A DNA stretch of 64,000 bases from a bacterium. GTDB taxonomy: Bacteria > Zhuqueibacterota > Zhuqueibacteria > Zhuqueibacterales > Zhuqueibacteraceae. Positions within the stretch are counted from its first letter, which is position 1; each line of letters starts with the position of its first letter. The notes under the pieces are model-generated. The model was given only the letters and a program-made list of their open reading frames with translations, was not told where the DNA came from and did not search any database. Position numbers and translations under genes: made by a program. Below, piece by piece: positions 1-64,000 of this stretch. The stretch spans positions 17,456-81,455 of the forward strand of contig JBIOXB010000195.1 in the NCBI GenBank assembly GCA_044869275.1. The letters are read 5' to 3'.

Positions 1-292
1 CCGCTTTCGGACGGATGGGCAGGCCGAAGCTGAGATAAGCGAAGGAGCGATCCAGCGGCATGGTGCGCAGCGAAGTCGTCAATTCGATGTTTTGAAACAG
101 CGCCACGCTCGCCGGATTGAAAAATGCTGATTCATTGCCCTCGACCATCGCCACATAAGCGCGGCCCATGGCTTCCGAGCGTGCGCCGACACCTTGGCGC
201 AAAAATGCGCCGGCATAACCGCCTTGCGCCAGGGCGTTTTCAAAAAGCAAAAAGCAAAAGGCAAAAAGCAAGCAGAGCAAACGAGAGATCAT
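1..292 (-). CDS. PorV/PorQ (UPF0164)-like outer-membrane protein, 5' part; runs off the window edge
   Basis: Not in the ORF track because it has no stop in the window. Manual translation from ATG 292 (alternative in-frame ATG 322): MISRLLCLLFAFCFLLFENALAQGGYAGAFLRQGVGARSEAMGRAYVAMVEGNESAFFNPAS..., i.e. a signal peptide plus the 'FL..GVGAR..AMG.A..A......FNPA' motif of PorV/FadL-like barrels. Confidence 0.75.
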   Translation of the reverse strand, partial: MISRLLCLLFAFCFLLFENALAQGGYAGAFLRQGVGARSEAMGRAYVAMVEGNESAFFNPASVALFQNIELTTSLRTMPLDRSFAYLSFGLPIRPKA

Positions 293-313
293 ATGTAATC
301 TTCCGCAGTTCGG

Positions 314-452
314 TAGATTCATAGATTCATGGATTGGTGGATTTCTGGATCATTGGATAAATGGAATTCCTCCGTCGATCAATCCATCAATCCACTAATC
401 CATTAATCCAGCGATCCAGCGATACACCAATCCAGTGATCCATTCATCCATT
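314..452. repeat. Inverted pair of degenerate 8-bp tandem arrays (TGGATnnn / nnATCCAn) forming a long imperfect hairpin
   Basis: Left arm 314-366: tagattca tagattca tggattgg tggatttc tggatcat tggataaa. Right arm 380-452: caatccat caatccac taatccat taatccag cgatccag cgatacac caatccag tgatccat tcatccat. Confidence 0.85.
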
Positions 453-1913
453 TCATCTCACCACCATTAATTTGCGTACCGTCTGTTGCACTCCGGAGGC
501 GAGCTTGAAAAAATAAACCCCGCTCGTTGCCGGCGCGCCGCGTTGGTCGAGGCCGTTCCAGCGCGCGGTGAACTTGCCGGGACGATAGACTTCATCGACC
601 AGTGTCCGGACTTCCCTGCCCAATAGGTCATAAACTTTCAACGTCACGCGTTCGGACGAGCGTTCGGACGGCAGCTCATACTGCATAATCGTTTCCACCT
701 TCGAGGCGGCAAGCCGCAACGGATTCGGATAAGCCGGGCTCAGCTCGAAGCGCCGTGGCTGCTCCGCTGAGTGCGCCGGGGTAGTGACGCGAGTGGGTAC
801 TTCAAGGCGCAAAACATACAAACCAGTCTGCATGTCGGAAACCACAAAATTGCCTGAGGCGAAATGAGGGAACACCCCCCAGTCGCCGGCAAAGCCAGAG
901 CCCGGCTGCGGATAAGTGTCGTACGAACCCACTTCCACCGGCGCGCGCGGATTCGAGATATCCAAGACCTTGACGCCTTCGACATAGTGGGAAATGTAGG
1001 CATAGCTGCCTTGGACATGCACATTGTGCGCAATTTGAGCAGTATTGCCGAGGTATTCCGCCACCAGTTCGATATTGTTGTCATTCGAGGGATCTTGGTC
1101 CCACAGCACGCGAATGTCCCAAAACTTGACGGTTCTGCCCGTGCTTTCGTCGGTGGTGATCAAATAACTTCCATCCTCCGTCGTGCCGGAATTGTGCGAG
1201 GCGCCGCCGGGATACTCAATCGAGGTGAGCAGTCTCGGCTTGGCGCGATCGGTGAGATCGAGGATATCGACGCGGCCGCCATCTTGGATGTTGCTATTGA
1301 ACAACAGATGGTTTTTAACGAAAGAATCGTGCACGTAACGCTCGGCAAAAAACCCGACGGGAGCCGGCGCAGCAGGATTGGCGAGGCTCAAAATGCGAAT
1401 GCCGCCGCGATGCGCGCCCGCGCCTTCGGTCGAAGTGCCGCCTTGAATGTAAAGATAACCTTCGCTGTCGATAGAAACGCTGTGTGCGCGCGCGGAGGCT
1501 GCGGTCACTCCCGGCCAGCGATAGGAAGTGTAGGAAACCTGTGGCAATTTGGAGAGATCGACGATTTGCACACCGGAGAATTCATTGGGCGTGGTGGCTT
1601 CGCTGACGACGTAAGCATAATGCGACCAGGTTTTGATCTCGCGCCAGGCCGTTGGCCCGGGGCCAGGGACGAATGCCGTTTCCACCGGCTGGCGTGGATT
1701 GCTGATATCTATAATCGACAAGCCGGTGCTTGCCCCCAGCAAGGCGTATTCTTTGCCCTGAGCGTTGGTATAACCCCAAATATTCGAATATCCTTGATAG
1801 CTGTGCAAATGCCCCAGTAGCGCGACGTTACTGTTTCCTCCGGAACCGGTTTGCGCCGAACCTTGAACGCAAAAAAAAGACACGGCAAAAAACAATGCAG
1901 TGAAGAAACGCAT
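453..1913 (-). CDS. Secreted choice-of-anchor B / LVIVD-repeat beta-propeller protein with C-terminal FlgD-Ig (T9SS CTD-like) domain
   Basis: Signal peptide MRFFTALFFAV after SD ggaga (ATG 1913); 'YSNIWGY...EYAL', 'WREIKT...YAYVVSE', LSIIDIS/VQIVDLS/VKVLDIS repeats, 'WGVFPH'; C-terminal 'AYPNP...VTLKVYDLLGREVRTLV...W.G.D..G....SGVYF'. Confidence 0.85.
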   Translation of the reverse strand: MRFFTALFFAVSFFCVQGSAQTGSGGNSNVALLGHLHSYQGYSNIWGYTNAQGKEYALLGASTGLSIIDISNPRQPVETAFVPGPGPTAWREIKTWSHYAYVVSEATTPNEFSGVQIVDLSKLPQVSYTSYRWPGVTAASARAHSVSIDSEGYLYIQGGTSTEGAGAHRGGIRILSLANPAAPAPVGFFAERYVHDSFVKNHLLFNSNIQDGGRVDILDLTDRAKPRLLTSIEYPGGASHNSGTTEDGSYLITTDESTGRTVKFWDIRVLWDQDPSNDNNIELVAEYLGNTAQIAHNVHVQGSYAYISHYVEGVKVLDISNPRAPVEVGSYDTYPQPGSGFAGDWGVFPHFASGNFVVSDMQTGLYVLRLEVPTRVTTPAHSAEQPRRFELSPAYPNPLRLAASKVETIMQYELPSERSSERVTLKVYDLLGREVRTLVDEVYRPGKFTARWNGLDQRGAPATSGVYFFKLASGVQQTVRKLMVVR

Positions 1914-2115
1914 ATATTCTCCAAATGCTGGGATACCGCTGAGAATTTGCGATTTGATCTGGTTAGCAGCCGAGCCGATTGGCACAGATGTGCAACAGGA
2001 ATTTTGCCCGCGATAGATCGATCGTCGTAACAAGTATTATGCTTCGGCTCCTGTAGCGGAAGGGAAAATGCTTGAGGTGTGGCAGATGGTGTTGCGCATT
2101 TTAGCCGTCCTTGCA

Positions 2116-2853
2116 CTAATCTTCGACGTCCAAATCGGTCTGCGGCAAATAATCTTCCTGCGGGCGCGCGATCTGAGGCTGATCCGCACGCGCCGGTCTT
2201 TCCAGTGCGCTGACGAAGGCCGGGAAGCGCCGGCGCAATTCCCAAAAATCCGATACGATGAATTCGGCCTGGCGCAGATGATAAGGCGCCAGCGTCGAAG
2301 TGATGGCAACCACAGACATGCCCGCCGCTTTCGCGGAAGAGATTCCCAGCGGCGCGTTTTCAATGACCAGACACGCCGAAGGCGTGCAACCCAGTTTTTG
2401 CGCGCCGCGAATATAGGGCTCGGGATCGGGCTTGCCGTATTCTACGTCTTCGGCGGCAACCAAACAGTCGAAAAAACTCATCATTTCCAGGCCCAACACG
2501 GGCTCGACTTGCGCGCGCACCGAGCCGGTGACAATGCCCAGGCGATAGCGCTGCTCTTTGAGATACTCGAGCAGTTCCAGCACGCCGTCATTCATCGTTG
2601 TTTGATGAATCGCCAGATAAAGGTCCCGTTTTTCGTTGACGATTTGCTGCACCAACTCGGGCGAGGCCGGTTTACGGTGGCGATGGCACAACTCGGCAGC
2701 CACTTCCATCGTCGTGGCGCCTTCCTGCAAATAAATCTCCAATGGGTCGACGGCAACGCCGTAACGTGCCATGACTTCCTGCCAGGCTTGCACGTGATAC
2801 GGCATGCTGTTGACGAGCACACCGTCGTGATCGAACAGAATGGCATTGATCAA
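2116..2853 (-). CDS. HAD-family phosphatase (beta-PGM/CbbY-like)
   Basis: Motif I FDHDGVLVNS, GKPDPEPY, VIENAPLGI; TTG start with SD ggagga. Confidence 0.9.
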   Translation of the reverse strand: MINAILFDHDGVLVNSMPYHVQAWQEVMARYGVAVDPLEIYLQEGATTMEVAAELCHRHRKPASPELVQQIVNEKRDLYLAIHQTTMNDGVLELLEYLKEQRYRLGIVTGSVRAQVEPVLGLEMMSFFDCLVAAEDVEYGKPDPEPYIRGAQKLGCTPSACLVIENAPLGISSAKAAGMSVVAITSTLAPYHLRQAEFIVSDFWELRRRFPAFVSALERPARADQPQIARPQEDYLPQTDLDVED

Positions 2854-3020
2854 GTGGTCTCCTCCATACTTGCCTTAAGCTGCCGGACGACGTTGACTTC
2901 ATTTTCGTAAGCTGACAGCCATTCCTGTGATACCGCATGCCACAACCGGTGTGGATTATACTCCGTATGCGGGTTCTGCGTTTCACCATAAGTTAGAATT
3001 TTCGCGCAATTCCGCAAGCT

Positions 3021-4031
3021 TCAAATTGCGGCCTCGATCCAGCCGGTTTGCAGCCCGCGATGATTGTGCACTGGTATACGACGATAACTGGACATCTGTT
3101 CAAGTTCCTGCGGCGAGAGCACCTGCAGTTTTTCCAGAACGGCTAATACGATCGCAGGCAGGCCGCGGGCAGAGCCATCCACGACTTTCACCGCCATTCC
3201 CAGCGGCTCGGGCCCGTCAATGGCGATGCACTCCACGCCCTCAGCCCCGGTTTTGGCGAGAATGCGGCCGCGTGTCGCACGCATGATACCAGTGTCAAAA
3301 CGACCTTCGCCTGCGATCATCTCGGGATGTTTCACAAAAGCGAGAACGATGCGATGCGGAATCGTATCTTGCGAGCCGATCAACGCCGCATACAGGCGCG
3401 CCAGGTTGAAAACCGGCATGGCATAATTGGGAGCGCTGCAGCCATCAAGGCCGGTGGCGATACGCTCCCTGGGCAAATCCGCCCAATGCGAAATGGAGCT
3501 TAAGATCGTTTGTTGGTGCGGATGGTCGGGATCGAGATAGCTTTCCAGCGGCCAGCCGCGATTGACGCATGCGGCAATCATGCCGGCATGCTTGCCGGAG
3601 CAATTGTTGTGCAGCACCGTCGGCTGGATGCCGTTGGCGGCGAGTTGTTCGGCCACCGTCGCACCCAAAGGCACATGCACGCCGCATTGCAAATCTGCCG
3701 CGGAACGCCCGCACTTCTTCAGAATATTCGCGACCGCAGCGACATGCCGTTCCTCGCCGTTGTGGCTCGACATGATGACGGCCATTTCACTGTCGTCGAG
3801 TTCAAAGACCTCAGGTACGGCATCGGTGTATAAGGGAATCGCTTGAAAAGGCTTGGCCGCAGAACGAATGTACGTCACAAATTGCGGATCGCCGAACGCG
3901 AGCACGAGTTTGCCGGCGCGATCGACCACAGCGACATGGCCGAAATGCTGGCTTTCAATCGTGCTGCCGCGCATCACGTTTGCAAGCAAGGCAGACACGA
4001 GCGAGGGCACCCTTCTTAACTTGATGGTCAA
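3021..4031 (-). CDS. L-asparaginase II (Rhizobium etli-type, class 3)
   Basis: RSAAKPFQA, SHNGEERH, NNCSGKHAG, DGCSAP and AKTGAEG family motifs. True start may be GTG near 4010. Confidence 0.9.
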   Translation of the reverse strand: MTIKLRRVPSLVSALLANVMRGSTIESQHFGHVAVVDRAGKLVLAFGDPQFVTYIRSAAKPFQAIPLYTDAVPEVFELDDSEMAVIMSSHNGEERHVAAVANILKKCGRSAADLQCGVHVPLGATVAEQLAANGIQPTVLHNNCSGKHAGMIAACVNRGWPLESYLDPDHPHQQTILSSISHWADLPRERIATGLDGCSAPNYAMPVFNLARLYAALIGSQDTIPHRIVLAFVKHPEMIAGEGRFDTGIMRATRGRILAKTGAEGVECIAIDGPEPLGMAVKVVDGSARGLPAIVLAVLEKLQVLSPQELEQMSSYRRIPVHNHRGLQTGWIEAAI

Positions 4032-4189
4032 AACCGCGGCTGGAGCTTTCCAGTATCATGCCCTCCCGCAAAGGACAAGAGCTTTTCAGAACATACGCCG
4101 TGCGCGATACTCAGCAGAAACCGCACCGGACAACAGTGCGGTGAGGCGCAGCGAAGGAGCTTCCAATGGGAAGAAAGGCGCTGAATGGC

Positions 4190-4489
4190 TCAGCCGTTTT
4201 GTTGCTTGAATTTCGAGACTGCACTGCGAAAAGAACTTTTCAGCTCGGTCCAGCTTTTTTCCATGCCTGTTCTCAGATCGTCCCAGGCTTCGTCGCTGGC
4301 TCCCTGCAATTCTTTGAACTTGCTTTGTGCGGCTTCCTTTTTAACCCGCAACTCTTCGAGCTGTTTTTGAAACTCCGCTTTGGCGCCCGCCTTGGCGCGA
4401 TCGGCTTTGAGCTTCAAATCATCCATTTCCGTGTCCCACTCCTGCAATTGCTGCGCCAGCTTCTGCAGATAGGATTTTTTGTCTTCCAT
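4190..4489 (-). CDS. Small coiled-coil protein (Sll1863-like)
   Basis: MEDKKSYLQKLAQQLQEWD...AWDDLRTGMEKSW; SD aaggag before ATG 4489. Confidence 0.75.
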   Translation of the reverse strand: MEDKKSYLQKLAQQLQEWDTEMDDLKLKADRAKAGAKAEFQKQLEELRVKKEAAQSKFKELQGASDEAWDDLRTGMEKSWTELKSSFRSAVSKFKQQNG

Positions 4490-4634
4490 AAAACAATCTC
4501 CTTTCCCTATAATGCCCAAATATTAAAAAATGCAAACTCCAATGCGCATCCTGGCGGAAGCGAACGTCGATCTCGGGCTCTTGCTCTTCAGGCGCCATGC
4601 ACAGGCTCCCGGTTGGAGGCACGACCACAGGAGT

Positions 4635-5345
4635 TCATCGTATCAGCGCGATCATATCGCGCACAGCGCGCTCCATTCCCACCATCACCGCGCGTGCCAC
4701 CAACGCGTGGCCGATGTTCAGCTCCTCGATTTGCGGCGTGGCCGCGATTTCGCGCACGTTCTGATAATTCAGGCCGTGCCCCGCGCTCACGCCCAAGCGC
4801 AGCTTGCTGGCCGCGACCGCGATCGAGCGAATCTTCTCCAATTCTTCGTTGATCGCATTCAAGCTTTCTGCCCGGGAATAGGCACCGGTGTGCAGTTCGA
4901 CGTAATCCGCGCCCACGCGTGCCGCCGTTTTGATTTGCTGAATATCCGGCGCAATAAACAAGCTCACGACGATGCTATGCGCGTGCAAAATGGTGATGGC
5001 TTCGGTGATGTATTCCTGGTTCGCGGCCACATCGAGACCGCCTTCGGTGGTCAGCTCTTCGCGCCGTTCGGGCACCAGCGTGACCATGTCGGGCACGACC
5101 TCCGCGGCGATTTTGACCATCTCGTCTGTCGCCGCCATTTCCAGATTGAGATGCGTCTTGACGACTTCTTTCAAAAGATAAAGGTCTTTGTCTTTGATGT
5201 GGCGGCGATCCTCCCGCAAATGGCAAACCACGCCGTCTGCCCCCGCCATCTCCGCCGCAATCGCCGCGGCAACAGGATCCGGAACACGATCTTTTCGTGC
5301 TTCACGCAAAGTCGCCACATGATCCACATTCACACCCAAACGCAT
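4635..5345 (-). CDS. pdxJ: Pyridoxine 5'-phosphate synthase
   Basis: MRLGVNVDHVATLREAR, HLREDRRHI, VELHTG, AGHGLNY, ELNIGH; SD ggagg before ATG 5345. Confidence 0.97.
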   Translation of the reverse strand: MRLGVNVDHVATLREARKDRVPDPVAAAIAAEMAGADGVVCHLREDRRHIKDKDLYLLKEVVKTHLNLEMAATDEMVKIAAEVVPDMVTLVPERREELTTEGGLDVAANQEYITEAITILHAHSIVVSLFIAPDIQQIKTAARVGADYVELHTGAYSRAESLNAINEELEKIRSIAVAASKLRLGVSAGHGLNYQNVREIAATPQIEELNIGHALVARAVMVGMERAVRDMIALIR

Positions 5346-5391
5346 CTCGCCTTCCTCCTCAGATGAAGCACTTCGTACCGCATTAAATTTT

Positions 5392-5452
5392 GCCCACGGA
5401 AATGGAACTCCCACTGAAATGAAAAGCTTCTTTCCGTTCCATTTCCGTGGGC
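5392..5452. repeat. Perfect 17-bp inverted repeat (hairpin element)
   Basis: gcccacggaaatggaac (5392-5408) and gttccatttccgtgggc (5436-5452). Confidence 0.85.
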
Positions 5453-5494
5453 TGAACTTCCAGAATTTTATTCTATGTTTGATTGCCTAAGCGC

Positions 5495-6670
5495 CTATTG
5501 CATGACCGTCGAAAACTGTTGCACCTGCCCACGGATCAATTCTTCCACCGGCACCAGGTCAAAGCCGCGGCGCTGCAATTGCGGCACAACTTCCTGCAGC
5601 ACCTGCAAGGTGACGCGATGCGGGTGGCCGATGCCGATGGCGGCGCCGCGCACACCGGCAGCCCCGGCCAGATAAGCCAGCTTTTTCCTGACATATTCCG
5701 CATCTTCGACGGTATCCAGGAAAGTATCATTCAAACCGGAGTCCAAGCCCTGTTTTTGAGCCAGGGCGTACGCGCGCGTCTCCGGCGTAGTACGGCTGTC
5801 CAAAAAAAAGAAGCCGGACGCCTTTAATTCCGCGAAGGCCGCGCCGAGCAGCGCTTCATTTTGCGTGGCGCGCGAGCCCATGTGATTGTTCATGCCCTGG
5901 GCTCCGGGAATCGCGGCGATGGCTTGGCGTACTCGGCTGCGGATTTCTTCCGGCGAAGAAGCGACCAATAGCTCGTAGCCGTTCTGTTCCACCTTTCTTT
6001 CCAAAGCCTCCATTGGCATGTGCACAATGACGGCTTTGCCGGCCCGCTGCAGCTCTTGCGCCAGGGCCGTGGAATGAGGCAGGCCGGGAATGATGGCGTA
6101 GGTGACCGTGAACGGCAAGGCAACGAACTGCGCGACCACTTGGTCATCGTTGTAGCCGAAATCATCGATGACGATCGCGATCTTGCCCGCGGGCTGATCC
6201 AGCTTTGCGTCCGGCGTCAATCGAATGGTATCGACGCGGCGGCCGGACAGCGTGCACACCAGTTCCTTTTCTCCCGGCAACAGATCATGGCTGGTGCCCT
6301 GCACTTCGGCGCCCGATTGCAGCGCGCGCGCAATCATTTTCTGATAGAGCTCACCGAGATTTACGCTGGCCGGTACGCGCACTCGGCGCAAGTTTTTTTT
6401 CTCTTCAATCCAGGCGGGCGCAACGCCGTTTTCCAGCAGCACACGGTCCATTTCCAGCCGCAAGCGCTGCTCGCGCGCCAGCGCCTTGGTTGCGCCTGCC
6501 AGGTGGAATGTTTCTCTTTGACTTCTGACTTTTGACTGGAGATAATAATCGAGCCCGACCAGCACCGCCATGACCAAAAGGAAAATAAAAATCATCATCT
6601 GCTGCCAGCCGGGGAACCTCCATTTGGAACGCCGCAGCGTTTGGCGGGCAATGCGAGTGAAGCGCTTCAT
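5495..6670 (-). CDS. Divergent polysaccharide deacetylase (YibQ family) with N-terminal membrane anchor
   Basis: IAIVIDDFG, VHMPME, GMNNHMGS, FFLDSRT, FLD, AIGIGHP; N-terminal TM helix. Confidence 0.9.
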   Translation of the reverse strand: MKRFTRIARQTLRRSKWRFPGWQQMMIFIFLLVMAVLVGLDYYLQSKVRSQRETFHLAGATKALAREQRLRLEMDRVLLENGVAPAWIEEKKNLRRVRVPASVNLGELYQKMIARALQSGAEVQGTSHDLLPGEKELVCTLSGRRVDTIRLTPDAKLDQPAGKIAIVIDDFGYNDDQVVAQFVALPFTVTYAIIPGLPHSTALAQELQRAGKAVIVHMPMEALERKVEQNGYELLVASSPEEIRSRVRQAIAAIPGAQGMNNHMGSRATQNEALLGAAFAELKASGFFFLDSRTTPETRAYALAQKQGLDSGLNDTFLDTVEDAEYVRKKLAYLAGAAGVRGAAIGIGHPHRVTLQVLQEVVPQLQRRGFDLVPVEELIRGQVQQFSTVMQ

Positions 6671-7311
6671 CGCACGAACGCGATTTTAAGCGCGCTCCAG
6701 GTTTGCACCGGGCCAGTGGCAAAATCCACCCAGCGCAGAATCGACCATTCTCCATAGGAATCTTTCAGCAGCCAAAAGCGCAATTCGCCTTTGACGCGGC
6801 CGGGCACGCCTGCGGCCTGGCGGCGATGGCGCGCAGTCAGATCGTAGCCATAAAAAAACTGCGCCGAGTCGCCAAACAGGTTGGTCTGCAGCGAATCCAG
6901 CCGCAACGCACAAAGCGAATCAAAAGGCAAGGCGACGCGCAATTGCGAAAAATAATCCCTTTCTTGAACCAACCCCCAATCCACAAACGCACCGGGATTA
7001 TTGTTCGCCACTGTGATTTCCGGATCGAACCTGAAGCTGCGGCCCACGCGCGACACCTCGGAGAAACAGCGCACATAGTTTTCCACGTTGCGGTCGGCGA
7101 TGGCATTACGCAAATTTTCGATGACCACTTCCGCCGAGAACGGCGGAATCCAGCGGCTGCCCAGGCCTTCAGGAGGCTCGGGCGTGCGTGTGACAAACGG
7201 GTTCTCACAAGCGATTGATATGCAAAGGACGCTCGCAAAAAAAATCAGGCGACTTGGCGACAGGAGGCCGCGGTCTTCATCCCGCGTTGTGTGCCGTCGT
7301 AACATTGCCAT
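6667..7311 (-). CDS. Hypothetical lipoprotein (possible NTF2-like fold)
   Basis: Hydrophobic stretch ending SIAC-ENPF (lipobox); ATGA overlap with the downstream gene. Start is uncertain. Confidence 0.6.
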   Translation of the reverse strand: MAMLRRHTTRDEDRGLLSPSRLIFFASVLCISIACENPFVTRTPEPPEGLGSRWIPPFSAEVVIENLRNAIADRNVENYVRCFSEVSRVGRSFRFDPEITVANNNPGAFVDWGLVQERDYFSQLRVALPFDSLCALRLDSLQTNLFGDSAQFFYGYDLTARHRRQAAGVPGRVKGELRFWLLKDSYGEWSILRWVDFATGPVQTWSALKIAFVR

Positions 7312-7464
7312 CAATATACAGTATGCCGGGCAAGAGATCAAGGCTTAAATTCCAGCATTGACGCGCCCGCGAGCAATTCTTCGCTTGTTTCTTCATCCAT
7401 AATTATTTATTTTCATCGCGGGAAATGAACAGGAATCTTGCCTTCACATTTGTCCGATTGCCAT

Positions 7465-8463
7465 ATGAATTTCTGCCCGCATTGTGCCACTCCCCTGCCC
7501 AGAGAGAATGACGCGGCGCGAAATATTTTGGCTTGCCCGAATTGCTCATGGCGCCATTGGAACAATCCCGTTCCCGCAGCCGGGTGTTTGATTGAAGACA
7601 GCGGCAAGATTCTCCTGATTCTGCGCAAGAATCAGCCGGCCGCCGGCATGTGGAGCCTGCCGGTTGGCTTTCTGCATTACGGCGAAACCCTGGAAGAATG
7701 CGCCACGCGAGAAACCGAGGAAGAAACTGGATTGCGCGTCGAGCCGGTCGCCCTCATCGGCAGTTATAGCGACATCATCGACGCGCATCGCAGCCACGTC
7801 GTTTCGATTTATCGCGGCCGCATCATTGCCGGAGAACTGCGCGCAGGTGACGATGCGGAGGACGTGCGCTGGTTCTCCATGCAGCATTTGCCCGAGCTGG
7901 CCTTTCCCTCCGGCCAAAGCGCGATTACCCAATGGCTCTCGATTCGCAACGGACCGGTCAATGCGGTTTATTTTTGTCCGCGCTGCCGCGGTCCGCTGGA
8001 AAAGCGTTTCATCGGCCTGCACGAATATCCCGCCTGTCCCACCTGCCATTATATTCATTTCCGCAATCCCATTCCGCTCGTGGCCGCGATCGTGACCGAC
8101 GCCGAGCACCGCATATTGCTGGTGAAAAGAAAACTTCCTCCCCGCATCGGCGACTGGGCTTTGCCGGGCGGCTATATCGATTTCGGCGAGACTTCGGAGG
8201 AAGCGGCGCAACGCGAAGTGCGCGAAGAAACCGGCTTGGAAGTGAAAGTCACGCGCTACTTTTTTTCGGCGAACTTTCCCAGCCCGCTCAACGCGGAGCA
8301 ATATCTTTTGAAGATCGTGTTCGTCGCGGAAACCACCGGCGGCGTGTTGCAAGCCGGAGACGATGCCAGCGATGCGCGTTTCTTCGCATCGGCCGAGGTG
8401 CCACCGAATCTAGCGCATGAGAATGAATGGGAGGTGATTAGGACGTGGAAGGAAAGAAATTGA
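7465..8463 (+). CDS. Tandem double (zinc-ribbon + Nudix) hydrolase
   Basis: FCPHC..CPNC then GFLHYGETLEECATRETEEETGL; second unit FCPRC..CPTC then GYIDFGETSEEAAQREVREETGL. Confidence 0.9.
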   Translation: MNFCPHCATPLPRENDAARNILACPNCSWRHWNNPVPAAGCLIEDSGKILLILRKNQPAAGMWSLPVGFLHYGETLEECATRETEEETGLRVEPVALIGSYSDIIDAHRSHVVSIYRGRIIAGELRAGDDAEDVRWFSMQHLPELAFPSGQSAITQWLSIRNGPVNAVYFCPRCRGPLEKRFIGLHEYPACPTCHYIHFRNPIPLVAAIVTDAEHRILLVKRKLPPRIGDWALPGGYIDFGETSEEAAQREVREETGLEVKVTRYFFSANFPSPLNAEQYLLKIVFVAETTGGVLQAGDDASDARFFASAEVPPNLAHENEWEVIRTWKERN

Positions 8464-8680
8464 GCTCCTTCACATCACCTGGTAGAATTCTTTGCCCTCA
8501 TAAACATCCAAATACTTTTTTCGCCGGGAAATGAAATTCTTCAAACTTATCTCCTTTGTCACCCATCGCTCTTGCCTGTCAAAAGAATGCTAATTTGGCA
8601 TGATTTCACCTCCTGATATATTGGAACGCATGCGAAGATATTCAAGAACGCATAAGACAGCAAAAGAAGATTGGTGCCCG

Positions 8681-8716
8681 TGACATTTTTTTACATCTTT
8701 TGACCTTGCCCTGACA
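8681..8716 (+). promoter_or_regulatory. Putative OmpR-family operator (four T(G/T)AC(A/C) repeats) upstream of the kinase/regulator operon
   Basis: TGACA 8681, TTACA 8691, TGACC 8701, TGACA 8712; same spacing as the site at 11337-11372. Confidence 0.6.
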
Positions 8717-8748
8717 CGCCTTTTATACAAATGCTTTAAATTACCGCG

Positions 8749-10356
8749 ATGCTATTCGCCTCCAAACCCAAACCCCATCATCGCCAGCGCCGTCCGGTCT
8801 GGGGCATTGCCCTGCTGGTTTTCCTGTTGCTCCTGGCTCCGATTTTCACCTATACGGCTTTGGAAATCTCCCGCGCGAATGAACAAGAAGCGCTATTGCA
8901 GAATATTTACCAGGCGCAACTCGGCGCGATTCTGTTTTCCGTGAACCAGTATTGCTGGGACGTGGTGACCGGCTGGGGCGGTTTTTTGCGCACGGAAATA
9001 TACGGCAAGGGCAGCCCGCCCGCTTCCCCGGCAGAAATCGTGGCAAGATTGGCAACCGCGCAAAAGCGCTACGCCGCACTCAGCGGAGCATTTTGTTCAG
9101 CGCCTGACGGGCTTTATTTGGCGCTATCCGATTCTTTGCTGCCGCTGCACGACAATATGGAACAAGGAATCCACCACGCCCTCGCCGGCGGCGCGTTAGA
9201 AATCGAAAGAATGCGGGAGCAAGCAAGCAAAGGTTATGTCCGGCCCGTGGTTTTGAAACTGCAAACGGAGGCACTGCGGCAGGATTTGATCTTTGTCTTT
9301 GCATTCGAATCCGGCAATGCCCACGCCAGTTTGAGCGGGTTTTTTCTTTCAACGGAGAGGTTTGTGCAGCAAGTGCTCCAGCCCAAAATCTCGGAATTTG
9401 CTTCGCAAAACTTTTTGCTGGCCGTCAAGCAGGCGGGAACAGATCGCGTCTTCTTTGCCACGCAGAATCTGGCGGGGGAAACTTTTGAACAAGAGGAAGC
9501 GCTGTGGGTGCTGCCTGACATGAAGCTGGCGGTCAAGCTCGCCGGTGCCAGCGCCGCTCAACTGGCGCGCGGCCGCACGCAGCAAACTCTGTTTTTGATG
9601 CTCGGCGTGGACGCCGTCATCATCATCGCCTTGATTTTTCTGCTGCGCGTGCTGCTGCGCGAAACCGAGCTGGCGCGCTTGAAATCGGATTTCGTCGATC
9701 ACGTGTCGCACGACCTGCGCACGCCGCTGGGCTTGCTGCGCATGTTTGCCGAGACGCTGGAAATGGGCCGCGTCGCCTCCGAGGAAAAGCGGCAGGAATA
9801 CTATCGCATTCTATCACGGGAAACCGCGCGCTTGACGCGGCTGGTTAACAACCTGCTCGACTTTTCCCGCATGCAGGCCGGACGCAAGGAATACGAGAAA
9901 AGGCAAATCCAGCTCGCGCCACTACTGCAAGAGGCGCTCAACACCTATCGTTTCCATTTGCAGCAGCGCGGCTTCGCGCTGGCCGAGGAGATCGATTTTG
10001 CCGTGCCTCCCATCATGGCCGACACGGAGGCCGTGGCGCAAGCATTTCTGAACTTGCTGGACAATGCCGTCAAATACAGCGAGCATGAGAAGCACCTCAC
10101 CGTCAGGCTACGGGGCGAAGGTGATTGGGCTCTGGTCGAAGTGGCCGATCGTGGAGTGGGTATTGCCGCCCAGCACCTCGACAAAATTTTCGGAAAATTC
10201 TATCGTATCGAACTGGCCGGCCAGGAAACGCGCGGCGCCGGCATCGGCCTGGCAATTGTGCAGCACATTATGGAGGCGCATGGCGGCTGCGTCGAGGTGA
10301 AAAGTGAACCAGGCAAAGGCAGCAGTTTCGTTTTGAAATTCCCATTGCAATCATAA
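8749..10356 (+). CDS. Membrane sensor histidine kinase
   Basis: Two TM segments around a periplasmic domain; H-box VSHDLRTPL, N-box NLLDNAVKYS, G boxes DRGVGI and GAGIGLAIV. Confidence 0.95.
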   Translation: MLFASKPKPHHRQRRPVWGIALLVFLLLLAPIFTYTALEISRANEQEALLQNIYQAQLGAILFSVNQYCWDVVTGWGGFLRTEIYGKGSPPASPAEIVARLATAQKRYAALSGAFCSAPDGLYLALSDSLLPLHDNMEQGIHHALAGGALEIERMREQASKGYVRPVVLKLQTEALRQDLIFVFAFESGNAHASLSGFFLSTERFVQQVLQPKISEFASQNFLLAVKQAGTDRVFFATQNLAGETFEQEEALWVLPDMKLAVKLAGASAAQLARGRTQQTLFLMLGVDAVIIIALIFLLRVLLRETELARLKSDFVDHVSHDLRTPLGLLRMFAETLEMGRVASEEKRQEYYRILSRETARLTRLVNNLLDFSRMQAGRKEYEKRQIQLAPLLQEALNTYRFHLQQRGFALAEEIDFAVPPIMADTEAVAQAFLNLLDNAVKYSEHEKHLTVRLRGEGDWALVEVADRGVGIAAQHLDKIFGKFYRIELAGQETRGAGIGLAIVQHIMEAHGGCVEVKSEPGKGSSFVLKFPLQS

Positions 10357-10436
10357 GCACCCAAACCGGGTTGTGGCGGTTTTCGATTGCGTGAGGAACC
10401 TTCACTCCTTTCTGTCATTCCGTAGGAGCATGAATC

Positions 10437-11120
10437 ATGGCCAAAATCCTCATCATCGAAGACGAACCCGACATGGCTCGCGGTCTGGAGGACAATCTCA
10501 AATTCGAAGGGTACGAAGTGCAAACCGCGAGCGATGGCACTACCGGGCTCAATTACGCCTTGTCCAATCCCGTTGATTTGATTTTGCTGGATCTCATGCT
10601 GCCGAAAATGCCGGGATATGAAGTGTGCAAAGCCCTGCGCGCGAAGGGCAATGCCACGCCCATCATCATGCTCACCGCCAAGGGGCAGGAAATCGATAAA
10701 GTCCTGGGCTTGGAATTGGGCGCGGACGACTATATCACCAAGCCCTTCAGTCTGCGCGAGCTGCTGGCGCGCATTCATGCGCTGCTGCGGCGCCAAGGCG
10801 CGGCCCGCACACAGCCGGTGGGCACTTATGCCTTTGGCGAACTGGTGCTGGATTTCGAACATTACCGCGCGACCAAAGCCGGGGAGGAAATCGAGCTCAC
10901 CCCGAAAGAGTTCGAAATCCTGCGCTACTTGATTGCGCATCGCGGTCAAACCGTGAATCGCTCCGAGCTGCTCGACCAGGTCTGGGGCATCGAGGATTAT
11001 CCCACCACGCGCACCGTGGACAATCACATTCTGAAATTGCGCAAAAAAATCGAAAAAAATCCCGCCAACCCGGATTACATCATCACGGTGCATGGCCTGG
11101 GCTATAAATTTTTGGGGTGA
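10437..11120 (+). CDS. OmpR/PhoB-family response regulator
   Basis: IIEDE, LLDLMLP, LTAK, GADDYITKPF, winged-helix TRTVDNHILKLRKK. Confidence 0.96.
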   Translation: MAKILIIEDEPDMARGLEDNLKFEGYEVQTASDGTTGLNYALSNPVDLILLDLMLPKMPGYEVCKALRAKGNATPIIMLTAKGQEIDKVLGLELGADDYITKPFSLRELLARIHALLRRQGAARTQPVGTYAFGELVLDFEHYRATKAGEEIELTPKEFEILRYLIAHRGQTVNRSELLDQVWGIEDYPTTRTVDNHILKLRKKIEKNPANPDYIITVHGLGYKFLG

Positions 11121-11222
11121 TACGTTTTCCGCAACCCTCTGCGATTTCTACTCGCTCACGATTGCTCCTGGGTAAGAAACAAGGTGTTCTCACACCGTCT
11201 GACTCCCGGCGAAATGGCAAAG

Positions 11223-11318
11223 CCCGGAAAAGCCGGAACCTCATCCCGACTTACTCGGGACAAAACACAAAATCCAAAAGTGGCTTTGAGTTTTGAGCTT
11301 TGGATTTTGGATTTCTTT
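11223..11318. repeat. Dispersed hairpin element, copy 1 (related to 38942-39025)
   Basis: cccggaaaagccggaac...aaaacacaaaatccaaaagtggctttgagttttgagctttggattttggatttcttt, closely matching the element at 38942-39025. Confidence 0.8.
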
Positions 11319-11336
11319 CTCTGGCATGCCACGCCG

Positions 11337-11372
11337 TGACAATTTTTTACAATCTTTCACGGGCAAATGACA
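11337..11372 (+). promoter_or_regulatory. Second copy of the putative OmpR-family operator
   Basis: TGACA 11337, TTACA 11347, TCACG 11357, TGACA 11368; context cgtgacaattttttacaatcttt versus cgtgacatttttttacatcttt at 8679. Confidence 0.6.
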
Positions 11373-11432
11373 ACCGGAAACAGCTCAAGCCGTATCCTAA
11401 CCCACAACAAAAGACCATCTGGCCGCAAGATC

Positions 11433-12512
11433 ATGATGAATGCATTCAAAATCACTGCAAAGACACTCGGAAGAGTCATGACGGTTCCGCTGCTCACGCT
11501 TGCATTTGGCATGAAACCGGCGCCTGCCCAGGAATGGCGCGAAGCTGTTTCACTCGCCGGCAATTGGAAATTCGAGATCGGCGACAATCCCCAATACCGC
11601 GAGCGCGATTGCGAGGACTCGAATTGGGAGCAGATTCATGTCCCCGGCGCGTGGGAGAATCAGGGTTTTCCGGGTTACGACGGTTATGCCTGGTATCGCA
11701 AAGATTTTCGCACGCCGCCACAGGCCGGAGAATATCTTTTGTATCTGCACCTGGGAAATATCGATGACGCTGACGAAACCTATGTGAACGGCAAATTGGT
11801 CGGATATCAAGGCCGGTTCCCGCCGTTTTATGAAACGGCTTATAACTACGCGCGAACATACTTGATTCCACCGGATTTCTTGGATCCTTCCGGCGAGAAC
11901 GTGATTGCCATCCGCGTTTACGACGACGAGCTGGCGGGCGGTCTCATATACGGGGAGTTCGGCATCTTTTATAAACCCGACCAGATGCAAGTCACCCTGC
12001 CTTTGAGCGGTCCATGGAAGCTAAGGCTGGAGGATCAGCGCCGATTCGCCCAGCCGGATTGGGATGACGCCGGCTGGCAGCAGGTTGCGGTGCCGAGTTA
12101 CTGGGACAGCTACGGCCATAAAGACTATGATGGCATCGGCTGGTATCGCACAAAATTCCGGCTGCCCAAGGATCTCGTGAATGAGAAGCTCATCCTCTTT
12201 TTAGGGAGAATCGACGACGTCGATCAGGTCTATGTCAATGGCAAGTTTCTGGGCAAGACCGGACCATGGCCGGTTCGCGATAATGTTCGCGGCTTCTACG
12301 ACGATTATTATCTGCAAGTGCGCGCCTATTACTTTCCCAAGGACCTGCTCTGGCCGGACCGGGAAAACGTCATCGCCGTGCGCGTCTTCGATAGCATCCT
12401 GCATGGCGGGATTTGGGACGGGCCGGTGGGCTTGGCAACGCGCCGGCAGTATATGAAGTGGCGGGACCGCAATGCCTCTCCGCAAGATCTGTTGTGGCGG
12501 CTGTTTAAATGA
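11433..12512 (+). CDS. Exported protein made of two GH2-type (beta-galactosidase jelly-roll) sugar-binding domains
   Basis: Duplicated 'L.G.WK...D...W....VP..WE..G...YDG..WYR..F......L.LG.IDD.D..YVNG...G' unit; no catalytic barrel. Start moved downstream of the operator. Confidence 0.8.
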   Translation: MMNAFKITAKTLGRVMTVPLLTLAFGMKPAPAQEWREAVSLAGNWKFEIGDNPQYRERDCEDSNWEQIHVPGAWENQGFPGYDGYAWYRKDFRTPPQAGEYLLYLHLGNIDDADETYVNGKLVGYQGRFPPFYETAYNYARTYLIPPDFLDPSGENVIAIRVYDDELAGGLIYGEFGIFYKPDQMQVTLPLSGPWKLRLEDQRRFAQPDWDDAGWQQVAVPSYWDSYGHKDYDGIGWYRTKFRLPKDLVNEKLILFLGRIDDVDQVYVNGKFLGKTGPWPVRDNVRGFYDDYYLQVRAYYFPKDLLWPDRENVIAVRVFDSILHGGIWDGPVGLATRRQYMKWRDRNASPQDLLWRLFK

Positions 12513-12560
12513 AGCAAACACACCCGGGTACGGGAATCCAAATCTACAAAGGAGTATACC

Positions 12561-12980
12561 ATGAAGCACAAGACTTTGATAGCTGCCTGGCTAGTCGCTA
12601 GCTTGTTCGCAGGCACGGCGGCAGGCCAGAACCAACCTCAACAAGACAGGCTGCAAATGCTGGCGAAGCGCAGTTACCTTTCGTCGTTGAATTCCGAACA
12701 CGCTTGCATCCGCAACAGCACTATTTTTCGCGTGATGCAGTATCGCGCGGCATATCCGCAGGACGACCTTCGGCCATTCGTAAAAGCCTTGCGCGAGATG
12801 AGCGTAAAAGACGCTTCTCCGCAGAATCGCTTGTATGCTTTCGTTGCCTGCACTTTTTTGGAGAACGAAAAACTATGGCAGGCGGCGGGCAAGCCACCCA
12901 AGCAGGAAGATGGCAAAGAGGCTTACTTCGCGCGCCTGCAAGGAATCTTGCAAAGCAACGAAGCGGTGGCGAAAGAATGA
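12561..12980 (+). CDS. Exported hypothetical helical protein
   Basis: SD aaggag, signal peptide MKHKTLIAAWLVASLFAGTAAG. Confidence 0.7.
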   Translation: MKHKTLIAAWLVASLFAGTAAGQNQPQQDRLQMLAKRSYLSSLNSEHACIRNSTIFRVMQYRAAYPQDDLRPFVKALREMSVKDASPQNRLYAFVACTFLENEKLWQAAGKPPKQEDGKEAYFARLQGILQSNEAVAKE

Positions 12981-13133
12981 ATGCAACTGGTGCAGGCCAT
13001 GGGAGAGGGATCCTTTTCAGAATTTGAGGCTGCCTCGCTTCTGCAAAGGATTCCTCTTGACCAACGGCAAGAATGGGTACACAGCCAAACGCATGAGAGT
13101 TACGCGACGCTGCGCGGGTTCGATCCACGCGCT

Positions 13134-14003
13134 TCACTTTTCCGGCGGCGAAACTTGCGCCGCCTCATTGCCGAAGAAAAAGACCAGCGGCCGCCACGCG
13201 CGCCGGCCCCAGGAGGCTTCGTTGTGGCCGTCGCCGATGCCATAATGATATTCCAAATCCTCCCGCAAGACAAATCCTTTTTTGATCAGGGTATCGCGCA
13301 TGCGTTTAAATACCGACAGATACCGCCCCTCGTCATTTTCGCTGCCGTGATCCGTGTAGAGGCGAATGCGCGGGGTGGGCTTGGGGTCATGCTTGATATC
13401 TTCAAACACCGCGGCTTTGTTCCACATCCATGAGGCGGAAATGCCTCCCGCCATGCTGAACACTTCCGGATGCCACCAGGCCAGATAAAAAGAAATCAAG
13501 CCACCCAGAGAAGAACCCATCACCGCCGTGGCTTCGCGATTGGGCAGCGTGCGAAAATGCGCGTCGATGAACGGCTTGACTTCTTGAATGATGAACTCGG
13601 CATATTTCTGCCCCTTCAGCGGCGTGTATTCCTGAATGCGCGCCGGAGTGTTCCACAAGCCGACAATGATGAAGGGGCGAACGAGCTGGCGTTGCAGTAA
13701 AAATTCCGCGGTTCCATCAAGCTGCCAATCCACGCCGGCGAAAGCCGTGGTGGGGTCGAAAAGATTCTGGCCGTCTTGCACGTAAATCACGGGGTAACGC
13801 CTGCTGGCGTCCGTTTCATAATCCGGGGGCACCCAGATCGTGAAGTTGCGCTCATTGCCAAGATGTTTTGAAGGGAATTTGCGAATGTGCCGCAAATTAC
13901 CCTGAATTTCGGCAGCAGCCGGCCGCCGTTCCATAAAAGACCGAAAAGGCATCTTCCTAAAAACCTTTCCAAATGAGAAATTGTGTTCGTGGGGTTCTTT
14001 CAC
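13134..14003 (-). CDS. Alpha/beta-hydrolase esterase (Fes/IroE-like)
   Basis: YPVIYVQDGQNLF, nucleophile elbow GSSLGG, GHNEASW. Start uncertain. Confidence 0.9.
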   Translation of the reverse strand: MKEPHEHNFSFGKVFRKMPFRSFMERRPAAAEIQGNLRHIRKFPSKHLGNERNFTIWVPPDYETDASRRYPVIYVQDGQNLFDPTTAFAGVDWQLDGTAEFLLQRQLVRPFIIVGLWNTPARIQEYTPLKGQKYAEFIIQEVKPFIDAHFRTLPNREATAVMGSSLGGLISFYLAWWHPEVFSMAGGISASWMWNKAAVFEDIKHDPKPTPRIRLYTDHGSENDEGRYLSVFKRMRDTLIKKGFVLREDLEYHYGIGDGHNEASWGRRAWRPLVFFFGNEAAQVSPPEK

Positions 14004-14034
14004 TTCGTCGAGAATTGCAGGTCGTGTGCGGGCG

Positions 14035-14262
14035 TCATGATTTCAAAAAAGCGGGTAAATCCTCCGCCGCGGCATGCTCCTCCCACTTGATCCATTCAAA
14101 CGGCGTGCGGCAAGCGCGGCAATAGAATTGCGCATAGGCATGCGTCGTCCCAAACGCCGCTTCGCCGTGCGTGTCTTGCGAATGGCAAAACGGGCAGGAC
14201 ACCGCCGGCTGCAATGCGTTGCCGCGAGCAGCCGGGGTTTTGTTCTCGGAAAATCGTTTCAT
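14035..14262 (-). CDS. Stand-alone PaaD-type zinc beta-ribbon protein
   Basis: CPFCHSQDT...FG...YCRACRTPFEWIK resembles the PaaD C-terminal domain; ATGA overlap with the paaC-like gene. Confidence 0.8.
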   Translation of the reverse strand: MKRFSENKTPAARGNALQPAVSCPFCHSQDTHGEAAFGTTHAYAQFYCRACRTPFEWIKWEEHAAAEDLPAFLKS

Positions 14263-15098
14263 GCTTCACCCAATTTGAAAATCGCATTCTTGCTGCCGCG
14301 CAGATGATAGAGCAATTGTGCGTCCGGCTGGGTGGCGGCGCAGCGGCGCGTGCTGGCATTCCATGCACCGAATGCAAGTGGCTTTTGCAGGCGCCAATGC
14401 TCGCCCTCTTTTTCCAGGCCGAGGCTCATCTGGTGTTGCGCCGCCAGCGGCTCGACCCAATCTAAAAACCGTTGCGCCAAATCCTGCCAGGACATATTGA
14501 TCACACCGTCGCGCTGCAATGCTGCCATCATTTGATGCTCCGCCGGCCCCAACCATTCCATGGTTGAGACGAGCACGCGGCGGCAAGCTTCTTCCAGCAG
14601 CGCTTTGGTGGGCGCGCCGGCGGCGGCGAGCGAATGGAACCAGCCTTGCGCGTTGCGCACGTGATGCTTCTCTTCTTCTACCATCTTGTCGACAAAATTT
14701 GCCACCGGCTCGAAAGCAGAGCGTTGCAGTGCGGTCAATAATACCGTCAACGCGCCGTCGGTGAGGAAATTGACCGCGACAAAATCCGCCCAATGCTGCA
14801 GGGGCTGATCGAGGGCAGGCACATTTGCAAAATCCGTGAAGGCGCGGCCTTCCAGTAAATCTTGTGGAGGAACATGAAAGTGGGACGTCAAACAAGCATG
14901 CAAAAGGCGCAAATGGCCGAACTCATCCTGCGCCATGCTGCATGCCGCGATGCTGGCTTCCAGCGCCGGCGTGCCGAACGTCCATTCGCCGTAATGAAAG
15001 CCGAGAAAGAGCTTGCTATCGGCCAAAGCCAATAGCAACGCCTGCACGGCGTCGCGCGTGGGCGCGGGCAAGTCGGCGGCGGATTTGAAGGTCGGCAC
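14259..15098 (-). CDS. paaC: Ring-1,2-phenylacetyl-CoA epoxidase subunit C-like (ferritin fold)
   Basis: LADSKLFLG..YGEW....PALEASIA..SMAQDEFGH, EEEKHH; GTG start 15098 with SD gagga. Confidence 0.85.
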   Translation of the reverse strand: MPTFKSAADLPAPTRDAVQALLLALADSKLFLGFHYGEWTFGTPALEASIAACSMAQDEFGHLRLLHACLTSHFHVPPQDLLEGRAFTDFANVPALDQPLQHWADFVAVNFLTDGALTVLLTALQRSAFEPVANFVDKMVEEEKHHVRNAQGWFHSLAAAGAPTKALLEEACRRVLVSTMEWLGPAEHQMMAALQRDGVINMSWQDLAQRFLDWVEPLAAQHQMSLGLEKEGEHWRLQKPLAFGAWNASTRRCAATQPDAQLLYHLRGSKNAIFKLGEA

Positions 15099-15122
15099 GG
15101 TTGTCCTCAAAAATGGTAAGGA

Positions 15123-15338
15123 TCAATTTCCCCAGATCGGCTTGCCCTCGGAATTCAAAACCGGAATCACTTCCTGGCGGCGCACGACGCACATCTCCAC
15201 CCATGTTTCTTCATCGTAGGCCGTCCACGCATGGACTTTTGCCAGATCGTCGTTCGGCGCATTCACGCTGCCCACATGCATGAGCGGTTCTTCGTGATTC
15301 TTACGGGCAAAGACTTCGTAGATTATTTGTGCCTTCAT
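15123..15338 (-). CDS. paaB: PaaB-like small subunit
   Basis: MKAQIIYEVFARK...HVGSVNAPNDDLA...YDEE.W.EMCVV; the 3' end of ORF 15123..15614, ATG at 15338. Confidence 0.75.
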   Translation of the reverse strand: MKAQIIYEVFARKNHEEPLMHVGSVNAPNDDLAKVHAWTAYDEETWVEMCVVRRQEVIPVLNSEGKPIWGN

Positions 15339-15376
15339 TTTTTGCGGCCAGCGTTTTTTGAACACACCAGTAAAAC

Positions 15377-16735
15377 TCAACTCACGGCGCGCGACTTCGA
15401 GGCGCGCTTCAGCCGTGAAGCCAGTACTGGCGTGCTCAAACGTTTCCAAGCGGCGGCGGCATTGATAATGCCGAAACCGAGATTGTAATCCCAGCCGTCG
15501 CCCTCCAGATCCGTGGCGCTGCGCAGCAATGCGCCTTTCAATTGCGCCGGGGTCAAACGCGCGGGTGAGAATTTCTGGCGTAAGGCTGCGGCCACGCCTG
15601 CCGCCACCGGACACGCCGCCGAGGTGCCGCTATCGGCCGGAAAGATTCCTGACCCGGCAAAATGGCTGTAAGCAGCCAGATCCGGTTTCTGCATCTCCAA
15701 CCCGCCCGGACCCTGGGAAGAATATCCCAAACGGCGGTCCGTCAAAGTGGCCGCGGCCACGGTGATAACATCGGGATGCGAATTTGCACCGTGAATGCTG
15801 GCGCCCGGACCACGATCCATTTCGCCGCAGCGCGGATCGGGGCAATTGCCGCCACAATTTCCCGCGGCGAAAAATACGTCCGCGCCCGCGGTCACCAGGG
15901 CACGCACGATTTGATTGAAGGGATGCTCGAGGTTCATGCTGTAGTTTTCCGGCGATCCCAATGGCGCATCTTCGGCGCGATTGTACATGCCCCAGCTATT
16001 GTTGACCACCAGGGGGCCGGGCTCGCGTGAGGTGATCAACTCGATCAAGTCGGCAAGCGCCGCAATCGCATCGGAAAGAAACGCGATCCACGCGTTATTA
16101 TTCGCCGAGCGCAACAACGCATAATCGAGAATGGCCGCTTCCGGCGCGGCGATTTGCGCGTCGAAAGCCACCATGGTACCATGCTCGCGCAACGCCGTTC
16201 CCGGCACGTAGTTGACGTCCGGTGACCAGCCGCCGGTGACCGGAACCATGTCGCCATTCACGCCGGTATCGACGATGGCGATACGAACTTTTTTGCCGGT
16301 AATGTTCTCACGCTGCAAGGTGCGCATGCCGAGCTTATTGAACACCTCGGTGGCACTGCCCATCGCCGCACGGCCGCAATAGGGCGTGGGAAAAGGTGAA
16401 ATGGAAGGGTCGGCATAAACGCCTAGGACTTCACGGTGCCGATCGTGGCGCAGACGATTAATCGCCTCTTCGTCCTCCGCACGTACGCGCACCCCATAGG
16501 CTGGGCCCATTTCCTTGCTGAATATTTTGTCGTAGCGCAGCCCCTCGGCGGCGCCAGGATTCTTTCTCATCGCCGGTAGGCCGGGGAGAGGGACCGGATG
16601 GTATTGTTCGTCTATTTCCAAACCCTGGACCTGAACTTCTCTCTCCAACTGGTTTTGCGCCCGCTCCATCGACTTTTGATGCCACCCTCGCCTCAGTGAA
16701 TCCCGATCGCGCAAAACCACGATCTTCTGCAGCAT
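15377..16735 (-). CDS. S8 (subtilase) serine protease without a signal peptide
   Basis: Triad IAIVDTG / HGTMVA / GTSAACP, oxyanion FAAGN, YSSQGPG, KPDLAA. Confidence 0.92.
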   Translation of the reverse strand: MLQKIVVLRDRDSLRRGWHQKSMERAQNQLEREVQVQGLEIDEQYHPVPLPGLPAMRKNPGAAEGLRYDKIFSKEMGPAYGVRVRAEDEEAINRLRHDRHREVLGVYADPSISPFPTPYCGRAAMGSATEVFNKLGMRTLQRENITGKKVRIAIVDTGVNGDMVPVTGGWSPDVNYVPGTALREHGTMVAFDAQIAAPEAAILDYALLRSANNNAWIAFLSDAIAALADLIELITSREPGPLVVNNSWGMYNRAEDAPLGSPENYSMNLEHPFNQIVRALVTAGADVFFAAGNCGGNCPDPRCGEMDRGPGASIHGANSHPDVITVAAATLTDRRLGYSSQGPGGLEMQKPDLAAYSHFAGSGIFPADSGTSAACPVAAGVAAALRQKFSPARLTPAQLKGALLRSATDLEGDGWDYNLGFGIINAAAAWKRLSTPVLASRLKRASKSRAVS

Positions 16736-16774
16736 TCCGACCCTTTCAAAAGACTGGCTTTTTCAAGTATGCAC

Positions 16775-17086
16775 TCACCGAAATTTCTGCGCGCTTGCCA
16801 TTTGCACCCGTCCATCCGAAAAGAACTTGACCCCATCGCCGAGCATCTTTTCCGCGCGCTGCCTGGCTTCGGGCGTGGCCTGCCCGCGCACCACAACACG
16901 CTGTTGCTGCGCATTGACGCAGATTGGCCGGTAATTCTTGTCCAGCTCTATCCCCGTCCCCTGTAGCAGGCGCTGCAATTGCTTGAGATCGACTGGCGTT
17001 CCCACGGTAGCGCGAGCGGAATTCACTCTTTCGGGTGCCAAGTCAATTTGAATAATGTATCGTTGAGGAGCAACCGGCATCTTCAT
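16775..17086 (-). CDS. Small protein resembling the adjacent subtilase prodomain (putative inhibitor)
   Basis: SD aggaggg; GIELDKNYRPI / VVVRGQA / FFSDGRV parallel GLEIDEQYHPV / YGVRVRA / VYADPSI in the S8 N-terminus. Confidence 0.7.
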   Translation of the reverse strand: MKMPVAPQRYIIQIDLAPERVNSARATVGTPVDLKQLQRLLQGTGIELDKNYRPICVNAQQQRVVVRGQATPEARQRAEKMLGDGVKFFSDGRVQMASAQKFR

Positions 17087-17147
17087 GCGGATACCCTCCT
17101 TTCCTCGAGATAAAACGATTGAACTTCAAATCACACTCTGAATAAAA

Positions 17148-17462
17148 TCATACCGCAATGCCCATACTCAACAACACCGCGCGGCCGTTTGGCGTCAGGC
17201 GCGTCTTGGTCCACGGCGGATTCCACACCACGTTCACCTGTGCCGAGGAAATGCCGGGCAGCGTTTGCACTTTGTCGCGCACCTCGTCGATGATCATGCC
17301 CATGGCCGGGCAGGCAATCGCCGTAAAGGTTAAATCGATTTCGGCGTTGCCATGTTGCACGCGCACGTCATAAATCAAACCCATGTCCACGACGCTGAGG
17401 GGCAATTCCGGATCCATGACTTCCTGCAACGCCTGCCAGACGTTGTGTTTTTCTGCTCCCAT
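17148..17462 (-). CDS. paaD: PaaD N-terminal / DUF59 (SufT-like) metal-sulfur cluster assembly factor
   Basis: VMDPELPLSVVDMGLIY, TAIACPA, VWNPPWT. Confidence 0.85.
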   Translation of the reverse strand: MGAEKHNVWQALQEVMDPELPLSVVDMGLIYDVRVQHGNAEIDLTFTAIACPAMGMIIDEVRDKVQTLPGISSAQVNVVWNPPWTKTRLTPNGRAVLLSMGIAV

Positions 17463-17474
17463 CGCTTTACCCGA

Positions 17475-18419
17475 TCAGTTCCACTGCAAACCGCCAAAAA
17501 TTCCGCTTTTGTCGCCTTGAATCATGTCCACATAAGTCTGATTCATCGGCCCACGGCTTTTCCAGCGCTTGAACACCTGCTCCCAGGTGATGGGCTGCTC
17601 AAACCGCCAGCGCTTTTCCTGGGGATCATACTCGCACGGGAACGGATACTCGATGAAGTATTGTTTCGTGGCTTCATCGAAATGCGCGGGCACGTTGATG
17701 CCGATGCTCGCGCACAGCGGCACGGTTGCGTTCATCCACACCTGGCGCAGTTGATCGTTGGTCAGGCCTTTCAGGCGATAATCCAATTGATCGTTGTGCT
17801 TCTTGAGCGTGTCGGGCAGGCCGAACCACTCCAGCGTCATCGGAAACATCCAGTCAACCGCGCGTTGCAAAGCTTCTTTCGCCGCGCCGCCGGCTTTGGC
17901 CAGGCGCTTCATCCAGCTCTCACCGTGGCGCAAATGCAAAACCTCTTCGCGATCGACCTTCGTCAGCGCGCGCTGCCACGGCCCGTAGCTGCAGTTTTTA
18001 TGCACGTCGGCGAGCAGCGTGATGCCGGCGCGGTCGAAAAAACCGTTCGCCACCACCATCTCCGCCCAGTTTTCCAAGGGCTGGTCGAAGCCGTAAGGAT
18101 GCTTGAATTCATGCGGCGCGCGGCCGTAAATCAGCCATTGCTTCGACACGCCCAAATCTTCCAGAATGCGATAGGCAATATTGGCGTGGCCCAATTCATC
18201 TTGAATGATGGCGTACACCGCCAGGCGGCTGTTGATGGTGGGCGCGTCTTTTGAAGCGAAGTAATAGGCCGGCGCGCTCAACAGCTCGGTATCGCCTTGC
18301 ACGGTGAGAATGACTTCCAGGGCTTTTTTGTAGCCCGGCGTCATGTCGTCTTCGCTTTCGACGATATAACCATTGGCGATTTTTTGGCGCAGCTCGGCGT
18401 CTTTTTCTGGTGGCAACAT
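17475..18419 (-). CDS. paaA: Ring-1,2-phenylacetyl-CoA epoxidase subunit A-like (diiron catalytic subunit)
   Basis: MTPGYK, QGDTE, QDELGH, CSYGPW, EEVLHLRHG, LQRAVDW, TNDQLRQ; start at MLPPEK (18419). Confidence 0.9.
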   Translation of the reverse strand: MLPPEKDAELRQKIANGYIVESEDDMTPGYKKALEVILTVQGDTELLSAPAYYFASKDAPTINSRLAVYAIIQDELGHANIAYRILEDLGVSKQWLIYGRAPHEFKHPYGFDQPLENWAEMVVANGFFDRAGITLLADVHKNCSYGPWQRALTKVDREEVLHLRHGESWMKRLAKAGGAAKEALQRAVDWMFPMTLEWFGLPDTLKKHNDQLDYRLKGLTNDQLRQVWMNATVPLCASIGINVPAHFDEATKQYFIEYPFPCEYDPQEKRWRFEQPITWEQVFKRWKSRGPMNQTYVDMIQGDKSGIFGGLQWN

Positions 18420-18636
18420 GATCGGCTCTTGCCTTAATGGCTTTGACGAGTGCTTGAAGATAGACACTGACGGGCGCAATGTCAAGCAGGCAAACAAAAA
18501 CCCGCAATGAATTGCCGCGCGCTTTGCGGCTGCAAATTCATGCAGGAAGAATCTCATTCATTCACGGCACCAGTGGCCTAGAGCTTCATTGGCGTCAAAG
18601 CGCTTGCGCGAATGACAAAAAGTTATAGATTTCGGC

Positions 18637-19095
18637 TTAGAAGGGTTTCATCACCACCAGCACGATGGTGAGCATGGCGAGCAGCAGGTTAAAGCCGCCA
18701 AACAATAAATGGCTGTTCTTGACTTGATTGGCTTCTGCGGCTTTGCCCTCCGCGCGCAGCGCGATCATGCGTTTGAGATTGCGGAGATCCAAATGCGAAA
18801 GCCCGACGAGCACCACCACCAGAGTGCTCTTGGCGTGCAGCCAGCTGCCGGTGCTGAAGGCGTTCGTGAAAATGGCAAGAATCAGTCCGGTGAGCAGGGC
18901 TGTCACCAAGCCATAAAACTCGACGTATCTCGTGACCGCCAGGGCCATTTTTTCGCTCGCCTCCTGCTCTACCACGGAAGCCGAGCGAAATTTGCGCAGC
19001 AAGAAAAGCTGCGTCATGGCGCCGCCGACACCGGCGATGACGAAAAGAATGTGCACGATCTTCAACAAGTGGCCGGCCAGAATTGCAAAATCCAT
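18637..19095 (-). CDS. Four-helix membrane protein (DUF2269/CopD/HemJ-like)
   Basis: Four hydrophobic helices, KIVH, WLHAK, VVMKPF end. Confidence 0.7.
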   Translation of the reverse strand: MDFAILAGHLLKIVHILFVIAGVGGAMTQLFLLRKFRSASVVEQEASEKMALAVTRYVEFYGLVTALLTGLILAIFTNAFSTGSWLHAKSTLVVVLVGLSHLDLRNLKRMIALRAEGKAAEANQVKNSHLLFGGFNLLLAMLTIVLVVMKPF

Positions 19096-19210
19096 CCTTT
19101 TCTCCTATTTTGTCGAGGAACGAAATGCGAGCACGTTTGAAAAGAAAATAGGCAGGCGAGCGCGCAATGTCAAGTGTTTGCACCAGGATGGAAATAAAAT
19201 AAACCAAGAG

Positions 19211-19777
19211 ATGATTGCACCGCGAACTTTATTGGAAGCCTACAGCCAGGGCATTTTTCCCATGGCGGACGAAAAAGGCCGTTTGAATTGGTATGAGGCC
19301 GATCCCCGTGCCATCGTGGAAATCGACGCGTACCGCATACCGCGCGATTTGAAGCGCGTATTGAATCGCCAGGCTTTTGCCATTCACTTCGACCGCAGCT
19401 TCGAGCAAGTCATGCGCGGCTGCGCCGCGCGTGCGCAAACGTGGATTTCCGAAGAGATCATTCGCTCTTACCTGGCATTGCACCAATTGGGTTATGCGCA
19501 CAGTGTCGAAGCCTGGCAGAACGGCAAATTGGCGGGGGGATTGTACGGCGTGCGCGTGGGTGCGGCATTTTTTGGCGAGTCGATGTTCTACCGCGTTTCG
19601 CACGCTTCAAAAGTGGCGCTGGCGCATTTGCTGCAACATTTGCAGGCGCGGAGGTTTCTATTGCACGACGCGCAAGTGATGACACCGACGCTCGAGCTTT
19701 TTGGCGCGAAAAACATTTCGCGCAGTGAGTACTTGGTGCGCTTGCGCGCGGCGTTGAATCAAAAAGCCTCGTTCTAG
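19211..19777 (+). CDS. aat: Leucyl/phenylalanyl-tRNA--protein transferase
   Basis: LLEAYSQGIFPM, HSVEAW..GKLAGGLYGV..GAAFFGESMF, ASKVAL. Confidence 0.96.
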   Translation: MIAPRTLLEAYSQGIFPMADEKGRLNWYEADPRAIVEIDAYRIPRDLKRVLNRQAFAIHFDRSFEQVMRGCAARAQTWISEEIIRSYLALHQLGYAHSVEAWQNGKLAGGLYGVRVGAAFFGESMFYRVSHASKVALAHLLQHLQARRFLLHDAQVMTPTLELFGAKNISRSEYLVRLRAALNQKASF

Positions 19778-19821
19778 CGGCCGGGGGAACCACAATTTCC
19801 GCCGCCAGGACACGCTGGAAT

Positions 19822-22338
19822 TCACTTTGATTTCAGCGTGGTTTTCCAGAGAAACGGCTGGTGAAAAAGACACTGATTCACCAGCGCGTAAACCGCCAGG
19901 CCGAACACCACGGCCAAAGGCAGCCACCACCCGAAGAAAAATAACAAAATTCCTGCCGAGCCTGGAAGATATTTCCACAAACTCGTCTTCCAAAACGCCG
20001 GATCGCGCAAGTGCGGCAACCTGGCTCCCGCGCTTTCAACGTCGCGGCTTGATCTGGTGGTGCGGCCGGTGGCAGCGGCCATGCGCTTCGTATAACGAAT
20101 TCCGGCAACAAACAGGTCCACGATCGCATTCCACTTCCAAATCAACAAGCCCATGGCAGCCGCCATGACCAGCATGGTTCGCAATGATGCTTCCAGCCAG
20201 CCGTCCCAAACTGTAAAACGGGCAATGAAGGGCGGCAACCGGAGCAAGGCCTCGGGCAGATCATATTGCAGTCCGGCAATGAAAAAATAGCTGCCCCACA
20301 ACAGGAACATAGCTGCCGTGCAGCAGGAGCTGAAGGCTTTGAGATGCAGCGCGCGGAAGAAGCGGTGCTTGCCCACCTGGATGACCTGGCGCAGATGGTG
20401 CGCGTCAGACATGGCGTGCGGCAGCTGGAATGCGGCCTTCCAGTCAACCTCCTCATAGAAATTCTCCTGGGCAGCGAACGAATCGTAGAGATACGTATCG
20501 GCCATCACATAACCGAGATTCACCAGGGCAGCGATTTCCTCCTCGCCAAAACCGTCGAGATCCGTCCTGATTTCAGCAAGCCCCTGGCGCAGTTGCGCGA
20601 GCTGCGCAATCCGCGCTTGTGCTTGGGGAGCCAATTCGTGGTGGCGCGCGGCGAGGCCCGTAGCATTATCGGAAACGATGTGAAAGTATGCCGCTTCGTC
20701 AAACTTGCGCGTCGCCAGAATCCGCTTGATTTCCCGGGGCGTGGCCTCGGCCTCTAATGTCGAGCTCGCAGCCCCCTTCCACTCATACAAAACTTCCTGA
20801 TGCAAGTCCGCCAGGTCTTGCACCAAAAGATTGGTGATGCGCCAAGGCAGCATGAGTCGATTAACGGAAGAGTAGCGCTGGTGCTGGTAGATTCCGCCGG
20901 CATCACTGACAATAACGTAGCTGCAGTATTCGTCGCGCAGCGCCCATATTCCCATATTATCGAAAACGCCGCCGTCCGTCAATCCCAGGGTTGCCACATG
21001 ACTGTCATTGTATATTCGATAAAACAAGATGGGCGGGAAGACCGGCGGAAAACACGCCGAGCAACTGACGGCGGTGCCCAGGGTGAGATTTTCCCAATCC
21101 TCCTTCAGGTCACGCGATACGACCATGGCTTGCCTGAGCGCGTACAATTCAAACAAGAAATCCAGCGTCAGGGCGTAGCCGGCCTTGGTTTCGAGCCCTT
21201 CACTGAGCTTGGCATCAATGCGCGCAAGTGCTTCCCAGAATCGTTCGCGATGATGCGCAGCGGCGAGCTTCGCCTGGCGGAGCTGGCCGAACTCGGCACG
21301 CAAAAGGAGCTGAATACCCGGCACTGCAAAAATCACTGACCAGCCGCCGGCCTGCTGCAAAACCTGCGGCCGCTGCGCTTGGGAAAAATCGATCACGGCA
21401 TCAGGGTGGTGGCGGAGCCACAACAATAATTTCGCCAGAAATAAATGCGGCGTTCTGAGCTTGCGGAGGCGAAGCGTGAGCGCCTCGTCGTTGAGATAAT
21501 CCGCCAGGCTTTTATGTTTGAACAGCAGGGCTTGAAGCCGCTCGCACACTTCTCTGCCCTCATTCAGCTTTTCGATTTCGCTGTGCCGGAAGTAGCCCAG
21601 GAACCAGTCCCCGATCTCGGAACTGGAAAAGAAAAATCTCGCGCCGGAGTTCACCGAGGTGGCATTCATGATCAGCTCGGTGAGGGCACAGCCATCTGCT
21701 TTTTCGGACTGTTCGCGGTTATAGTCCTCCAGTTCCTCCGGCGGCTCGCGCGTCGCGCCGATGTCGCGCAGTCGAATTCTTCCCGGCCAAAGCCGCTGTG
21801 CCCAATGGCGGAAGGGGTCGAGCCAGCGCCGTTGCTGCCATGGCGGCTGCCAAAGCCAGCGCAGCCAAAGCAGCGGGGCATAGGAAACCGGATCACGAGA
21901 ACTCTGCATTAAGCGGTCAACGGTGTCCCGGAAAATGTACCTTTCATACAGATGCGCCATGCGCTCCCCCAAATTGTAGGGGGTGAGCAGTACTCCCAGC
22001 ATGCCCAGCGGATTCAGCCACAGTCTATTGCGGAGATTGCGGCGTACGGCTCTGATCATGGTCTTTTCGAGCCGATGGATGATTTCGACATAATGCTCGT
22101 TGCCCAGCGCGCGGTTGTGCTCGAGCATTTTCTGCTTCAACAGCAGCATATAAAGCGCGCCGATAATCGAACCTCCCGAGACCGTCGACAAAACCTCCAC
22201 CCGGCGCAGCAGATTCAGCTCGGCCATGCGCTTCAACACTCCTAGGTGAAACAAGGAAGCCCGAAAACCTCCGCCTGACAGCGCCAGCCCCAGCTTCTTA
22301 CGAGGGGCGCTACCATGGGTGTGCATATGCTCACTCAT
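19822..22338 (-). CDS. Patatin-like phospholipase with a large insertion and C-terminal TM helices
   Basis: GLALSGGGFRASLFHLG, STVSGGS nucleophile, SACFPPVF, TDGGVFDN. Confidence 0.88.
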   Translation of the reverse strand: MSEHMHTHGSAPRKKLGLALSGGGFRASLFHLGVLKRMAELNLLRRVEVLSTVSGGSIIGALYMLLLKQKMLEHNRALGNEHYVEIIHRLEKTMIRAVRRNLRNRLWLNPLGMLGVLLTPYNLGERMAHLYERYIFRDTVDRLMQSSRDPVSYAPLLWLRWLWQPPWQQRRWLDPFRHWAQRLWPGRIRLRDIGATREPPEELEDYNREQSEKADGCALTELIMNATSVNSGARFFFSSSEIGDWFLGYFRHSEIEKLNEGREVCERLQALLFKHKSLADYLNDEALTLRLRKLRTPHLFLAKLLLWLRHHPDAVIDFSQAQRPQVLQQAGGWSVIFAVPGIQLLLRAEFGQLRQAKLAAAHHRERFWEALARIDAKLSEGLETKAGYALTLDFLFELYALRQAMVVSRDLKEDWENLTLGTAVSCSACFPPVFPPILFYRIYNDSHVATLGLTDGGVFDNMGIWALRDEYCSYVIVSDAGGIYQHQRYSSVNRLMLPWRITNLLVQDLADLHQEVLYEWKGAASSTLEAEATPREIKRILATRKFDEAAYFHIVSDNATGLAARHHELAPQAQARIAQLAQLRQGLAEIRTDLDGFGEEEIAALVNLGYVMADTYLYDSFAAQENFYEEVDWKAAFQLPHAMSDAHHLRQVIQVGKHRFFRALHLKAFSSCCTAAMFLLWGSYFFIAGLQYDLPEALLRLPPFIARFTVWDGWLEASLRTMLVMAAAMGLLIWKWNAIVDLFVAGIRYTKRMAAATGRTTRSSRDVESAGARLPHLRDPAFWKTSLWKYLPGSAGILLFFFGWWLPLAVVFGLAVYALVNQCLFHQPFLWKTTLKSK

Positions 22339-22665
22339 CTTATCCTCATGGGAACGTATGGCATCAATGCTTCAGAAGATCCCGAAATCATGGCAACGCA
22401 TGCGGCAATGAGAAACGATCTCAGGGCCTGCAATTGGCCGCAGACAGCTTTCCGTCGGCAAACTCAAGGGCCGTTCCGAATGATGAATGCCGTGTGAAAT
22501 TACCCGCAATGAGGGCCTGAAGCGTGAATGCAAGGATCTATTCAATTGGAAAGGCCTAGGGTTTTTCAGAAGGCGTGGTGACATCCTTCCCCATTTTTGG
22601 AATGGAAAAATATGTAAAATTGGCGAGGCGTTGTCAAGGACAAAATCTTGGTGGTCCCGGAGTCT

Positions 22666-23520
22666 TCAGGGAGAATTTTTTTTGTTCCCCACAGGGGCCT
22701 TCGTTTCAGATTTGGGCACGGGCGGCACCGGCGGAACCGGATAAGTGGAGCCCGGCGGAGGCAGGGGATGCTCAAAACGAAAACTATCCGGCATAGGAAC
22801 GAAACCATGCGGCTCGAGCTCGATGGGCAGATGGCCGGAAGTTTCAGAAATTTCTCTGAGGAGGACTTCGATGCGCGGCGGCATCGGGGGCGGGGGCTGC
22901 CGCGAGAACACGGTGGCGAGACTTTCGGCGAGGTGTACCTGCACGCGCACGCCAACCATTCGCGCCAGCGCGGCGGTGTCGATTTTCACGACAAAGTTGG
23001 GCTCGACGCGATAAAACGAACGGTGCGGAAAGGGCGCAAGCGTCGGCGCCCAGCCGGAATCAGTCATGGTCTGCTCCCAACGCGCCTGGAATTTCTCGAA
23101 AGCATGCATGCGCTCGGCGAATTTTTGCAGGCGTTTTTCATCTTGCCTGACTCGCACCTCCGCCCACCGCAGCGCGGCCAGGGAGCTGTCGATTTTTTCC
23201 TGCGGCAAGGGCCTGCCTTCCGCTTCCGCATTCAGCACCACCGCGGCAAACTGCTCGAGGTGGTCTTGATCCACCCGCCCTTCCAGAGCTCGTGCACGCA
23301 TCGCGTCAAACTCTTCCTGCACTTCCCGTTCTTTTTCTTTCGGCACCATCGCCAAAAGCTTATTGCCCAAGACCTCCAGCGCGGTGTTCAAAACTTGATC
23401 CTTGATCCGGTCTTTGGGATAAAACAGAAAAAGAATGAAGCTTGAAACCAGAATGACGCCCAAAGCTTTGAGCAGATTGGGAATGAGGTCTTTCATAGAG
23501 TATTTCACGATCGCAGCCAT
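22666..23520 (-). CDS. Hypothetical membrane-anchored protein with Pro-rich tail
   Basis: N-terminal TM helix, helical middle region, PPPP-rich C-terminus; downstream of pfkA on the same strand. Confidence 0.6.
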   Translation of the reverse strand: MAAIVKYSMKDLIPNLLKALGVILVSSFILFLFYPKDRIKDQVLNTALEVLGNKLLAMVPKEKEREVQEEFDAMRARALEGRVDQDHLEQFAAVVLNAEAEGRPLPQEKIDSSLAALRWAEVRVRQDEKRLQKFAERMHAFEKFQARWEQTMTDSGWAPTLAPFPHRSFYRVEPNFVVKIDTAALARMVGVRVQVHLAESLATVFSRQPPPPMPPRIEVLLREISETSGHLPIELEPHGFVPMPDSFRFEHPLPPPGSTYPVPPVPPVPKSETKAPVGNKKNSP

Positions 23521-23594
23521 TTGAGGCGATACTGATGTTCTTTAGACCGCGGCGGGCGGAAAAAAGTTTGCGTGCCACACGCAGATATTTTGAC

Positions 23595-24698
23595 TCACTC
23601 ATCCCCGAAGCTCGTTCCCACTGCTCGTGCGGCGCGCACCAAACGATGATTTCTCGGCACCAGCTTGAGCTGGGAGATGCAAGTCTCAAGTGGTATGCTC
23701 ACAATCTCCGCGCCTTGCAGCGCCACCATTTTGCCGAATTCGTTTTCGGCGCACAAACGCACGGCTTCGGCGCCGAAGGTCGTTGCCAGCATGCGATCAT
23801 GCGCCGTCGGGTTGCCGCCGCGCTGCAAATGCCCCAAAACCGTGACACGCGTTTCCAATTCCGTGTCGCGCGCGATGCGTTCCGCCACGACTTCACCTGC
23901 GCCGCCCAGGCGCTTGGCGTCGGTGCGCTTGACGTCCATTTCGCGCACGATCTCCCCCACCTCTGGAATCTTGGCGCCTTCGGCGACGCACACAATGCTG
24001 AAGCGCTTGCCACGGGTGCTGCGCTCAATTACTTTGTGATTCACCGCTTCCCACGTAAACGGAATCTCAGGTATCAATATAATATCCGCGCCGCCAGCCA
24101 AACCCGCGCTCACGGCGATCCAGCCGGCATAGCGCCCCATCACTTCAATCACCATGATGCGATGGTGCGAGGAGGCCGTGGTGTGCAGGCGGTCGATCGC
24201 TTCCGTGGCGACGCTCACCGCGGTGTCATAACCAAACGTGACGTCCGTGCCGTATAAATCATTGTCGATCGTTTTGGGCACGCCGACGATATTCAAGCCG
24301 GCTTCAACGAGTTTCTTGCAAATGTGCATGCTGCCGTCGCCGCCGGTGACGATCAGCGCATTCAAACCCCAGCGTTTGTAATTTTTGATGGCGCGCGCCG
24401 AAGCATCGACGATCTGGGTTTTGCCGTCCGGCGCTTCGTCGGGATAGTGCCACGGGTCGCCCTTATTGGACGTCCCCAAGATCGTTCCACCTTGATGGAC
24501 GATGCCCGAGACATCCGCGTTGGTGAGCTCGCGCATGCGGCCTTCGACCAAGCCTTCGAAGCCGTCCTCGATGCCGATTACGGTGGCGCCATATTCGTTC
24601 ATTGCCGGCTTGGCCACGGCGCGAATGACGGCATTCAAACCCGGACAATCGCCGCCGCCGGTCAGAATTCCTATCCGTCGCAGAGTCTTTCCTGTCAT
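23595..24698 (-). CDS. pfkA: 6-phosphofructokinase (PfkA family)
   Basis: ILTGGGDCPGLNAVIR, GGTILGT, GGDGS, PKTIDND, EVMGR, LGHLQRGG. Confidence 0.96.
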   Translation of the reverse strand: MTGKTLRRIGILTGGGDCPGLNAVIRAVAKPAMNEYGATVIGIEDGFEGLVEGRMRELTNADVSGIVHQGGTILGTSNKGDPWHYPDEAPDGKTQIVDASARAIKNYKRWGLNALIVTGGDGSMHICKKLVEAGLNIVGVPKTIDNDLYGTDVTFGYDTAVSVATEAIDRLHTTASSHHRIMVIEVMGRYAGWIAVSAGLAGGADIILIPEIPFTWEAVNHKVIERSTRGKRFSIVCVAEGAKIPEVGEIVREMDVKRTDAKRLGGAGEVVAERIARDTELETRVTVLGHLQRGGNPTAHDRMLATTFGAEAVRLCAENEFGKMVALQGAEIVSIPLETCISQLKLVPRNHRLVRAARAVGTSFGDE

Positions 24699-24916
24699 AG
24701 TTGCCTTGCTCCAGTATCGAAACGGGAATGATTCCAATCATGACTAAAACGCTTTCAATGTGCGGCAAGGCCGTGCAAAATGCAAGCGGAAATTTTGCCG
24801 TGCGCGGGCTTTTCAGATGGAATTTTCGCTTGAAAATAGCGGCATTCCTTGCTATGTTGCCCACCAATAGTTTCAGCCCACCCGCAGGCAGCGCGAAAAT
24901 TATCCATTCGGGCCTT

Positions 24917-25591
24917 ATGAAGAAAAAGACCGGACTGGCGACACAGGCGATCGAAGATTATCTGAAAGCGATCCACGAGCTGCAGGCGCGCGCGGCCAAA
25001 GTATCCACTTCGGCGCTCGCCCGGCGTTTGCAGGTCGCACAAGCATCGGTCACCGGCATGATCAAAAAGCTGGCGGACATGAAGCTGGTGGAATACTCGC
25101 GCTATCAAGGGGTCAAATTAACCGAGGCCGGCGAAAAAATCGCGCTGGAGGTGATTCGCCATCATCGCCTGCTGGAATTGTACCTGGCAGAGGCCATGGG
25201 CTACAGCTGGGACAAGGTTCACGAGGAAGCAGAGCGATTGGAGCATTATATCTCGGAAGAATTCGAAGACAAGATCGACCAGTTTTTGGGCCGTCCCACC
25301 GTGGACCCGCACGGCTCACCTATTCCCACGAAAGAAGGCAAGCTGCCCTTGCCCAAAGGCTTTGCCCTTTCCGATTCCCAGCCCGGCGAGCGTCTGATCG
25401 TGTTGCGGGTATCCGATCGCGATCCGGAGAAGCTGCGTTATTTGGGCCAGATTGGCATTTATCCGCAGAGCGAAATCAAGGTTATGGGCACAGCGCCTTT
25501 CAACGGGCCGATTCACATTCAAGTGAGCGGCGTTTTTCACCACCTCGGCCGCGAGATTTCGGACGCTATTTTTGTCGAGCGTGCGGAGTGA
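24917..25591 (+). CDS. mntR: DtxR/MntR metal-dependent repressor with FeoA domain
   Basis: EDYLKAI, RHHRLLELYL, VHEEAERLEH, DPHGSPIP. Confidence 0.92.
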   Translation: MKKKTGLATQAIEDYLKAIHELQARAAKVSTSALARRLQVAQASVTGMIKKLADMKLVEYSRYQGVKLTEAGEKIALEVIRHHRLLELYLAEAMGYSWDKVHEEAERLEHYISEEFEDKIDQFLGRPTVDPHGSPIPTKEGKLPLPKGFALSDSQPGERLIVLRVSDRDPEKLRYLGQIGIYPQSEIKVMGTAPFNGPIHIQVSGVFHHLGREISDAIFVERAE

Positions 25592-25847
25592 ATCTGCGCC
25601 TGCCAACGTCCGAAGCACAATGCACAAATCTCAAAACCCCAGCAGCCCATTAGAATTTTGGAATTGAAAACTTGCGTTTGGAAATCTGGCAGCGCAAGCA
25701 AACACACCGGCTGCTGCCATCATAATTTCCCCTGCTCCCGCTCCCGCACTTTCTTTCCGTTGCTTGTAATCTCCCCTTAAGCATTGAAACCGTGCCACCC
25801 GGCCTCCTGCCCGGTGGGAAAAACTCACGTTTTTGGAGATCGGCGTT

Positions 25848-26639
25848 ATGAAGAAAATCGTCACCTCGATGGTGTTGCTGACCTTTGCCGCCACCATCTT
25901 TTTACAGGATGTTGTGGCTGCAGGACCCCGGACGAACGAGCCGGCGAGCGCGGGAGCGACGTATTCTTTGGCCGTGCTGGAGCTGGAAAGCAGCGGGCCC
26001 GTTTCATCTTCCGACGCAAGCCGTCTGACCGAGCGTTTGCGCGGCGAATTCGGCGGAGCCGGAATTTTTGAGGTGATGAGCAAAGGCCAGTTGGAAACGG
26101 TGTTGCAAGCCGCGGGCCTCAGCATTACGGGTTGCAGCACGCAAGAGTGCGCCTTGCAAGCCGGTCGCGCCGCGGCCACCAAACTCGTGACCTTCGGCAG
26201 CATCAGCAAAACCGGATCGAGCTATGATCTGCAAATACAAATGATACACGTGAAAAGCGGCCAGATCGTGCAAACCGTACGGGAAAGTTTTAGCGGCGAG
26301 TACGATGCACTCGAAGCGCACATGGCGACCGTGGCCCGCAAGTTGATGGGCACATCCGGTGCCGGCGCCGCTTCTACCGGCGGCAGCAAGGCAGGCCAGG
26401 AAGCTTCACGCCAAACCGCCGCGGAAAGCCCAAGCTCGTGGGACACCTCCTCGAGTGATTCCTATTCTGAAAATTCCAATAGCGGCGGCGGCAAAGCGCT
26501 CATCATCGGGCTGGCTGCGGTCGGCCTGGTTGGCGGCGGCATTTTGATCAGCCAAGCGCTAAAGGATGATGGCAACGGCACGGTCAACCCTCCGCCACCG
26601 CCGGGCGGTACTTTGCCGAATCCGCCGACGTTTCCGTAA
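25848..26639 (+). CDS. Exported CsgG/DUF2380-like protein with Ser-rich linker, C-terminal hydrophobic helix and Pro-rich tail
   Basis: LAVLEL, LTERLR, C...ECAL.AG, GSISK, GLAAVGLVGGGILI, PPPPPGGTLPNPPTFP. Confidence 0.65.
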   Translation: MKKIVTSMVLLTFAATIFLQDVVAAGPRTNEPASAGATYSLAVLELESSGPVSSSDASRLTERLRGEFGGAGIFEVMSKGQLETVLQAAGLSITGCSTQECALQAGRAAATKLVTFGSISKTGSSYDLQIQMIHVKSGQIVQTVRESFSGEYDALEAHMATVARKLMGTSGAGAASTGGSKAGQEASRQTAAESPSSWDTSSSDSYSENSNSGGGKALIIGLAAVGLVGGGILISQALKDDGNGTVNPPPPPGGTLPNPPTFP

Positions 26640-27287
26640 AAGCGGTTTTTTTCTCCGTTTCTTGAACGAGGCTGTGCAAAGGCAGGGAGCGCCAAAATTA
26701 GCAGCAAGATTCTCGTCAGGCAGAAGTTTCAAGACTGGCACCGGCAGCGAAATCGCAGAGGCTTGCCTTTTCGTCCGGCAGTGGCAGCCTTTGACAACGG
26801 CGAGACCCACTTCCCTGTTGCACAGAAAAGGTCCGGTCATACGCTTCAATTCACCGCACACTTCGACAACTGGTTCGTGGGGCAACTCGCCGGCACGGCG
26901 TGCGCCATCTGCGCCGTCGTAATCGCGCCCGCTTCCGCCTGAATAATCCTTCTGGATCACTTGCAAAACCGTGTTTCATTTTCATACGCGGAACGGCATG
27001 GCGAGGTTTGGCCTGCGGGTCCAAATTTCTGCTTGTGTTTGCGCGGCCTGGCAAAGCGAGCCGCCATGCCGTTCCCAGCTTCAAAAATATCGCTTCATTC
27101 CTGAGTTATGGCGCCAAACGCCTGCCCTGCGCTTTTGTCTCAAGAGCGGCATCAAGATTGCAGGGCGAAGCCACAATCTGGCAAATCCCGTCGCGTTTCG
27201 CAAGTAGACACGAAGAAATACATTGAAGCTTTTCGGGATGAAAGCAGGCAGCAGCACAGGCTCGAACACTTAAACGAGGTGCAGTAC

Positions 27288-30200
27288 ATGAAACGATTGG
27301 TATTCCTTTTCACGGCGGCTTTGATCGCGTTGGGGAGCTCCGTGATTTGGGCGCAACCCCAGCTCACCAGCATTACTTTTCTGAATGGTGGTGGCCAGCC
27401 CATCGACTGCTCGGGCGGCGGCACAGTGGCCGTGCAGTTGTTATTCAACAAAGCCATGAACAATGCCATTAAACCGTCGATCAAATATGGCTTGCAAGGC
27501 GGCGCCTATAATCTGAATGTGCCGTCAACCGGCAATTGGCAAGACAGCACCCTGTTTCAAGTGGTGTTCAACGTCAACGCCAGCGTGCCGGCGGGTCCTG
27601 ACGGCGTCTATTCTTTTCTGGTGTTCGGCGCGAAGGACACCGGCGGCGTGGCGATGGATTCCACATACAGCGACAGCTTGAACACGAACCTGCGCGTGTA
27701 CCGCAATGGCAACGTCGTGGCCGGCAAGGACACGGTGAACTTCGGCTTGGTTACATTAGGCAAGAGCAAGCTGGACAGTGTGACCATTACCAATTCCGGC
27801 TGCAGCAACATCGCCATCAACTCGGCCGTGCTGCTCAACGAGACGCATTACGCGCTGCTCAACAGCTTCAATGGCGTGGTCGTGAGGGACAGCAGCATCG
27901 TGGCGCGCCTGCGCTACCAGCCCACCACGCGGCAATTCCACCAAACGCTCCTGCGCGTTATTTTCACCGCCAACGGCGTTAAAGACACGCTCGAAGTCGT
28001 TTTACGGGGCCGCGGCAAAGGTCCGCGCATCGCATTTGTGCCGCCGGTCAATCTCAATTTCTTCACCGTCAGCGTGGGCGACTCGCTGACGAAATATGCC
28101 TTGGTGGTCAACCCGCCCGCGCCGGAGCTGGCTTCCAACGATACCTTGCGCGTGAGCAATATTGTGTCCTCCTTGCCGGCTATTTTCCGGGTGAATCCGC
28201 AGGACTTTCCCATGGTGATTGCGCCGGCGGATACCGATACGGTGCGCGTGACTTTCGCGCCCAACGCCGCGAGTACTTTCAACGCCAGCCTCACTTTCAC
28301 GACGAACGATTCCACTTTGCCGGCCTACAGCGTTTCCGTGGGAATGGCAGGACAGGGTAAAGTCGAGCAGCCGCCCGCACCGATCACCCAACTCGATTGG
28401 ACGCAGTACGGCGGCTATGCCGGGTATGCCTCGAGCGACACGCTGCTCTTTTGCCTGCCGGCCGGCCTCGATAGCGTCGCCTTCGTGCGCTGGAAGATCG
28501 ACAGCCTCGCGGCGCCACCGCAAAGCCAGAACGATTACACCGGCAGCGTGATTCCTTTTCTCAGTGGCGGCACGCTGTGCTACAAAATCCCGCTCAAGGG
28601 CGTGTTGCTCGCCAACCGGCGCTATTACTTCTACCTTTGGCTGGACGGCACGAACGGTGCTTCCGGCTGGTACAATTACTATTACAGCGCGCTCTATTAT
28701 TACATTGGCGCGCCCGTGCTGACCAATCTCAACATCAGCGGCTTATACTGGCCGGGCGGTTTTCCGTACTTCACGAACCTGAATTACCTTCCCGTCTGTT
28801 GGAATGTGGCCGACGGCCGCAATATTGCTGAAGTGCGATGGAAACTGGTACGCACTCCCACTCCTCCCACCAGCGATGCCGACACCACAAACGGCGGCAG
28901 GGACAGTCTGGCGGTAAGTGATACCACGCTCACCCTGTCCTGCTCCAATTTGCTGTTCAGCAATGGATTGCAGCAAGGCTACTGGTATGTTTATGTGTGG
29001 TTGATTGACAAAGCGGGAAATTCCGGCTACGCCGGGGCCTCCTCCTTCAGCTTCAAGTACGATACCAACGCCCCGGGCCAGCCCGGCGCAATTACGCAGA
29101 ACAGCCAGCGCAGTATTCCGGTCGCGATTTGGTTCGGCCAGAATACAAATCTGCGCCTGCGCTTCAGTTTGCCTGTAAACGGCCGAGACGCGGCGCGCAT
29201 GCGCTGGCGCTACAAGACAGCTCCGACGCCCCAGGACAGCACGTACAACGGTGATGCGCTGCTGGCGCGCGCCAACATCGGCGCGGATAGTGCCGGCTTC
29301 TCGGTTTTGTTCAACGATCCCGCTTTGTGCGGCAACGACACTCTGTATTTCTGGTTGGCAGATTCGGCCGGCAATGCGAACTATTCGAACAATCAGTGGA
29401 CGCCATATCTCTTCGACATGTGTCCGCCCACTCTCACGCGCGTGAAAAGCTTGAGCAACAATATCGCGCCGATCGGCCAGGCTTTCAATGATCGCTTGCT
29501 GGTGCAGGATCCGGATGCCGGCGTCGATACCGTGTGGGTCAACTATCGCCTGGGCGGCGCCAGCACCGATGCTCCTCCGATTCCGGCGTTCCGCGTCGGC
29601 ACCACGGATTCTTTCCAGTTCACCATTCCGATGGCCGGCGTCACGCGTCGCGGCATCGAATTCCGCGCCACCGCTCGCGATCAAGTGTTGGCGGCGTACA
29701 ACGGCCCCAACACCACCAACGGCCCAACGAATGCTCCGACCTGCTACAATTCTACCGGCGCCCAAAATGCCAACAGCAGTGCGGCAGATAGTGCCATGTA
29801 CTGGTATCCCATTCGCACCCGTGCTCTCGGCGACGGCGATTTCCGCGTCGATACGAATGGCAATCCCGTGCCTTTGGTTTACGGAGATACCACCGGCAGC
29901 TATCAGTTGTTCTCCATTCCGTATCAGCTCGACAATACCAATGCGCTCAACGCATTGCAGGATGATCTCGGCGCGTACGATGCCACGCAATGGCGTCTGT
30001 TCGATTACCTGCCGCAGAATCAATTGATCAATCCCTGGCTGGAAGGCGCCGCTGTCCGGCCCTTCATTCCCGGCCGTTCGTTCTTCATCATCACGCGCAA
30101 AGCCAACATCGTGTTGGACAGCGGTCCGGGCGTGACCCGGCGCACCGTCTGCCCCGACACCTTAACCGTCATCGCAGGTTGGAATTTGATCGCGACACCG

Positions 30201-31202
30201 TTCAACTTCCCGGTGCACAAGCGCTCGTTGCGTTTGATCAATGCCAATCAAGATACGGTCAGCCTATGGTCTTTTGAAAATCAGTGGACATTCACCGATG
30301 TCATGGACGCGTGGCGCGGCTACGCGATTTACGTGGTGCGCGGCCAGAACATTCCGGTGAATTTGCCCATTCAATTGATCGTGCAGCCCGTGGCAGTACC
30401 GGGTCGCATCGGTAAAGCCAGCGCACCGCAATTGGCGTGGCAGCGCGGCGAATGGGCCCTGCAAATTGCAGCACAGGCCAACGGCGCGCAGGATAATTAC
30501 AACTGGGCCGGCGTGCGCCAGGGCGCAGCGCCAGGCTATGATGCACACGAAATGGCGGAGCCGCCGGTGATTGGCGGTTACGTCTCCGTGTCTTTCCCGC
30601 ACGCGGAATGGCAGCAGCCCGCCGGAAGTTTCTGCACGGATTTTCGCGCCAATGACGGCGAAGATCAAGTGTGGAAACTCGAAGTGGCGACCAATCAAAC
30701 GCACAGCAACGTGCGCGTGCGCTTCGACTTCCTCGGCGATGTGCCCGCGGGAGCGAAAGTCTATGTGATTGACGAGGCGCTCGGCGCGGTGCAGGATCTG
30801 CGCGCGAACCCGGAATATACTTTCCGCAGCGGCTCGCAGCCCGTGCAAAAGCGCTTGAAGCTCGTGGTTGGCGGCCAGGAATTCGCCGCCAAAGAAGCGG
30901 GCAGCATTGCGCTGGTGCCGGCGAAGTTCGAAGTATTGCCGAACTATCCCAATCCGTTCAATCCCGAAACCAGCATTCGCTACAACCTGTCGCAAAGCGC
31001 GCCGGTGCGTGTCGAAATCTTCGACCAGCTCGGCCGCCGCGTGCGCACGCTGGTGAATGGCGAAATGCAACAAGCGGGTTATCAGAGCAAACTCTGGGAC
31101 GGCCGCGACGACGCCGGCCGTGTGGTGGCCACGGGCATTTACCTCTACAAGGTCACTGCCGGCAAGGAGTCGATTGCGAAGAAGATGTTGCTGCAGAAGT
31201 GA
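27288..31202 (+). CDS. Large secreted multi-Ig-domain protein (choice-of-anchor D/ASH-like domains) with C-terminal FlgD-Ig sorting domain
   Basis: SD gagg before MKRLVFLF; 'VNFG.V..G.S....V.I.N.G' domains; C-terminal 'NYPNPFNPETSIRY...WDGRDDAG..VATGIYLY'. Confidence 0.85.
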   Translation: MKRLVFLFTAALIALGSSVIWAQPQLTSITFLNGGGQPIDCSGGGTVAVQLLFNKAMNNAIKPSIKYGLQGGAYNLNVPSTGNWQDSTLFQVVFNVNASVPAGPDGVYSFLVFGAKDTGGVAMDSTYSDSLNTNLRVYRNGNVVAGKDTVNFGLVTLGKSKLDSVTITNSGCSNIAINSAVLLNETHYALLNSFNGVVVRDSSIVARLRYQPTTRQFHQTLLRVIFTANGVKDTLEVVLRGRGKGPRIAFVPPVNLNFFTVSVGDSLTKYALVVNPPAPELASNDTLRVSNIVSSLPAIFRVNPQDFPMVIAPADTDTVRVTFAPNAASTFNASLTFTTNDSTLPAYSVSVGMAGQGKVEQPPAPITQLDWTQYGGYAGYASSDTLLFCLPAGLDSVAFVRWKIDSLAAPPQSQNDYTGSVIPFLSGGTLCYKIPLKGVLLANRRYYFYLWLDGTNGASGWYNYYYSALYYYIGAPVLTNLNISGLYWPGGFPYFTNLNYLPVCWNVADGRNIAEVRWKLVRTPTPPTSDADTTNGGRDSLAVSDTTLTLSCSNLLFSNGLQQGYWYVYVWLIDKAGNSGYAGASSFSFKYDTNAPGQPGAITQNSQRSIPVAIWFGQNTNLRLRFSLPVNGRDAARMRWRYKTAPTPQDSTYNGDALLARANIGADSAGFSVLFNDPALCGNDTLYFWLADSAGNANYSNNQWTPYLFDMCPPTLTRVKSLSNNIAPIGQAFNDRLLVQDPDAGVDTVWVNYRLGGASTDAPPIPAFRVGTTDSFQFTIPMAGVTRRGIEFRATARDQVLAAYNGPNTTNGPTNAPTCYNSTGAQNANSSAADSAMYWYPIRTRALGDGDFRVDTNGNPVPLVYGDTTGSYQLFSIPYQLDNTNALNALQDDLGAYDATQWRLFDYLPQNQLINPWLEGAAVRPFIPGRSFFIITRKANIVLDSGPGVTRRTVCPDTLTVIAGWNLIATPFNFPVHKRSLRLINANQDTVSLWSFENQWTFTDVMDAWRGYAIYVVRGQNIPVNLPIQLIVQPVAVPGRIGKASAPQLAWQRGEWALQIAAQANGAQDNYNWAGVRQGAAPGYDAHEMAEPPVIGGYVSVSFPHAEWQQPAGSFCTDFRANDGEDQVWKLEVATNQTHSNVRVRFDFLGDVPAGAKVYVIDEALGAVQDLRANPEYTFRSGSQPVQKRLKLVVGGQEFAAKEAGSIALVPAKFEVLPNYPNPFNPETSIRYNLSQSAPVRVEIFDQLGRRVRTLVNGEMQQAGYQSKLWDGRDDAGRVVATGIYLYKVTAGKESIAKKMLLQK

Positions 31203-31312
31203 TGCTGGTTGCTTGATTCTGGTAGCTGGTTACCAGCGACTCTGACTCGCACTCATACTCCTACTCTGACTCGCTTTTGGATGGTACACGAGTAGGAGTG
31301 CAAAATACCATC

Positions 31313-31357
31313 AACAAAACGCCACTTGCTTGATTTGAGCAAGTGGCGTTTTTGTTT
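31313..31357. terminator. Bidirectional intrinsic terminator between convergent genes
   Basis: aacaaaacgccacttgct-tgatttg-agcaagtggcgtttttgtttt. Confidence 0.85.
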
Positions 31358-31411
31358 TCTGCGCTTGATTCTTTTGTCCCCATTAAACTGGATTTTGGCA
31401 CACTAAACTGC

Positions 31412-32188
31412 TTATTTCACCTTCGAGGCATTCAAAGCGCGCACCACGATCTGTTCTTCCTTCAAATGTCGCCGCAACCGCAATAGAATAGCCCGTGCAT
31501 TCGGCGTGTCGCTGTGAACACAAATTGTTTGCGCGGGCACCGGCACTTCCCGGCCGTCAACCGAAATAGCTTTTTGTTCTTTGATGATCCGAATTGCTTG
31601 CCGGCACGCAACTTCGGGATCCGAGATCAATGCGCCCGTTTTCGCACGGGGCCGCAACGTGCCATCGGATTCGTAGCAGCGATCGGCGAAGGCTTCGGCA
31701 GCAATGCGAAATCCCAGCTCTTGCCAGACTTTCAGCATTGTCGATCCGCATAATCCCACCAAAATCAAACGGCGCTCCCATTTGGCGACACCCTGCGCGA
31801 TGGCGGCAGCAACGCTTGCGTCTCGGGCAGCGACGTTGTATAAAGCCCCATGTGGTTTGACATGCTGCAGCTCGACGCCGAGTGCTTTCGCCATCCTGCC
31901 CAGCGTACGGACTTGTTCAAAGACAGTAGATTGAATATCCTCCTCGGTCAGTCGCATTTCCTCGCGGCCAAAATTAGCGCGGTCAGGATACGCGGGGTGA
32001 GCCCCAACGGCCACACCATGTTTCATGCAGAGCTCGAGAACGCGTGCCATCGTCTTCTCATCCCCGGCATGGCCGCCGCAAGCAATATTGGCGCTGGAAA
32101 TGAGTTTGATGATTTCCTGTTCGCTGCCATCTGCTAGCCCATGCGGCTGCTCGCCAACGTCGGCGTTGATATCGATAGTCGCTTCCAT
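31412..32188 (-). CDS. pxpA: 5-oxoprolinase subunit A (LamB/YcsF)
   Basis: IDINADVGE, SSANIACGGHAGD, GAHPAYPD, HVKPHGALYN, EAFADR, TICVHSD. Confidence 0.95.
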   Translation of the reverse strand: MEATIDINADVGEQPHGLADGSEQEIIKLISSANIACGGHAGDEKTMARVLELCMKHGVAVGAHPAYPDRANFGREEMRLTEEDIQSTVFEQVRTLGRMAKALGVELQHVKPHGALYNVAARDASVAAAIAQGVAKWERRLILVGLCGSTMLKVWQELGFRIAAEAFADRCYESDGTLRPRAKTGALISDPEVACRQAIRIIKEQKAISVDGREVPVPAQTICVHSDTPNARAILLRLRRHLKEEQIVVRALNASKVK

Positions 32189-32237
32189 TTTTTCGTGTAT
32201 TTCGTGAAGTTCGTGGTGAAATCTTGTGGAATTGAAA

Positions 32238-33539
32238 CTAAAAAGCCCGCACGTCAAGTTGACTGGCCCTGGTCTCGGGCATGAACAACATGAGCCCGGC
32301 TCCCAATAGAAAAAAGGCCGAGGTCAAAGCCAGGGCGCTGCCGATGCCCCAAACATCGGCCATCGCCCCTATCGTGAATGGCGCCAATGCGCTGAAGGCA
32401 CGACCTGCGTTATAAGCAAAACCTTGGGCGCTGCCGCGTACTTGCGTTGGAAACATTTCCGCCAACATCGCGCCGAATACGCTGAAATATCCATGGCCAA
32501 AGAACCCGATCACCGGGCCGAGCAGGAGCAGCATCGTGGCATTTCGGCCCAGATGTCCATAAAGAGGAACTAGGGCGGCGGCAGCAATGAGAAAGCTGAT
32601 GAATGCCGGCTTTCTGCCGAAGCGATCGGCAAGAAATCCAAAGGAAACGTAGCCCAGAAAAGCGCCGGCTTGCATGGGAATGATCCACGTTGAACTTTTC
32701 ACCATGGTCATGCCGGCACCGCCTTGCGCCGTCGAGCTCGACAAAAAAGCCGGTATCCACGTGAACAAACCCCAATAGGCGAACAGCACGCTGGCGGTCA
32801 TGGAGGTCGCGACCAGGGTCTTTGGCAAAAGCGGGGAACGAAAGATTTGGAGCAGAAAATCTCCGCGCGCAAGGGGGCGCAAGCCGTCATCTCTTCTCTG
32901 CCGGTTGGCGGCCTGCGCTTTTCGCGCAAGCCAGATGGCCGGTTCCGCGACCTGCTGGCGTATCCACAGCGTGAGCAATGCTGGCAAGATTCCCATTACA
33001 AAAAGAATGCGCCAGCCATACGCGGGCAAAAGGATTGCAGAAAAAAGCGCCGCCAAGATATAGCCGAGGGCCCAACCCGATTGCATCAGCCCGATGGCTT
33101 TGCCGCGATGCTCTGCCGGCCAGGTTTCCGCCACCAAGACCGAGCCTGCTGACCACTCGCCACCCAAACCGAGGCCGACCAATGATCTCCATAATATGAG
33201 TTCCGGAAGGCTGCGTGCGGTCGCGGTGAGCGCCGTAAAGCCTGAGTAGATCAGTATGGCATAAACCAATGCTTTCACACGACCGATTTTATCAGCGAGC
33301 ACACCTAACAAAACTCCACCCATTGCAGAGGTCAGCAGCGTGAGTGAAGCAAGGCCTCCGGCGGCAGCGCGGCTCAATTGAAACTCTTCGCGAATAGCGG
33401 TCAAGGCAAAGGCATAGAGCATCACGTCCATGGCATCGAGCATCCAGCCCAGCATGGCGGCGGATAGTGATTTCCATTGTTCGCGGGTGATGGAGCGATA
33501 CCAGGCTTGGGGATTCATAAGGCCAACGTGACTCAACAT
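32238..33539 (-). CDS. MFS transporter (aromatic acid/sialate-type)
   Basis: GWMLDAMD, LADKIGR, GLGLGGEW, EMFPTQVRG; about 12 TM helices. Confidence 0.92.
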   Translation of the reverse strand: MLSHVGLMNPQAWYRSITREQWKSLSAAMLGWMLDAMDVMLYAFALTAIREEFQLSRAAAGGLASLTLLTSAMGGVLLGVLADKIGRVKALVYAILIYSGFTALTATARSLPELILWRSLVGLGLGGEWSAGSVLVAETWPAEHRGKAIGLMQSGWALGYILAALFSAILLPAYGWRILFVMGILPALLTLWIRQQVAEPAIWLARKAQAANRQRRDDGLRPLARGDFLLQIFRSPLLPKTLVATSMTASVLFAYWGLFTWIPAFLSSSTAQGGAGMTMVKSSTWIIPMQAGAFLGYVSFGFLADRFGRKPAFISFLIAAAALVPLYGHLGRNATMLLLLGPVIGFFGHGYFSVFGAMLAEMFPTQVRGSAQGFAYNAGRAFSALAPFTIGAMADVWGIGSALALTSAFFLLGAGLMLFMPETRASQLDVRAF

Positions 33540-33593
33540 CTAGGTTGAGACTCAGGTCGAGGTAATTCTTGCACGCGCAATATGAATGTTGCG

Positions 33594-34538
33594 TTACGGC
33601 ATTAGCGCATTTTGTATGAATTGCGCGTCCTGGTGGCGCAAAAGCTCGATGGCTTCGTCGATACTGACAAATTGAAAATGCACCTCATCACGCGGCCGCA
33701 GTTGGCCGGCGCGACACAAATCGGCAGAAATAATGTTGGCGATTTTGGGATAGCCGCCGGTGGTGGGATGCTCGACAAAGAGGATGATGGGCTGCCCGTC
33801 CGGCGGCACCTGTATCGCGCCCAGTGCAACACCTTCGGTGATCATCTCTTTGGTCCTTTCTCTGGCGATCGTTTCGCCTTTTAGGCGCAATCCCACACGG
33901 TTCGAAGATTCCGAGATCATATACGGCGTAGAGGAGAAGAGACGAAGAGCCTGGTTGGAGAAAAAATCACGCTGCGGCCCGGGCGTTACTCGCAAGATTG
34001 AGCGTTCGCCCATATAGTCCGTCAACCCCGGTCGCACGGTGCGCTGTCGAAACGTTTCTGCCACGCGCGTTTCCGCGATGGCCAGCACTTCGCCTTTTTT
34101 AAGCTGGCGGCCCTGCCAGCCGCCGATGCCGGTTTGCAGATGTGTGGAGGCGCTTCCCATGACCATGGGGACATGAATGCCGCCATGAATGCAAAGATAG
34201 GCGCGAGCGCCGGAGGTCATAGCGCTGCATTGCAATGCCTGTCCTGGCCGCACCCGCGTGGAAGTCCACTGTGGAATTTTTTCGTTGTCCAGCCTGGCAT
34301 CGCAATTTGCACCGGTGATGGCAATAAGGCTGCCGGCTTCAAACTCAAATGCACCGCCGATGAGGGTCATCTCCAGCGCGCTGGCACTGGCTGGGTTGTT
34401 CACCAGCAGATTTCCCCAGAGCAAAGCACAGCGATCCGCCGCACCGGCAGGAGAAACTCCGAGATGAGCAAAACCGAAGCGGCCGAGGTCCTGTACGGTG
34501 GTGAGGAATCCTGGGGAGATGACTTTTAGCGACGGCAT
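33594..34538 (-). CDS. pxpC: 5-oxoprolinase subunit C (AHS2)
   Basis: TTVQDLGR, GARAYL, SNRVGLRL, GAIQVPPDGQPI, TTGGYPKIA. Confidence 0.93.
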   Translation of the reverse strand: MPSLKVISPGFLTTVQDLGRFGFAHLGVSPAGAADRCALLWGNLLVNNPASASALEMTLIGGAFEFEAGSLIAITGANCDARLDNEKIPQWTSTRVRPGQALQCSAMTSGARAYLCIHGGIHVPMVMGSASTHLQTGIGGWQGRQLKKGEVLAIAETRVAETFRQRTVRPGLTDYMGERSILRVTPGPQRDFFSNQALRLFSSTPYMISESSNRVGLRLKGETIARERTKEMITEGVALGAIQVPPDGQPIILFVEHPTTGGYPKIANIISADLCRAGQLRPRDEVHFQFVSIDEAIELLRHQDAQFIQNALMP

Positions 34539-34565
34539 AATTGAGAGTTATGCGCTATCCAACAT

Positions 34566-34699
34566 TCAGACTGTGTGAAAACCTGGAAATGCCGCACCCT
34601 GAGCTTGTCGAAGGGAGCTTGTCGAAGGGTGCTAAGTTCAAAAATCCGGCTTCGACAAGCTCAGCCGGTGTTGAAACCAAGCATTTTCACACAGCCTGA
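34566..34699. mobile_element. MITE/REP-like element with 16-bp terminal inverted repeats
   Basis: tcagactgtgtgaaaa ... ttttcacacagcctga (15/16); internal ctgagcttgtcgaagg / cttcgacaagctcag hairpin with a tandem duplication of gagcttgtcgaagg. Confidence 0.7.
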
Positions 34700-34728
34700 T
34701 TTCTCCCGAAGGCGAACGGGTATTCTAA

Positions 34729-35430
34729 TCATTCAAGCGAGCGTTGCTGCAACTTCTGAAACGCTTCACGCGATATTCTCTTGAACCTCACCTCATCTCC
34801 CAAACTAAGAAGCGAGAAAGGCTCTTTTTCCGGGAAAAACAGTCTTAACGGTGTTCTCCCAATGAGGCGCCAGCCGCCGGGCGTATTGCAGGGATAGATT
34901 CCCGTCTGGCTTCCGCCAATGGCCACACTGCCGGCCGGCACTTGGGTTCGCGGTGAGGGCAATCTGGCAGTGGCAAGGCGCGGCGACATTCCTCCCAAAT
35001 AAGCGAAACCCGGTATGAATCCGATAAAACAGAGGTAATACGCTCCGGTCGAATGAATCTCAATGACTTCTTCACGCGATATATCGTTTTGTACCGCTAC
35101 CTCATCTAAATCAGGCGCAAATTCGCTCTCATAACAAACCGGAATTTCGACACGGCGCGGGGTGGGCAAAGCCGCAGTGGTGATCTGCGATAGCATGCCA
35201 CGCAGGAATGACTCAATCTGCTCCAAGATCACACGCCTTGGATCGAACGAAACAAGCACCGAGCAATAGGCAGGATGAAGATTGAGAATAAAATCAGGGC
35301 GAGAAGCAAGAAGTTTTAGTGTGAGAGCCGACACGCGTTGATGATTCTCGCGGGAAATATCATCACCAAACGAGATCAACAGTGAATGGTCGCTGGTGGG
35401 CTGGAGCGAAAACGTGTCTGACATGATCAT
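34729..35430 (-). CDS. pxpB: 5-oxoprolinase subunit B (AHS1/KipI)
   Basis: IPVCY, GFIPGFAYLG, PAGSVAIGG.QTGIYP..TPGGW.LIGRTP. Confidence 0.93.
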   Translation of the reverse strand: MIMSDTFSLQPTSDHSLLISFGDDISRENHQRVSALTLKLLASRPDFILNLHPAYCSVLVSFDPRRVILEQIESFLRGMLSQITTAALPTPRRVEIPVCYESEFAPDLDEVAVQNDISREEVIEIHSTGAYYLCFIGFIPGFAYLGGMSPRLATARLPSPRTQVPAGSVAIGGSQTGIYPCNTPGGWRLIGRTPLRLFFPEKEPFSLLSLGDEVRFKRISREAFQKLQQRSLE

Positions 35431-35794
35431 ACCAAATACCGTGGCACAACATTCATGTTGCGTCCGATCCCAAAGAAGCTACGATCCTTGAACACGACGA
35501 TTTCTAGAAACGGTGCAAGTTATTCGCCCATGGAAAAGAAACTCCCACGGAAACGTGCCCATAGATTCATTTTACTGAAAAAATTAAGAAATCGCAACAT
35601 CGGCAATATTGTCCGTGCTTGCGTTATTCTCCTGATTGAAAAATTGGAAGCACTGCAATAGCCCTTCCCGGATGGCGTCGGGATAGGCTCAAAGTCGAGT
35701 CACCCAAGGACGGCTGAGTAGCAGGCGGGCTCTATTCGAGTGAAACAAATTGGTCATCGGCTCGACCAACGGCAACAACGGTGTTTGCAACAGA

Positions 35795-36058
35795 TCAAGC
35801 AGCCACGGCAAACGCGCGGGCATTAAGCGCTTCATCGGCGCGCAACGGCTGTATTTCAGACTCGTCGACCAGGATTATAGCAATGGTTTCGCCAATGGTT
35901 TCGCCAATGGCATTAAAAACTTCCAGCGAATAACCGGGCTCCCTGCCGGGCGAGGCCTGATGGCAATCCACAATAGTAGCAACGTCGCCGCGGCGCAAAT
36001 GTTTTGCTGGAAAATCGCGCGCCAATGCGACGCGTTGAAAGAGTTTATATTTGTTCAT
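35795..36058 (-). CDS. DUF4926-domain protein
   Basis: LFQRVALARD...LRRGDVATIVD...GYSLEVFNAIGET. Confidence 0.8.
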   Translation of the reverse strand: MNKYKLFQRVALARDFPAKHLRRGDVATIVDCHQASPGREPGYSLEVFNAIGETIGETIAIILVDESEIQPLRADEALNARAFAVAA

Positions 36059-36190
36059 GGCTTTTTTCCTTTCGTTTGAAAATCAATTCTGGCGTGGCGC
36101 ATGCCAAAATCAAGACGAATGACCGGCGCAATTTTGAAAACAAAAAAGATTTTTGTCTGGCCATTGCTTCTCTGCCTTCTGAATTCCTAT

Positions 36191-36697
36191 TTAGCGCGAT
36201 CCTCTCAATTTCAGAAACCTCTCGTCCATGCTCCCACAGAAAGTCTCGATTGCCCGTTTCAAATACACCCCATTCGAGCGCACGCAGCGAACGCCTTCAT
36301 TGATGACGCTCAATAAACCGGCATTCTTGATATAGCCCTCGCATTTGTCGGCACTGACCCACTTCCTTTTCCTCTTGTACTTTTCCGGCCAATCTTTGTG
36401 GAGTTTCGCCACTTCCAACAGGAAAGTCGGTATGGGATCACCCTTTGAACTGTCGCGGAATTTACCCACGCAAATCGGATGTGGTTTGCCCACCAAAACG
36501 CCGGCTTCCTCATAGGCCTCCTTGATGGCTGAGAGGTGAGGCCTCAGCCGTGCGGGAATCCCTCCTTTTGGTATAACCCACTTGCGACCACGCTTGCGAT
36601 CGGAAGAGGCGGTCACCAGCAGTATTTGGAGCTGATTCCTTACAAAACGATAGGGAATAATCGCCGACTTCTTGCGAGTCTTTTCAATGCCTCTCAC
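36191..36697 (-). CDS. Nudix hydrolase (DIPP-like)
   Basis: AIIPYR, ILLVT, WVIPKG, SAIKEAYEEAGV, WPE...RKRKW; GTG start after SD aaggag. Confidence 0.85.
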   Translation of the reverse strand: MRGIEKTRKKSAIIPYRFVRNQLQILLVTASSDRKRGRKWVIPKGGIPARLRPHLSAIKEAYEEAGVLVGKPHPICVGKFRDSSKGDPIPTFLLEVAKLHKDWPEKYKRKRKWVSADKCEGYIKNAGLLSVINEGVRCVRSNGVYLKRAIETFCGSMDERFLKLRGSR

Positions 36698-36976
36698 GGT
36701 ATCTCTCCTTCGGAGCTGCGAACACTGCAAATATCCGTCCCCGCCCTGCGAGCATTTGCTGACCCGCAAGGCGGGAGCCAGACAAGTGGAACGTCCGGGA
36801 TTTTGCCAGCCTGGCTAAACAATAAATACGCGCAATAAGTTTGAACTGCAAAATTTGGGGTAATCCTCAATAAATAAGGAGTTTGTGTGAGTCAGACATA
36901 AGCCCCCAATTTTGCCATACTTTGAATTGAGAGGAAGACTCGCTACTTATTGCGTCCGTGGTGTATCAAAAGTGTT

Positions 36977-36991
36977 ACAAACAAAGTGCCA
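36977..36991 (-). promoter_or_regulatory. Putative sigma-54 -24/-12 promoter
   Basis: Minus strand TGGCAC-TTTGT-TTGT, one mismatch to TGGCAC-N5-TTGC, in an AT-rich region upstream of the Nudix gene. Confidence 0.5.
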
Positions 36992-37457
36992 GTGCTGAAC
37001 TAAAAAACGCAACTAAGTGTCCCAAAACTTTGTAATCGTCATAAGTATTTTATAAATAAATAATCAAACGACGACCCAGTGCTGTGTCGAATTGAAAAGT
37101 TGTGAATAAAGCGATCAAAAGTTGTAACAGACTGAAACAGATGTGACAGAGTGGGCGGTTCATCAGAACCAAAAACGTAAGATGGTTGACTGCAAAATGA
37201 TTCGCAATGTAAATTTTATATTTCAGCCCGATATTTTTCTGTCTGTATTTCTGCCGCTTATTTGGGTGAGAGTTCTCAGTTTTGCCCTCCGCAGGCAGAA
37301 TGATGCCAAATCATTTTACCTTTGGCAAAATGTTACAACGTTTTCTCTGCGCTGCTGTCTTTTCCTCGCGCCGGCTGCGGCAATATCTACCCTGTTTTCC
37401 AGAGGCCTCGGCGACAAGACCTAGCAAAACAAGTGAACCAACACACGGAGGCAACAA

Positions 37458-38744
37458 ATGCTCAATTGTAAACATTTCGTAACAAATGCTGCCCGCGCAC
37501 TGGCTTTGGCAATGTTGCTGCTCGCGCCCTCCGCCTTCTCCCAAAAAAAACTCACGTGGACCACGAATTCAGCGGCAGCGAAAGAGAGCTTTGCGCAGGC
37601 CATCAGCGCTTTGGAGTCTTTTCAGTTTCAAGAGTTCACCAAGTTTGCGCAGAAAACCGTTGCCGCGGATTCCAATTTCGCCATGGCGCATATGCTGATG
37701 GCGGCTACCGCCGGCCCGCAGCAACGCCAAAAACACATCGACAAGTTTGCCGCGCTCGCACCCAGTGCTTCCAAGGGCGAGCAGCTTTATCTGCAAGGCA
37801 TGGTGCACTTTTACAAAAACGAAGATGACCAGGCTCTCGCCTCCTTCCAGCAGCTCAGCAAGATGCTGCCGGACGATCGCATGGTTTACATGATGCTCGG
37901 CAACGTGCAGCGGCGCAAGGGCAATTTCACCGAGGCCATCGCGGCGTTTGAGGCGGCCAATAAAATCGACCCCAGCCTGCCGCGGGCGTGGAGTTTTATC
38001 GGCGATTGCTATCTGCTGCAAGAGAAATACGACAAGGCCCGCGCCAATTACAAACAGGTTGTCAGCAAAGTCGATCCCGATGCCACGCCGTTTGGGCCGT
38101 TCTTCGGGCAGATCTGGGCCGATCTTTATGAAGGCAAACCGGATCCCGCCCTGAAAATCCTCGACGAATATATGGACCGCTATAACCGCAACGGTGCCGC
38201 CCAAGGCTTTCCGCCGGTGTGGATTTGGAACCATAAAGCCCGCATCAATTTGGAATTTGGCCGGACCGAGGAAGCGTTGCGCTGCTACGAGATCGGCTAC
38301 AAGTCCGTGCCGCCCACCTCCGCCACCCAGGTCGATAGCATTCAAAAGCTGGTCTGGCTAGGCCGCATGCATCACGGACGCGCCAGAACGCTCGCCAAAA
38401 TGGGCAAACATGAAGAAGCCTGGAAGATTGCCGAAGACGTCAAGAAGATGATCGAGGACGGCGGCAAAGAAGGCGAGCAGTATTGGCCGTCGTATCATTA
38501 TTTGGCCGGATATATCAAGCTCGAAAGCGGCGATTATAAAGCGGCCATCGAGCATATGAAGCAGAGTGATCTCACCGATCCATTTCATAAATTGCTGTTG
38601 GCGCGCGCGTATTTGAAGACCGGCGAGAAGGCTGAAGCCGTCAAGCTTTGCGAAGAAATCACCAAATTCACGACGAACAACATCGAGCGCGCACTTTCAT
38701 ATCCCGAGGCGAAAAAGATCATCGCCGCGAGCGCGTCCGATTGA
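37458..38744 (+). CDS. Exported tetratricopeptide-repeat protein
   Basis: SD ggagg, signal peptide ending AFS, multiple TPR-like helix pairs. Confidence 0.88.
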   Translation: MLNCKHFVTNAARALALAMLLLAPSAFSQKKLTWTTNSAAAKESFAQAISALESFQFQEFTKFAQKTVAADSNFAMAHMLMAATAGPQQRQKHIDKFAALAPSASKGEQLYLQGMVHFYKNEDDQALASFQQLSKMLPDDRMVYMMLGNVQRRKGNFTEAIAAFEAANKIDPSLPRAWSFIGDCYLLQEKYDKARANYKQVVSKVDPDATPFGPFFGQIWADLYEGKPDPALKILDEYMDRYNRNGAAQGFPPVWIWNHKARINLEFGRTEEALRCYEIGYKSVPPTSATQVDSIQKLVWLGRMHHGRARTLAKMGKHEEAWKIAEDVKKMIEDGGKEGEQYWPSYHYLAGYIKLESGDYKAAIEHMKQSDLTDPFHKLLLARAYLKTGEKAEAVKLCEEITKFTTNNIERALSYPEAKKIIAASASD

Positions 38745-38785
38745 ACACCGCGGGGCGCGGCATACTTGTGTGCGCAGGTGCTTGT

Positions 38786-38924
38786 GAGCCTATCCGAAAA
38801 CCCTAAAATGTCATCCCGCGGGGATCTTGGTTGACTCGGGCACAGCTCCGAGTTCAGGCCCGGGTGCCGAATTTACCAAGATTCCGCAACGGGGGGAAAC
38901 ATAATGAGGTCTTCGGATTGGCTC
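38786..38924. mobile_element. MITE-like element with 17-bp terminal inverted repeats
   Basis: gagcctatccgaaaacc ... ggtcttcggattggctc (15/17); internal hairpin atcttggt...gcac / gtgc...accaagat. Confidence 0.65.
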
Positions 38925-38941
38925 CAAGCATAATGGCCTAA

Positions 38942-39025
38942 CCCGGACAAGCCGGAAACGAAAAACTCCAAACACAAAGCCCAAAGGTGGTATTGAGTTT
39001 TGCGCTTTGGATTTTGGATTTCTTT
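38942..39025. repeat. Dispersed hairpin element, copy 2 (related to 11223-11318)
   Basis: cccggacaagccggaaac...aaacacaaagcccaaaggtggtattgagttttgcgctttggattttggatttcttt. Confidence 0.8.
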
Positions 39026-39317
39026 GCGCCATAAGCACAGATTTCACTTTTAATGGATTAACACCGTCCCAACCATACCTACACCCAAGGAGATTTTTGA
39101 TCAACTTCACCCGCGCCTTCCTCCTTCACGTTGCATGCCTCCTTATTCTCCCGTTCCAAATCGGTCCCGCATGAAGTTGCGCCTCCATTCCCCCCAATAT
39201 TTCGCTTGCACTTCTGCTATTTCAATGTTAGTGTATCTGGCAACCACCCTAGGCTAGGATGGCATGCTCATACATTTGCCAAAAGGAAGTGTCGAAGCAA
39301 ACCGGGGGTAACGCGTC

Positions 39318-40766
39318 ATGCCATCTTCAGAGATTTTATCGGCGCCGTGGAACCTTTGCCTGGGACGTTTGTTCTCCTTCTTCCTGTTGATTTTCCTGCC
39401 GAGCCGCAGCGCTGTCGGTCAAGCTCAGCGCCCGCCGTGGCCGCAGTTCTCGATCATACAATTACGGCTCGCGCCGATTCACGCCGCGGCCCGGCCCGCG
39501 AGCATGGGTGGCGCTTTCATCGGCGTTGCGGATGACGCCACTGCCGCGGCCATCAATCCCGCAGGGTTGAGTTTTTTATTGCGGCCGGAAATCAGCTTGA
39601 GCCAGGCCGGGGGATGGCATACGCGCGAGTTTGCCGTGGCCCCGGCTGCAGCATTTGACGAAACGCAGTCCGATACTGAATTCATTTTTGATCAAACGCT
39701 CGTCAATATCGTTTATCCACAGTGGGGATTCACCTTCGCGTTCTTCCGGCAGGTTGCCTCCCGTTCCGAATCCGATTTCTCACGCCAACAATTCCTGAAA
39801 ATCTCTCCTGGCCGCCGACTCAGCCTGAATGAGCAACTCGGCGCCTCGGGAAATTTTCCCGGCATTCAAGGGGAGTACACCGCGGAAGTGATTCATAATG
39901 CGTTCGTGATTGCCAAAGCCCTGCACCGGCGCTATCGCATTGGCCTGACGCTGCGCAACACCCAATTCAAGCTCCAGCTTCACGAGAAGCATTACTTCGA
40001 TCCGGCTGCTTGGCTGCAATCGGACTTCACCGGCACCGCCGCGGTCAGGCCGAATCGCATCGAGGGATTATACCGGCTGTATGAGCTAAGCGCCAAGGAG
40101 CTCAAACCCAGTTGGAGTCTCGGCCTGCTGGCAGAACTGCATCCGCACGTCACATTGGGTATCGCTTATCAGAATCTGCCGGCTTATGATCTCGAATCGC
40201 ACATTATTCTGCCTGCTTACAGCCTGCCGGACAGCACCCCCAACGACGCGCGCAACGATGAGATTCGGTTTGCGCCGCAAGAAGAAATCATACCATTCAC
40301 GCTCGATTTGCCGGACCACCTCGGCCTCGGCCTGGGCTGGAAGGTCAACAAAACATTGCTTTCCGCGGACGTGGTGCTTTACTTCACACGCACTCTGTTC
40401 CAGGGTTTGAACATGGATTTGCCGCAGGACAACATCCCTTTGAACAATGTCAAATACACCGACCCCGACGGGCGGAATGATCTCGAGACCCGCAACGTGC
40501 TGAGCTTCCACGCCGGTCTCGAACATACTTTCGTTGAGCGCAAAATCGTTCTGCCCATTCGCATGGGCTTTTACACCGAGCCCAGTTTCGCGCTGCGCCC
40601 TGTTTCGAGCGACAAGAATCTGCAGCAGGAATATCCCGAGGCCGCCACCTATCCGCACGTCACCGGAGGCTTTGGCATCATCTTCAAACAAGTGCGCTTC
40701 GAAGGCAGCGTCGACTTTTCCTCGACGTTGGTCGAAGCTATTGGCTCTGCCGTGGTGAGCTTTTGA
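39318..40766 (+). CDS. FadL/OmpP1-family outer-membrane beta-barrel
   Basis: ARPASMGGAFIGVADDATAAAINPAGL hatch motif, amphipathic beta strands, terminal Phe. Confidence 0.8.
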   Translation: MPSSEILSAPWNLCLGRLFSFFLLIFLPSRSAVGQAQRPPWPQFSIIQLRLAPIHAAARPASMGGAFIGVADDATAAAINPAGLSFLLRPEISLSQAGGWHTREFAVAPAAAFDETQSDTEFIFDQTLVNIVYPQWGFTFAFFRQVASRSESDFSRQQFLKISPGRRLSLNEQLGASGNFPGIQGEYTAEVIHNAFVIAKALHRRYRIGLTLRNTQFKLQLHEKHYFDPAAWLQSDFTGTAAVRPNRIEGLYRLYELSAKELKPSWSLGLLAELHPHVTLGIAYQNLPAYDLESHIILPAYSLPDSTPNDARNDEIRFAPQEEIIPFTLDLPDHLGLGLGWKVNKTLLSADVVLYFTRTLFQGLNMDLPQDNIPLNNVKYTDPDGRNDLETRNVLSFHAGLEHTFVERKIVLPIRMGFYTEPSFALRPVSSDKNLQQEYPEAATYPHVTGGFGIIFKQVRFEGSVDFSSTLVEAIGSAVVSF

Positions 40767-40767
40767 A

Positions 40768-43101
40768 ATGAATACGCTGGTGCACTCACTTTGTCATTTC
40801 TGCGAAAGCGGGAATCCATGGTTTTCCTGGATTCTCTGCACGACTGCTTTCACGGGCATGCCCTCAAAGAAATTTTTGGGGCACACAGCTGCGTACCCCA
40901 ATCAGGGCGGACTGCGCCAGCAGCTCCGCAAGATTTTGTTAGGCACGGTTATGGTATGTGCCCTGCTGCCGGACACTGCCGTATCGCAGTGGTATGTGCA
41001 TTATCAAGACGGACTGAAACAGCTCGACCAGGGCCAGTGGCGCGAGGCCGCACAATCGTTGCGCCAGGCCATCAATCAAAAACAAACGCCCGAGCTCAAC
41101 GCCAATACCTATGCCCTGGTCTATATCGACTATCTGCCCTACTATCATTTGGGCCGCGCCCTGTTCTTTCAGGGTGACTACGCCGGCGCTATTGAGAATT
41201 TCAATCGCTCTCTGGCTCATGGCGTGATCAAGCGCTCGCAGCATAACAAAGCTCTGTTACGGCTGCTCGAAATCGCGGAGGCTATGCAGGCGCAAAGCCA
41301 GCACAGCGGAACAAAAAGCGCCGTGCGAACCGAAGCGTGGATTGCCATGTTACGCTTAAGCCATGAACTTGGCCAAGGCCTTGCCAGAAATGAGAGCGAA
41401 ATTGATTCTGTGTTGGCGCAATCTCATTTGGACGATGAAACTCAAAAGCAGATTGTGCGCTGGTTCGGACAGCTTCTGCGGGCGGGGCCGGTTGCTCCAG
41501 CCAATTCGCGGGCGGCGTCTGCGCGACCAACCGGCCAGGCCGAGACCGCCGGCGATTCCGCGAGTATCCTGAAAAACGCAGCGATCACCGCCTATCTGCA
41601 AGGGCGTTATCGCGATGCGCTGCACCTTTTCGACCAGCTCGCGCAACGCGCGCCGGCTGAGCCCGCGCTGGCCGATTGGCAACAGCGCGTACGCTTCGAG
41701 CTTGCGCGCCTCGATCAACTCGCGGTTGAACCATTGGCGAAAACCGATACCGTGACCGTCGAGCGCTCGGCCGCGCCCATGATCAGCATTCTGGAACCCC
41801 GGCCGGAAGAAAGCCGTTTTCGCAATGAAAAACTGCGCCTTGCGGGCGTGGCAAATGACGACGTTGGCATTGCTGCGATTGAGGTGGTGGTCAATGGCGA
41901 GCCGCTGAAATTTGAGAACGACGCGGCACAATTGCATCCCGCGCGCCATGCGAATGGAACGTATCCCTTTGTGGTTGACATCCCCTTGCGCATGAACGAA
42001 AACCAGATCGCCGTGACCGCCCGCGATCTCGATCAGTCACCGCACAGCCGCACGGAACTGCGGCAGTTTTTCCGGCAACCGCCGCTGCATCACACGCCGG
42101 CTTTTTGGCTGGTGGCGGGTTCCGGGCTGCTGGTGGTGGCGGGCGCGGTCGTGGCCAATCGCCTCATCCGGTATCGCATCACGTTTGTGAACCGGTATAA
42201 TCCCTATATTGCCGGCGCGCCGATTCGCAATGAAGAGATGTTCTTTGGCCGGCAACTCTTGCTCGACCGCATTTTGCGCACGCTGCCGAACAATAGCATG
42301 ATGGTTTATGGCCCGCGACGCATCGGCAAGACTTCGGTGCAATACCAACTGCAACGCCTGTTGCGCGAGCGCCAAGACCCGGAATTCCATTTCGCGCCGG
42401 TTTTCATCGACTTGCAGGGAACACCCGAGGACCTTTTCTTTGCGCATATCATCGAGGAGGTGCGCGAACAGCTGGGCGAAGAAGTGGCGCAGGCCATTGC
42501 GGTGCCGGTGAACCGGCGGGCTTACGGCCCGCGCGAGCTGGCGAATGATCTGCGTACGGTCATCAACAAATTGCAGGAGCAACTGGCCAGGGACAACAGA
42601 GAGAACGGCAAAAAAGTGCGGCTGGTTTTCCTCATTGACGAGGTCGACGAGCTCAATCGTTACAGCGAACGCACCAATCAAAGGCTGCGCGCGATCTTCA
42701 TGAAAACTTTCAGCGAGAACCTGGTGGCGGTGATGACCGGCAGCAATCTCCGCAAGCAATGGGAAAGCGAATCCAGTCCGTGGTATAACTTCTTCGAGCA
42801 GGTGCCGATGCCGACGCTGACACGGGAAGAGGCCATGCAACTGATTCACGATCCGGTGAAGGGTTTTTTCAAGTTCGAAGCGACCGCGGCGGAAAAAATT
42901 TGGGAAGCTTCTCAAGGCAAACCATTTGTCATCCAAAAATTTTGCGTGCGCCTCGTCAATCTCGCCATTGAAAAACGGCGCCGCACCATCCTACCGGCCG
43001 ACGTCGAGTCCACGCGCAACGAAGTGTTGCAGGATACGAGCGGGCAGACGCAAGAGGTGGCGGTGAAGCTCGACATGCAATACTCGAATGACAAGACTTA
43101 A
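40768..43101 (+). CDS. TPR + Ig-like periplasmic region, single TM, cytoplasmic STAND-like P-loop ATPase
   Basis: TPR helices (YYHLGRALFFQGDYAGAIENF), Ig motif (L.GVA.DDVGI..IEVVVNG...ENQIAVTARD), TM AFWLVAGSGLLVVAGAVVA, NPYIAG.P...FFGR, Walker A GPRRIGKTS, Walker B VFLIDEVD. Start uncertain. Confidence 0.85.
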   Translation: MNTLVHSLCHFCESGNPWFSWILCTTAFTGMPSKKFLGHTAAYPNQGGLRQQLRKILLGTVMVCALLPDTAVSQWYVHYQDGLKQLDQGQWREAAQSLRQAINQKQTPELNANTYALVYIDYLPYYHLGRALFFQGDYAGAIENFNRSLAHGVIKRSQHNKALLRLLEIAEAMQAQSQHSGTKSAVRTEAWIAMLRLSHELGQGLARNESEIDSVLAQSHLDDETQKQIVRWFGQLLRAGPVAPANSRAASARPTGQAETAGDSASILKNAAITAYLQGRYRDALHLFDQLAQRAPAEPALADWQQRVRFELARLDQLAVEPLAKTDTVTVERSAAPMISILEPRPEESRFRNEKLRLAGVANDDVGIAAIEVVVNGEPLKFENDAAQLHPARHANGTYPFVVDIPLRMNENQIAVTARDLDQSPHSRTELRQFFRQPPLHHTPAFWLVAGSGLLVVAGAVVANRLIRYRITFVNRYNPYIAGAPIRNEEMFFGRQLLLDRILRTLPNNSMMVYGPRRIGKTSVQYQLQRLLRERQDPEFHFAPVFIDLQGTPEDLFFAHIIEEVREQLGEEVAQAIAVPVNRRAYGPRELANDLRTVINKLQEQLARDNRENGKKVRLVFLIDEVDELNRYSERTNQRLRAIFMKTFSENLVAVMTGSNLRKQWESESSPWYNFFEQVPMPTLTREEAMQLIHDPVKGFFKFEATAAEKIWEASQGKPFVIQKFCVRLVNLAIEKRRRTILPADVESTRNEVLQDTSGQTQEVAVKLDMQYSNDKT
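40793..40861. repeat. Degenerate GTCATTCCCGCG-type palindromic element at the 5' end of the ATPase ORF
   Basis: gtcatttctgcgaaagcgggaatcca...tggattct...ctgctttcacgggcatgc, read in frame as CHFCESGNP...WI...AFTGM. Confidence 0.65.
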
Positions 43102-43169
43102 CTTGGACGAGCGATAAGCAGGCAGGATGTTTTCGATTCACGAATTGCGCCTCACACTATTTGTGAGGC

Positions 43170-45071
43170 ATGAAACCTCAGGCGCAAGAGGGCACTATGA
43201 ATGCGTCGCCAGAACGCAATCCGTTTGTCATCGGACAATGGGTGCGCGGCGAAAAATTCTTCGGCCGGGAAGAGATTATTGCCGAGCTCTTACAAGGGCC
43301 ACGCCATGCCGTTTGGGTGGCCGCCTTGCGGCGTATGGGCAAAACTTCATTGCTGCGCGAAATGGAACAACGCATTCGGAACGATCCCCACGCAAATCTC
43401 TTGCCGCTGTACTGGGATCTCGAAGGCGCCACCAGCGATGAGACTCTGCGTGAAAGCTTGCTGGCGGCACTCGACGAAATCTCAGGCGTCTTCGCAGTCG
43501 AAACAGAATGGGAAGAACTTTCCACTCCGGAGGTGCTCCGAAAAATCCAAAAATCAGCGCGGCAAAGAGGCAAAACGCCCCTGCTGCTCTGCGACGAAGT
43601 GGAAGCGCTGTTGACGGTGGCAAAGAACGACCCGCATCTGATCGCGCGTTTGCGGCGCGTAATGCAAGGAGGCGAAAACGTGCGCTGCATCCTTACCGCC
43701 ACCCGGCGCCTGGCGCGCTTGGAAACATTTGATGCCGCCGAGACCTCGCCATTTTTGCACGGCTTCGTGCCTCCGCTTTATCTTTCGCCCATGCGCGAGG
43801 CAGAAGCGCAGCCGCTGCTCGAACGCGCGGGTTTTTCCCTGCCGGTGCAAAGAGCCTTGTACGAATTGACCGGCGGCCATCCGTTCCTGTTGCAGGTGCT
43901 GGCCAAGCGCAGCCTGGAACTCGGCGGCGTCGAAGCCGCGTTTGAAAATGTGAAGAACGATGAAACCCTGCAAAACTTCTTCGTCGTGGATTATAATCTG
44001 CTACAACCGTTCGAGCAAAGCCTGCTGCGCCGCTGCGCCACCGGCAAGGTTTCGACCGCGACGACCACCACGGACGAAGGCATGGCAAAGCAAACCTTGT
44101 TCGCACTCGGATTGATGGCCGAGCGCGACGGCATGATTTGTCCCCGCTCCCCTTTGATCAGTTATTGGCTTTCGACCCTCAAAGCCGAACCGGCGACGGG
44201 CTTCGTCACCACCGGCACCACAGGTTTTCATACCTTGCAACGCGGCGAGCGCATCGGCCCTTACGAGATTCTATACGAAATCGCGCGCGGCGGAATGGGC
44301 ATTGTCTATTGCGGGCGAGACGTTCACCTGCAGCGACTGGCAGCGATCAAACTTTTGAATCCGGAGCTGGTGCATGATGAAATCCATCGCACGCGCTTGC
44401 TGGCAGAGGCACGTGCGATTTCTCAATTGCATCATCCTCACATCGCCATCGTTTACTCGGTGGAATTCTTGGGGCAAGTGCCTTGCCTGTGCATGGAGTT
44501 TATCGAGGGACAACGGCTGGACGACTGGGCGCAACATCCACCCAAGAGCCTGAGACAGCGTTTTGAAGTGAGCCAGCAAATCACTTCGGCGCTGGCGGTT
44601 GCGCACGGCAGCGGCATCATCCACCGGGATCTGAAGCCGAGCAACATCATCGTGCGTCACGATGGCATCGGCAAACTTCTCGATTTCGGCATCTCCCGCC
44701 GACTCAGCGCGGTAACGCGCATCACCAGCACCGGACAGATTCCAGGCACACTCGCTTACATGTCTCCAGAGCAAGTCAAGAATCTCGATGTGGATGCCCA
44801 CAGCGACGTGTTCTCCTTCGGCGTCGTGCTGTATGAGTTGTTTACCGGGGTTCGCCCTTTTCTGGGCGACAATGAGCTGGCGCTGGCTTATGCCATCGCG
44901 AATGATGATCCCGCGCCGCCGTGCGGACGGCAGCCTGCTCTGCCCAAGCCGCTGGAGGCCGTCATCCTGCGGGCGCTGCAAAAGAATCCAGACGATCGCT
45001 TTGCAGAGGGCAACGCGATGTGGCAGGCGTTGCAGGAAGTTGCGGAATCATTGCCGCCGGAAGCGTCCTGA
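43170..45071 (+). CDS. STAND-like P-loop ATPase fused to a Hanks-type Ser/Thr protein kinase
   Basis: NPFVIG...FFGRE, ALRRMGKTS, LLCDEVE, TGGHPF; kinase motifs RGGMGIVY, AAIK, HRDLKPSN, DFG, GTLAYMSPE, SDVFSFG. Confidence 0.92.
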   Translation: MKPQAQEGTMNASPERNPFVIGQWVRGEKFFGREEIIAELLQGPRHAVWVAALRRMGKTSLLREMEQRIRNDPHANLLPLYWDLEGATSDETLRESLLAALDEISGVFAVETEWEELSTPEVLRKIQKSARQRGKTPLLLCDEVEALLTVAKNDPHLIARLRRVMQGGENVRCILTATRRLARLETFDAAETSPFLHGFVPPLYLSPMREAEAQPLLERAGFSLPVQRALYELTGGHPFLLQVLAKRSLELGGVEAAFENVKNDETLQNFFVVDYNLLQPFEQSLLRRCATGKVSTATTTTDEGMAKQTLFALGLMAERDGMICPRSPLISYWLSTLKAEPATGFVTTGTTGFHTLQRGERIGPYEILYEIARGGMGIVYCGRDVHLQRLAAIKLLNPELVHDEIHRTRLLAEARAISQLHHPHIAIVYSVEFLGQVPCLCMEFIEGQRLDDWAQHPPKSLRQRFEVSQQITSALAVAHGSGIIHRDLKPSNIIVRHDGIGKLLDFGISRRLSAVTRITSTGQIPGTLAYMSPEQVKNLDVDAHSDVFSFGVVLYELFTGVRPFLGDNELALAYAIANDDPAPPCGRQPALPKPLEAVILRALQKNPDDRFAEGNAMWQALQEVAESLPPEAS

Positions 45072-45098
45072 GCTCGAAGGCCGAAATTCGAAAAATGA

Positions 45099-46955
45099 AT
45101 GGGAATGATGAACACCAATACCTATAAACTCCTCGCCCGCATTCCTGCCCTGGATTTTTCGCAGACATTCGCTTTGGAAAAAGGGCGGCGCTATTTGGTG
45201 GGGAGCGCGACCATGGAACCCGGCATGCTGGTGATTACGCGCGATCGTTCCATGAGCCGGCGCCAAGCGTGGCTGGAAGTCGTGGAGGACACCTTGCGCG
45301 TGGAACGGCATCCCCGCGCGAGCCAGAAACTGAATGGGGATGATACAATCAATTGCTTGAGCCTGCAATCCGGGGAGTCCTTCACCGTTGGCGTCACCAT
45401 CTTACAGTTTATCGCAGCGTCTGATGCGTCCATGGCGCCGCACGACCAGATCCGTGAGCCTCTGGCGCAGGCTGCCATGGAAGCGACGTTCACGCTTTCC
45501 GCACGGGAGTTCTCCGCGGGCCTGCGCGACCAAGGCGTGCGCAGCTTTTGGGAGGTCATCATGGAAATGCCGGCGCTCATGCAGCAGAACAACACCACTG
45601 CGGGTTTTCTTTTGGCTTTGTGCCAGGCATTGCATTCCCATGTTTCGAGTTTGCAGGTAACGGCCTGGCGTGTGATCGAGACACAAGATCTGCCCGAGCT
45701 TTTGCCTTTGCACCATTCTGCCCTCGGCAGCGATGCGAAAGAAGTGCCCGCTACGGTCGTGCCCAGCCGGCACTTGGTCAAGCAGGCATTTGAAACGGGA
45801 GACGATACCGCCGTGGTCAGCGTGTGGAGCCGTCATCGCGCCAAGCATGCAGAACTCTCACTGCTTTCCTCCGGGGCGGCATGGGCGATGTGCGTCCCCC
45901 TCAAGCTCTCCGCGCGCGAGCAGTTTGCGCTTTATGCCACCTCCGCGGAAGTACGGTCTGGCACCGAGCCGCGCGAGGCGCAGCAATTTCTTGCCGCGTT
46001 GGGAGCCATGGCGAAGCAACATTTGCTCGCGGCACAAGCCAAGGAACGCTGGGGACAGATCGGGCAGTTTTTCTCGCCGGCTTTGCGCACCATTTTGCTG
46101 GGTGACGCGGCGCGTGTGCAAGAAGAGTTAAAGCCTGCCGAGCACGAAGCCACGATCTGCTTTTTCGATTTGCGCGGCTCCTCACGCTTGGCGGAGAATG
46201 TATACCGCCATGACAGAGACAAATCCACGGTTACCGAATACTTTGCCCGCCTCGAGAAAATTCTGGGCGAAGCAGCCGACATGGTCTTTCAGACCGGCGG
46301 AATCGTCATTGATTTCCAAGGCGACGCCATACTGGCTTGTTGGGGCGTTCCGCAGCGGCAAGAGGCGGCGGCTTCTGTGCGCCTGGCAAGCCTTGCCAGC
46401 CGCCGGATCGTCGAGCTGATGATCGAGCACGAGTGGCCATTGGGTGATGCCAATTTGCGTTGCGGCATTGGCATCACCAATGGCAAAGTGCTCGCCGGCT
46501 TGTTTGCCGCACAAAGCGGTGGCCAGGCTTTGCTCTCGAAATACACGGTCATGGGCCCACCCGCCAATCAAGCCGCGCGTCTGGAGGGCTTGACCAAAAA
46601 ATTCGGCGTGCCGATCTTGATCGACGGTGGCGTCGCGGCTGCGCTGGCCGCCGAAGCCATTTTGATCCGCCGCATCGCCGCGGCGCGACCGACCGGCATG
46701 AACCAGATTGTGCAGATTTATGAATTGGTTTTGCCGCGAGAGTTGGGCGGCACGGGCGTGAGCGAGGACGGCGTCCGCGCATATGATTCCGCGCTGGGGC
46801 TTTTTGAACAAGGCGAATTCGAAGCGGCGGCCGAAGCCATGCGTTTCGTTACTCGTGATCCCATCGAGTTGTTTCTTTCCGAGCAAATTACCGCGATGCG
46901 CCGCCACCGCGCCCCGCCCGGATGGGATGGCGTCATCAATTTGGTGTCGAAGTGA
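45099..46955 (+). CDS. FHA-GAF-class III adenylate/guanylate cyclase
   Basis: FHA-like N-terminus (DRSMSRRQA...LNG...L.SGESFTVG), GAF-like middle (AMCVPL), cyclase FFDLRGSS, FQGDA, GPPANQAARLE. Confidence 0.85.
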   Translation: MGMMNTNTYKLLARIPALDFSQTFALEKGRRYLVGSATMEPGMLVITRDRSMSRRQAWLEVVEDTLRVERHPRASQKLNGDDTINCLSLQSGESFTVGVTILQFIAASDASMAPHDQIREPLAQAAMEATFTLSAREFSAGLRDQGVRSFWEVIMEMPALMQQNNTTAGFLLALCQALHSHVSSLQVTAWRVIETQDLPELLPLHHSALGSDAKEVPATVVPSRHLVKQAFETGDDTAVVSVWSRHRAKHAELSLLSSGAAWAMCVPLKLSAREQFALYATSAEVRSGTEPREAQQFLAALGAMAKQHLLAAQAKERWGQIGQFFSPALRTILLGDAARVQEELKPAEHEATICFFDLRGSSRLAENVYRHDRDKSTVTEYFARLEKILGEAADMVFQTGGIVIDFQGDAILACWGVPQRQEAAASVRLASLASRRIVELMIEHEWPLGDANLRCGIGITNGKVLAGLFAAQSGGQALLSKYTVMGPPANQAARLEGLTKKFGVPILIDGGVAAALAAEAILIRRIAAARPTGMNQIVQIYELVLPRELGGTGVSEDGVRAYDSALGLFEQGEFEAAAEAMRFVTRDPIELFLSEQITAMRRHRAPPGWDGVINLVSK

Positions 46956-47015
46956 GGCGTGACGAACGAGATCAGAATCGCAATTACAGTGCGAGTGTTT
47001 GTGAACGCAGCGATC

Positions 47016-47717
47016 TCAATCATAGTATACCCCGCCGGTGATAGAGACGGCGAGAATGACGACGACCGCTGTGAGCGCCGCCACATTGAGCACAAATCCC
47101 GGTTTCGAGCTTAATTTGTAGCCGACATAAATGCCGCGGCCCTGGAGGCTGGGGGCAACACTGCGATACAGCATGCTGGTATAGTCGGAGGAGTATTCAT
47201 AATGCCGCGTTTGCATCAATTCGACCAGCACATTGATTGATTCCCACTCGCTGAAATTCAGGCTGGCGCCCCCCATAAAGGCCGGATACTCGAAGATTTC
47301 TCCGGCCGTGCTCCACAAGAGCGCGCCACCTGAAAGATCCAAACTGATTTTGGGACTGAGCCATCGCCGCACTCGCAATTTCACTCCGCCGCGCAGGTCG
47401 TGGCCGACGTCCCAGCCAAAAAATTGCGTGGCGCCAAGCGCATATTGCGTGTTGAGATTGTGCATGATGCCCAATTCGGAAATCAAATAATGACGTCCCA
47501 TCACCTCGTCATGAAAAACCCGCGTAGAATCCCCGAATGTTTCAATGTAAGTTCTTTGCAATGGGGGATTGATCTTGTAACTGTACCCAATATCTGTGAC
47601 AAAAAAAGTGCGGCACGCCGGCGCCGGCCGGGAAGTCGAGCAGGGTTGTGCTCTCAAGCGTGAAGAAGAGGCGAATATCCCGGTGGCGAGTGCAAGGCAA
47701 GTGAGAAAGTTTTGCAT
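47016..47717 (-). CDS. Hypothetical exported/outer-membrane protein
   Basis: Signal-like N-terminus, beta-strand-rich core, C-terminal hydrophobic segment. Confidence 0.6.
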   Translation of the reverse strand: MQNFLTCLALATGIFASSSRLRAQPCSTSRPAPACRTFFVTDIGYSYKINPPLQRTYIETFGDSTRVFHDEVMGRHYLISELGIMHNLNTQYALGATQFFGWDVGHDLRGGVKLRVRRWLSPKISLDLSGGALLWSTAGEIFEYPAFMGGASLNFSEWESINVLVELMQTRHYEYSSDYTSMLYRSVAPSLQGRGIYVGYKLSSKPGFVLNVAALTAVVVILAVSITGGVYYD

Positions 47718-48109
47718 GCGGTTACTTTCGCGTTGAGTAAAAAGCCGAGACTTGGTCCGGCCAGCAAATATGGCCGCGTTGAAGCGTTGCCGAACGAATA
47801 CTTCAAGAGTGCCGGCACTTCTAGATAAGCCAGTTTGAGTTTGGCAGTGTCGCCGCCAAATTGGGCTTCAGCGCCCTTCTGCAAATACATCGGCGCCAGT
47901 CGCAGGGACGTGTTATTCGCCAGCTGCAGCTCCACCATCCCGCCAATGCCCAGGGCGGTGAGATTGGAATAATCAATGCCATCATTGGGATCCACAGAGA
48001 GGTTGGCCAGGTTCAGCCCACCGACAATGCCGAAAGCATGCTGGGCGCGGGCGAGGGGCGCTAAAGACAGCATTCCGGCCGCAACTAACAACAAGCAAAA
48101 CCTTTTCAT
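47654..48109 (-). pseudogene. Truncated PorT-like (OMP_b-brl_2) outer-membrane barrel
   Basis: Signal peptide, GGLNLAN, YLQKG, YLEVPALLKY, LAGPSLGFLLNAK; homology-like sequence stops where the next gene's ATG (47717) begins, so the C-terminal strands and terminal aromatic residue are missing. Confidence 0.65.
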
Positions 48110-48250
48110 ACAGTCTCCTTTCAAAGTGAAGTGTGTAACTGCAGGCGTCAATCATCAACAATCTTTTGCATGTCGCCCTTTCGGGGCTTTCGGCATCCAA
48201 GCCATTAAGTTGACGCATATGCGTTCATGCGGGATTCAAAATGAGAACCT

Positions 48251-48265
48251 TCAAAGATGATACCA
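48251..48265 (-). promoter_or_regulatory. Putative sigma-54 -24/-12 promoter for the barrel genes
   Basis: Minus strand TGGTAT-CATCT-TTGA, located between a sigma-54 activator gene and the PorT-like gene. Confidence 0.45.
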
Positions 48266-48397
48266 AAATTATTTCAGGGAGAGGGCGAAGCGGAAGGATA
48301 GAAAATCAGAAGTTAGCTGGAGGGAGACGATAGGGGTCGGTGATTACAGTGGTGCTTAAGGATCGCTAAGATTTGCGAGCGAAAACGGACGCTGTAT

Positions 48398-49915
48398 TTA
48401 AACAGAGTTGCGTTCGCCAAAATCATCGGGCTTTTGGATGCCGAGCTTGCTCATTTTGTAACGGATGGTTTGTTCGGAAATGCTCAACGCTCGTGCGGCT
48501 TGAGATTGATTCCAATCATGATCGAGCAGGGCTTGCCGCACGAGTTGTTCCTCGTATTCGGCCAGCCTTTCGTGCAAGGAGCGGCCGGCGGCCGGCAGGG
48601 CCGGGGTGATCTTGAATTTTTTGAATTCCTTTTGATAATCTGAAGGCAGGATGTCACGATGCAGAACGGTCATTTCCGGTGCCGCCAGAGTAACCAGCCG
48701 CTCGACGAAATTCTCCAGCTCGCGAATATTGCCCTCCCACACGCGCCGGCGCATAAAATCCAAAATCTCCTCGTGGAAAGACTGCGCCTGTTTATGCTGT
48801 TGGTGCACGAATTTTTTGAGAAAGTGGCGGACGAGCACCGGAATGTCTTCGCAACGTTCTGTTAGGGTCGGAACTTGAATGGGATACACGTGCAGGCGGA
48901 AATAAAGGTCTTCACGGAATTGCTTGCGCTCCGCCATCTCGCGCAAAGGCAAGCTGGAGGCGGAGATGATGCGCACGTCCACTTTGCGGAGCTTATTGCT
49001 GCCGAGAGGCCGCACCTCTCCTTCCTGCAACACGCGCATGAGCTTGGCCTGCATCTCCAGGTGGAGATTGGCAATCTCGTCCATGAACAGGGTGCCGTGG
49101 TCGGCCTCCTCCAACAGTCCCTTGCGATTGCTGGTGGCGCCGGTGAAGGAGCCTTTGACGTGGCCAAAGAGTTCGCTTTCCAGCAAATTGGCCGGAATCG
49201 CGCCGCAATCAACCGCTACAAAGGGGCCGTCGTGGCGCGCGCTAAAGCGGTGAATCGCGCGCGCAACCAATTCCTTGCCGGTTCCGCTTTGGCCTTCCAG
49301 CAGAACCCGCACTTCACAGCGGGCCGCCGCCTCCACCGCCTGCAATAATTCCAGAAATCTTGGGCTTTTTCCCAATAGCCCCACATTCGCATATTTTGTC
49401 AGCAAGGCGCTTTCCAGCAAGGGTACGGCAAAGTACTGGCGAATTTTCTGGACATTGCGCAAAAAAGGGGAGGTGATGGCGGCGAATTTTTCGAGATAGG
49501 CCAGATCATTTTCACTGAACTCACCTCCGCGTTTTTGATTCAACAACAACAACGAGCCGATCATCACGCCTTCAAGGCGCAACGCTACGCACATGACGGA
49601 TTTGATGGGTAGACCCTGAAAGTGCTTCTTGCGGAAACGCGAATCCTGGTGAATATCCGAACTGAGCAGAGAGTGCCAATTCTTGGCGACCCAACCGCCG
49701 AGTTCAACATTCAGCAGGTGGTAGTACGGCTCATGGACGATGGCACCTTCCTTAAAAATCGTTTTTACAGTTTGGTGGGTTTCCGGATTGATCATCGTGA
49801 TCAAAGCGGTGTCGGCATGCAACAAGCTCGTGGCGTGCCGCGCCACCAAGCGCAGGATCTCGTCAAAATTATTCTGCTGGCCCAGAGCTTCGGCCAGAGC
49901 CACGAGTCTTTCCAT
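48398..49915 (-). CDS. GAF-domain sigma-54 enhancer-binding protein (Fis HTH)
   Basis: GQSGTGKE, ESELFGHVKGSFTGA, FMDEI, FREDLYFRL, WEGNIREL, NQSQAARAL; ATG 49915 coupled (TGATG) to the upstream gene. Confidence 0.95.
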   Translation of the reverse strand: MERLVALAEALGQQNNFDEILRLVARHATSLLHADTALITMINPETHQTVKTIFKEGAIVHEPYYHLLNVELGGWVAKNWHSLLSSDIHQDSRFRKKHFQGLPIKSVMCVALRLEGVMIGSLLLLNQKRGGEFSENDLAYLEKFAAITSPFLRNVQKIRQYFAVPLLESALLTKYANVGLLGKSPRFLELLQAVEAAARCEVRVLLEGQSGTGKELVARAIHRFSARHDGPFVAVDCGAIPANLLESELFGHVKGSFTGATSNRKGLLEEADHGTLFMDEIANLHLEMQAKLMRVLQEGEVRPLGSNKLRKVDVRIISASSLPLREMAERKQFREDLYFRLHVYPIQVPTLTERCEDIPVLVRHFLKKFVHQQHKQAQSFHEEILDFMRRRVWEGNIRELENFVERLVTLAAPEMTVLHRDILPSDYQKEFKKFKITPALPAAGRSLHERLAEYEEQLVRQALLDHDWNQSQAARALSISEQTIRYKMSKLGIQKPDDFGERNSV

Positions 49916-52900
49916 CAATTCTCTCCGGCATATTCCTTCTTCCACATTTCATACCTTCCGGCATATTCGCGTATGAAATCGGCAACGGTGCTGTCGTAAC
50001 TCAACCGTTCTTGCGCGGCGTGATTGCGCCCATGAATCTCCAGGCGGCGCGCGAGCGGCGGCAAAGCAATGTAGCCTTTTTCAATGGGCACGGCTTGGCC
50101 CTCCACGCGCGCGGACGGCGATTCAATGAAGCCCGGCACGCGAAAAAGAATACGCTTGGGCGGTGTGCGCCATTGGTGTTGAAAATCGATGGTTAGTTTC
50201 TCCGGGCTGATCGTCGCCTGCACGGAATGTTTACCCAAAGCGGTAACAACCTCGCGGACTTCGAGGCGATTGTCACTCAAAAACCAAGCCGGAGAAATGG
50301 CTTCGAAAATTCGCAAATCGTGGCCTTCTGCGTGCAGCAACAGGTCTCGCAGCAGAGTGATGAACTCTCCGTTGGCGCCTTGTAGGGCGACATTCTTGTC
50401 CTGATTTTGGCGGCCGCCCCAGGCATGACATCTATCGCCGATCAACAGATGGGTGCCGCTGGTGTGCAAGAGCAGAGCATAAACATCTTGCAACGCGGTC
50501 TCGCTGTCTCCGCCTGGCAATACCGCATGCGCAAGATTGAAAGTCATTCCGGCATCCAGCCATTGGCCGCTGCGCGTGGCCAGCCCCTCTTCGAAACGGC
50601 TGCGCAACGATTGCAGAGCCGGTTTAGCTCGTTTGTCGCCGGGAGGCAAAAGTCTCGCGGGATAAACCGCTAGAGCGGTCATCTTCTCATCCTCTCCTTT
50701 TGCCGGATAAACCCCTCCCTCTGTTTTCTTCTTGCCGAAGGCTTCGAGGCGCGCGCGAAAATCCTTTTCAATATTTGAGTAAAGTTTTTCCGCCAGGGAT
50801 TGAGTCTGCCGGTCACCGGCAAGCTCCGCCAGATTCTGGGCCTGCTGCAAACCCTTCAGCGCCAGGGGCAGATCTTCGGAGCGCATTTGTCCGCTGTTGT
50901 TTTCCTTGCGGTTCTTCTCCAGGCCTTGAAGCGAGAGACGAACTGCCGGCATGGCCGCCGTCAACAGGGCGCGATCATCCGTTATCTGCACGTGCTCCGC
51001 CAGCGCGGCCATCAGCGTTGACCAATCGCTGACGGTATAGTTCCCGGGATACTTTTCCATCACGCCATTCGCGGATTTGGGTCCGCCCATGATCCTTTGA
51101 CAGCTGCGCAGCAGAATTTGCCCCGCCAGCTCATGATAGCCCGCGGCCTCGAAGGCGCGTGCGGCGGCGCTCCAATGCGCCAGCGGAAATTGATACCAAG
51201 GGTTTTCGGAATCTTGCATGGCGCCCGGGCCATAGAAAATGGCGTTCTCGATTAATTGCGCCTGCCAGATCTGATTGACTTTGTCTTCCGCTACATTGAG
51301 CGCCGCGCCGTTCTGCAAAAATTTTTGCCACTCGCGCACGGCATCTTCGCGCAAACGGTCACAATCGAAAGTCAGGCCCTGGGCCGCGCGCATGCGCTCC
51401 GAGTTCACTGGCTTCTGCGGCACACACAAGCTCACGCGCTGAATTTCCCCCGGCGCGAGCGTGAAGGAGTATTCCATCATGCCCACGATGCTTTCCGGCT
51501 GCTGTGCGGTTCCCATGGGAGAAAATTGCACGCTGGTGGGCAGGGCAGAAACCGAGCATAGCACCTCCTGATTGCGATGCACGAATTTTCCCACGAGTCG
51601 ATAATGCCAGAGCGGATCGAAATCCCCGTGCGCCGGCAGGAGCTGCTCCGAACCACGGAAACGCATACCCACCGCGAAGCGTGTGGAGCGCGGGGTACTG
51701 GTAGGGTTGATGAGCGTAACCTGCAAGTAATTCATCGCTTGCTGCGCTATCGTATCGGCGATCGGCAGGGCAAAAGCCTCGAAGCGATAATCAACACCAT
51801 CTTGCGCCGTACGATAGTTGATCACCGGAAAGTAACCCAGCAACAAAGTCTTTTTATGACAAAGCAAAGGCTGCGAGGCTGCTCCGCCATAAAACGTGAA
51901 TTCCACGGCGCCGGTGTAGAGACCGCCTTCCGGCGTGATTTGCGCCGATACGCCGTTTTCCAGGGTACCGATGAAGGCCGAGGGCTGTGCGAAGTATTCG
52001 AACGGCACGTTGGCGTCGTGGTTGGGATCTGCCATCGTACGCGCCACCGGCGGCGCGATTGCCTGCACCAAATTTCTGATGACGATATTCTTTCCCAAGA
52101 TCCCGCCGGGTTGTTCTCTGCCATCGACGCGCAGCGCGAGCGTGTTGTCCTTGCCGACGTGCACGTGCGGCGTAAGATCAAAAACCCTTAGATCGTTTTC
52201 AGGCATCTCCGGAAGATTGGCCGCACCCAGTGGTTTGCCATTCAACCATAGGGCATAATCGCCTGCGACTTCGTTCAAGCCCAGCCACATTTTTTCGCCG
52301 CGCCAAGAGGCCTCGGGCTTGAAATGCGTGCGATACCACGCCACGCCGCGATACCCGGCGTAACCTTGCCTCTCCCAAGAAACTCCCGGCCGCAGCAACG
52401 GCCATGATTTATCCGGCCTCCCGGCCTCGCTCCATTTTTCCGCATCGCCTTGCAGCAACGAGTCAGGCTTGAACGACCAGGCGGCGGCCAGCGGCAATAT
52501 TCGCTCTGGCAGCATTTGGAAGCCGTCGAGATAGAAGCGCACCTGCTCGCCGGGATCCAGCGCGATCGCGCCTTTCCAGCTCGGCGGCCAGATGCGCGGC
52601 AAATCATTGTGCTCGAGCGCGAAGACATTGATGATTTCCGTCAAAACGATCTTGCTGCTCGACGCGTCCGCGACGAAATCCAGCCGCACCAAATCTTCCG
52701 GCGTCGTTCCTGCCGGCATCGGCAACGCCGTTTGCCGTACCACCGACTGCTTCGCACGAATCACCAAACGCGGCGACCAAAGATGCGAAGCATATTCCCC
52801 AGTTTGGCGGCGAAATTTGGCGATAAAAAAGCCGCCACACTCGGTTTCTGGATTTTGCGGATGGGCGGCGAATTGAATGAACAAATAATTTTTCAAATCC

Positions 52901-53871
52901 GCGAGACGCGTGGAGTCGGTCAGCACCGCCTCCTGCCGCTGCTCTCGCCGCGCTTCTTTGGCGCACACGCGCCAGGTCCACGGCGCTTGCAGCATCAAGC
53001 GCTCGCGCAAACCGTCGCCCGGCATGACATAACGCGGCGGCAGGGCAAAACGCAAGTTCGTGTTCAGCGTGTCGATCAGCATGTTGTTGAGCGTCGCCAC
53101 TTGCAGGGTGGGTTGGTCGTTTTCATAGCCGCCGCGATACGGCAGGGTTTTGTGATCCGGACCTTGAAAGAAGGCGCGCCGCCGCGTCTTGCCGTCCGCT
53201 TCGAATTCGACGCGGTAGGTCCATTCAATATCGGCGTAGCGTCCCCAGACATGCAACAAACCGACCGGTGGCGTGCCGCCCGCTTCATTGCTGTAAACCA
53301 TCGTATACTCGATGGACTTCATCCGGCGCGCTTCCTGGGATGGCGTTTCGAACCACTGCACCTGGTGAGCCATCAGCAGCGGCACGTCGGAATATCGCAT
53401 TTCTTTGCGGCCAAATATCACCGGGGCATGCGCGAGCACGGCGTAGAGCGGATGGCTTTGCTCATAAGCATCGACGCGCACATTCACGAGCTTCACGTCG
53501 AGGCGCGTGGAATCGAGACGCGTGATTTCCAATACCCGCACGCCGGGCGTCACCAAACCCAAATGAATTTCATAATAATGAAACTCCCGGCCCAAATACG
53601 TGACGACATGTGAGCACAGTCGGCCGTCGACCGACACGCTCAACGCCGCCGCCGTTTTCTGCGGATCCTCCCAATCCGTTTGCGAGGAAATTTGCAGAGA
53701 AGCGATCAATTGCGCCGGTTGGGCCAGTTCCACTTCATATTGCCAGCCTGCGGTAACGACCACAGTGCGGGCATTCAACGATTTGGACCAACTCGGCCGT
53801 TCGAGTGTTTGCGCCCAGCCGTCTATTTGCAGGCTGACAAAGGCGATCAGCGCCAAGCATAAGTTCCGCAT
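49915..53871 (-). CDS. Large exported protein with a GH2-type jelly-roll domain and a C-terminal (alpha/alpha)6 glycosidase-like region
   Basis: Signal peptide MRNLCLALIAFVSL after SD ggaga; 'WSFKPD...WERQGYAGYRGVAWYR...LWLNG...NTLALRV'; then 'ITPEG.LYTG' and a helical C-terminal half. Confidence 0.7.
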   Translation of the reverse strand: MRNLCLALIAFVSLQIDGWAQTLERPSWSKSLNARTVVVTAGWQYEVELAQPAQLIASLQISSQTDWEDPQKTAAALSVSVDGRLCSHVVTYLGREFHYYEIHLGLVTPGVRVLEITRLDSTRLDVKLVNVRVDAYEQSHPLYAVLAHAPVIFGRKEMRYSDVPLLMAHQVQWFETPSQEARRMKSIEYTMVYSNEAGGTPPVGLLHVWGRYADIEWTYRVEFEADGKTRRRAFFQGPDHKTLPYRGGYENDQPTLQVATLNNMLIDTLNTNLRFALPPRYVMPGDGLRERLMLQAPWTWRVCAKEARREQRQEAVLTDSTRLADLKNYLFIQFAAHPQNPETECGGFFIAKFRRQTGEYASHLWSPRLVIRAKQSVVRQTALPMPAGTTPEDLVRLDFVADASSSKIVLTEIINVFALEHNDLPRIWPPSWKGAIALDPGEQVRFYLDGFQMLPERILPLAAAWSFKPDSLLQGDAEKWSEAGRPDKSWPLLRPGVSWERQGYAGYRGVAWYRTHFKPEASWRGEKMWLGLNEVAGDYALWLNGKPLGAANLPEMPENDLRVFDLTPHVHVGKDNTLALRVDGREQPGGILGKNIVIRNLVQAIAPPVARTMADPNHDANVPFEYFAQPSAFIGTLENGVSAQITPEGGLYTGAVEFTFYGGAASQPLLCHKKTLLLGYFPVINYRTAQDGVDYRFEAFALPIADTIAQQAMNYLQVTLINPTSTPRSTRFAVGMRFRGSEQLLPAHGDFDPLWHYRLVGKFVHRNQEVLCSVSALPTSVQFSPMGTAQQPESIVGMMEYSFTLAPGEIQRVSLCVPQKPVNSERMRAAQGLTFDCDRLREDAVREWQKFLQNGAALNVAEDKVNQIWQAQLIENAIFYGPGAMQDSENPWYQFPLAHWSAAARAFEAAGYHELAGQILLRSCQRIMGGPKSANGVMEKYPGNYTVSDWSTLMAALAEHVQITDDRALLTAAMPAVRLSLQGLEKNRKENNSGQMRSEDLPLALKGLQQAQNLAELAGDRQTQSLAEKLYSNIEKDFRARLEAFGKKKTEGGVYPAKGEDEKMTALAVYPARLLPPGDKRAKPALQSLRSRFEEGLATRSGQWLDAGMTFNLAHAVLPGGDSETALQDVYALLLHTSGTHLLIGDRCHAWGGRQNQDKNVALQGANGEFITLLRDLLLHAEGHDLRIFEAISPAWFLSDNRLEVREVVTALGKHSVQATISPEKLTIDFQHQWRTPPKRILFRVPGFIESPSARVEGQAVPIEKGYIALPPLARRLEIHGRNHAAQERLSYDSTVADFIREYAGRYEMWKKEYAGEN

Positions 53872-54031
53872 GTTCTTGTCTCCATTTCCTGGTTGAATGG
53901 CGAACTTTCGGAGTTTGCAGGAAATGCGTGAAGTACGAAAATGGTTCTGATTGAAAAAAACGACCGCTGGGCGGGCACGGGCGGCGCCGGATGAGTCAAG
54001 CGAAGGGAAAAAAGCTGGAGATCTTTCTGTT

Positions 54032-54541
54032 TCAGGGCGATATGCTCTCTTCCGGGAATAGAGGAACCTCAGAAGGCGCGTGAACACGCGGGGCAAGATG
54101 TCGGGCAGTGAGGTTCGATGATCGGGGCGCGGACTTCTTTTTCGTTGCCGCAGCAGGAGCGCGCGCGCCCGTGGTTGATTTTTTTCGAGGTTGGTCGAGC
54201 ACGGCCAGCAGTTCCTGCAAGCCTTTTCTGATTTCAAAAATCGCGTCTTCGCGGCGCAGACGCTCGAAGGACAAATCCATCTGCTGCCCGTTCTTATTCA
54301 AGGCCTGCATGCGCTGCCGCGCACCGTCGATGGTGTATTTCTCTTCATACAGCAACCGCTTGATGAGAAAAATGAGCTTGATATCCTCCAGCGTGTACTC
54401 ACGGCTGCCGCCGCTGCTCTTGGCCGGACGCAACTCCTCGAATTCCGTTTCCCAGAACCGCAGAACATAGGCTTTGAGTCCGGTAATCTGGCTCACTTCT
54501 TTGATGGAGTACATTTGCTTTTTCGTTCTGCGATTGGACAT
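54032..54541 (-). CDS. MerR-family transcriptional regulator
   Basis: YSIKEVS...AYVLRFWETEF..LRP.K..GG.R.Y, LLYEEKYTIDGA. Confidence 0.92.
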   Translation of the reverse strand: MSNRRTKKQMYSIKEVSQITGLKAYVLRFWETEFEELRPAKSSGGSREYTLEDIKLIFLIKRLLYEEKYTIDGARQRMQALNKNGQQMDLSFERLRREDAIFEIRKGLQELLAVLDQPRKKSTTGARAPAAATKKKSAPRSSNLTARHLAPRVHAPSEVPLFPEESISP

Positions 54542-54687
54542 GGCTCTCAAGGGCTATGACAAACCACGGCTCCGGCGATTTTGCAAGCATCCCAACAGAC
54601 TGCATGCGAACCTTCAAAATCTAAACATTAGTGTACAAAAAATCAAGCAAATCTATGTCGAGCGGGCTTTTCCAGCAATGGTTTTGC

Positions 54688-54710
54688 TTTACAGTTTTTT
54701 TATACTCCCC
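54688..54710 (+). promoter_or_regulatory. KdpE-type binding site
   Basis: TTTACA-gtttt-TTTATA-ctcccc: two 6-bp direct repeats at 11-bp pitch, as in the E. coli kdpFABC operator (TTTATA-N5-TTTACA). Confidence 0.6.
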
Positions 54711-54806
54711 GCCCCTTTTTTGAGAGCATCCTTATTTCATTCTTGTTACAATTCTCTGCTCAAACGATACTATAAATCACAAGACCGTTATGCCTGAGGT
54801 TGACAA

Positions 54807-54998
54807 ATGAGAAAGGCGAGTTTTACACTGACGCTTGCCGCCTTGCTCGTGCTGCTTCTCAGCATTGCTTACACGATTTCAAACCCCGGCAGAGCCTGCG
54901 GAAGCATGGAACAAACCCCCGATAAGCCGGTCTGGAAGACCGGCGCCATGCCGGAGCGGCAAGCGCATGAAGGAACGGCAGCCACGGTGCCGCACTGA
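54807..54998 (+). CDS. Small membrane-anchored/exported hypothetical protein
   Basis: SD gaggt, hydrophobic N-terminus; first ORF after the KdpE-type box. Confidence 0.5.
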   Translation: MRKASFTLTLAALLVLLLSIAYTISNPGRACGSMEQTPDKPVWKTGAMPERQAHEGTAATVPH

Positions 54999-55022
54999 AA
55001 CTAAACTTAGAAAGGTCGGGTT

Positions 55023-56105
55023 ATGATACGTGTGATGTTTCTATTTCTGACAGTAATTTTCGTCACGCTGGCGCCGGCGCAAATAGAGACCACGCCGAAA
55101 GTGAGTTGGGGCGGTTTTGTCGATGGCTACTACGCCTTTGACTTCAACCGCCCGGAGAATTTTGATCGCGCCTTCACTACCCAACCCGCGCGGCACAACG
55201 AGTTCAATATCAATCTTGCCTTTGTGGAAGCCAAGCTCGAAAATGACCGCATGCGCGGCCGCGTTGCTCTGCAAGCCGGCACTTCGGTGCAATCCAATTA
55301 TGCTGCTGAGCCGAGCATTGGAGCCATCAGCGGTGACGATCTTGCGCGCCACATTCAAGAAGCCGTTGCGGGTGTGAAGCTGGCAGAAGGTTGGTGGGTG
55401 GATGGTGGAGTCTATTTTTCCCATCTCGGATTTGAGAGTTTCATTTCGCGCGACAACTGGACGTACACGCGCTCCCTGGCTAGCGATTATTCTCCTTACT
55501 ATCAATCCGGGGTGAAGTTGAGCGCGCAACTTTCACCGAAATTGTCCGCGCAGTTGCACGTGATGAATGGCTGGCAAATCATCTCTGAAACCAATAGCGG
55601 TAAAGCCCTCGGTTTGCAGCTTTCCTACAAACCCTCGCCGGCGGTTTCACTCACGTATAATAATTTCATCGGCAACGAGGCCAGCGACGATGCGCCAAGT
55701 CAAAGGCGTTTTTTCAACGATGTGATTGCGCATTTCACCGTCTCTGGATCGCTGCAAGTGGCAGCGATCCTCGACTATGGCACGCAGAAAAAAGCCTCAG
55801 GTGGAACCGCAGATTGGTACGTCGCGACATTATTGGGCCGTTGGCAGCTCAGCGAAAAAGTGGCAGCCATTGGCCGCATCGAATACTTCAATGATGACGA
55901 ACAAGTGATTATCGCCACTGGCAGCCCGAATGGATTTCAAACCGCCAGCGCATCATTCGGCATCGACTTCAAACCCGCTGCTCAAGTCACATGGCGGACG
56001 GAAATTCGTGGGTTTTCTTCAGATGACGCAGTTTTTCCGAAACGCAACAGCGGCAACGTCCAGGATGATGGTTTTATTGTGACTTCGCTTGGCCTTTCAC
56101 TGTGA
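55023..56105 (+). CDS. Outer-membrane beta-barrel porin (BBP2/DUF1597-like)
   Basis: GFVDGYY.FDFNRP, HNEFNINLA, G.ESFISRDNWTYTRSL, PYYQSG, NGW. Confidence 0.85.
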   Translation: MIRVMFLFLTVIFVTLAPAQIETTPKVSWGGFVDGYYAFDFNRPENFDRAFTTQPARHNEFNINLAFVEAKLENDRMRGRVALQAGTSVQSNYAAEPSIGAISGDDLARHIQEAVAGVKLAEGWWVDGGVYFSHLGFESFISRDNWTYTRSLASDYSPYYQSGVKLSAQLSPKLSAQLHVMNGWQIISETNSGKALGLQLSYKPSPAVSLTYNNFIGNEASDDAPSQRRFFNDVIAHFTVSGSLQVAAILDYGTQKKASGGTADWYVATLLGRWQLSEKVAAIGRIEYFNDDEQVIIATGSPNGFQTASASFGIDFKPAAQVTWRTEIRGFSSDDAVFPKRNSGNVQDDGFIVTSLGLSL

Positions 56106-56127
56106 ATGGTGATAGGCTTCTTTCACT

Positions 56128-56251
56128 CTCGTTCCCATCCTCACGGTTCGGGATGGGAATAGCGGTTGGACGTTCTGCGTCGAATTGGGCATTCCAATAA
56201 AAAGGATGCTCAGCCTCCAGAAATGCGTTCCAACGGAGACCGTTGGAACGA
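56128..56251. mobile_element. REP/MITE-like double-hairpin element
   Basis: ttcccatcc/ggatgggaa and cgttccaacgg/ccgttggaacg hairpins; element ends tcgttcc ... ggaacga. Confidence 0.65.
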
Positions 56252-56291
56252 ACTACGAAAAAAAATGACAAACTACTGTAAGGTGAAAATC

Positions 56292-56378
56292 ATGGATTTC
56301 CTATACCTCGGCTGCGTCTTGCTGTTTTTCGCTCTTTCTTGGGGGTTGGTGGTCTTTTGCGAACGATTGCAAAAGTAA
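56292..56378 (+). CDS. 28-aa hydrophobic peptide upstream of kdpF
   Basis: SD aaggtg, MDFLYLGCVLLFFALSWGLVVFCERLQK. Confidence 0.7.
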   Translation: MDFLYLGCVLLFFALSWGLVVFCERLQK

Positions 56379-56388
56379 GGAGACAATC

Positions 56389-56481
56389 ATGAACTGGCTT
56401 TATCTCATCAGCGGCATCATTGCTCTGGCGTTGCTCGTTTACTTATTCGTCGCACTCTTGAAACCGGAGAAGTTTTCATGA
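56389..56481 (+). CDS. kdpF: K+-transporting ATPase subunit F
   Basis: Manual translation [32 protein letters not shown] aaggag; ATGA overlap with kdpA. Confidence 0.92.
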
Positions 56482-58220
56482 CGCTCAACGGCTATTTGCA
56501 AATCGCGTTCTACTTGGTCGTGCTGATCGGCCTGGCCAAGCCCTTGGGCTTGTACATGGCTCGCGTCTACGAGGGAAAATCCCTGGGGTTGGATCGCGTT
56601 CTCGGCCCGATCGAACGGTTGCTGTACCGGCTGTGCGGCGTGCGCAGTGACGAAGAGATGGACTGGAAAAAGTACGCGCTCGCCATGTTGCTGTTCAATT
56701 TCGCCGGCTTGATCATGGTCTATGTGCTGCAACGCTTGCAGGCCTGGCTGCCGCTAAATCCGCAGGGCTTTGGCGCCGTCACGCCCGATTCTTCTTTCAA
56801 CACCGCCATCAGTTTTGCCAGCAATACCAACTGGCAAGGTTACGGCGGCGAGACCACGATGAGCTACATGACACAAATGCTCGCCCTGACGGTGCAAAAC
56901 TTTGTATCGGCAGCGGCCGGCATGGCCACGCTCGCAGCACTAATTCGTGGCTTGGCGCGACGCACGGCAGAAACCATCGGCAACTTTTGGATCGATCTCG
57001 TGCGCTCCACGCTTTATATTTTGTCGCCGCTCGCTCTCGTGTTGGCGCTGATCCAGGTCTCGCAGGGCGTGATCCAAAATTTTAGCGCATATCAGGGCGT
57101 GCCGCTGCTCCAATCAACTGTTGATGGCAACGGCAATGCCGTCACCGAGCAATTGCTGCCCATGGGCCCCGCCGCTTCGCAGGTGGCGGTGAAGCAGTTG
57201 GGCACCAATGGCGGTGGTTTCTTCAACGTCAACTCAGCGCATCCGTTCGAAAATCCCACGCCGCTCTCCAATTTCTTCGAGATGCTGGCCATTCTACTGA
57301 TTCCGGTGGGCTTATGTTACACCTTCGGCAAGATGGTCGGTGACACGCGCCAGGGTTGGGCCGTGCTGGCGGCGATGACGGTAATTTTTGTCGCGCTACT
57401 CGCGTTATGCGTGTGGGCGGAAAAGGCAGGCAACCCGGCCTTCACAAAAATGGGCATTGATCAAAATGCCAGCGCGTTGCAGGCCGGCGGCAACATGGAA
57501 GGCAAGGAAGTGCGCTTTGGCATTGCGAATTCGGCGCTGTGGGCCACCGCAACCACTGCTGCTTCGAATGGCTCGGTCAACTCGATGCACGATTCTTATA
57601 CGCCACTCGGCGGTTTAGTACCGATGTGGCTCATGCAGCTCGGTGAAGTTGTTTACGGCGGGGTGGGCTCAGGTTTGTATGGCATGTTGATTTTCGCCAT
57701 CATCGCTGTATTCGTCGCCGGATTGATGGTCGGCCGCACGCCGGAATATTTGGGCAAAAAAATCGAAGCGTATGAGATGAAGATGGCCTCGCTGGTCATT
57801 CTCATTCCCCCGCTCGTCGTGCTGGTCTTCACGGCGCTCGCCGTGGTCACCGATGCCGGCAAGGCCACAATCTACAATCCCGGCGTGCACGGCTTCAGCG
57901 AAGTGCTCTACGCGTTTTCATCACAGGGTAATAACAACGGCAGCGCCTTCGCCGGATTGGGCGCGAACAATCCGTTTTACAATTTCACCGGTGGCCTGGC
58001 CATGCTGTTCGCGCGTTACTGGCTGGCGATTCCGACTCTGGCCATCGCCGGTTCCCTGGCGCGCAAGAAGCTGGTGCCCATCGGTCCCGGCACGCTTCCC
58101 ACGCACACCCCTTTGTTCGTGGTGCTGCTGATCAGTGTCGTCATCATCGTTGGCGCGCTGACTTTCATCCCGGCATTGGCGCTGGGCCCGATTGTGGAGC
58201 ATTTGATGCAAAGCGCATAG
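56478..58220 (+). CDS. kdpA: K+-transporting ATPase subunit A
   Basis: [54 protein letters not shown]. Confidence 0.98.
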
Positions 58221-58360
58221 CGCAGAGGGCGTAGCGCTAAGGGCGAATTGAAAAAGCAAGGCTCGGCGAGTAGTAAGCAAGAAGCGGAAAACTTGTATTT
58301 CACGCTTTGCGCCATGCGCTTGGCGCTATGCCCTCTGCGCCACGCCCTCCGCCCTCTGCC
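58208..58360. repeat. Inverted degenerate 7-bp tandem arrays between kdpA and kdpB
   Basis: gcaaagc gcatagc gcagagg gcgtagc gctaagg ... gcgccat gcgcttg gcgctat gccctct gcgccac gccctcc gccctct. Confidence 0.75.
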
Positions 58361-58381
58361 AAACCTAAAGGAACATTGACT

Positions 58382-60454
58382 ATGCCTGACAAACCCAAAT
58401 CCCGCCCGCTGTTCGATCCGCGCATCACACGGCAGGCGATCGTTGATTCGTTTCGCAAACTCGATCCCCGTCTGCAAATTCGCAATCCGGTGATGTTCGT
58501 GGTTCTCATCGGCAGTGTGCTCACCACGGTGTTGTTCGTACAAGCATTTCTGGGCCAGGGAGAGGCTCCCGCTAGTTTTATCCTCGCGGTATCGCTCTGG
58601 CTCTGGTTTACCGTGCTCTTTGCGAATTTCGCCGAAGCCATGGCCGAAGGACGCGGCAAGGCGCAGGCGGACACTTTGCGCCGCGCGCGCCGTGATCTGC
58701 CGGCGAAAAAATTAGCCCGCCCGGAGCGAGCAGCCGGTTATCAAACGGTCTCCGCCAACATGTTGCGCAAGGACGACTTGGTGCTGGTCGAAGCCGGCGA
58801 TTTCATTCCCGGTGACGGTGAGGTGATCGAAGGTGTCGCTTCTGTGGATGAAAGTGCCATCACCGGTGAAAGCGCGCCGGTGATTCGCGAAAGCGGGGGT
58901 GACCGCAATGCTGTCACCGGCGGCACGCGCGTGCTCTCGGATTGGCTGGTGGTTCGCATCACCGCCAACCCCGGAGAAGCCTTTCTCGATCGCATGATCG
59001 CGATGGTGGAAGGCAGCAAACGGCAAAAGACGCCCAATGAGATTGCATTGAACATTTTGCTGGCGGCGCTGACCATCATTTTCTTGCTGGCCACGGTCAC
59101 GCTGCTGCCGTTTTCTTTGTACAGCGTCGCCACTTCCGGACAAGGTGCGCCAATCACGGTGACAGTGCTGGTGGCATTGCTGGTTTGTTTGATTCCCACG
59201 ACAATCGGCGGCTTGCTCTCAGCCATCGGCATTGCCGGCATGGATCGCATGATTCAAGCCAACGTCATTGCCATGTCCGGCCGCGCGGTGGAAGCCGCCG
59301 GCGACGTCGATGTCTTGCTGCTCGACAAGACCGGCACGATCACGCTGGGCAATCGGCAAGCCACTGCTTTTTTGCCTGCCAAAGGCGTGAGCGAGGAACA
59401 ACTCGCCGACGTGGCCCAGCTTTCCTCCTTGTCGGACGAGACGCCGGAAGGACGCAGCATAGTGGTGCTGGCCAAAGAAAAGTATCGCTTGCGCGAGCGC
59501 GACATTCACGGCCTGGGCGCCACCTTCGTGCCTTTTACGGCACAAACGCGCATGAGCGGCGTGAACATGAACGGCCGCCGCATTCGCAAAGGGGCGGCAG
59601 AAGCGATTGAGGCATACGTGAAAAGTTTCGGCGGGCACTTTCCCGCCGAGGTGCACGCCCACGTGGAAGCGATTTCCAAAGAAGGTGGTACGCCGCTGGT
59701 CGTGGCCGAAGAGGCCAAAGTGCTCGGCGTGATTCATCTCAAAGACATTGTCAAGCGCGGGATCAAAGAGCGTTTTGCCGAATTGCGGCGCATGGGCATC
59801 AAGACCGTGATGATCACCGGCGATAATCCGCTCACCGCCGCGAGTATTGCCGCCGAAGCAGGCGTGGATGATTTTCTCGCGCAGGCCACGCCCGAAGCCA
59901 AGCTGAAACTGATTCGCGGGCATCAAGCCGGCGGCAAATTGGTCGCCATGACCGGCGACGGCACCAATGATGCCCCCGCGCTCGCGCAAGCCGACGTGGC
60001 GGTGGCGATGAACACCGGTACGCAGGCTGCCAAGGAAGCCGGCAACATGGTCGACCTGGATTCGAACCCGACCAAGCTCATCGAAATCGTGGAGATCGGT
60101 AAACAACTGTTGATGACGCGCGGCGCATTGACGACCTTCAGTATCGCCAACGACGTGGCGAAATATTTTGCCATCATCCCGGCGGCATTTGTAACCACTT
60201 ATCCGGCATTGCAAGCGCTCAACATTATGAGATTGACGACGCCACAAAGCGCCATTCTCTCCGCGGTTATTTTCAATGCCCTGGTTATCATCGCGCTCAT
60301 TCCGCTGGCGCTGCGCGGGGTGCGCTATCGCCCGGTCGGCGCAGCCACCGTCCTGCGCGACAATTTGGTGATCTACGGCATAGGCGGATTGATCGTGCCG
60401 TTTATCGGGATCAAGTTGATTGATGTGATTTTGGCGGCGTTGGGATGGGCGTGA
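58382..60454 (+). CDS. kdpB: K+-transporting ATPase subunit B (P-type ATPase)
   Basis: [33 protein letters not shown] 58382 after the repeat element. Confidence 0.98.
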
Positions 60455-60461
60455 GTGGGGT

Positions 60462-60573
60462 GAGAATCGAGGATAGTTGATCGTAGATCGTGGATGGTGG
60501 GTCGTGCGACGCTTTGCAATCTACGATTCACTATCTACTACCTACGATCTACTATCCACGATCCACGATCTAC
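60462..60573. repeat. Inverted degenerate 7-bp tandem arrays between kdpB and kdpC
   Basis: gagaatc gaggata gttgatc gtagatc gtggatg gtgggtc ... aatctac gattcac tatctac tacctac gatctac tatccac gatccac gatctac. Confidence 0.85.
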
Positions 60574-60623
60574 TTTCGTTGTGAAAACCACGGAATTTCA
60601 GTACAACGATAAAGGATAACAAC

Positions 60624-61205
60624 ATGCGTGCCTTACTCAAACCGGCTTTGTTGCTTTTGTTTTTTTTGACGCTGCTCACCGGCGTAGCCTACCCGTTGCT
60701 GGTTACGGCGATCGCGCAGATCGTTTTTCCGGCGCAGGCGAATGGCAGTTTGATACGGGCAGACGGCAAGCTCGTGGGCTCGGCACTCATTGGGCAGCCT
60801 TTTGACGATCCGAAATATTTTTGGAGCCGCTTGTCTGGAACCGGCCCTTCTCAGTATAACGCTGCCGCTTCCTCCGGTTCTAACTATGGCCCCCTGAACG
60901 AAACGCTGCTGAAAACCGTTGCCAGCCGGGTTCAAGCTCTGCGCCAGGCGGATTCGACCAACACGCAGCCGATTCCAGTTGATTTGGTCACAGCTTCGGG
61001 CAGCGGCCTTGATCCGCACATCAGTCCGGCCGCGGCTTTTTATCAGGTAGCGCGAGTTGCGCGTGTGCGCCATTTGGAGGAATCCAGGGTGCGCCGGCTC
61101 GTCGAAGAGAATATCGAAGGCCGTCAACTTGGTTTCCTGGGTGAACCGCGGGTCAATGTGTTGCGATTGAATCTGGCGTTGGAGGCGCTGTCACAAACTA
61201 ACTGA
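60624..61205 (+). CDS. kdpC: K+-transporting ATPase subunit C
   Basis: [45 protein letters not shown]. Confidence 0.97.
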
Positions 61206-61212
61206 CAAGAGG

Positions 61213-62655
61213 ATGATTGCAGGGAAAGGATGGTACATTTTTATGACTCGATCTACCTCAATGCGGTTTTATGAAGTGATGAAAAATTCGCGTCTTCGGA
61301 TTGGCCTTTTCGTCATCGGTTTGTCCGTTATCCCGCTCATGGTCACGCAGGCCGCTTTCGCAGCAGTTGGCTTGCCAAGCGATTCTGCGGCAATCCAAAC
61401 TTCCACCCCCCAGAAAGCTGAGCCGTTTGCGTTCGGCGACTTCACATGGCTGCAAGGGAATAGCCGTCTTCATACGCAGGTGCTCCATTCCAAGTACTTC
61501 ACCGGCGACGTGACGATGGACATAAACTACAATTTCAACTTCAACCATCCGAATGACCACACGAATTCTGGGTCGACAGCGACGTTTCGCACCGATGAAT
61601 TCAGTCTCTCATACATTGAACTCGGAGGTGACTTCCATGATCCTGAAAGTGGTGCACGTGCAAGGCTGATGTTGCAGTTCGGCGCCCGTGCAACAGGTAT
61701 TCCACGCAATGACAATACGCCTTTGCGCGGACAGTTCGACTTGTATACCGCCTATCGCTTTGTGACGGAAGGATATGTGGGAATGCATTTTAATAAAATG
61801 CACGGCATTAACGTCGACGTCGGCATTTTCAAATCCTATGTTGGCCTTTTGAGTTACAACAACTTCGAAAACTGGAACTATCAACCTTCCTTTACTTCGG
61901 ACAACACCCCATGGTTCTTTACGGGAATCCGAATACAGACATTTCCAACGGATCGGCTCAAGCTTGAATACTGGATTATCAATGGCTGGCAAACATACGC
62001 GATGTTCAATGAACAGCCCGGCATCGGTTTTCAAATGATCTATCGTCCGAAGGAAAGTATATCAATTCTCGCCAGCGCGTATGGCGGATGGGACACTCCT
62101 AATAAACCAGGACGTTTTCGATTTCACAGTGACAATAGTCTGCTTATTCGGTACCGCCATAAACCCGGCAGTTCCATTCCGAAGGCTGCATTCTCCCTTA
62201 CCGGCGATATTGGTTTCGAGAATGGTGGAGGTGTAGTCGCTTTTGGTGGCGACTCGACAAAACCTGCACAGAATTTCCTGAGCTGGATGTTCTATAACCG
62301 TCTCTGGCTCGGTAAACAAGAGCATTTTGCCTGGACATTTGGCGGAGGTATGCTGCATAATCCAGGGCGCTATTTGGCCCTACTTCCTACCGGTAGTGGA
62401 GTTCTGACGCAAAACCCGGGGGATAAATTTGACTCTTGGGACTTCTCCACAGGCATGCAGTACATGCCGAACGAGCAAGTCACATGGGGTCTTGAATACG
62501 TTTATCGCCACGCCTCTGTCCCCTACTTCGCCGGACCCGGTGGACTCACTTCACCAAACGGGTGGAATCCACCAATTGGCGACCCGACTGGCTTTGTCGC
62601 CGATCTTGTGAATGATGAAGATCGGATCATCGCTTCGTTCATGGTCCGTTTCTGA
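61213..62655 (+). CDS. Outer-membrane beta-barrel porin (BBP2-like) downstream of kdpC
   Basis: PFAFGDFTWL.GN, GIF.SYVGL.SY.NFENW.YQPS..SDNTPWFF, NGWQ, terminal Phe. Start uncertain. Confidence 0.8.
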   Translation: MIAGKGWYIFMTRSTSMRFYEVMKNSRLRIGLFVIGLSVIPLMVTQAAFAAVGLPSDSAAIQTSTPQKAEPFAFGDFTWLQGNSRLHTQVLHSKYFTGDVTMDINYNFNFNHPNDHTNSGSTATFRTDEFSLSYIELGGDFHDPESGARARLMLQFGARATGIPRNDNTPLRGQFDLYTAYRFVTEGYVGMHFNKMHGINVDVGIFKSYVGLLSYNNFENWNYQPSFTSDNTPWFFTGIRIQTFPTDRLKLEYWIINGWQTYAMFNEQPGIGFQMIYRPKESISILASAYGGWDTPNKPGRFRFHSDNSLLIRYRHKPGSSIPKAAFSLTGDIGFENGGGVVAFGGDSTKPAQNFLSWMFYNRLWLGKQEHFAWTFGGGMLHNPGRYLALLPTGSGVLTQNPGDKFDSWDFSTGMQYMPNEQVTWGLEYVYRHASVPYFAGPGGLTSPNGWNPPIGDPTGFVADLVNDEDRIIASFMVRF

Positions 62656-62681
62656 GAGACACGCATCGCAATTACACGCTC

Positions 62682-63203
62682 ATGTACACCCTCGGCGGAT
62701 TGATGATCAGCGTCGATGACGACATGCGCCCCTTCGCGTACATGGAAGAGAGCGTTGAGACACTGGCGGAGAACGAAGTATGTCGCGGCAAGCTCTTCAA
62801 GGCCGGCGAGAACGGTTACGTGCGGAAGTCATTCGACCTCGTCGCCGCGTTCCTCGACGAACTCAGCGTCTCGTTCGACTACGACGGGGCGGTCAGCCCG
62901 GAAGACGCTCACGAAATACTGGACAAGATCGAAACCCTCCATGCGCGCGTCGAACGAGCCGCAACGGAAGCCTCCTCGGCGGAGCGCGCGTCAGCGCTTC
63001 GGGTGTTCGCGGCAAATCTCAAGAAATGGTTCTACGGTTTCGAACCCGATTTTTTTCAACAGAATCTGCTCCGCATTGTTGACGACGTGCTCACGGTCAT
63101 CAAGGGCTCCATGGAGCTTTGGCCCACGCTGGTGGAGATCGCTTTCTTCGAGAAGGCGCGCCGAGGCTTGCCCGAGCTGCGCGTGGCGAACCAGCGGCGT
63201 TGA
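62682..63203 (+). CDS. Hypothetical acidic helical protein
   Basis: 173-aa ORF with strong C/G third-position bias; no motif recognised. Confidence 0.5.
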   Translation: MYTLGGLMISVDDDMRPFAYMEESVETLAENEVCRGKLFKAGENGYVRKSFDLVAAFLDELSVSFDYDGAVSPEDAHEILDKIETLHARVERAATEASSAERASALRVFAANLKKWFYGFEPDFFQQNLLRIVDDVLTVIKGSMELWPTLVEIAFFEKARRGLPELRVANQRR

Positions 63204-63215
63204 GGAGGGATCTGC

Positions 63216-63387
63216 ATGCGCATCGCTCAAGTCGCCCTCTCTCGGAGAGTGTGACTCCAAGCACGGCCTCCTGAATCGCGCCGACCTCGTCCCCTTTTTC
63301 GACACGTCTCTCCAAATCGCTATCGTCTCAATCTCCGATGCACAACGCGCTCCGATTGGCTGCGCTACTTGGAGCTGTTCCCATTCT
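63216..63387 (+). pseudogene. Glycosyltransferase family 4 remnant (frameshifted, internally deleted)
   Basis: SD gaggagg, then MRIAQVA-(shift)-LSESVTP, then HGLLNRADLVPFF...VSISDAQRAPI...W, resembling GT4 'MRIAQVAPL.ESVPP' and 'HG.L..PDL...VSISDAQR.P'. Confidence 0.65.
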
Positions 63388-63538
63388 GTGCGCTTTAAGT
63401 TTGCCACACAAAGAGCTTTAGTTTTTAGTTTGACTGAAAATTGGGATCGAGACGTCAGTCGCGGGTGGCATCCGAAGATTTGTTGATGAATTCGAACAAA
63501 CGGCAAATGCGTAATTGCATGTCGAGGCAACTCGTTTG

Positions 63539-63868
63539 ATGGCGATCATCAAGTCAATACTAATCTTTATCCTTGCAGGTTTTTTTGAAATCGGGGGTGG
63601 ATATCTTGTGTGGCTATGGCTTAAAGAAGGCAAGCCTGTCTGGTATGGTCTCCTCGGAGGGCTGATTCTCACCGCCTACGGAATCGTTGCTACACTACAA
63701 CCAGCAAACTTTGAGAGAGTGTATGCGACCTATGGCGGGGTGTTTATTGTCATGTCCCTTTTATGGGGATGGAAGGTTGACCACTTCACACCGGATCGCT
63801 ATGACATGATCGGTGCAATCCTCGCCCTGATTGGCATCTTCATTATGTTCTACACCCCCAGAAACTGA
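63539..63868 (+). CDS. ynfA: YnfA (UPF0060) SMR-like membrane protein
   Basis: FILAG.FEIGGGYLVWLW, FERVYATYGGVFI, PDRYD. Confidence 0.92.
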   Translation: MAIIKSILIFILAGFFEIGGGYLVWLWLKEGKPVWYGLLGGLILTAYGIVATLQPANFERVYATYGGVFIVMSLLWGWKVDHFTPDRYDMIGAILALIGIFIMFYTPRN

Positions 63869-64000
63869 ATTTTCCTGATATTCCACAAAATACTTTTGAC
63901 AACGTAAATCAAATCACTGCTGTCCGGTTGAACTAATTTCGTGAATGTGTATGAGCGAAAAACGCCGGTTTTAGCCCTGGACGAACCGGATTTGCAAATC

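Follow-up and report, generated by a model that had tools for sequence, protein, structure and literature searches.

The window, a 64,000-nucleotide stretch of DNA from a bacterium of the family Zhuqueibacteraceae, contains four adjacent genes for an outer membrane (OM) barrel, two ATPases, one of them fused to a protein kinase, and a nucleotidyl cyclase, and it raises the question of whether their products form a single pathway across the cell envelope and, if so, what that pathway is for. From comparative sequence analysis, we hold with somewhat better than even confidence that they belong to a receptor-ATPase signaling module in which the barrel would act on a receptor ATPase (A1), A1 on an ATPase-kinase (A2), and A2 on a sigma-54 activator, with the cyclase as an extra. 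The proposal rests on genes, domains, motif conservation, co-occurrence, and domain swaps.

Organization of the locus

The four same-strand open reading frames (ORFs) span positions 39318-46955, with intergenic gaps of 1, 68, and 27 bp; ORF coordinates and domain searches confirmed that all four ORFs, and the domains ascribed to them in an earlier note on this DNA, are real. The features are as follows.

37458..38744, + strand: exported TPR protein, upstream of the barrel; same position in one related locus
39318..40766, + strand: barrel gene; 482 aa; FadL/BamG/PorV-superfamily OM barrel
40768..43101, + strand: A1 receptor ATPase (gene 2, P0002); 777 aa
40781..40877, no strand assigned: dispersed repeat element, part of the gene 2 leader and in its reading frame
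43170..45071, + strand: A2 ATPase-kinase (gene 3, P0003); 633 aa
45099..46955, + strand: FHA(degenerate)-GAF-class III cyclase (gene 4, P0004); 618 aa; accessory
48398..49945, - strand: GAF-AAA+-HTH sigma-54 activator, 3.3 kb from the A2 kinase

The exported TPR protein may form part of the signaling unit. Promoter and terminator scans gave counts at chance level (3 versus 4.3 and 13 versus 13.9).

Domain composition of the barrel and the two ATPases

The barrel scored 23.6 bits against Pfam Toluene_X, under the cut-off of that family, and a profile built from 28 orthologues matched BamG (9hiv; E, 5e-10), TodX, and FadL. Its signal peptide stops before the invariant Gln35, and residues 54-96 form a hatch motif, so that the protein has both the hatch motif and the barrel profile common to the FadL superfamily (FadL, TodX, PorV, and BamG) and the original description of a FadL-like barrel stands. 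Unlike those proteins, it appears to be coupled to a receptor ATPase. It may act as a channel or as a scaffold.

Domain, helix, and fold searches agree that A1 is exported and carries TPR and Ig regions joined through one membrane helix to a cytoplasmic P-loop ATPase. A signal peptide with cleavage before Gln74 (read by eye) precedes a periplasmic TPR region (residues 74-316), an Ig sandwich (residues 338-436), a single hydrophobic transmembrane (TM) helix (residues 445-463), and a STAND/PF01637-type ATPase (residues 474-760) in which Walker A and Walker B are intact. The class assignment comes from the fold search, in which 2qen was the best Foldseek match (E, 5e-8), and from ATPase_2, which scores above the Pfam cut-off. 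Codons 5-37 of gene 2 (40781-40877) belong to a dispersed repeat, of which the genome has about 22 further copies; the ATG one base past the barrel stop agrees with orthologue starts, and since the repeat gives gene 2 a 73-residue leader, the working start may lie further downstream.

A2 is soluble and joins a second ATPase of the same type (residues 14-340, with intact Walker A and B; profile-profile probability of relationship to the A1 ATPase, 99.7) to an RD-type Ser/Thr kinase (residues 365-625). As had been proposed, the latter is a complete Hanks kinase, with the Gly loop, Lys, alphaC Glu, HRD, DFG, and activation-loop Thr, and HRD and DFG are kept in all 21 A2 proteins that carry a kinase. 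Both ATPases look active, judging from their motifs: the Walker A Lys (K521 in A1 and K58 in A2), the Walker B Asp-Glu, and the following Arg (R641 and R162, respectively) are invariant in 36/36 A1 and 34/34 A2 sequences, the GxRRxGKT and hhhhDE motifs occur in both proteins, and both have a GKP/GHP lid motif (GxP type) with an invariant Pro.

Conservation of a three-gene core

The barrel, A1, and A2 occur together in 17 of 41 related genomes, which are not independent observations, and 22 of these genomes have none of the three (A1 was found in 19, A2 in 18, and the barrel in 18); the two co-occurrence gaps fall in incomplete genomes (G018 and G010). Genomes in which the set is split still keep all three genes: the barrel adjoins A2 with A1 elsewhere in three genomes (G004, G007, and G013) and adjoins A1 with A2 elsewhere in another (G031). 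Neither the kinase nor the barrel is universal: 13 of 26 complete A2 proteins have no kinase, and 8 of 33 loci, some of them truncated by the end of a contig, have no barrel. Loci from KSB1, Calditrichota, and Acidobacteriota share a conserved trans-envelope unit in which the barrel is combined with a membrane receptor ATPase and an ATPase-kinase. The gene-neighborhood evidence called for by the earlier note thus supports the barrel, A1, and A2 but not the cyclase, which is present in 1/33 loci and adjoins the operon in 2/32 genomes of the phylum that have A2; only three of the four genes form a conserved unit, and the cyclase is an optional add-on. We found no account of the three-gene module in the literature, where a mention in a gene-neighborhood table is possible.

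The cyclase as a probable accessory output

Model and structure searches found FHA, GAF, and class III cyclase folds in P0004 (Z, 13.2, 12.0, and 21.6, the last to CyaB); the FHA and GAF domains are detected with models and profiles but not in Pfam or PDB searches with the single sequence. The metal-binding Asp pair and the transition-state Asn and Arg of class III nucleotidyl cyclases are present (D357, D409, N490, and R494), each conserved in 48/48 aligned cyclases. The base-selecting residues are guanylyl-like (D405, K481, and Y482). D405 aligns with Glu488 of Synechocystis Cya2 (2w01) and is Asp in 44/48 aligned cyclases, none of which has the adenylyl cyclase Lys at this site, and K481-Y482 align with the Lys-Tyr of the second loop of Cya2, with Lys and Tyr in 44/48. 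Since Asp replaces the ATP-selecting Lys and the Lys-Tyr pair is Cya2-like, the enzyme probably makes cGMP. P0004 differs from Cya2 in having Asp rather than Glu, an FHA-GAF input rather than CHASE2-TM, and, at the second base site, Thr (adenylyl-like) where Cya2 has Gly; the P0004 family has Thr, Ser, Gly, or Ala there, with Gly in 11/48.

The FHA-GAF-cyclase architecture was therefore described correctly in the earlier note, but the FHA domain lacks the canonical phosphothreonine residues. GR has become GS, SxxH has become SRRQ, and Ala occupies the Asn site (by eye); the first change and the His-to-Gln replacement are found in 28/28 close orthologues. The GR, SxxH, and NG motifs have been named as required for phosphothreonine binding (PMC3162421), and their loss weakens the step in which the kinase recruits the cyclase through FHA and phosphothreonine, which we regard as doubtful. 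A strict four-gene cascade running from the barrel through A1 and the A2 kinase to FHA-phosphothreonine recognition, with the cyclic nucleotide as the main output, is decidedly unlikely. It would account for the tight co-orientation in the window, which is kept in genome G001 and metagenome locus L153, for the recurrence of the cyclase behind a second kinase-STAND operon, and for the invariance of FHA Ser53 and Arg54 (CT664, the best FHA fold match, likewise has GS), but it sits poorly with the altered motifs, with the rarity of the cyclase beside the operon, and with an L153 cyclase that lacks most of the GAF region. Cyclase loci were retrieved by alignment search, single-sequence search having found nothing. 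The placement of the cyclase is not random, though. Paired STAND-kinase operons adjoin 11 of 18 close cyclase copies (4 at an operon of the window type and 7 at a different one), 6 of the 18 have no STAND neighbor, and more distant cyclase loci have none (0/45). In the signaling module that we favor, the cyclase would be a further output of ATPase-kinase pairs, restricted to certain lineages; its product would most likely be cGMP, and it would be coupled through direct phosphorylation or phosphate-independent docking, not through the classical recognition of phosphothreonine by FHA.

A sigma-54 activator as the commonest linked candidate output

The output set proposed earlier omitted the commonest linked output, a sigma-54 activator present in 21/33 loci. 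Twelve divergently placed activators form one clade (support, 92). Of the six activators of this GAF type in genome G000, five have a Hanks kinase within 3.4 kb, compared with 1 of 37 other activators that has one within 6 kb. The activator at 48398-49945 belongs to a kinase-associated clade and is a candidate substrate or output of the A2 kinase; it falls outside the clade found next to the barrel at other loci and lies on the opposite strand, behind two unrelated ORFs. Sigma-54 promoters showed no excess upstream of the barrel (14/28, against 14.0 expected), and a stricter pattern gave 0/11.

Family architecture and alternative roles

The A1 ATPase family has 331 representatives at an E value of 1e-30. 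Of its best 150 relatives, 133 have a long N terminus, and in 109 of these a hydrophobic helix lies just ahead of the ATPase; 21 of 35 hand-picked relatives (mostly long, non-TPR members of the 150) have Reg_prop propellers, with Y_Y_Y listed for 6. Reg_prop/Y_Y_Y is the sensor of hybrid two-component kinases, and the A1 ATPase is thus found after it in the place where a histidine kinase normally sits. One protein, P0165, is a single chain of propeller, TM helix, A1, and A2, and in Anaerolineae, A2 comes after propeller-A1 in 7 of 8 ATPase-holding loci, with no barrel. The position of the A1 ATPase after propeller sensors, together with the A1-A2 fusion, favors receptor signaling over defense.

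These arrangements also bear on a structural or transport machine, in which a PorV/BamG-like scaffold barrel and a TPR/Ig periplasmic bridge would serve an ATPase pair that powers export or assembly, with the kinase and cyclase as loosely attached regulators or hitchhikers. Among solved structures the barrel profile best matches BamG, a scaffold with no known transport role, the fold neighbors of the A1 ATPase include AAA+ motors and loaders, and the barrel and the TPR domain of A1 occur without ATPases in 4/20 loci. We nonetheless consider such a machine very unlikely, given the two-component-type sensors ahead of the A1 ATPase, the Anaerolineae loci without a barrel, and the swapping of A2 C-terminal domains (a kinase, a short helical tail, or, by eye, a transglutaminase-like domain), and the loci examined contain no conserved substrate or channel gene.

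An envelope-sensing immunity or conflict system, in which A1 would respond at the barrel to adsorbing phage, contact with a predator, or a damaged envelope, the ATPases would oligomerize like an NLR, and the kinase and cyclase would trigger dormancy or death, has more to commend it but is still unlikely. The ATPases belong to the STAND class, two-gene STAND operons have been predicted to counter invaders (PMC8195603), TIR, CHAT, or SIR2 domains occur on sister STAND pairs of the phylum, the TPR domain of A1 is also fused to caspases, in one case with a CHAT gene and a relative of the barrel alongside, and Pucsar uses cGMP as an antiphage messenger. Against this, PADLOC returned only generic domain matches for all four proteins (membership in PD-T4-6, mad6, PycC, and Avs1b was rejected on this ground) and for 12 of 122 neighbors of 20 loci, among which a defense-island context was not seen, a count made without a background rate. 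In most relatives the genes are single copy per genome, they are fixed beside ruvAB in eight Acidobacteriota loci, neither a toxic nor a cyclic nucleotide monophosphate (cNMP)-binding effector was found among the cyclase neighbors scanned, and variability in the A1 sensor region exceeds that of the ATPase only modestly (61 versus 80% identity). Where the earlier note left signaling and defense side by side, family architecture speaks for signaling, and defense is less favored.

In the favored signaling module, the barrel would admit, bind, or display an envelope signal and contact the periplasmic TPR/Ig region of A1. The resulting change would pass through the single TM helix, and the cytoplasmic ATPase of A1 and the soluble ATPase of A2 would form a mixed oligomer, in which clustering may activate the A2 kinase by trans-autophosphorylation, as the biology of RD kinases suggests. 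The kinase would then act on the GAF sigma-54 activator, as linkage suggests, and change transcription.

Comparison with known systems

The A1 ATPase shares its fold with STAND proteins of the PF01637/MNS type (PABY2304; 2qen). Differences are that A1, a type I membrane protein, has its sensor in the periplasm, that A2 carries a Hanks kinase, and that the pair is linked to an OM barrel. The Npun2340/2341 family, said to have been described by Leipe and coworkers in 2004, reportedly consists of adjacent paralogue pairs, as in A1/A2. Hybrid two-component kinases and other single-pass receptors resemble A1 in having an outside sensor, one TM segment, and a cytoplasmic transmitter, but the A1 transmitter is a STAND ATPase that would depend on a paralogous partner, and the core has no phospho-Asp receiver.

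The nSTAND2 two-gene operon (Kaur et al. 2021; PMC8195603) likewise pairs STAND modules, predicted to hetero-oligomerize, each with a conserved arginine and with the effector on one partner. One of its ATPases has eroded NTP-binding motifs and bears the effector, GT4 or HEPN (PMC8195603), whereas in the window Walker A and B are intact in both ATPases, the effector is a kinase, A1 spans the membrane, and neither P0002 nor P0003 matches nSTAND2 (PF20702) at an E value of 0.1. A second operon found here (system B) has an nSTAND2 domain (160 bits), yet its NTP-binding motifs are intact.

The label NLR-like holds only loosely. Avs and bacterial NLR proteins also combine a STAND switch with TPRs, but Avs proteins are single cytoplasmic chains of effector, STAND, and sensor (PMC10907252), whereas in the window the sensor is N-terminal and extracytoplasmic and the effector is on the second ATPase; the Avs1b match is only 22 bits. 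Pycsar and Pucsar share a class III cyclase with the window, possibly also cGMP, but require an adjacent cNMP-binding TIR or TM effector, and the PycC matches (16-46 bits) are confined to the catalytic domain.

Significance

A bolder and rather doubtful proposal is that the locus represents a widespread, undescribed signaling class in which receptor and soluble STAND ATPases would form a ligand-triggered mixed oligomer in place of a histidine kinase and response regulator, with interchangeable inputs (barrel plus TPR/Ig, propeller, or PEGA) and outputs (Hanks kinase or sigma-54 activator); here it would also include an OM-to-cGMP route through a repurposed, phosphate-blind FHA domain and a new Asp-type guanylyl cyclase. 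We know of few worked-out cases of bacterial cGMP signaling, and P0004, a small soluble enzyme with an unusual Asp, has a predicted cGMP output that is open to quick assay. The core is testable as well, since the cultured Holophagae Sulfidibacter and Acanthopleuribacter (L034 and L041) carry the ATPase pair. Bacterial transmembrane signaling is commonly divided among histidine kinases, chemoreceptors, anti-sigma factors, receptor Ser/Thr kinases, and membrane cyclases; a receptor whose ATPase transmitter pairs with a second ATPase would, if our reading is correct, be an addition to them, from a large ATPase family, and STAND proteins, whose study now centers on immune sensing, would also serve as envelope receptors.

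Architecture of the cluster

The open reading frames encoding the barrel, the receptor ATPase A1, its partner A2, and the cyclase were found in the order and with the gaps described in the earlier note, and each is a single-copy gene in the genome of the window, G000; relatives at 52 to 69% identity came from genomes that include KSB1- and Zhuqueibacter-titled ones.

Features of the window
38773-39067, dispersed repeat upstream of the barrel (up to 73 matches)
39318-40766, gene 1, barrel
40768-43101, gene 2, A1, TPR/Ig-TM-ATPase receptor
43170-45071, gene 3, A2, partner ATPase fused to a Ser/Thr kinase
45099-46955, gene 4, cyclase (P0004)
47016-48151, minus strand, two short ORFs in the cyclase-activator gap; one of them, 165 aa long, is a partial OMP beta-barrel
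48159-48237, dispersed repeat near the activator (about 5 matches)
48398-49945, minus strand, GAF-AAA+-HTH sigma-54 activator

Gene 1 encodes a FadL-superfamily barrel: the lone sequence gave weak Pfam and PorV matches, and a profile of 28 barrel sequences matched BamG, TodX, and FadL. Since the FadL homologue BamG can serve as a scaffold, according to PMC12578637, a channel role for the barrel is not established. In A1, a signal peptide (ending, as read by eye, at Gln74) is followed by TPR helices and an Ig sandwich, and a single TM helix leads to the ATPase; the best fold match of A1 is the archaeal ATPase 2qen. Its codons 5 to 37 are occupied by a further dispersed repeat; the 1-bp coupling to the barrel gene, although ancestral (loci L014 and L018 have the identical junction), may therefore have ceased to mark the working start. 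The A2 ATPase is a paralogue of A1 (31% identity; probability 99.7) and is joined to a complete RD kinase, and FHA, GAF, and cyclase folds were all found in gene 4. The slot at 47016-48151 is filled by different genes in the related locus L013 and is thus a variable site. Elsewhere in the window, kdp potassium pump genes with a BBP2 porin gene on either side (55023-63486) and a 1364-aa protein with a type IX secretion tail (27108-31202) are ordinary.

Conservation of the barrel, A1, and A2

A2 follows A1 in 28 of 33 loci around A1 relatives, three of the other five stopping at a contig edge; a barrel precedes A1 in 25, a sigma-54 activator lies within 21, and the cyclase is present in 1. The interpretation in the earlier note is supported in part: the four genes do not form a conserved set. 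Full-length orthologues of A1, A2, and the barrel occur in 19, 18, and 18 of 41 related genomes, with all three in 17 and exceptions in G018 (59% complete) and G010 (82%), and in the other 22 none of the three was found; locus and genome sets overlap, kin are not independent, and counts from separate searches are not additive. The barrel adjoins A2, with A1 elsewhere, in G004, G007, and G013, and adjoins A1, with A2 elsewhere, in G031; joint persistence despite such operon breaks indicates that the unit is three genes. The kinase is present in 13 of 26 complete A2 proteins, from KSB1 and Calditrichota-type loci, and missing in 13, all Acidobacteriota.

Of 20 loci selected by their A1-type TPR domain, 4 also pair it with the barrel in the absence of ATPases, and the closest barrel paralogue (268 bits) is followed by two such TPR genes, with kinase genes flanking.

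L246:1686-13065, close barrel paralogue, with two proteins carrying that TPR domain behind it and a kinase-TPR gene on each side; no ATPase

By context alone, these pairs support a barrel-TPR partnership. The same TPR domain is fused to caspase domains (L253:845-4823; L256; L260), in one case with a barrel on one side and a CHAT gene on the other; elsewhere it is fused to CsgG-like domains, and small outer-membrane barrels come next.

The ATPase pair and its exchangeable parts

All 36 A1 and 34 A2 sequences keep the Walker A Lys, the Walker B Asp-Glu, and a downstream Arg; motifs are thus intact in both partners, unlike those of the two-gene nSTAND2 operon, in which one partner is eroded (PMC8195603). 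Searched against 1.84 billion representatives, the A1 ATPase returned 331 relatives at E 1e-30. Among the best 150 of these, 133 have a long N terminus, with a hydrophobic helix directly N-terminal of the ATPase in 109 and an A1-like TPR domain in 74. Reg_prop propellers, the sensors of hybrid two-component histidine kinases, were present in 21 of 35 relatives examined by Pfam, which were hand-chosen and mostly long non-TPR proteins; one of the 35 carried SIR2. In P0165, a single sequence, a propeller, a TM helix, and A1-type and A2-type ATPases form one chain, and in the Anaerolineae propeller form an A2-type gene comes next in 7 of 8 ATPase-holding loci, without a barrel. From these forms it follows that the irreducible core is the receptor ATPase plus the partner ATPase, with input and output swappable.

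P0081 and P0131 also join A1 and A2 but look like read-through errors. More STAND pairs occur in the same phylum (L236, L237, L238, L240, L064, L065, L072, and L073), one partner having a multi-TM receptor, GAF, HEAT, or TPR region and the other TIR, CHAT, or nothing.

The sigma-54 activator as a candidate output

With duplicate loci omitted, 12 GAF activators that lie divergently to the barrel group in a single clade (FastTree support 92), and a sister clade holds the window activator. In G000, a Hanks kinase lies within 3.4 kb of five of the six activators with this GAF, the sixth having a contig end 1.5 kb away, whereas among the 37 other sigma-54-type ATPases just one has such a kinase within 6 kb; 4.4% of the genome is that near a kinase, and the activators are paralogues, not independent cases. 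Because no sigma-54 promoter was found upstream of the barrel, we infer that the activator is a downstream target and not a regulator of the operon itself. In Holophagae-type loci (L034-L041 and L043, e.g., L035 near 7330), a sigma-54 -24/-12 motif faces a divergent two-gene operon in 8 of 9 loci versus 0.13 expected, the pattern having been chosen after an earlier promoter scan was seen. This operon, which encodes a 660-aa protein of unknown kind and a transglutaminase-elicitor protein, with the sigma-54 activator downstream, is a candidate target operon.

An optional cyclase

The catalytic residues of the cyclase are invariant (48 of 48). Where CyaC and CyaB have their ATP-selecting Lys, 44 of 48 sequences have Asp (Asp405), which aligns with Glu488 of Cya2; Lys481 and Tyr482 correspond to the Lys-Tyr pair of that enzyme. 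E488K makes Cya2 an adenylyl cyclase (PMC5995499), and its GTP preference is set by Glu with a supporting Lys, together with Gly and Tyr (PMC6005667). Judged from these residues, the product is probably cGMP, a moderate confidence set by the shorter Asp at the base-selecting site, where Cya2 has Glu, and by Thr at the second site.

The earlier note had the activated kinase recruit the cyclase, naming FHA domains as readers of phospho-Thr. Such a step is made doubtful by degenerate motifs: each of the 28 close orthologues has GS in place of GR and Gln in place of His. Ala occupies the expected Asn position, and GR, His, and Asn-type motifs are those needed for phosphothreonine binding (PMC3162421). 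Distant relatives often retain GR (19 of 48) and His (15 of 48). Weak phosphate binding may persist, since Ser53 and Arg54 are kept.

Within the phylum, 7 of 167 genomes carry a cyclase orthologue, these seven belonging to one family, and 32 carry A2. The cyclase comes next after A2 in G000 and G001 only, L013 and L075 being arranged as in G001; in G003, G012, G014, and G016 it lies behind a different operon, system B (G001 and G014 are unpublished genomes).

L056:8533-13967, system B paired-STAND operon; also L057, L058, L059, L060, L061, L150, L152, and L147, same family

System B encodes a STAND-TM-PEGA protein, an exported protein, and a kinase-nSTAND2 protein. Its receptor is reversed relative to A1 (N-terminal ATPase, TM, outside PEGA/beta region), the exported protein (310 aa, helical then beta-rich, Phe at its end) has no Pfam match, and Walker motifs are kept in both ATPases. 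Within the family, 8 genomes have system B and 6 of these carry the cyclase, versus 1 of the 11 that lack the system. Of 18 close copies (fragment L157 left out), 4 go with system A, the barrel-A1-A2 operon: three adjoin it, and the fourth is convergent at a distance of two ORFs. Another 7 go with system B, five of them adjoining it, one lying behind an additional kinase gene, and one convergent. The next 6 go with neither, and for the last 1 the contig is too short. B-adjacent copies form one clade of the cyclase tree and A-linked copies lie in separate branches of its unresolved base, which argues for at least two associations with the two ATPase-kinase operons, two clades being largely unlinked; the A and B kinases are only 40% alike. 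Among 45 more distant cyclase loci, such a STAND gene was found in none and a kinase in 16. By its distribution, the link is recurrent but optional.

An A-adjacent cyclase at L153:1409-2797 lacks about 140 GAF-region residues in frame, by natural deletion or assembly error. Distant FHA-GAF Asp-type cyclases (L082, L092, L098, L103, L106, L115, L117, and L120) often sit beside a family of kinase-domain proteins of 1100-1700 aa.

Signalling or defence

As the best model we cautiously favor a signalling module built on the receptor ATPase, whose output runs through kinase and sigma-54 and in which the cyclase is accessory. The STAND class of the ATPases, the TIR, CHAT, caspase, or SIR2 domains seen in sister pairs or fusions, and the existence of cGMP-based defence (Pucsar preprint) would suit a defence system instead, but PADLOC matches of the four window proteins are generic only, locus neighbours gave any match in 12 of 122 cases, nearly all generic domains, the position beside ruvAB is fixed in 8 Acidobacteriota loci, no lethal or cNMP-binding effector was found, and the partners of the module are regulatory. 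Characterised Avs proteins differ in being single chains with a C-terminal sensor (PMC10907252). Our literature search found no paper on the barrel-A1-A2 module. Paired STAND ATPases are a theme already known; what the window adds is a guanylyl-like cyclase that is optional, has a degenerate FHA domain, and is common to two different ATPase-kinase operons.
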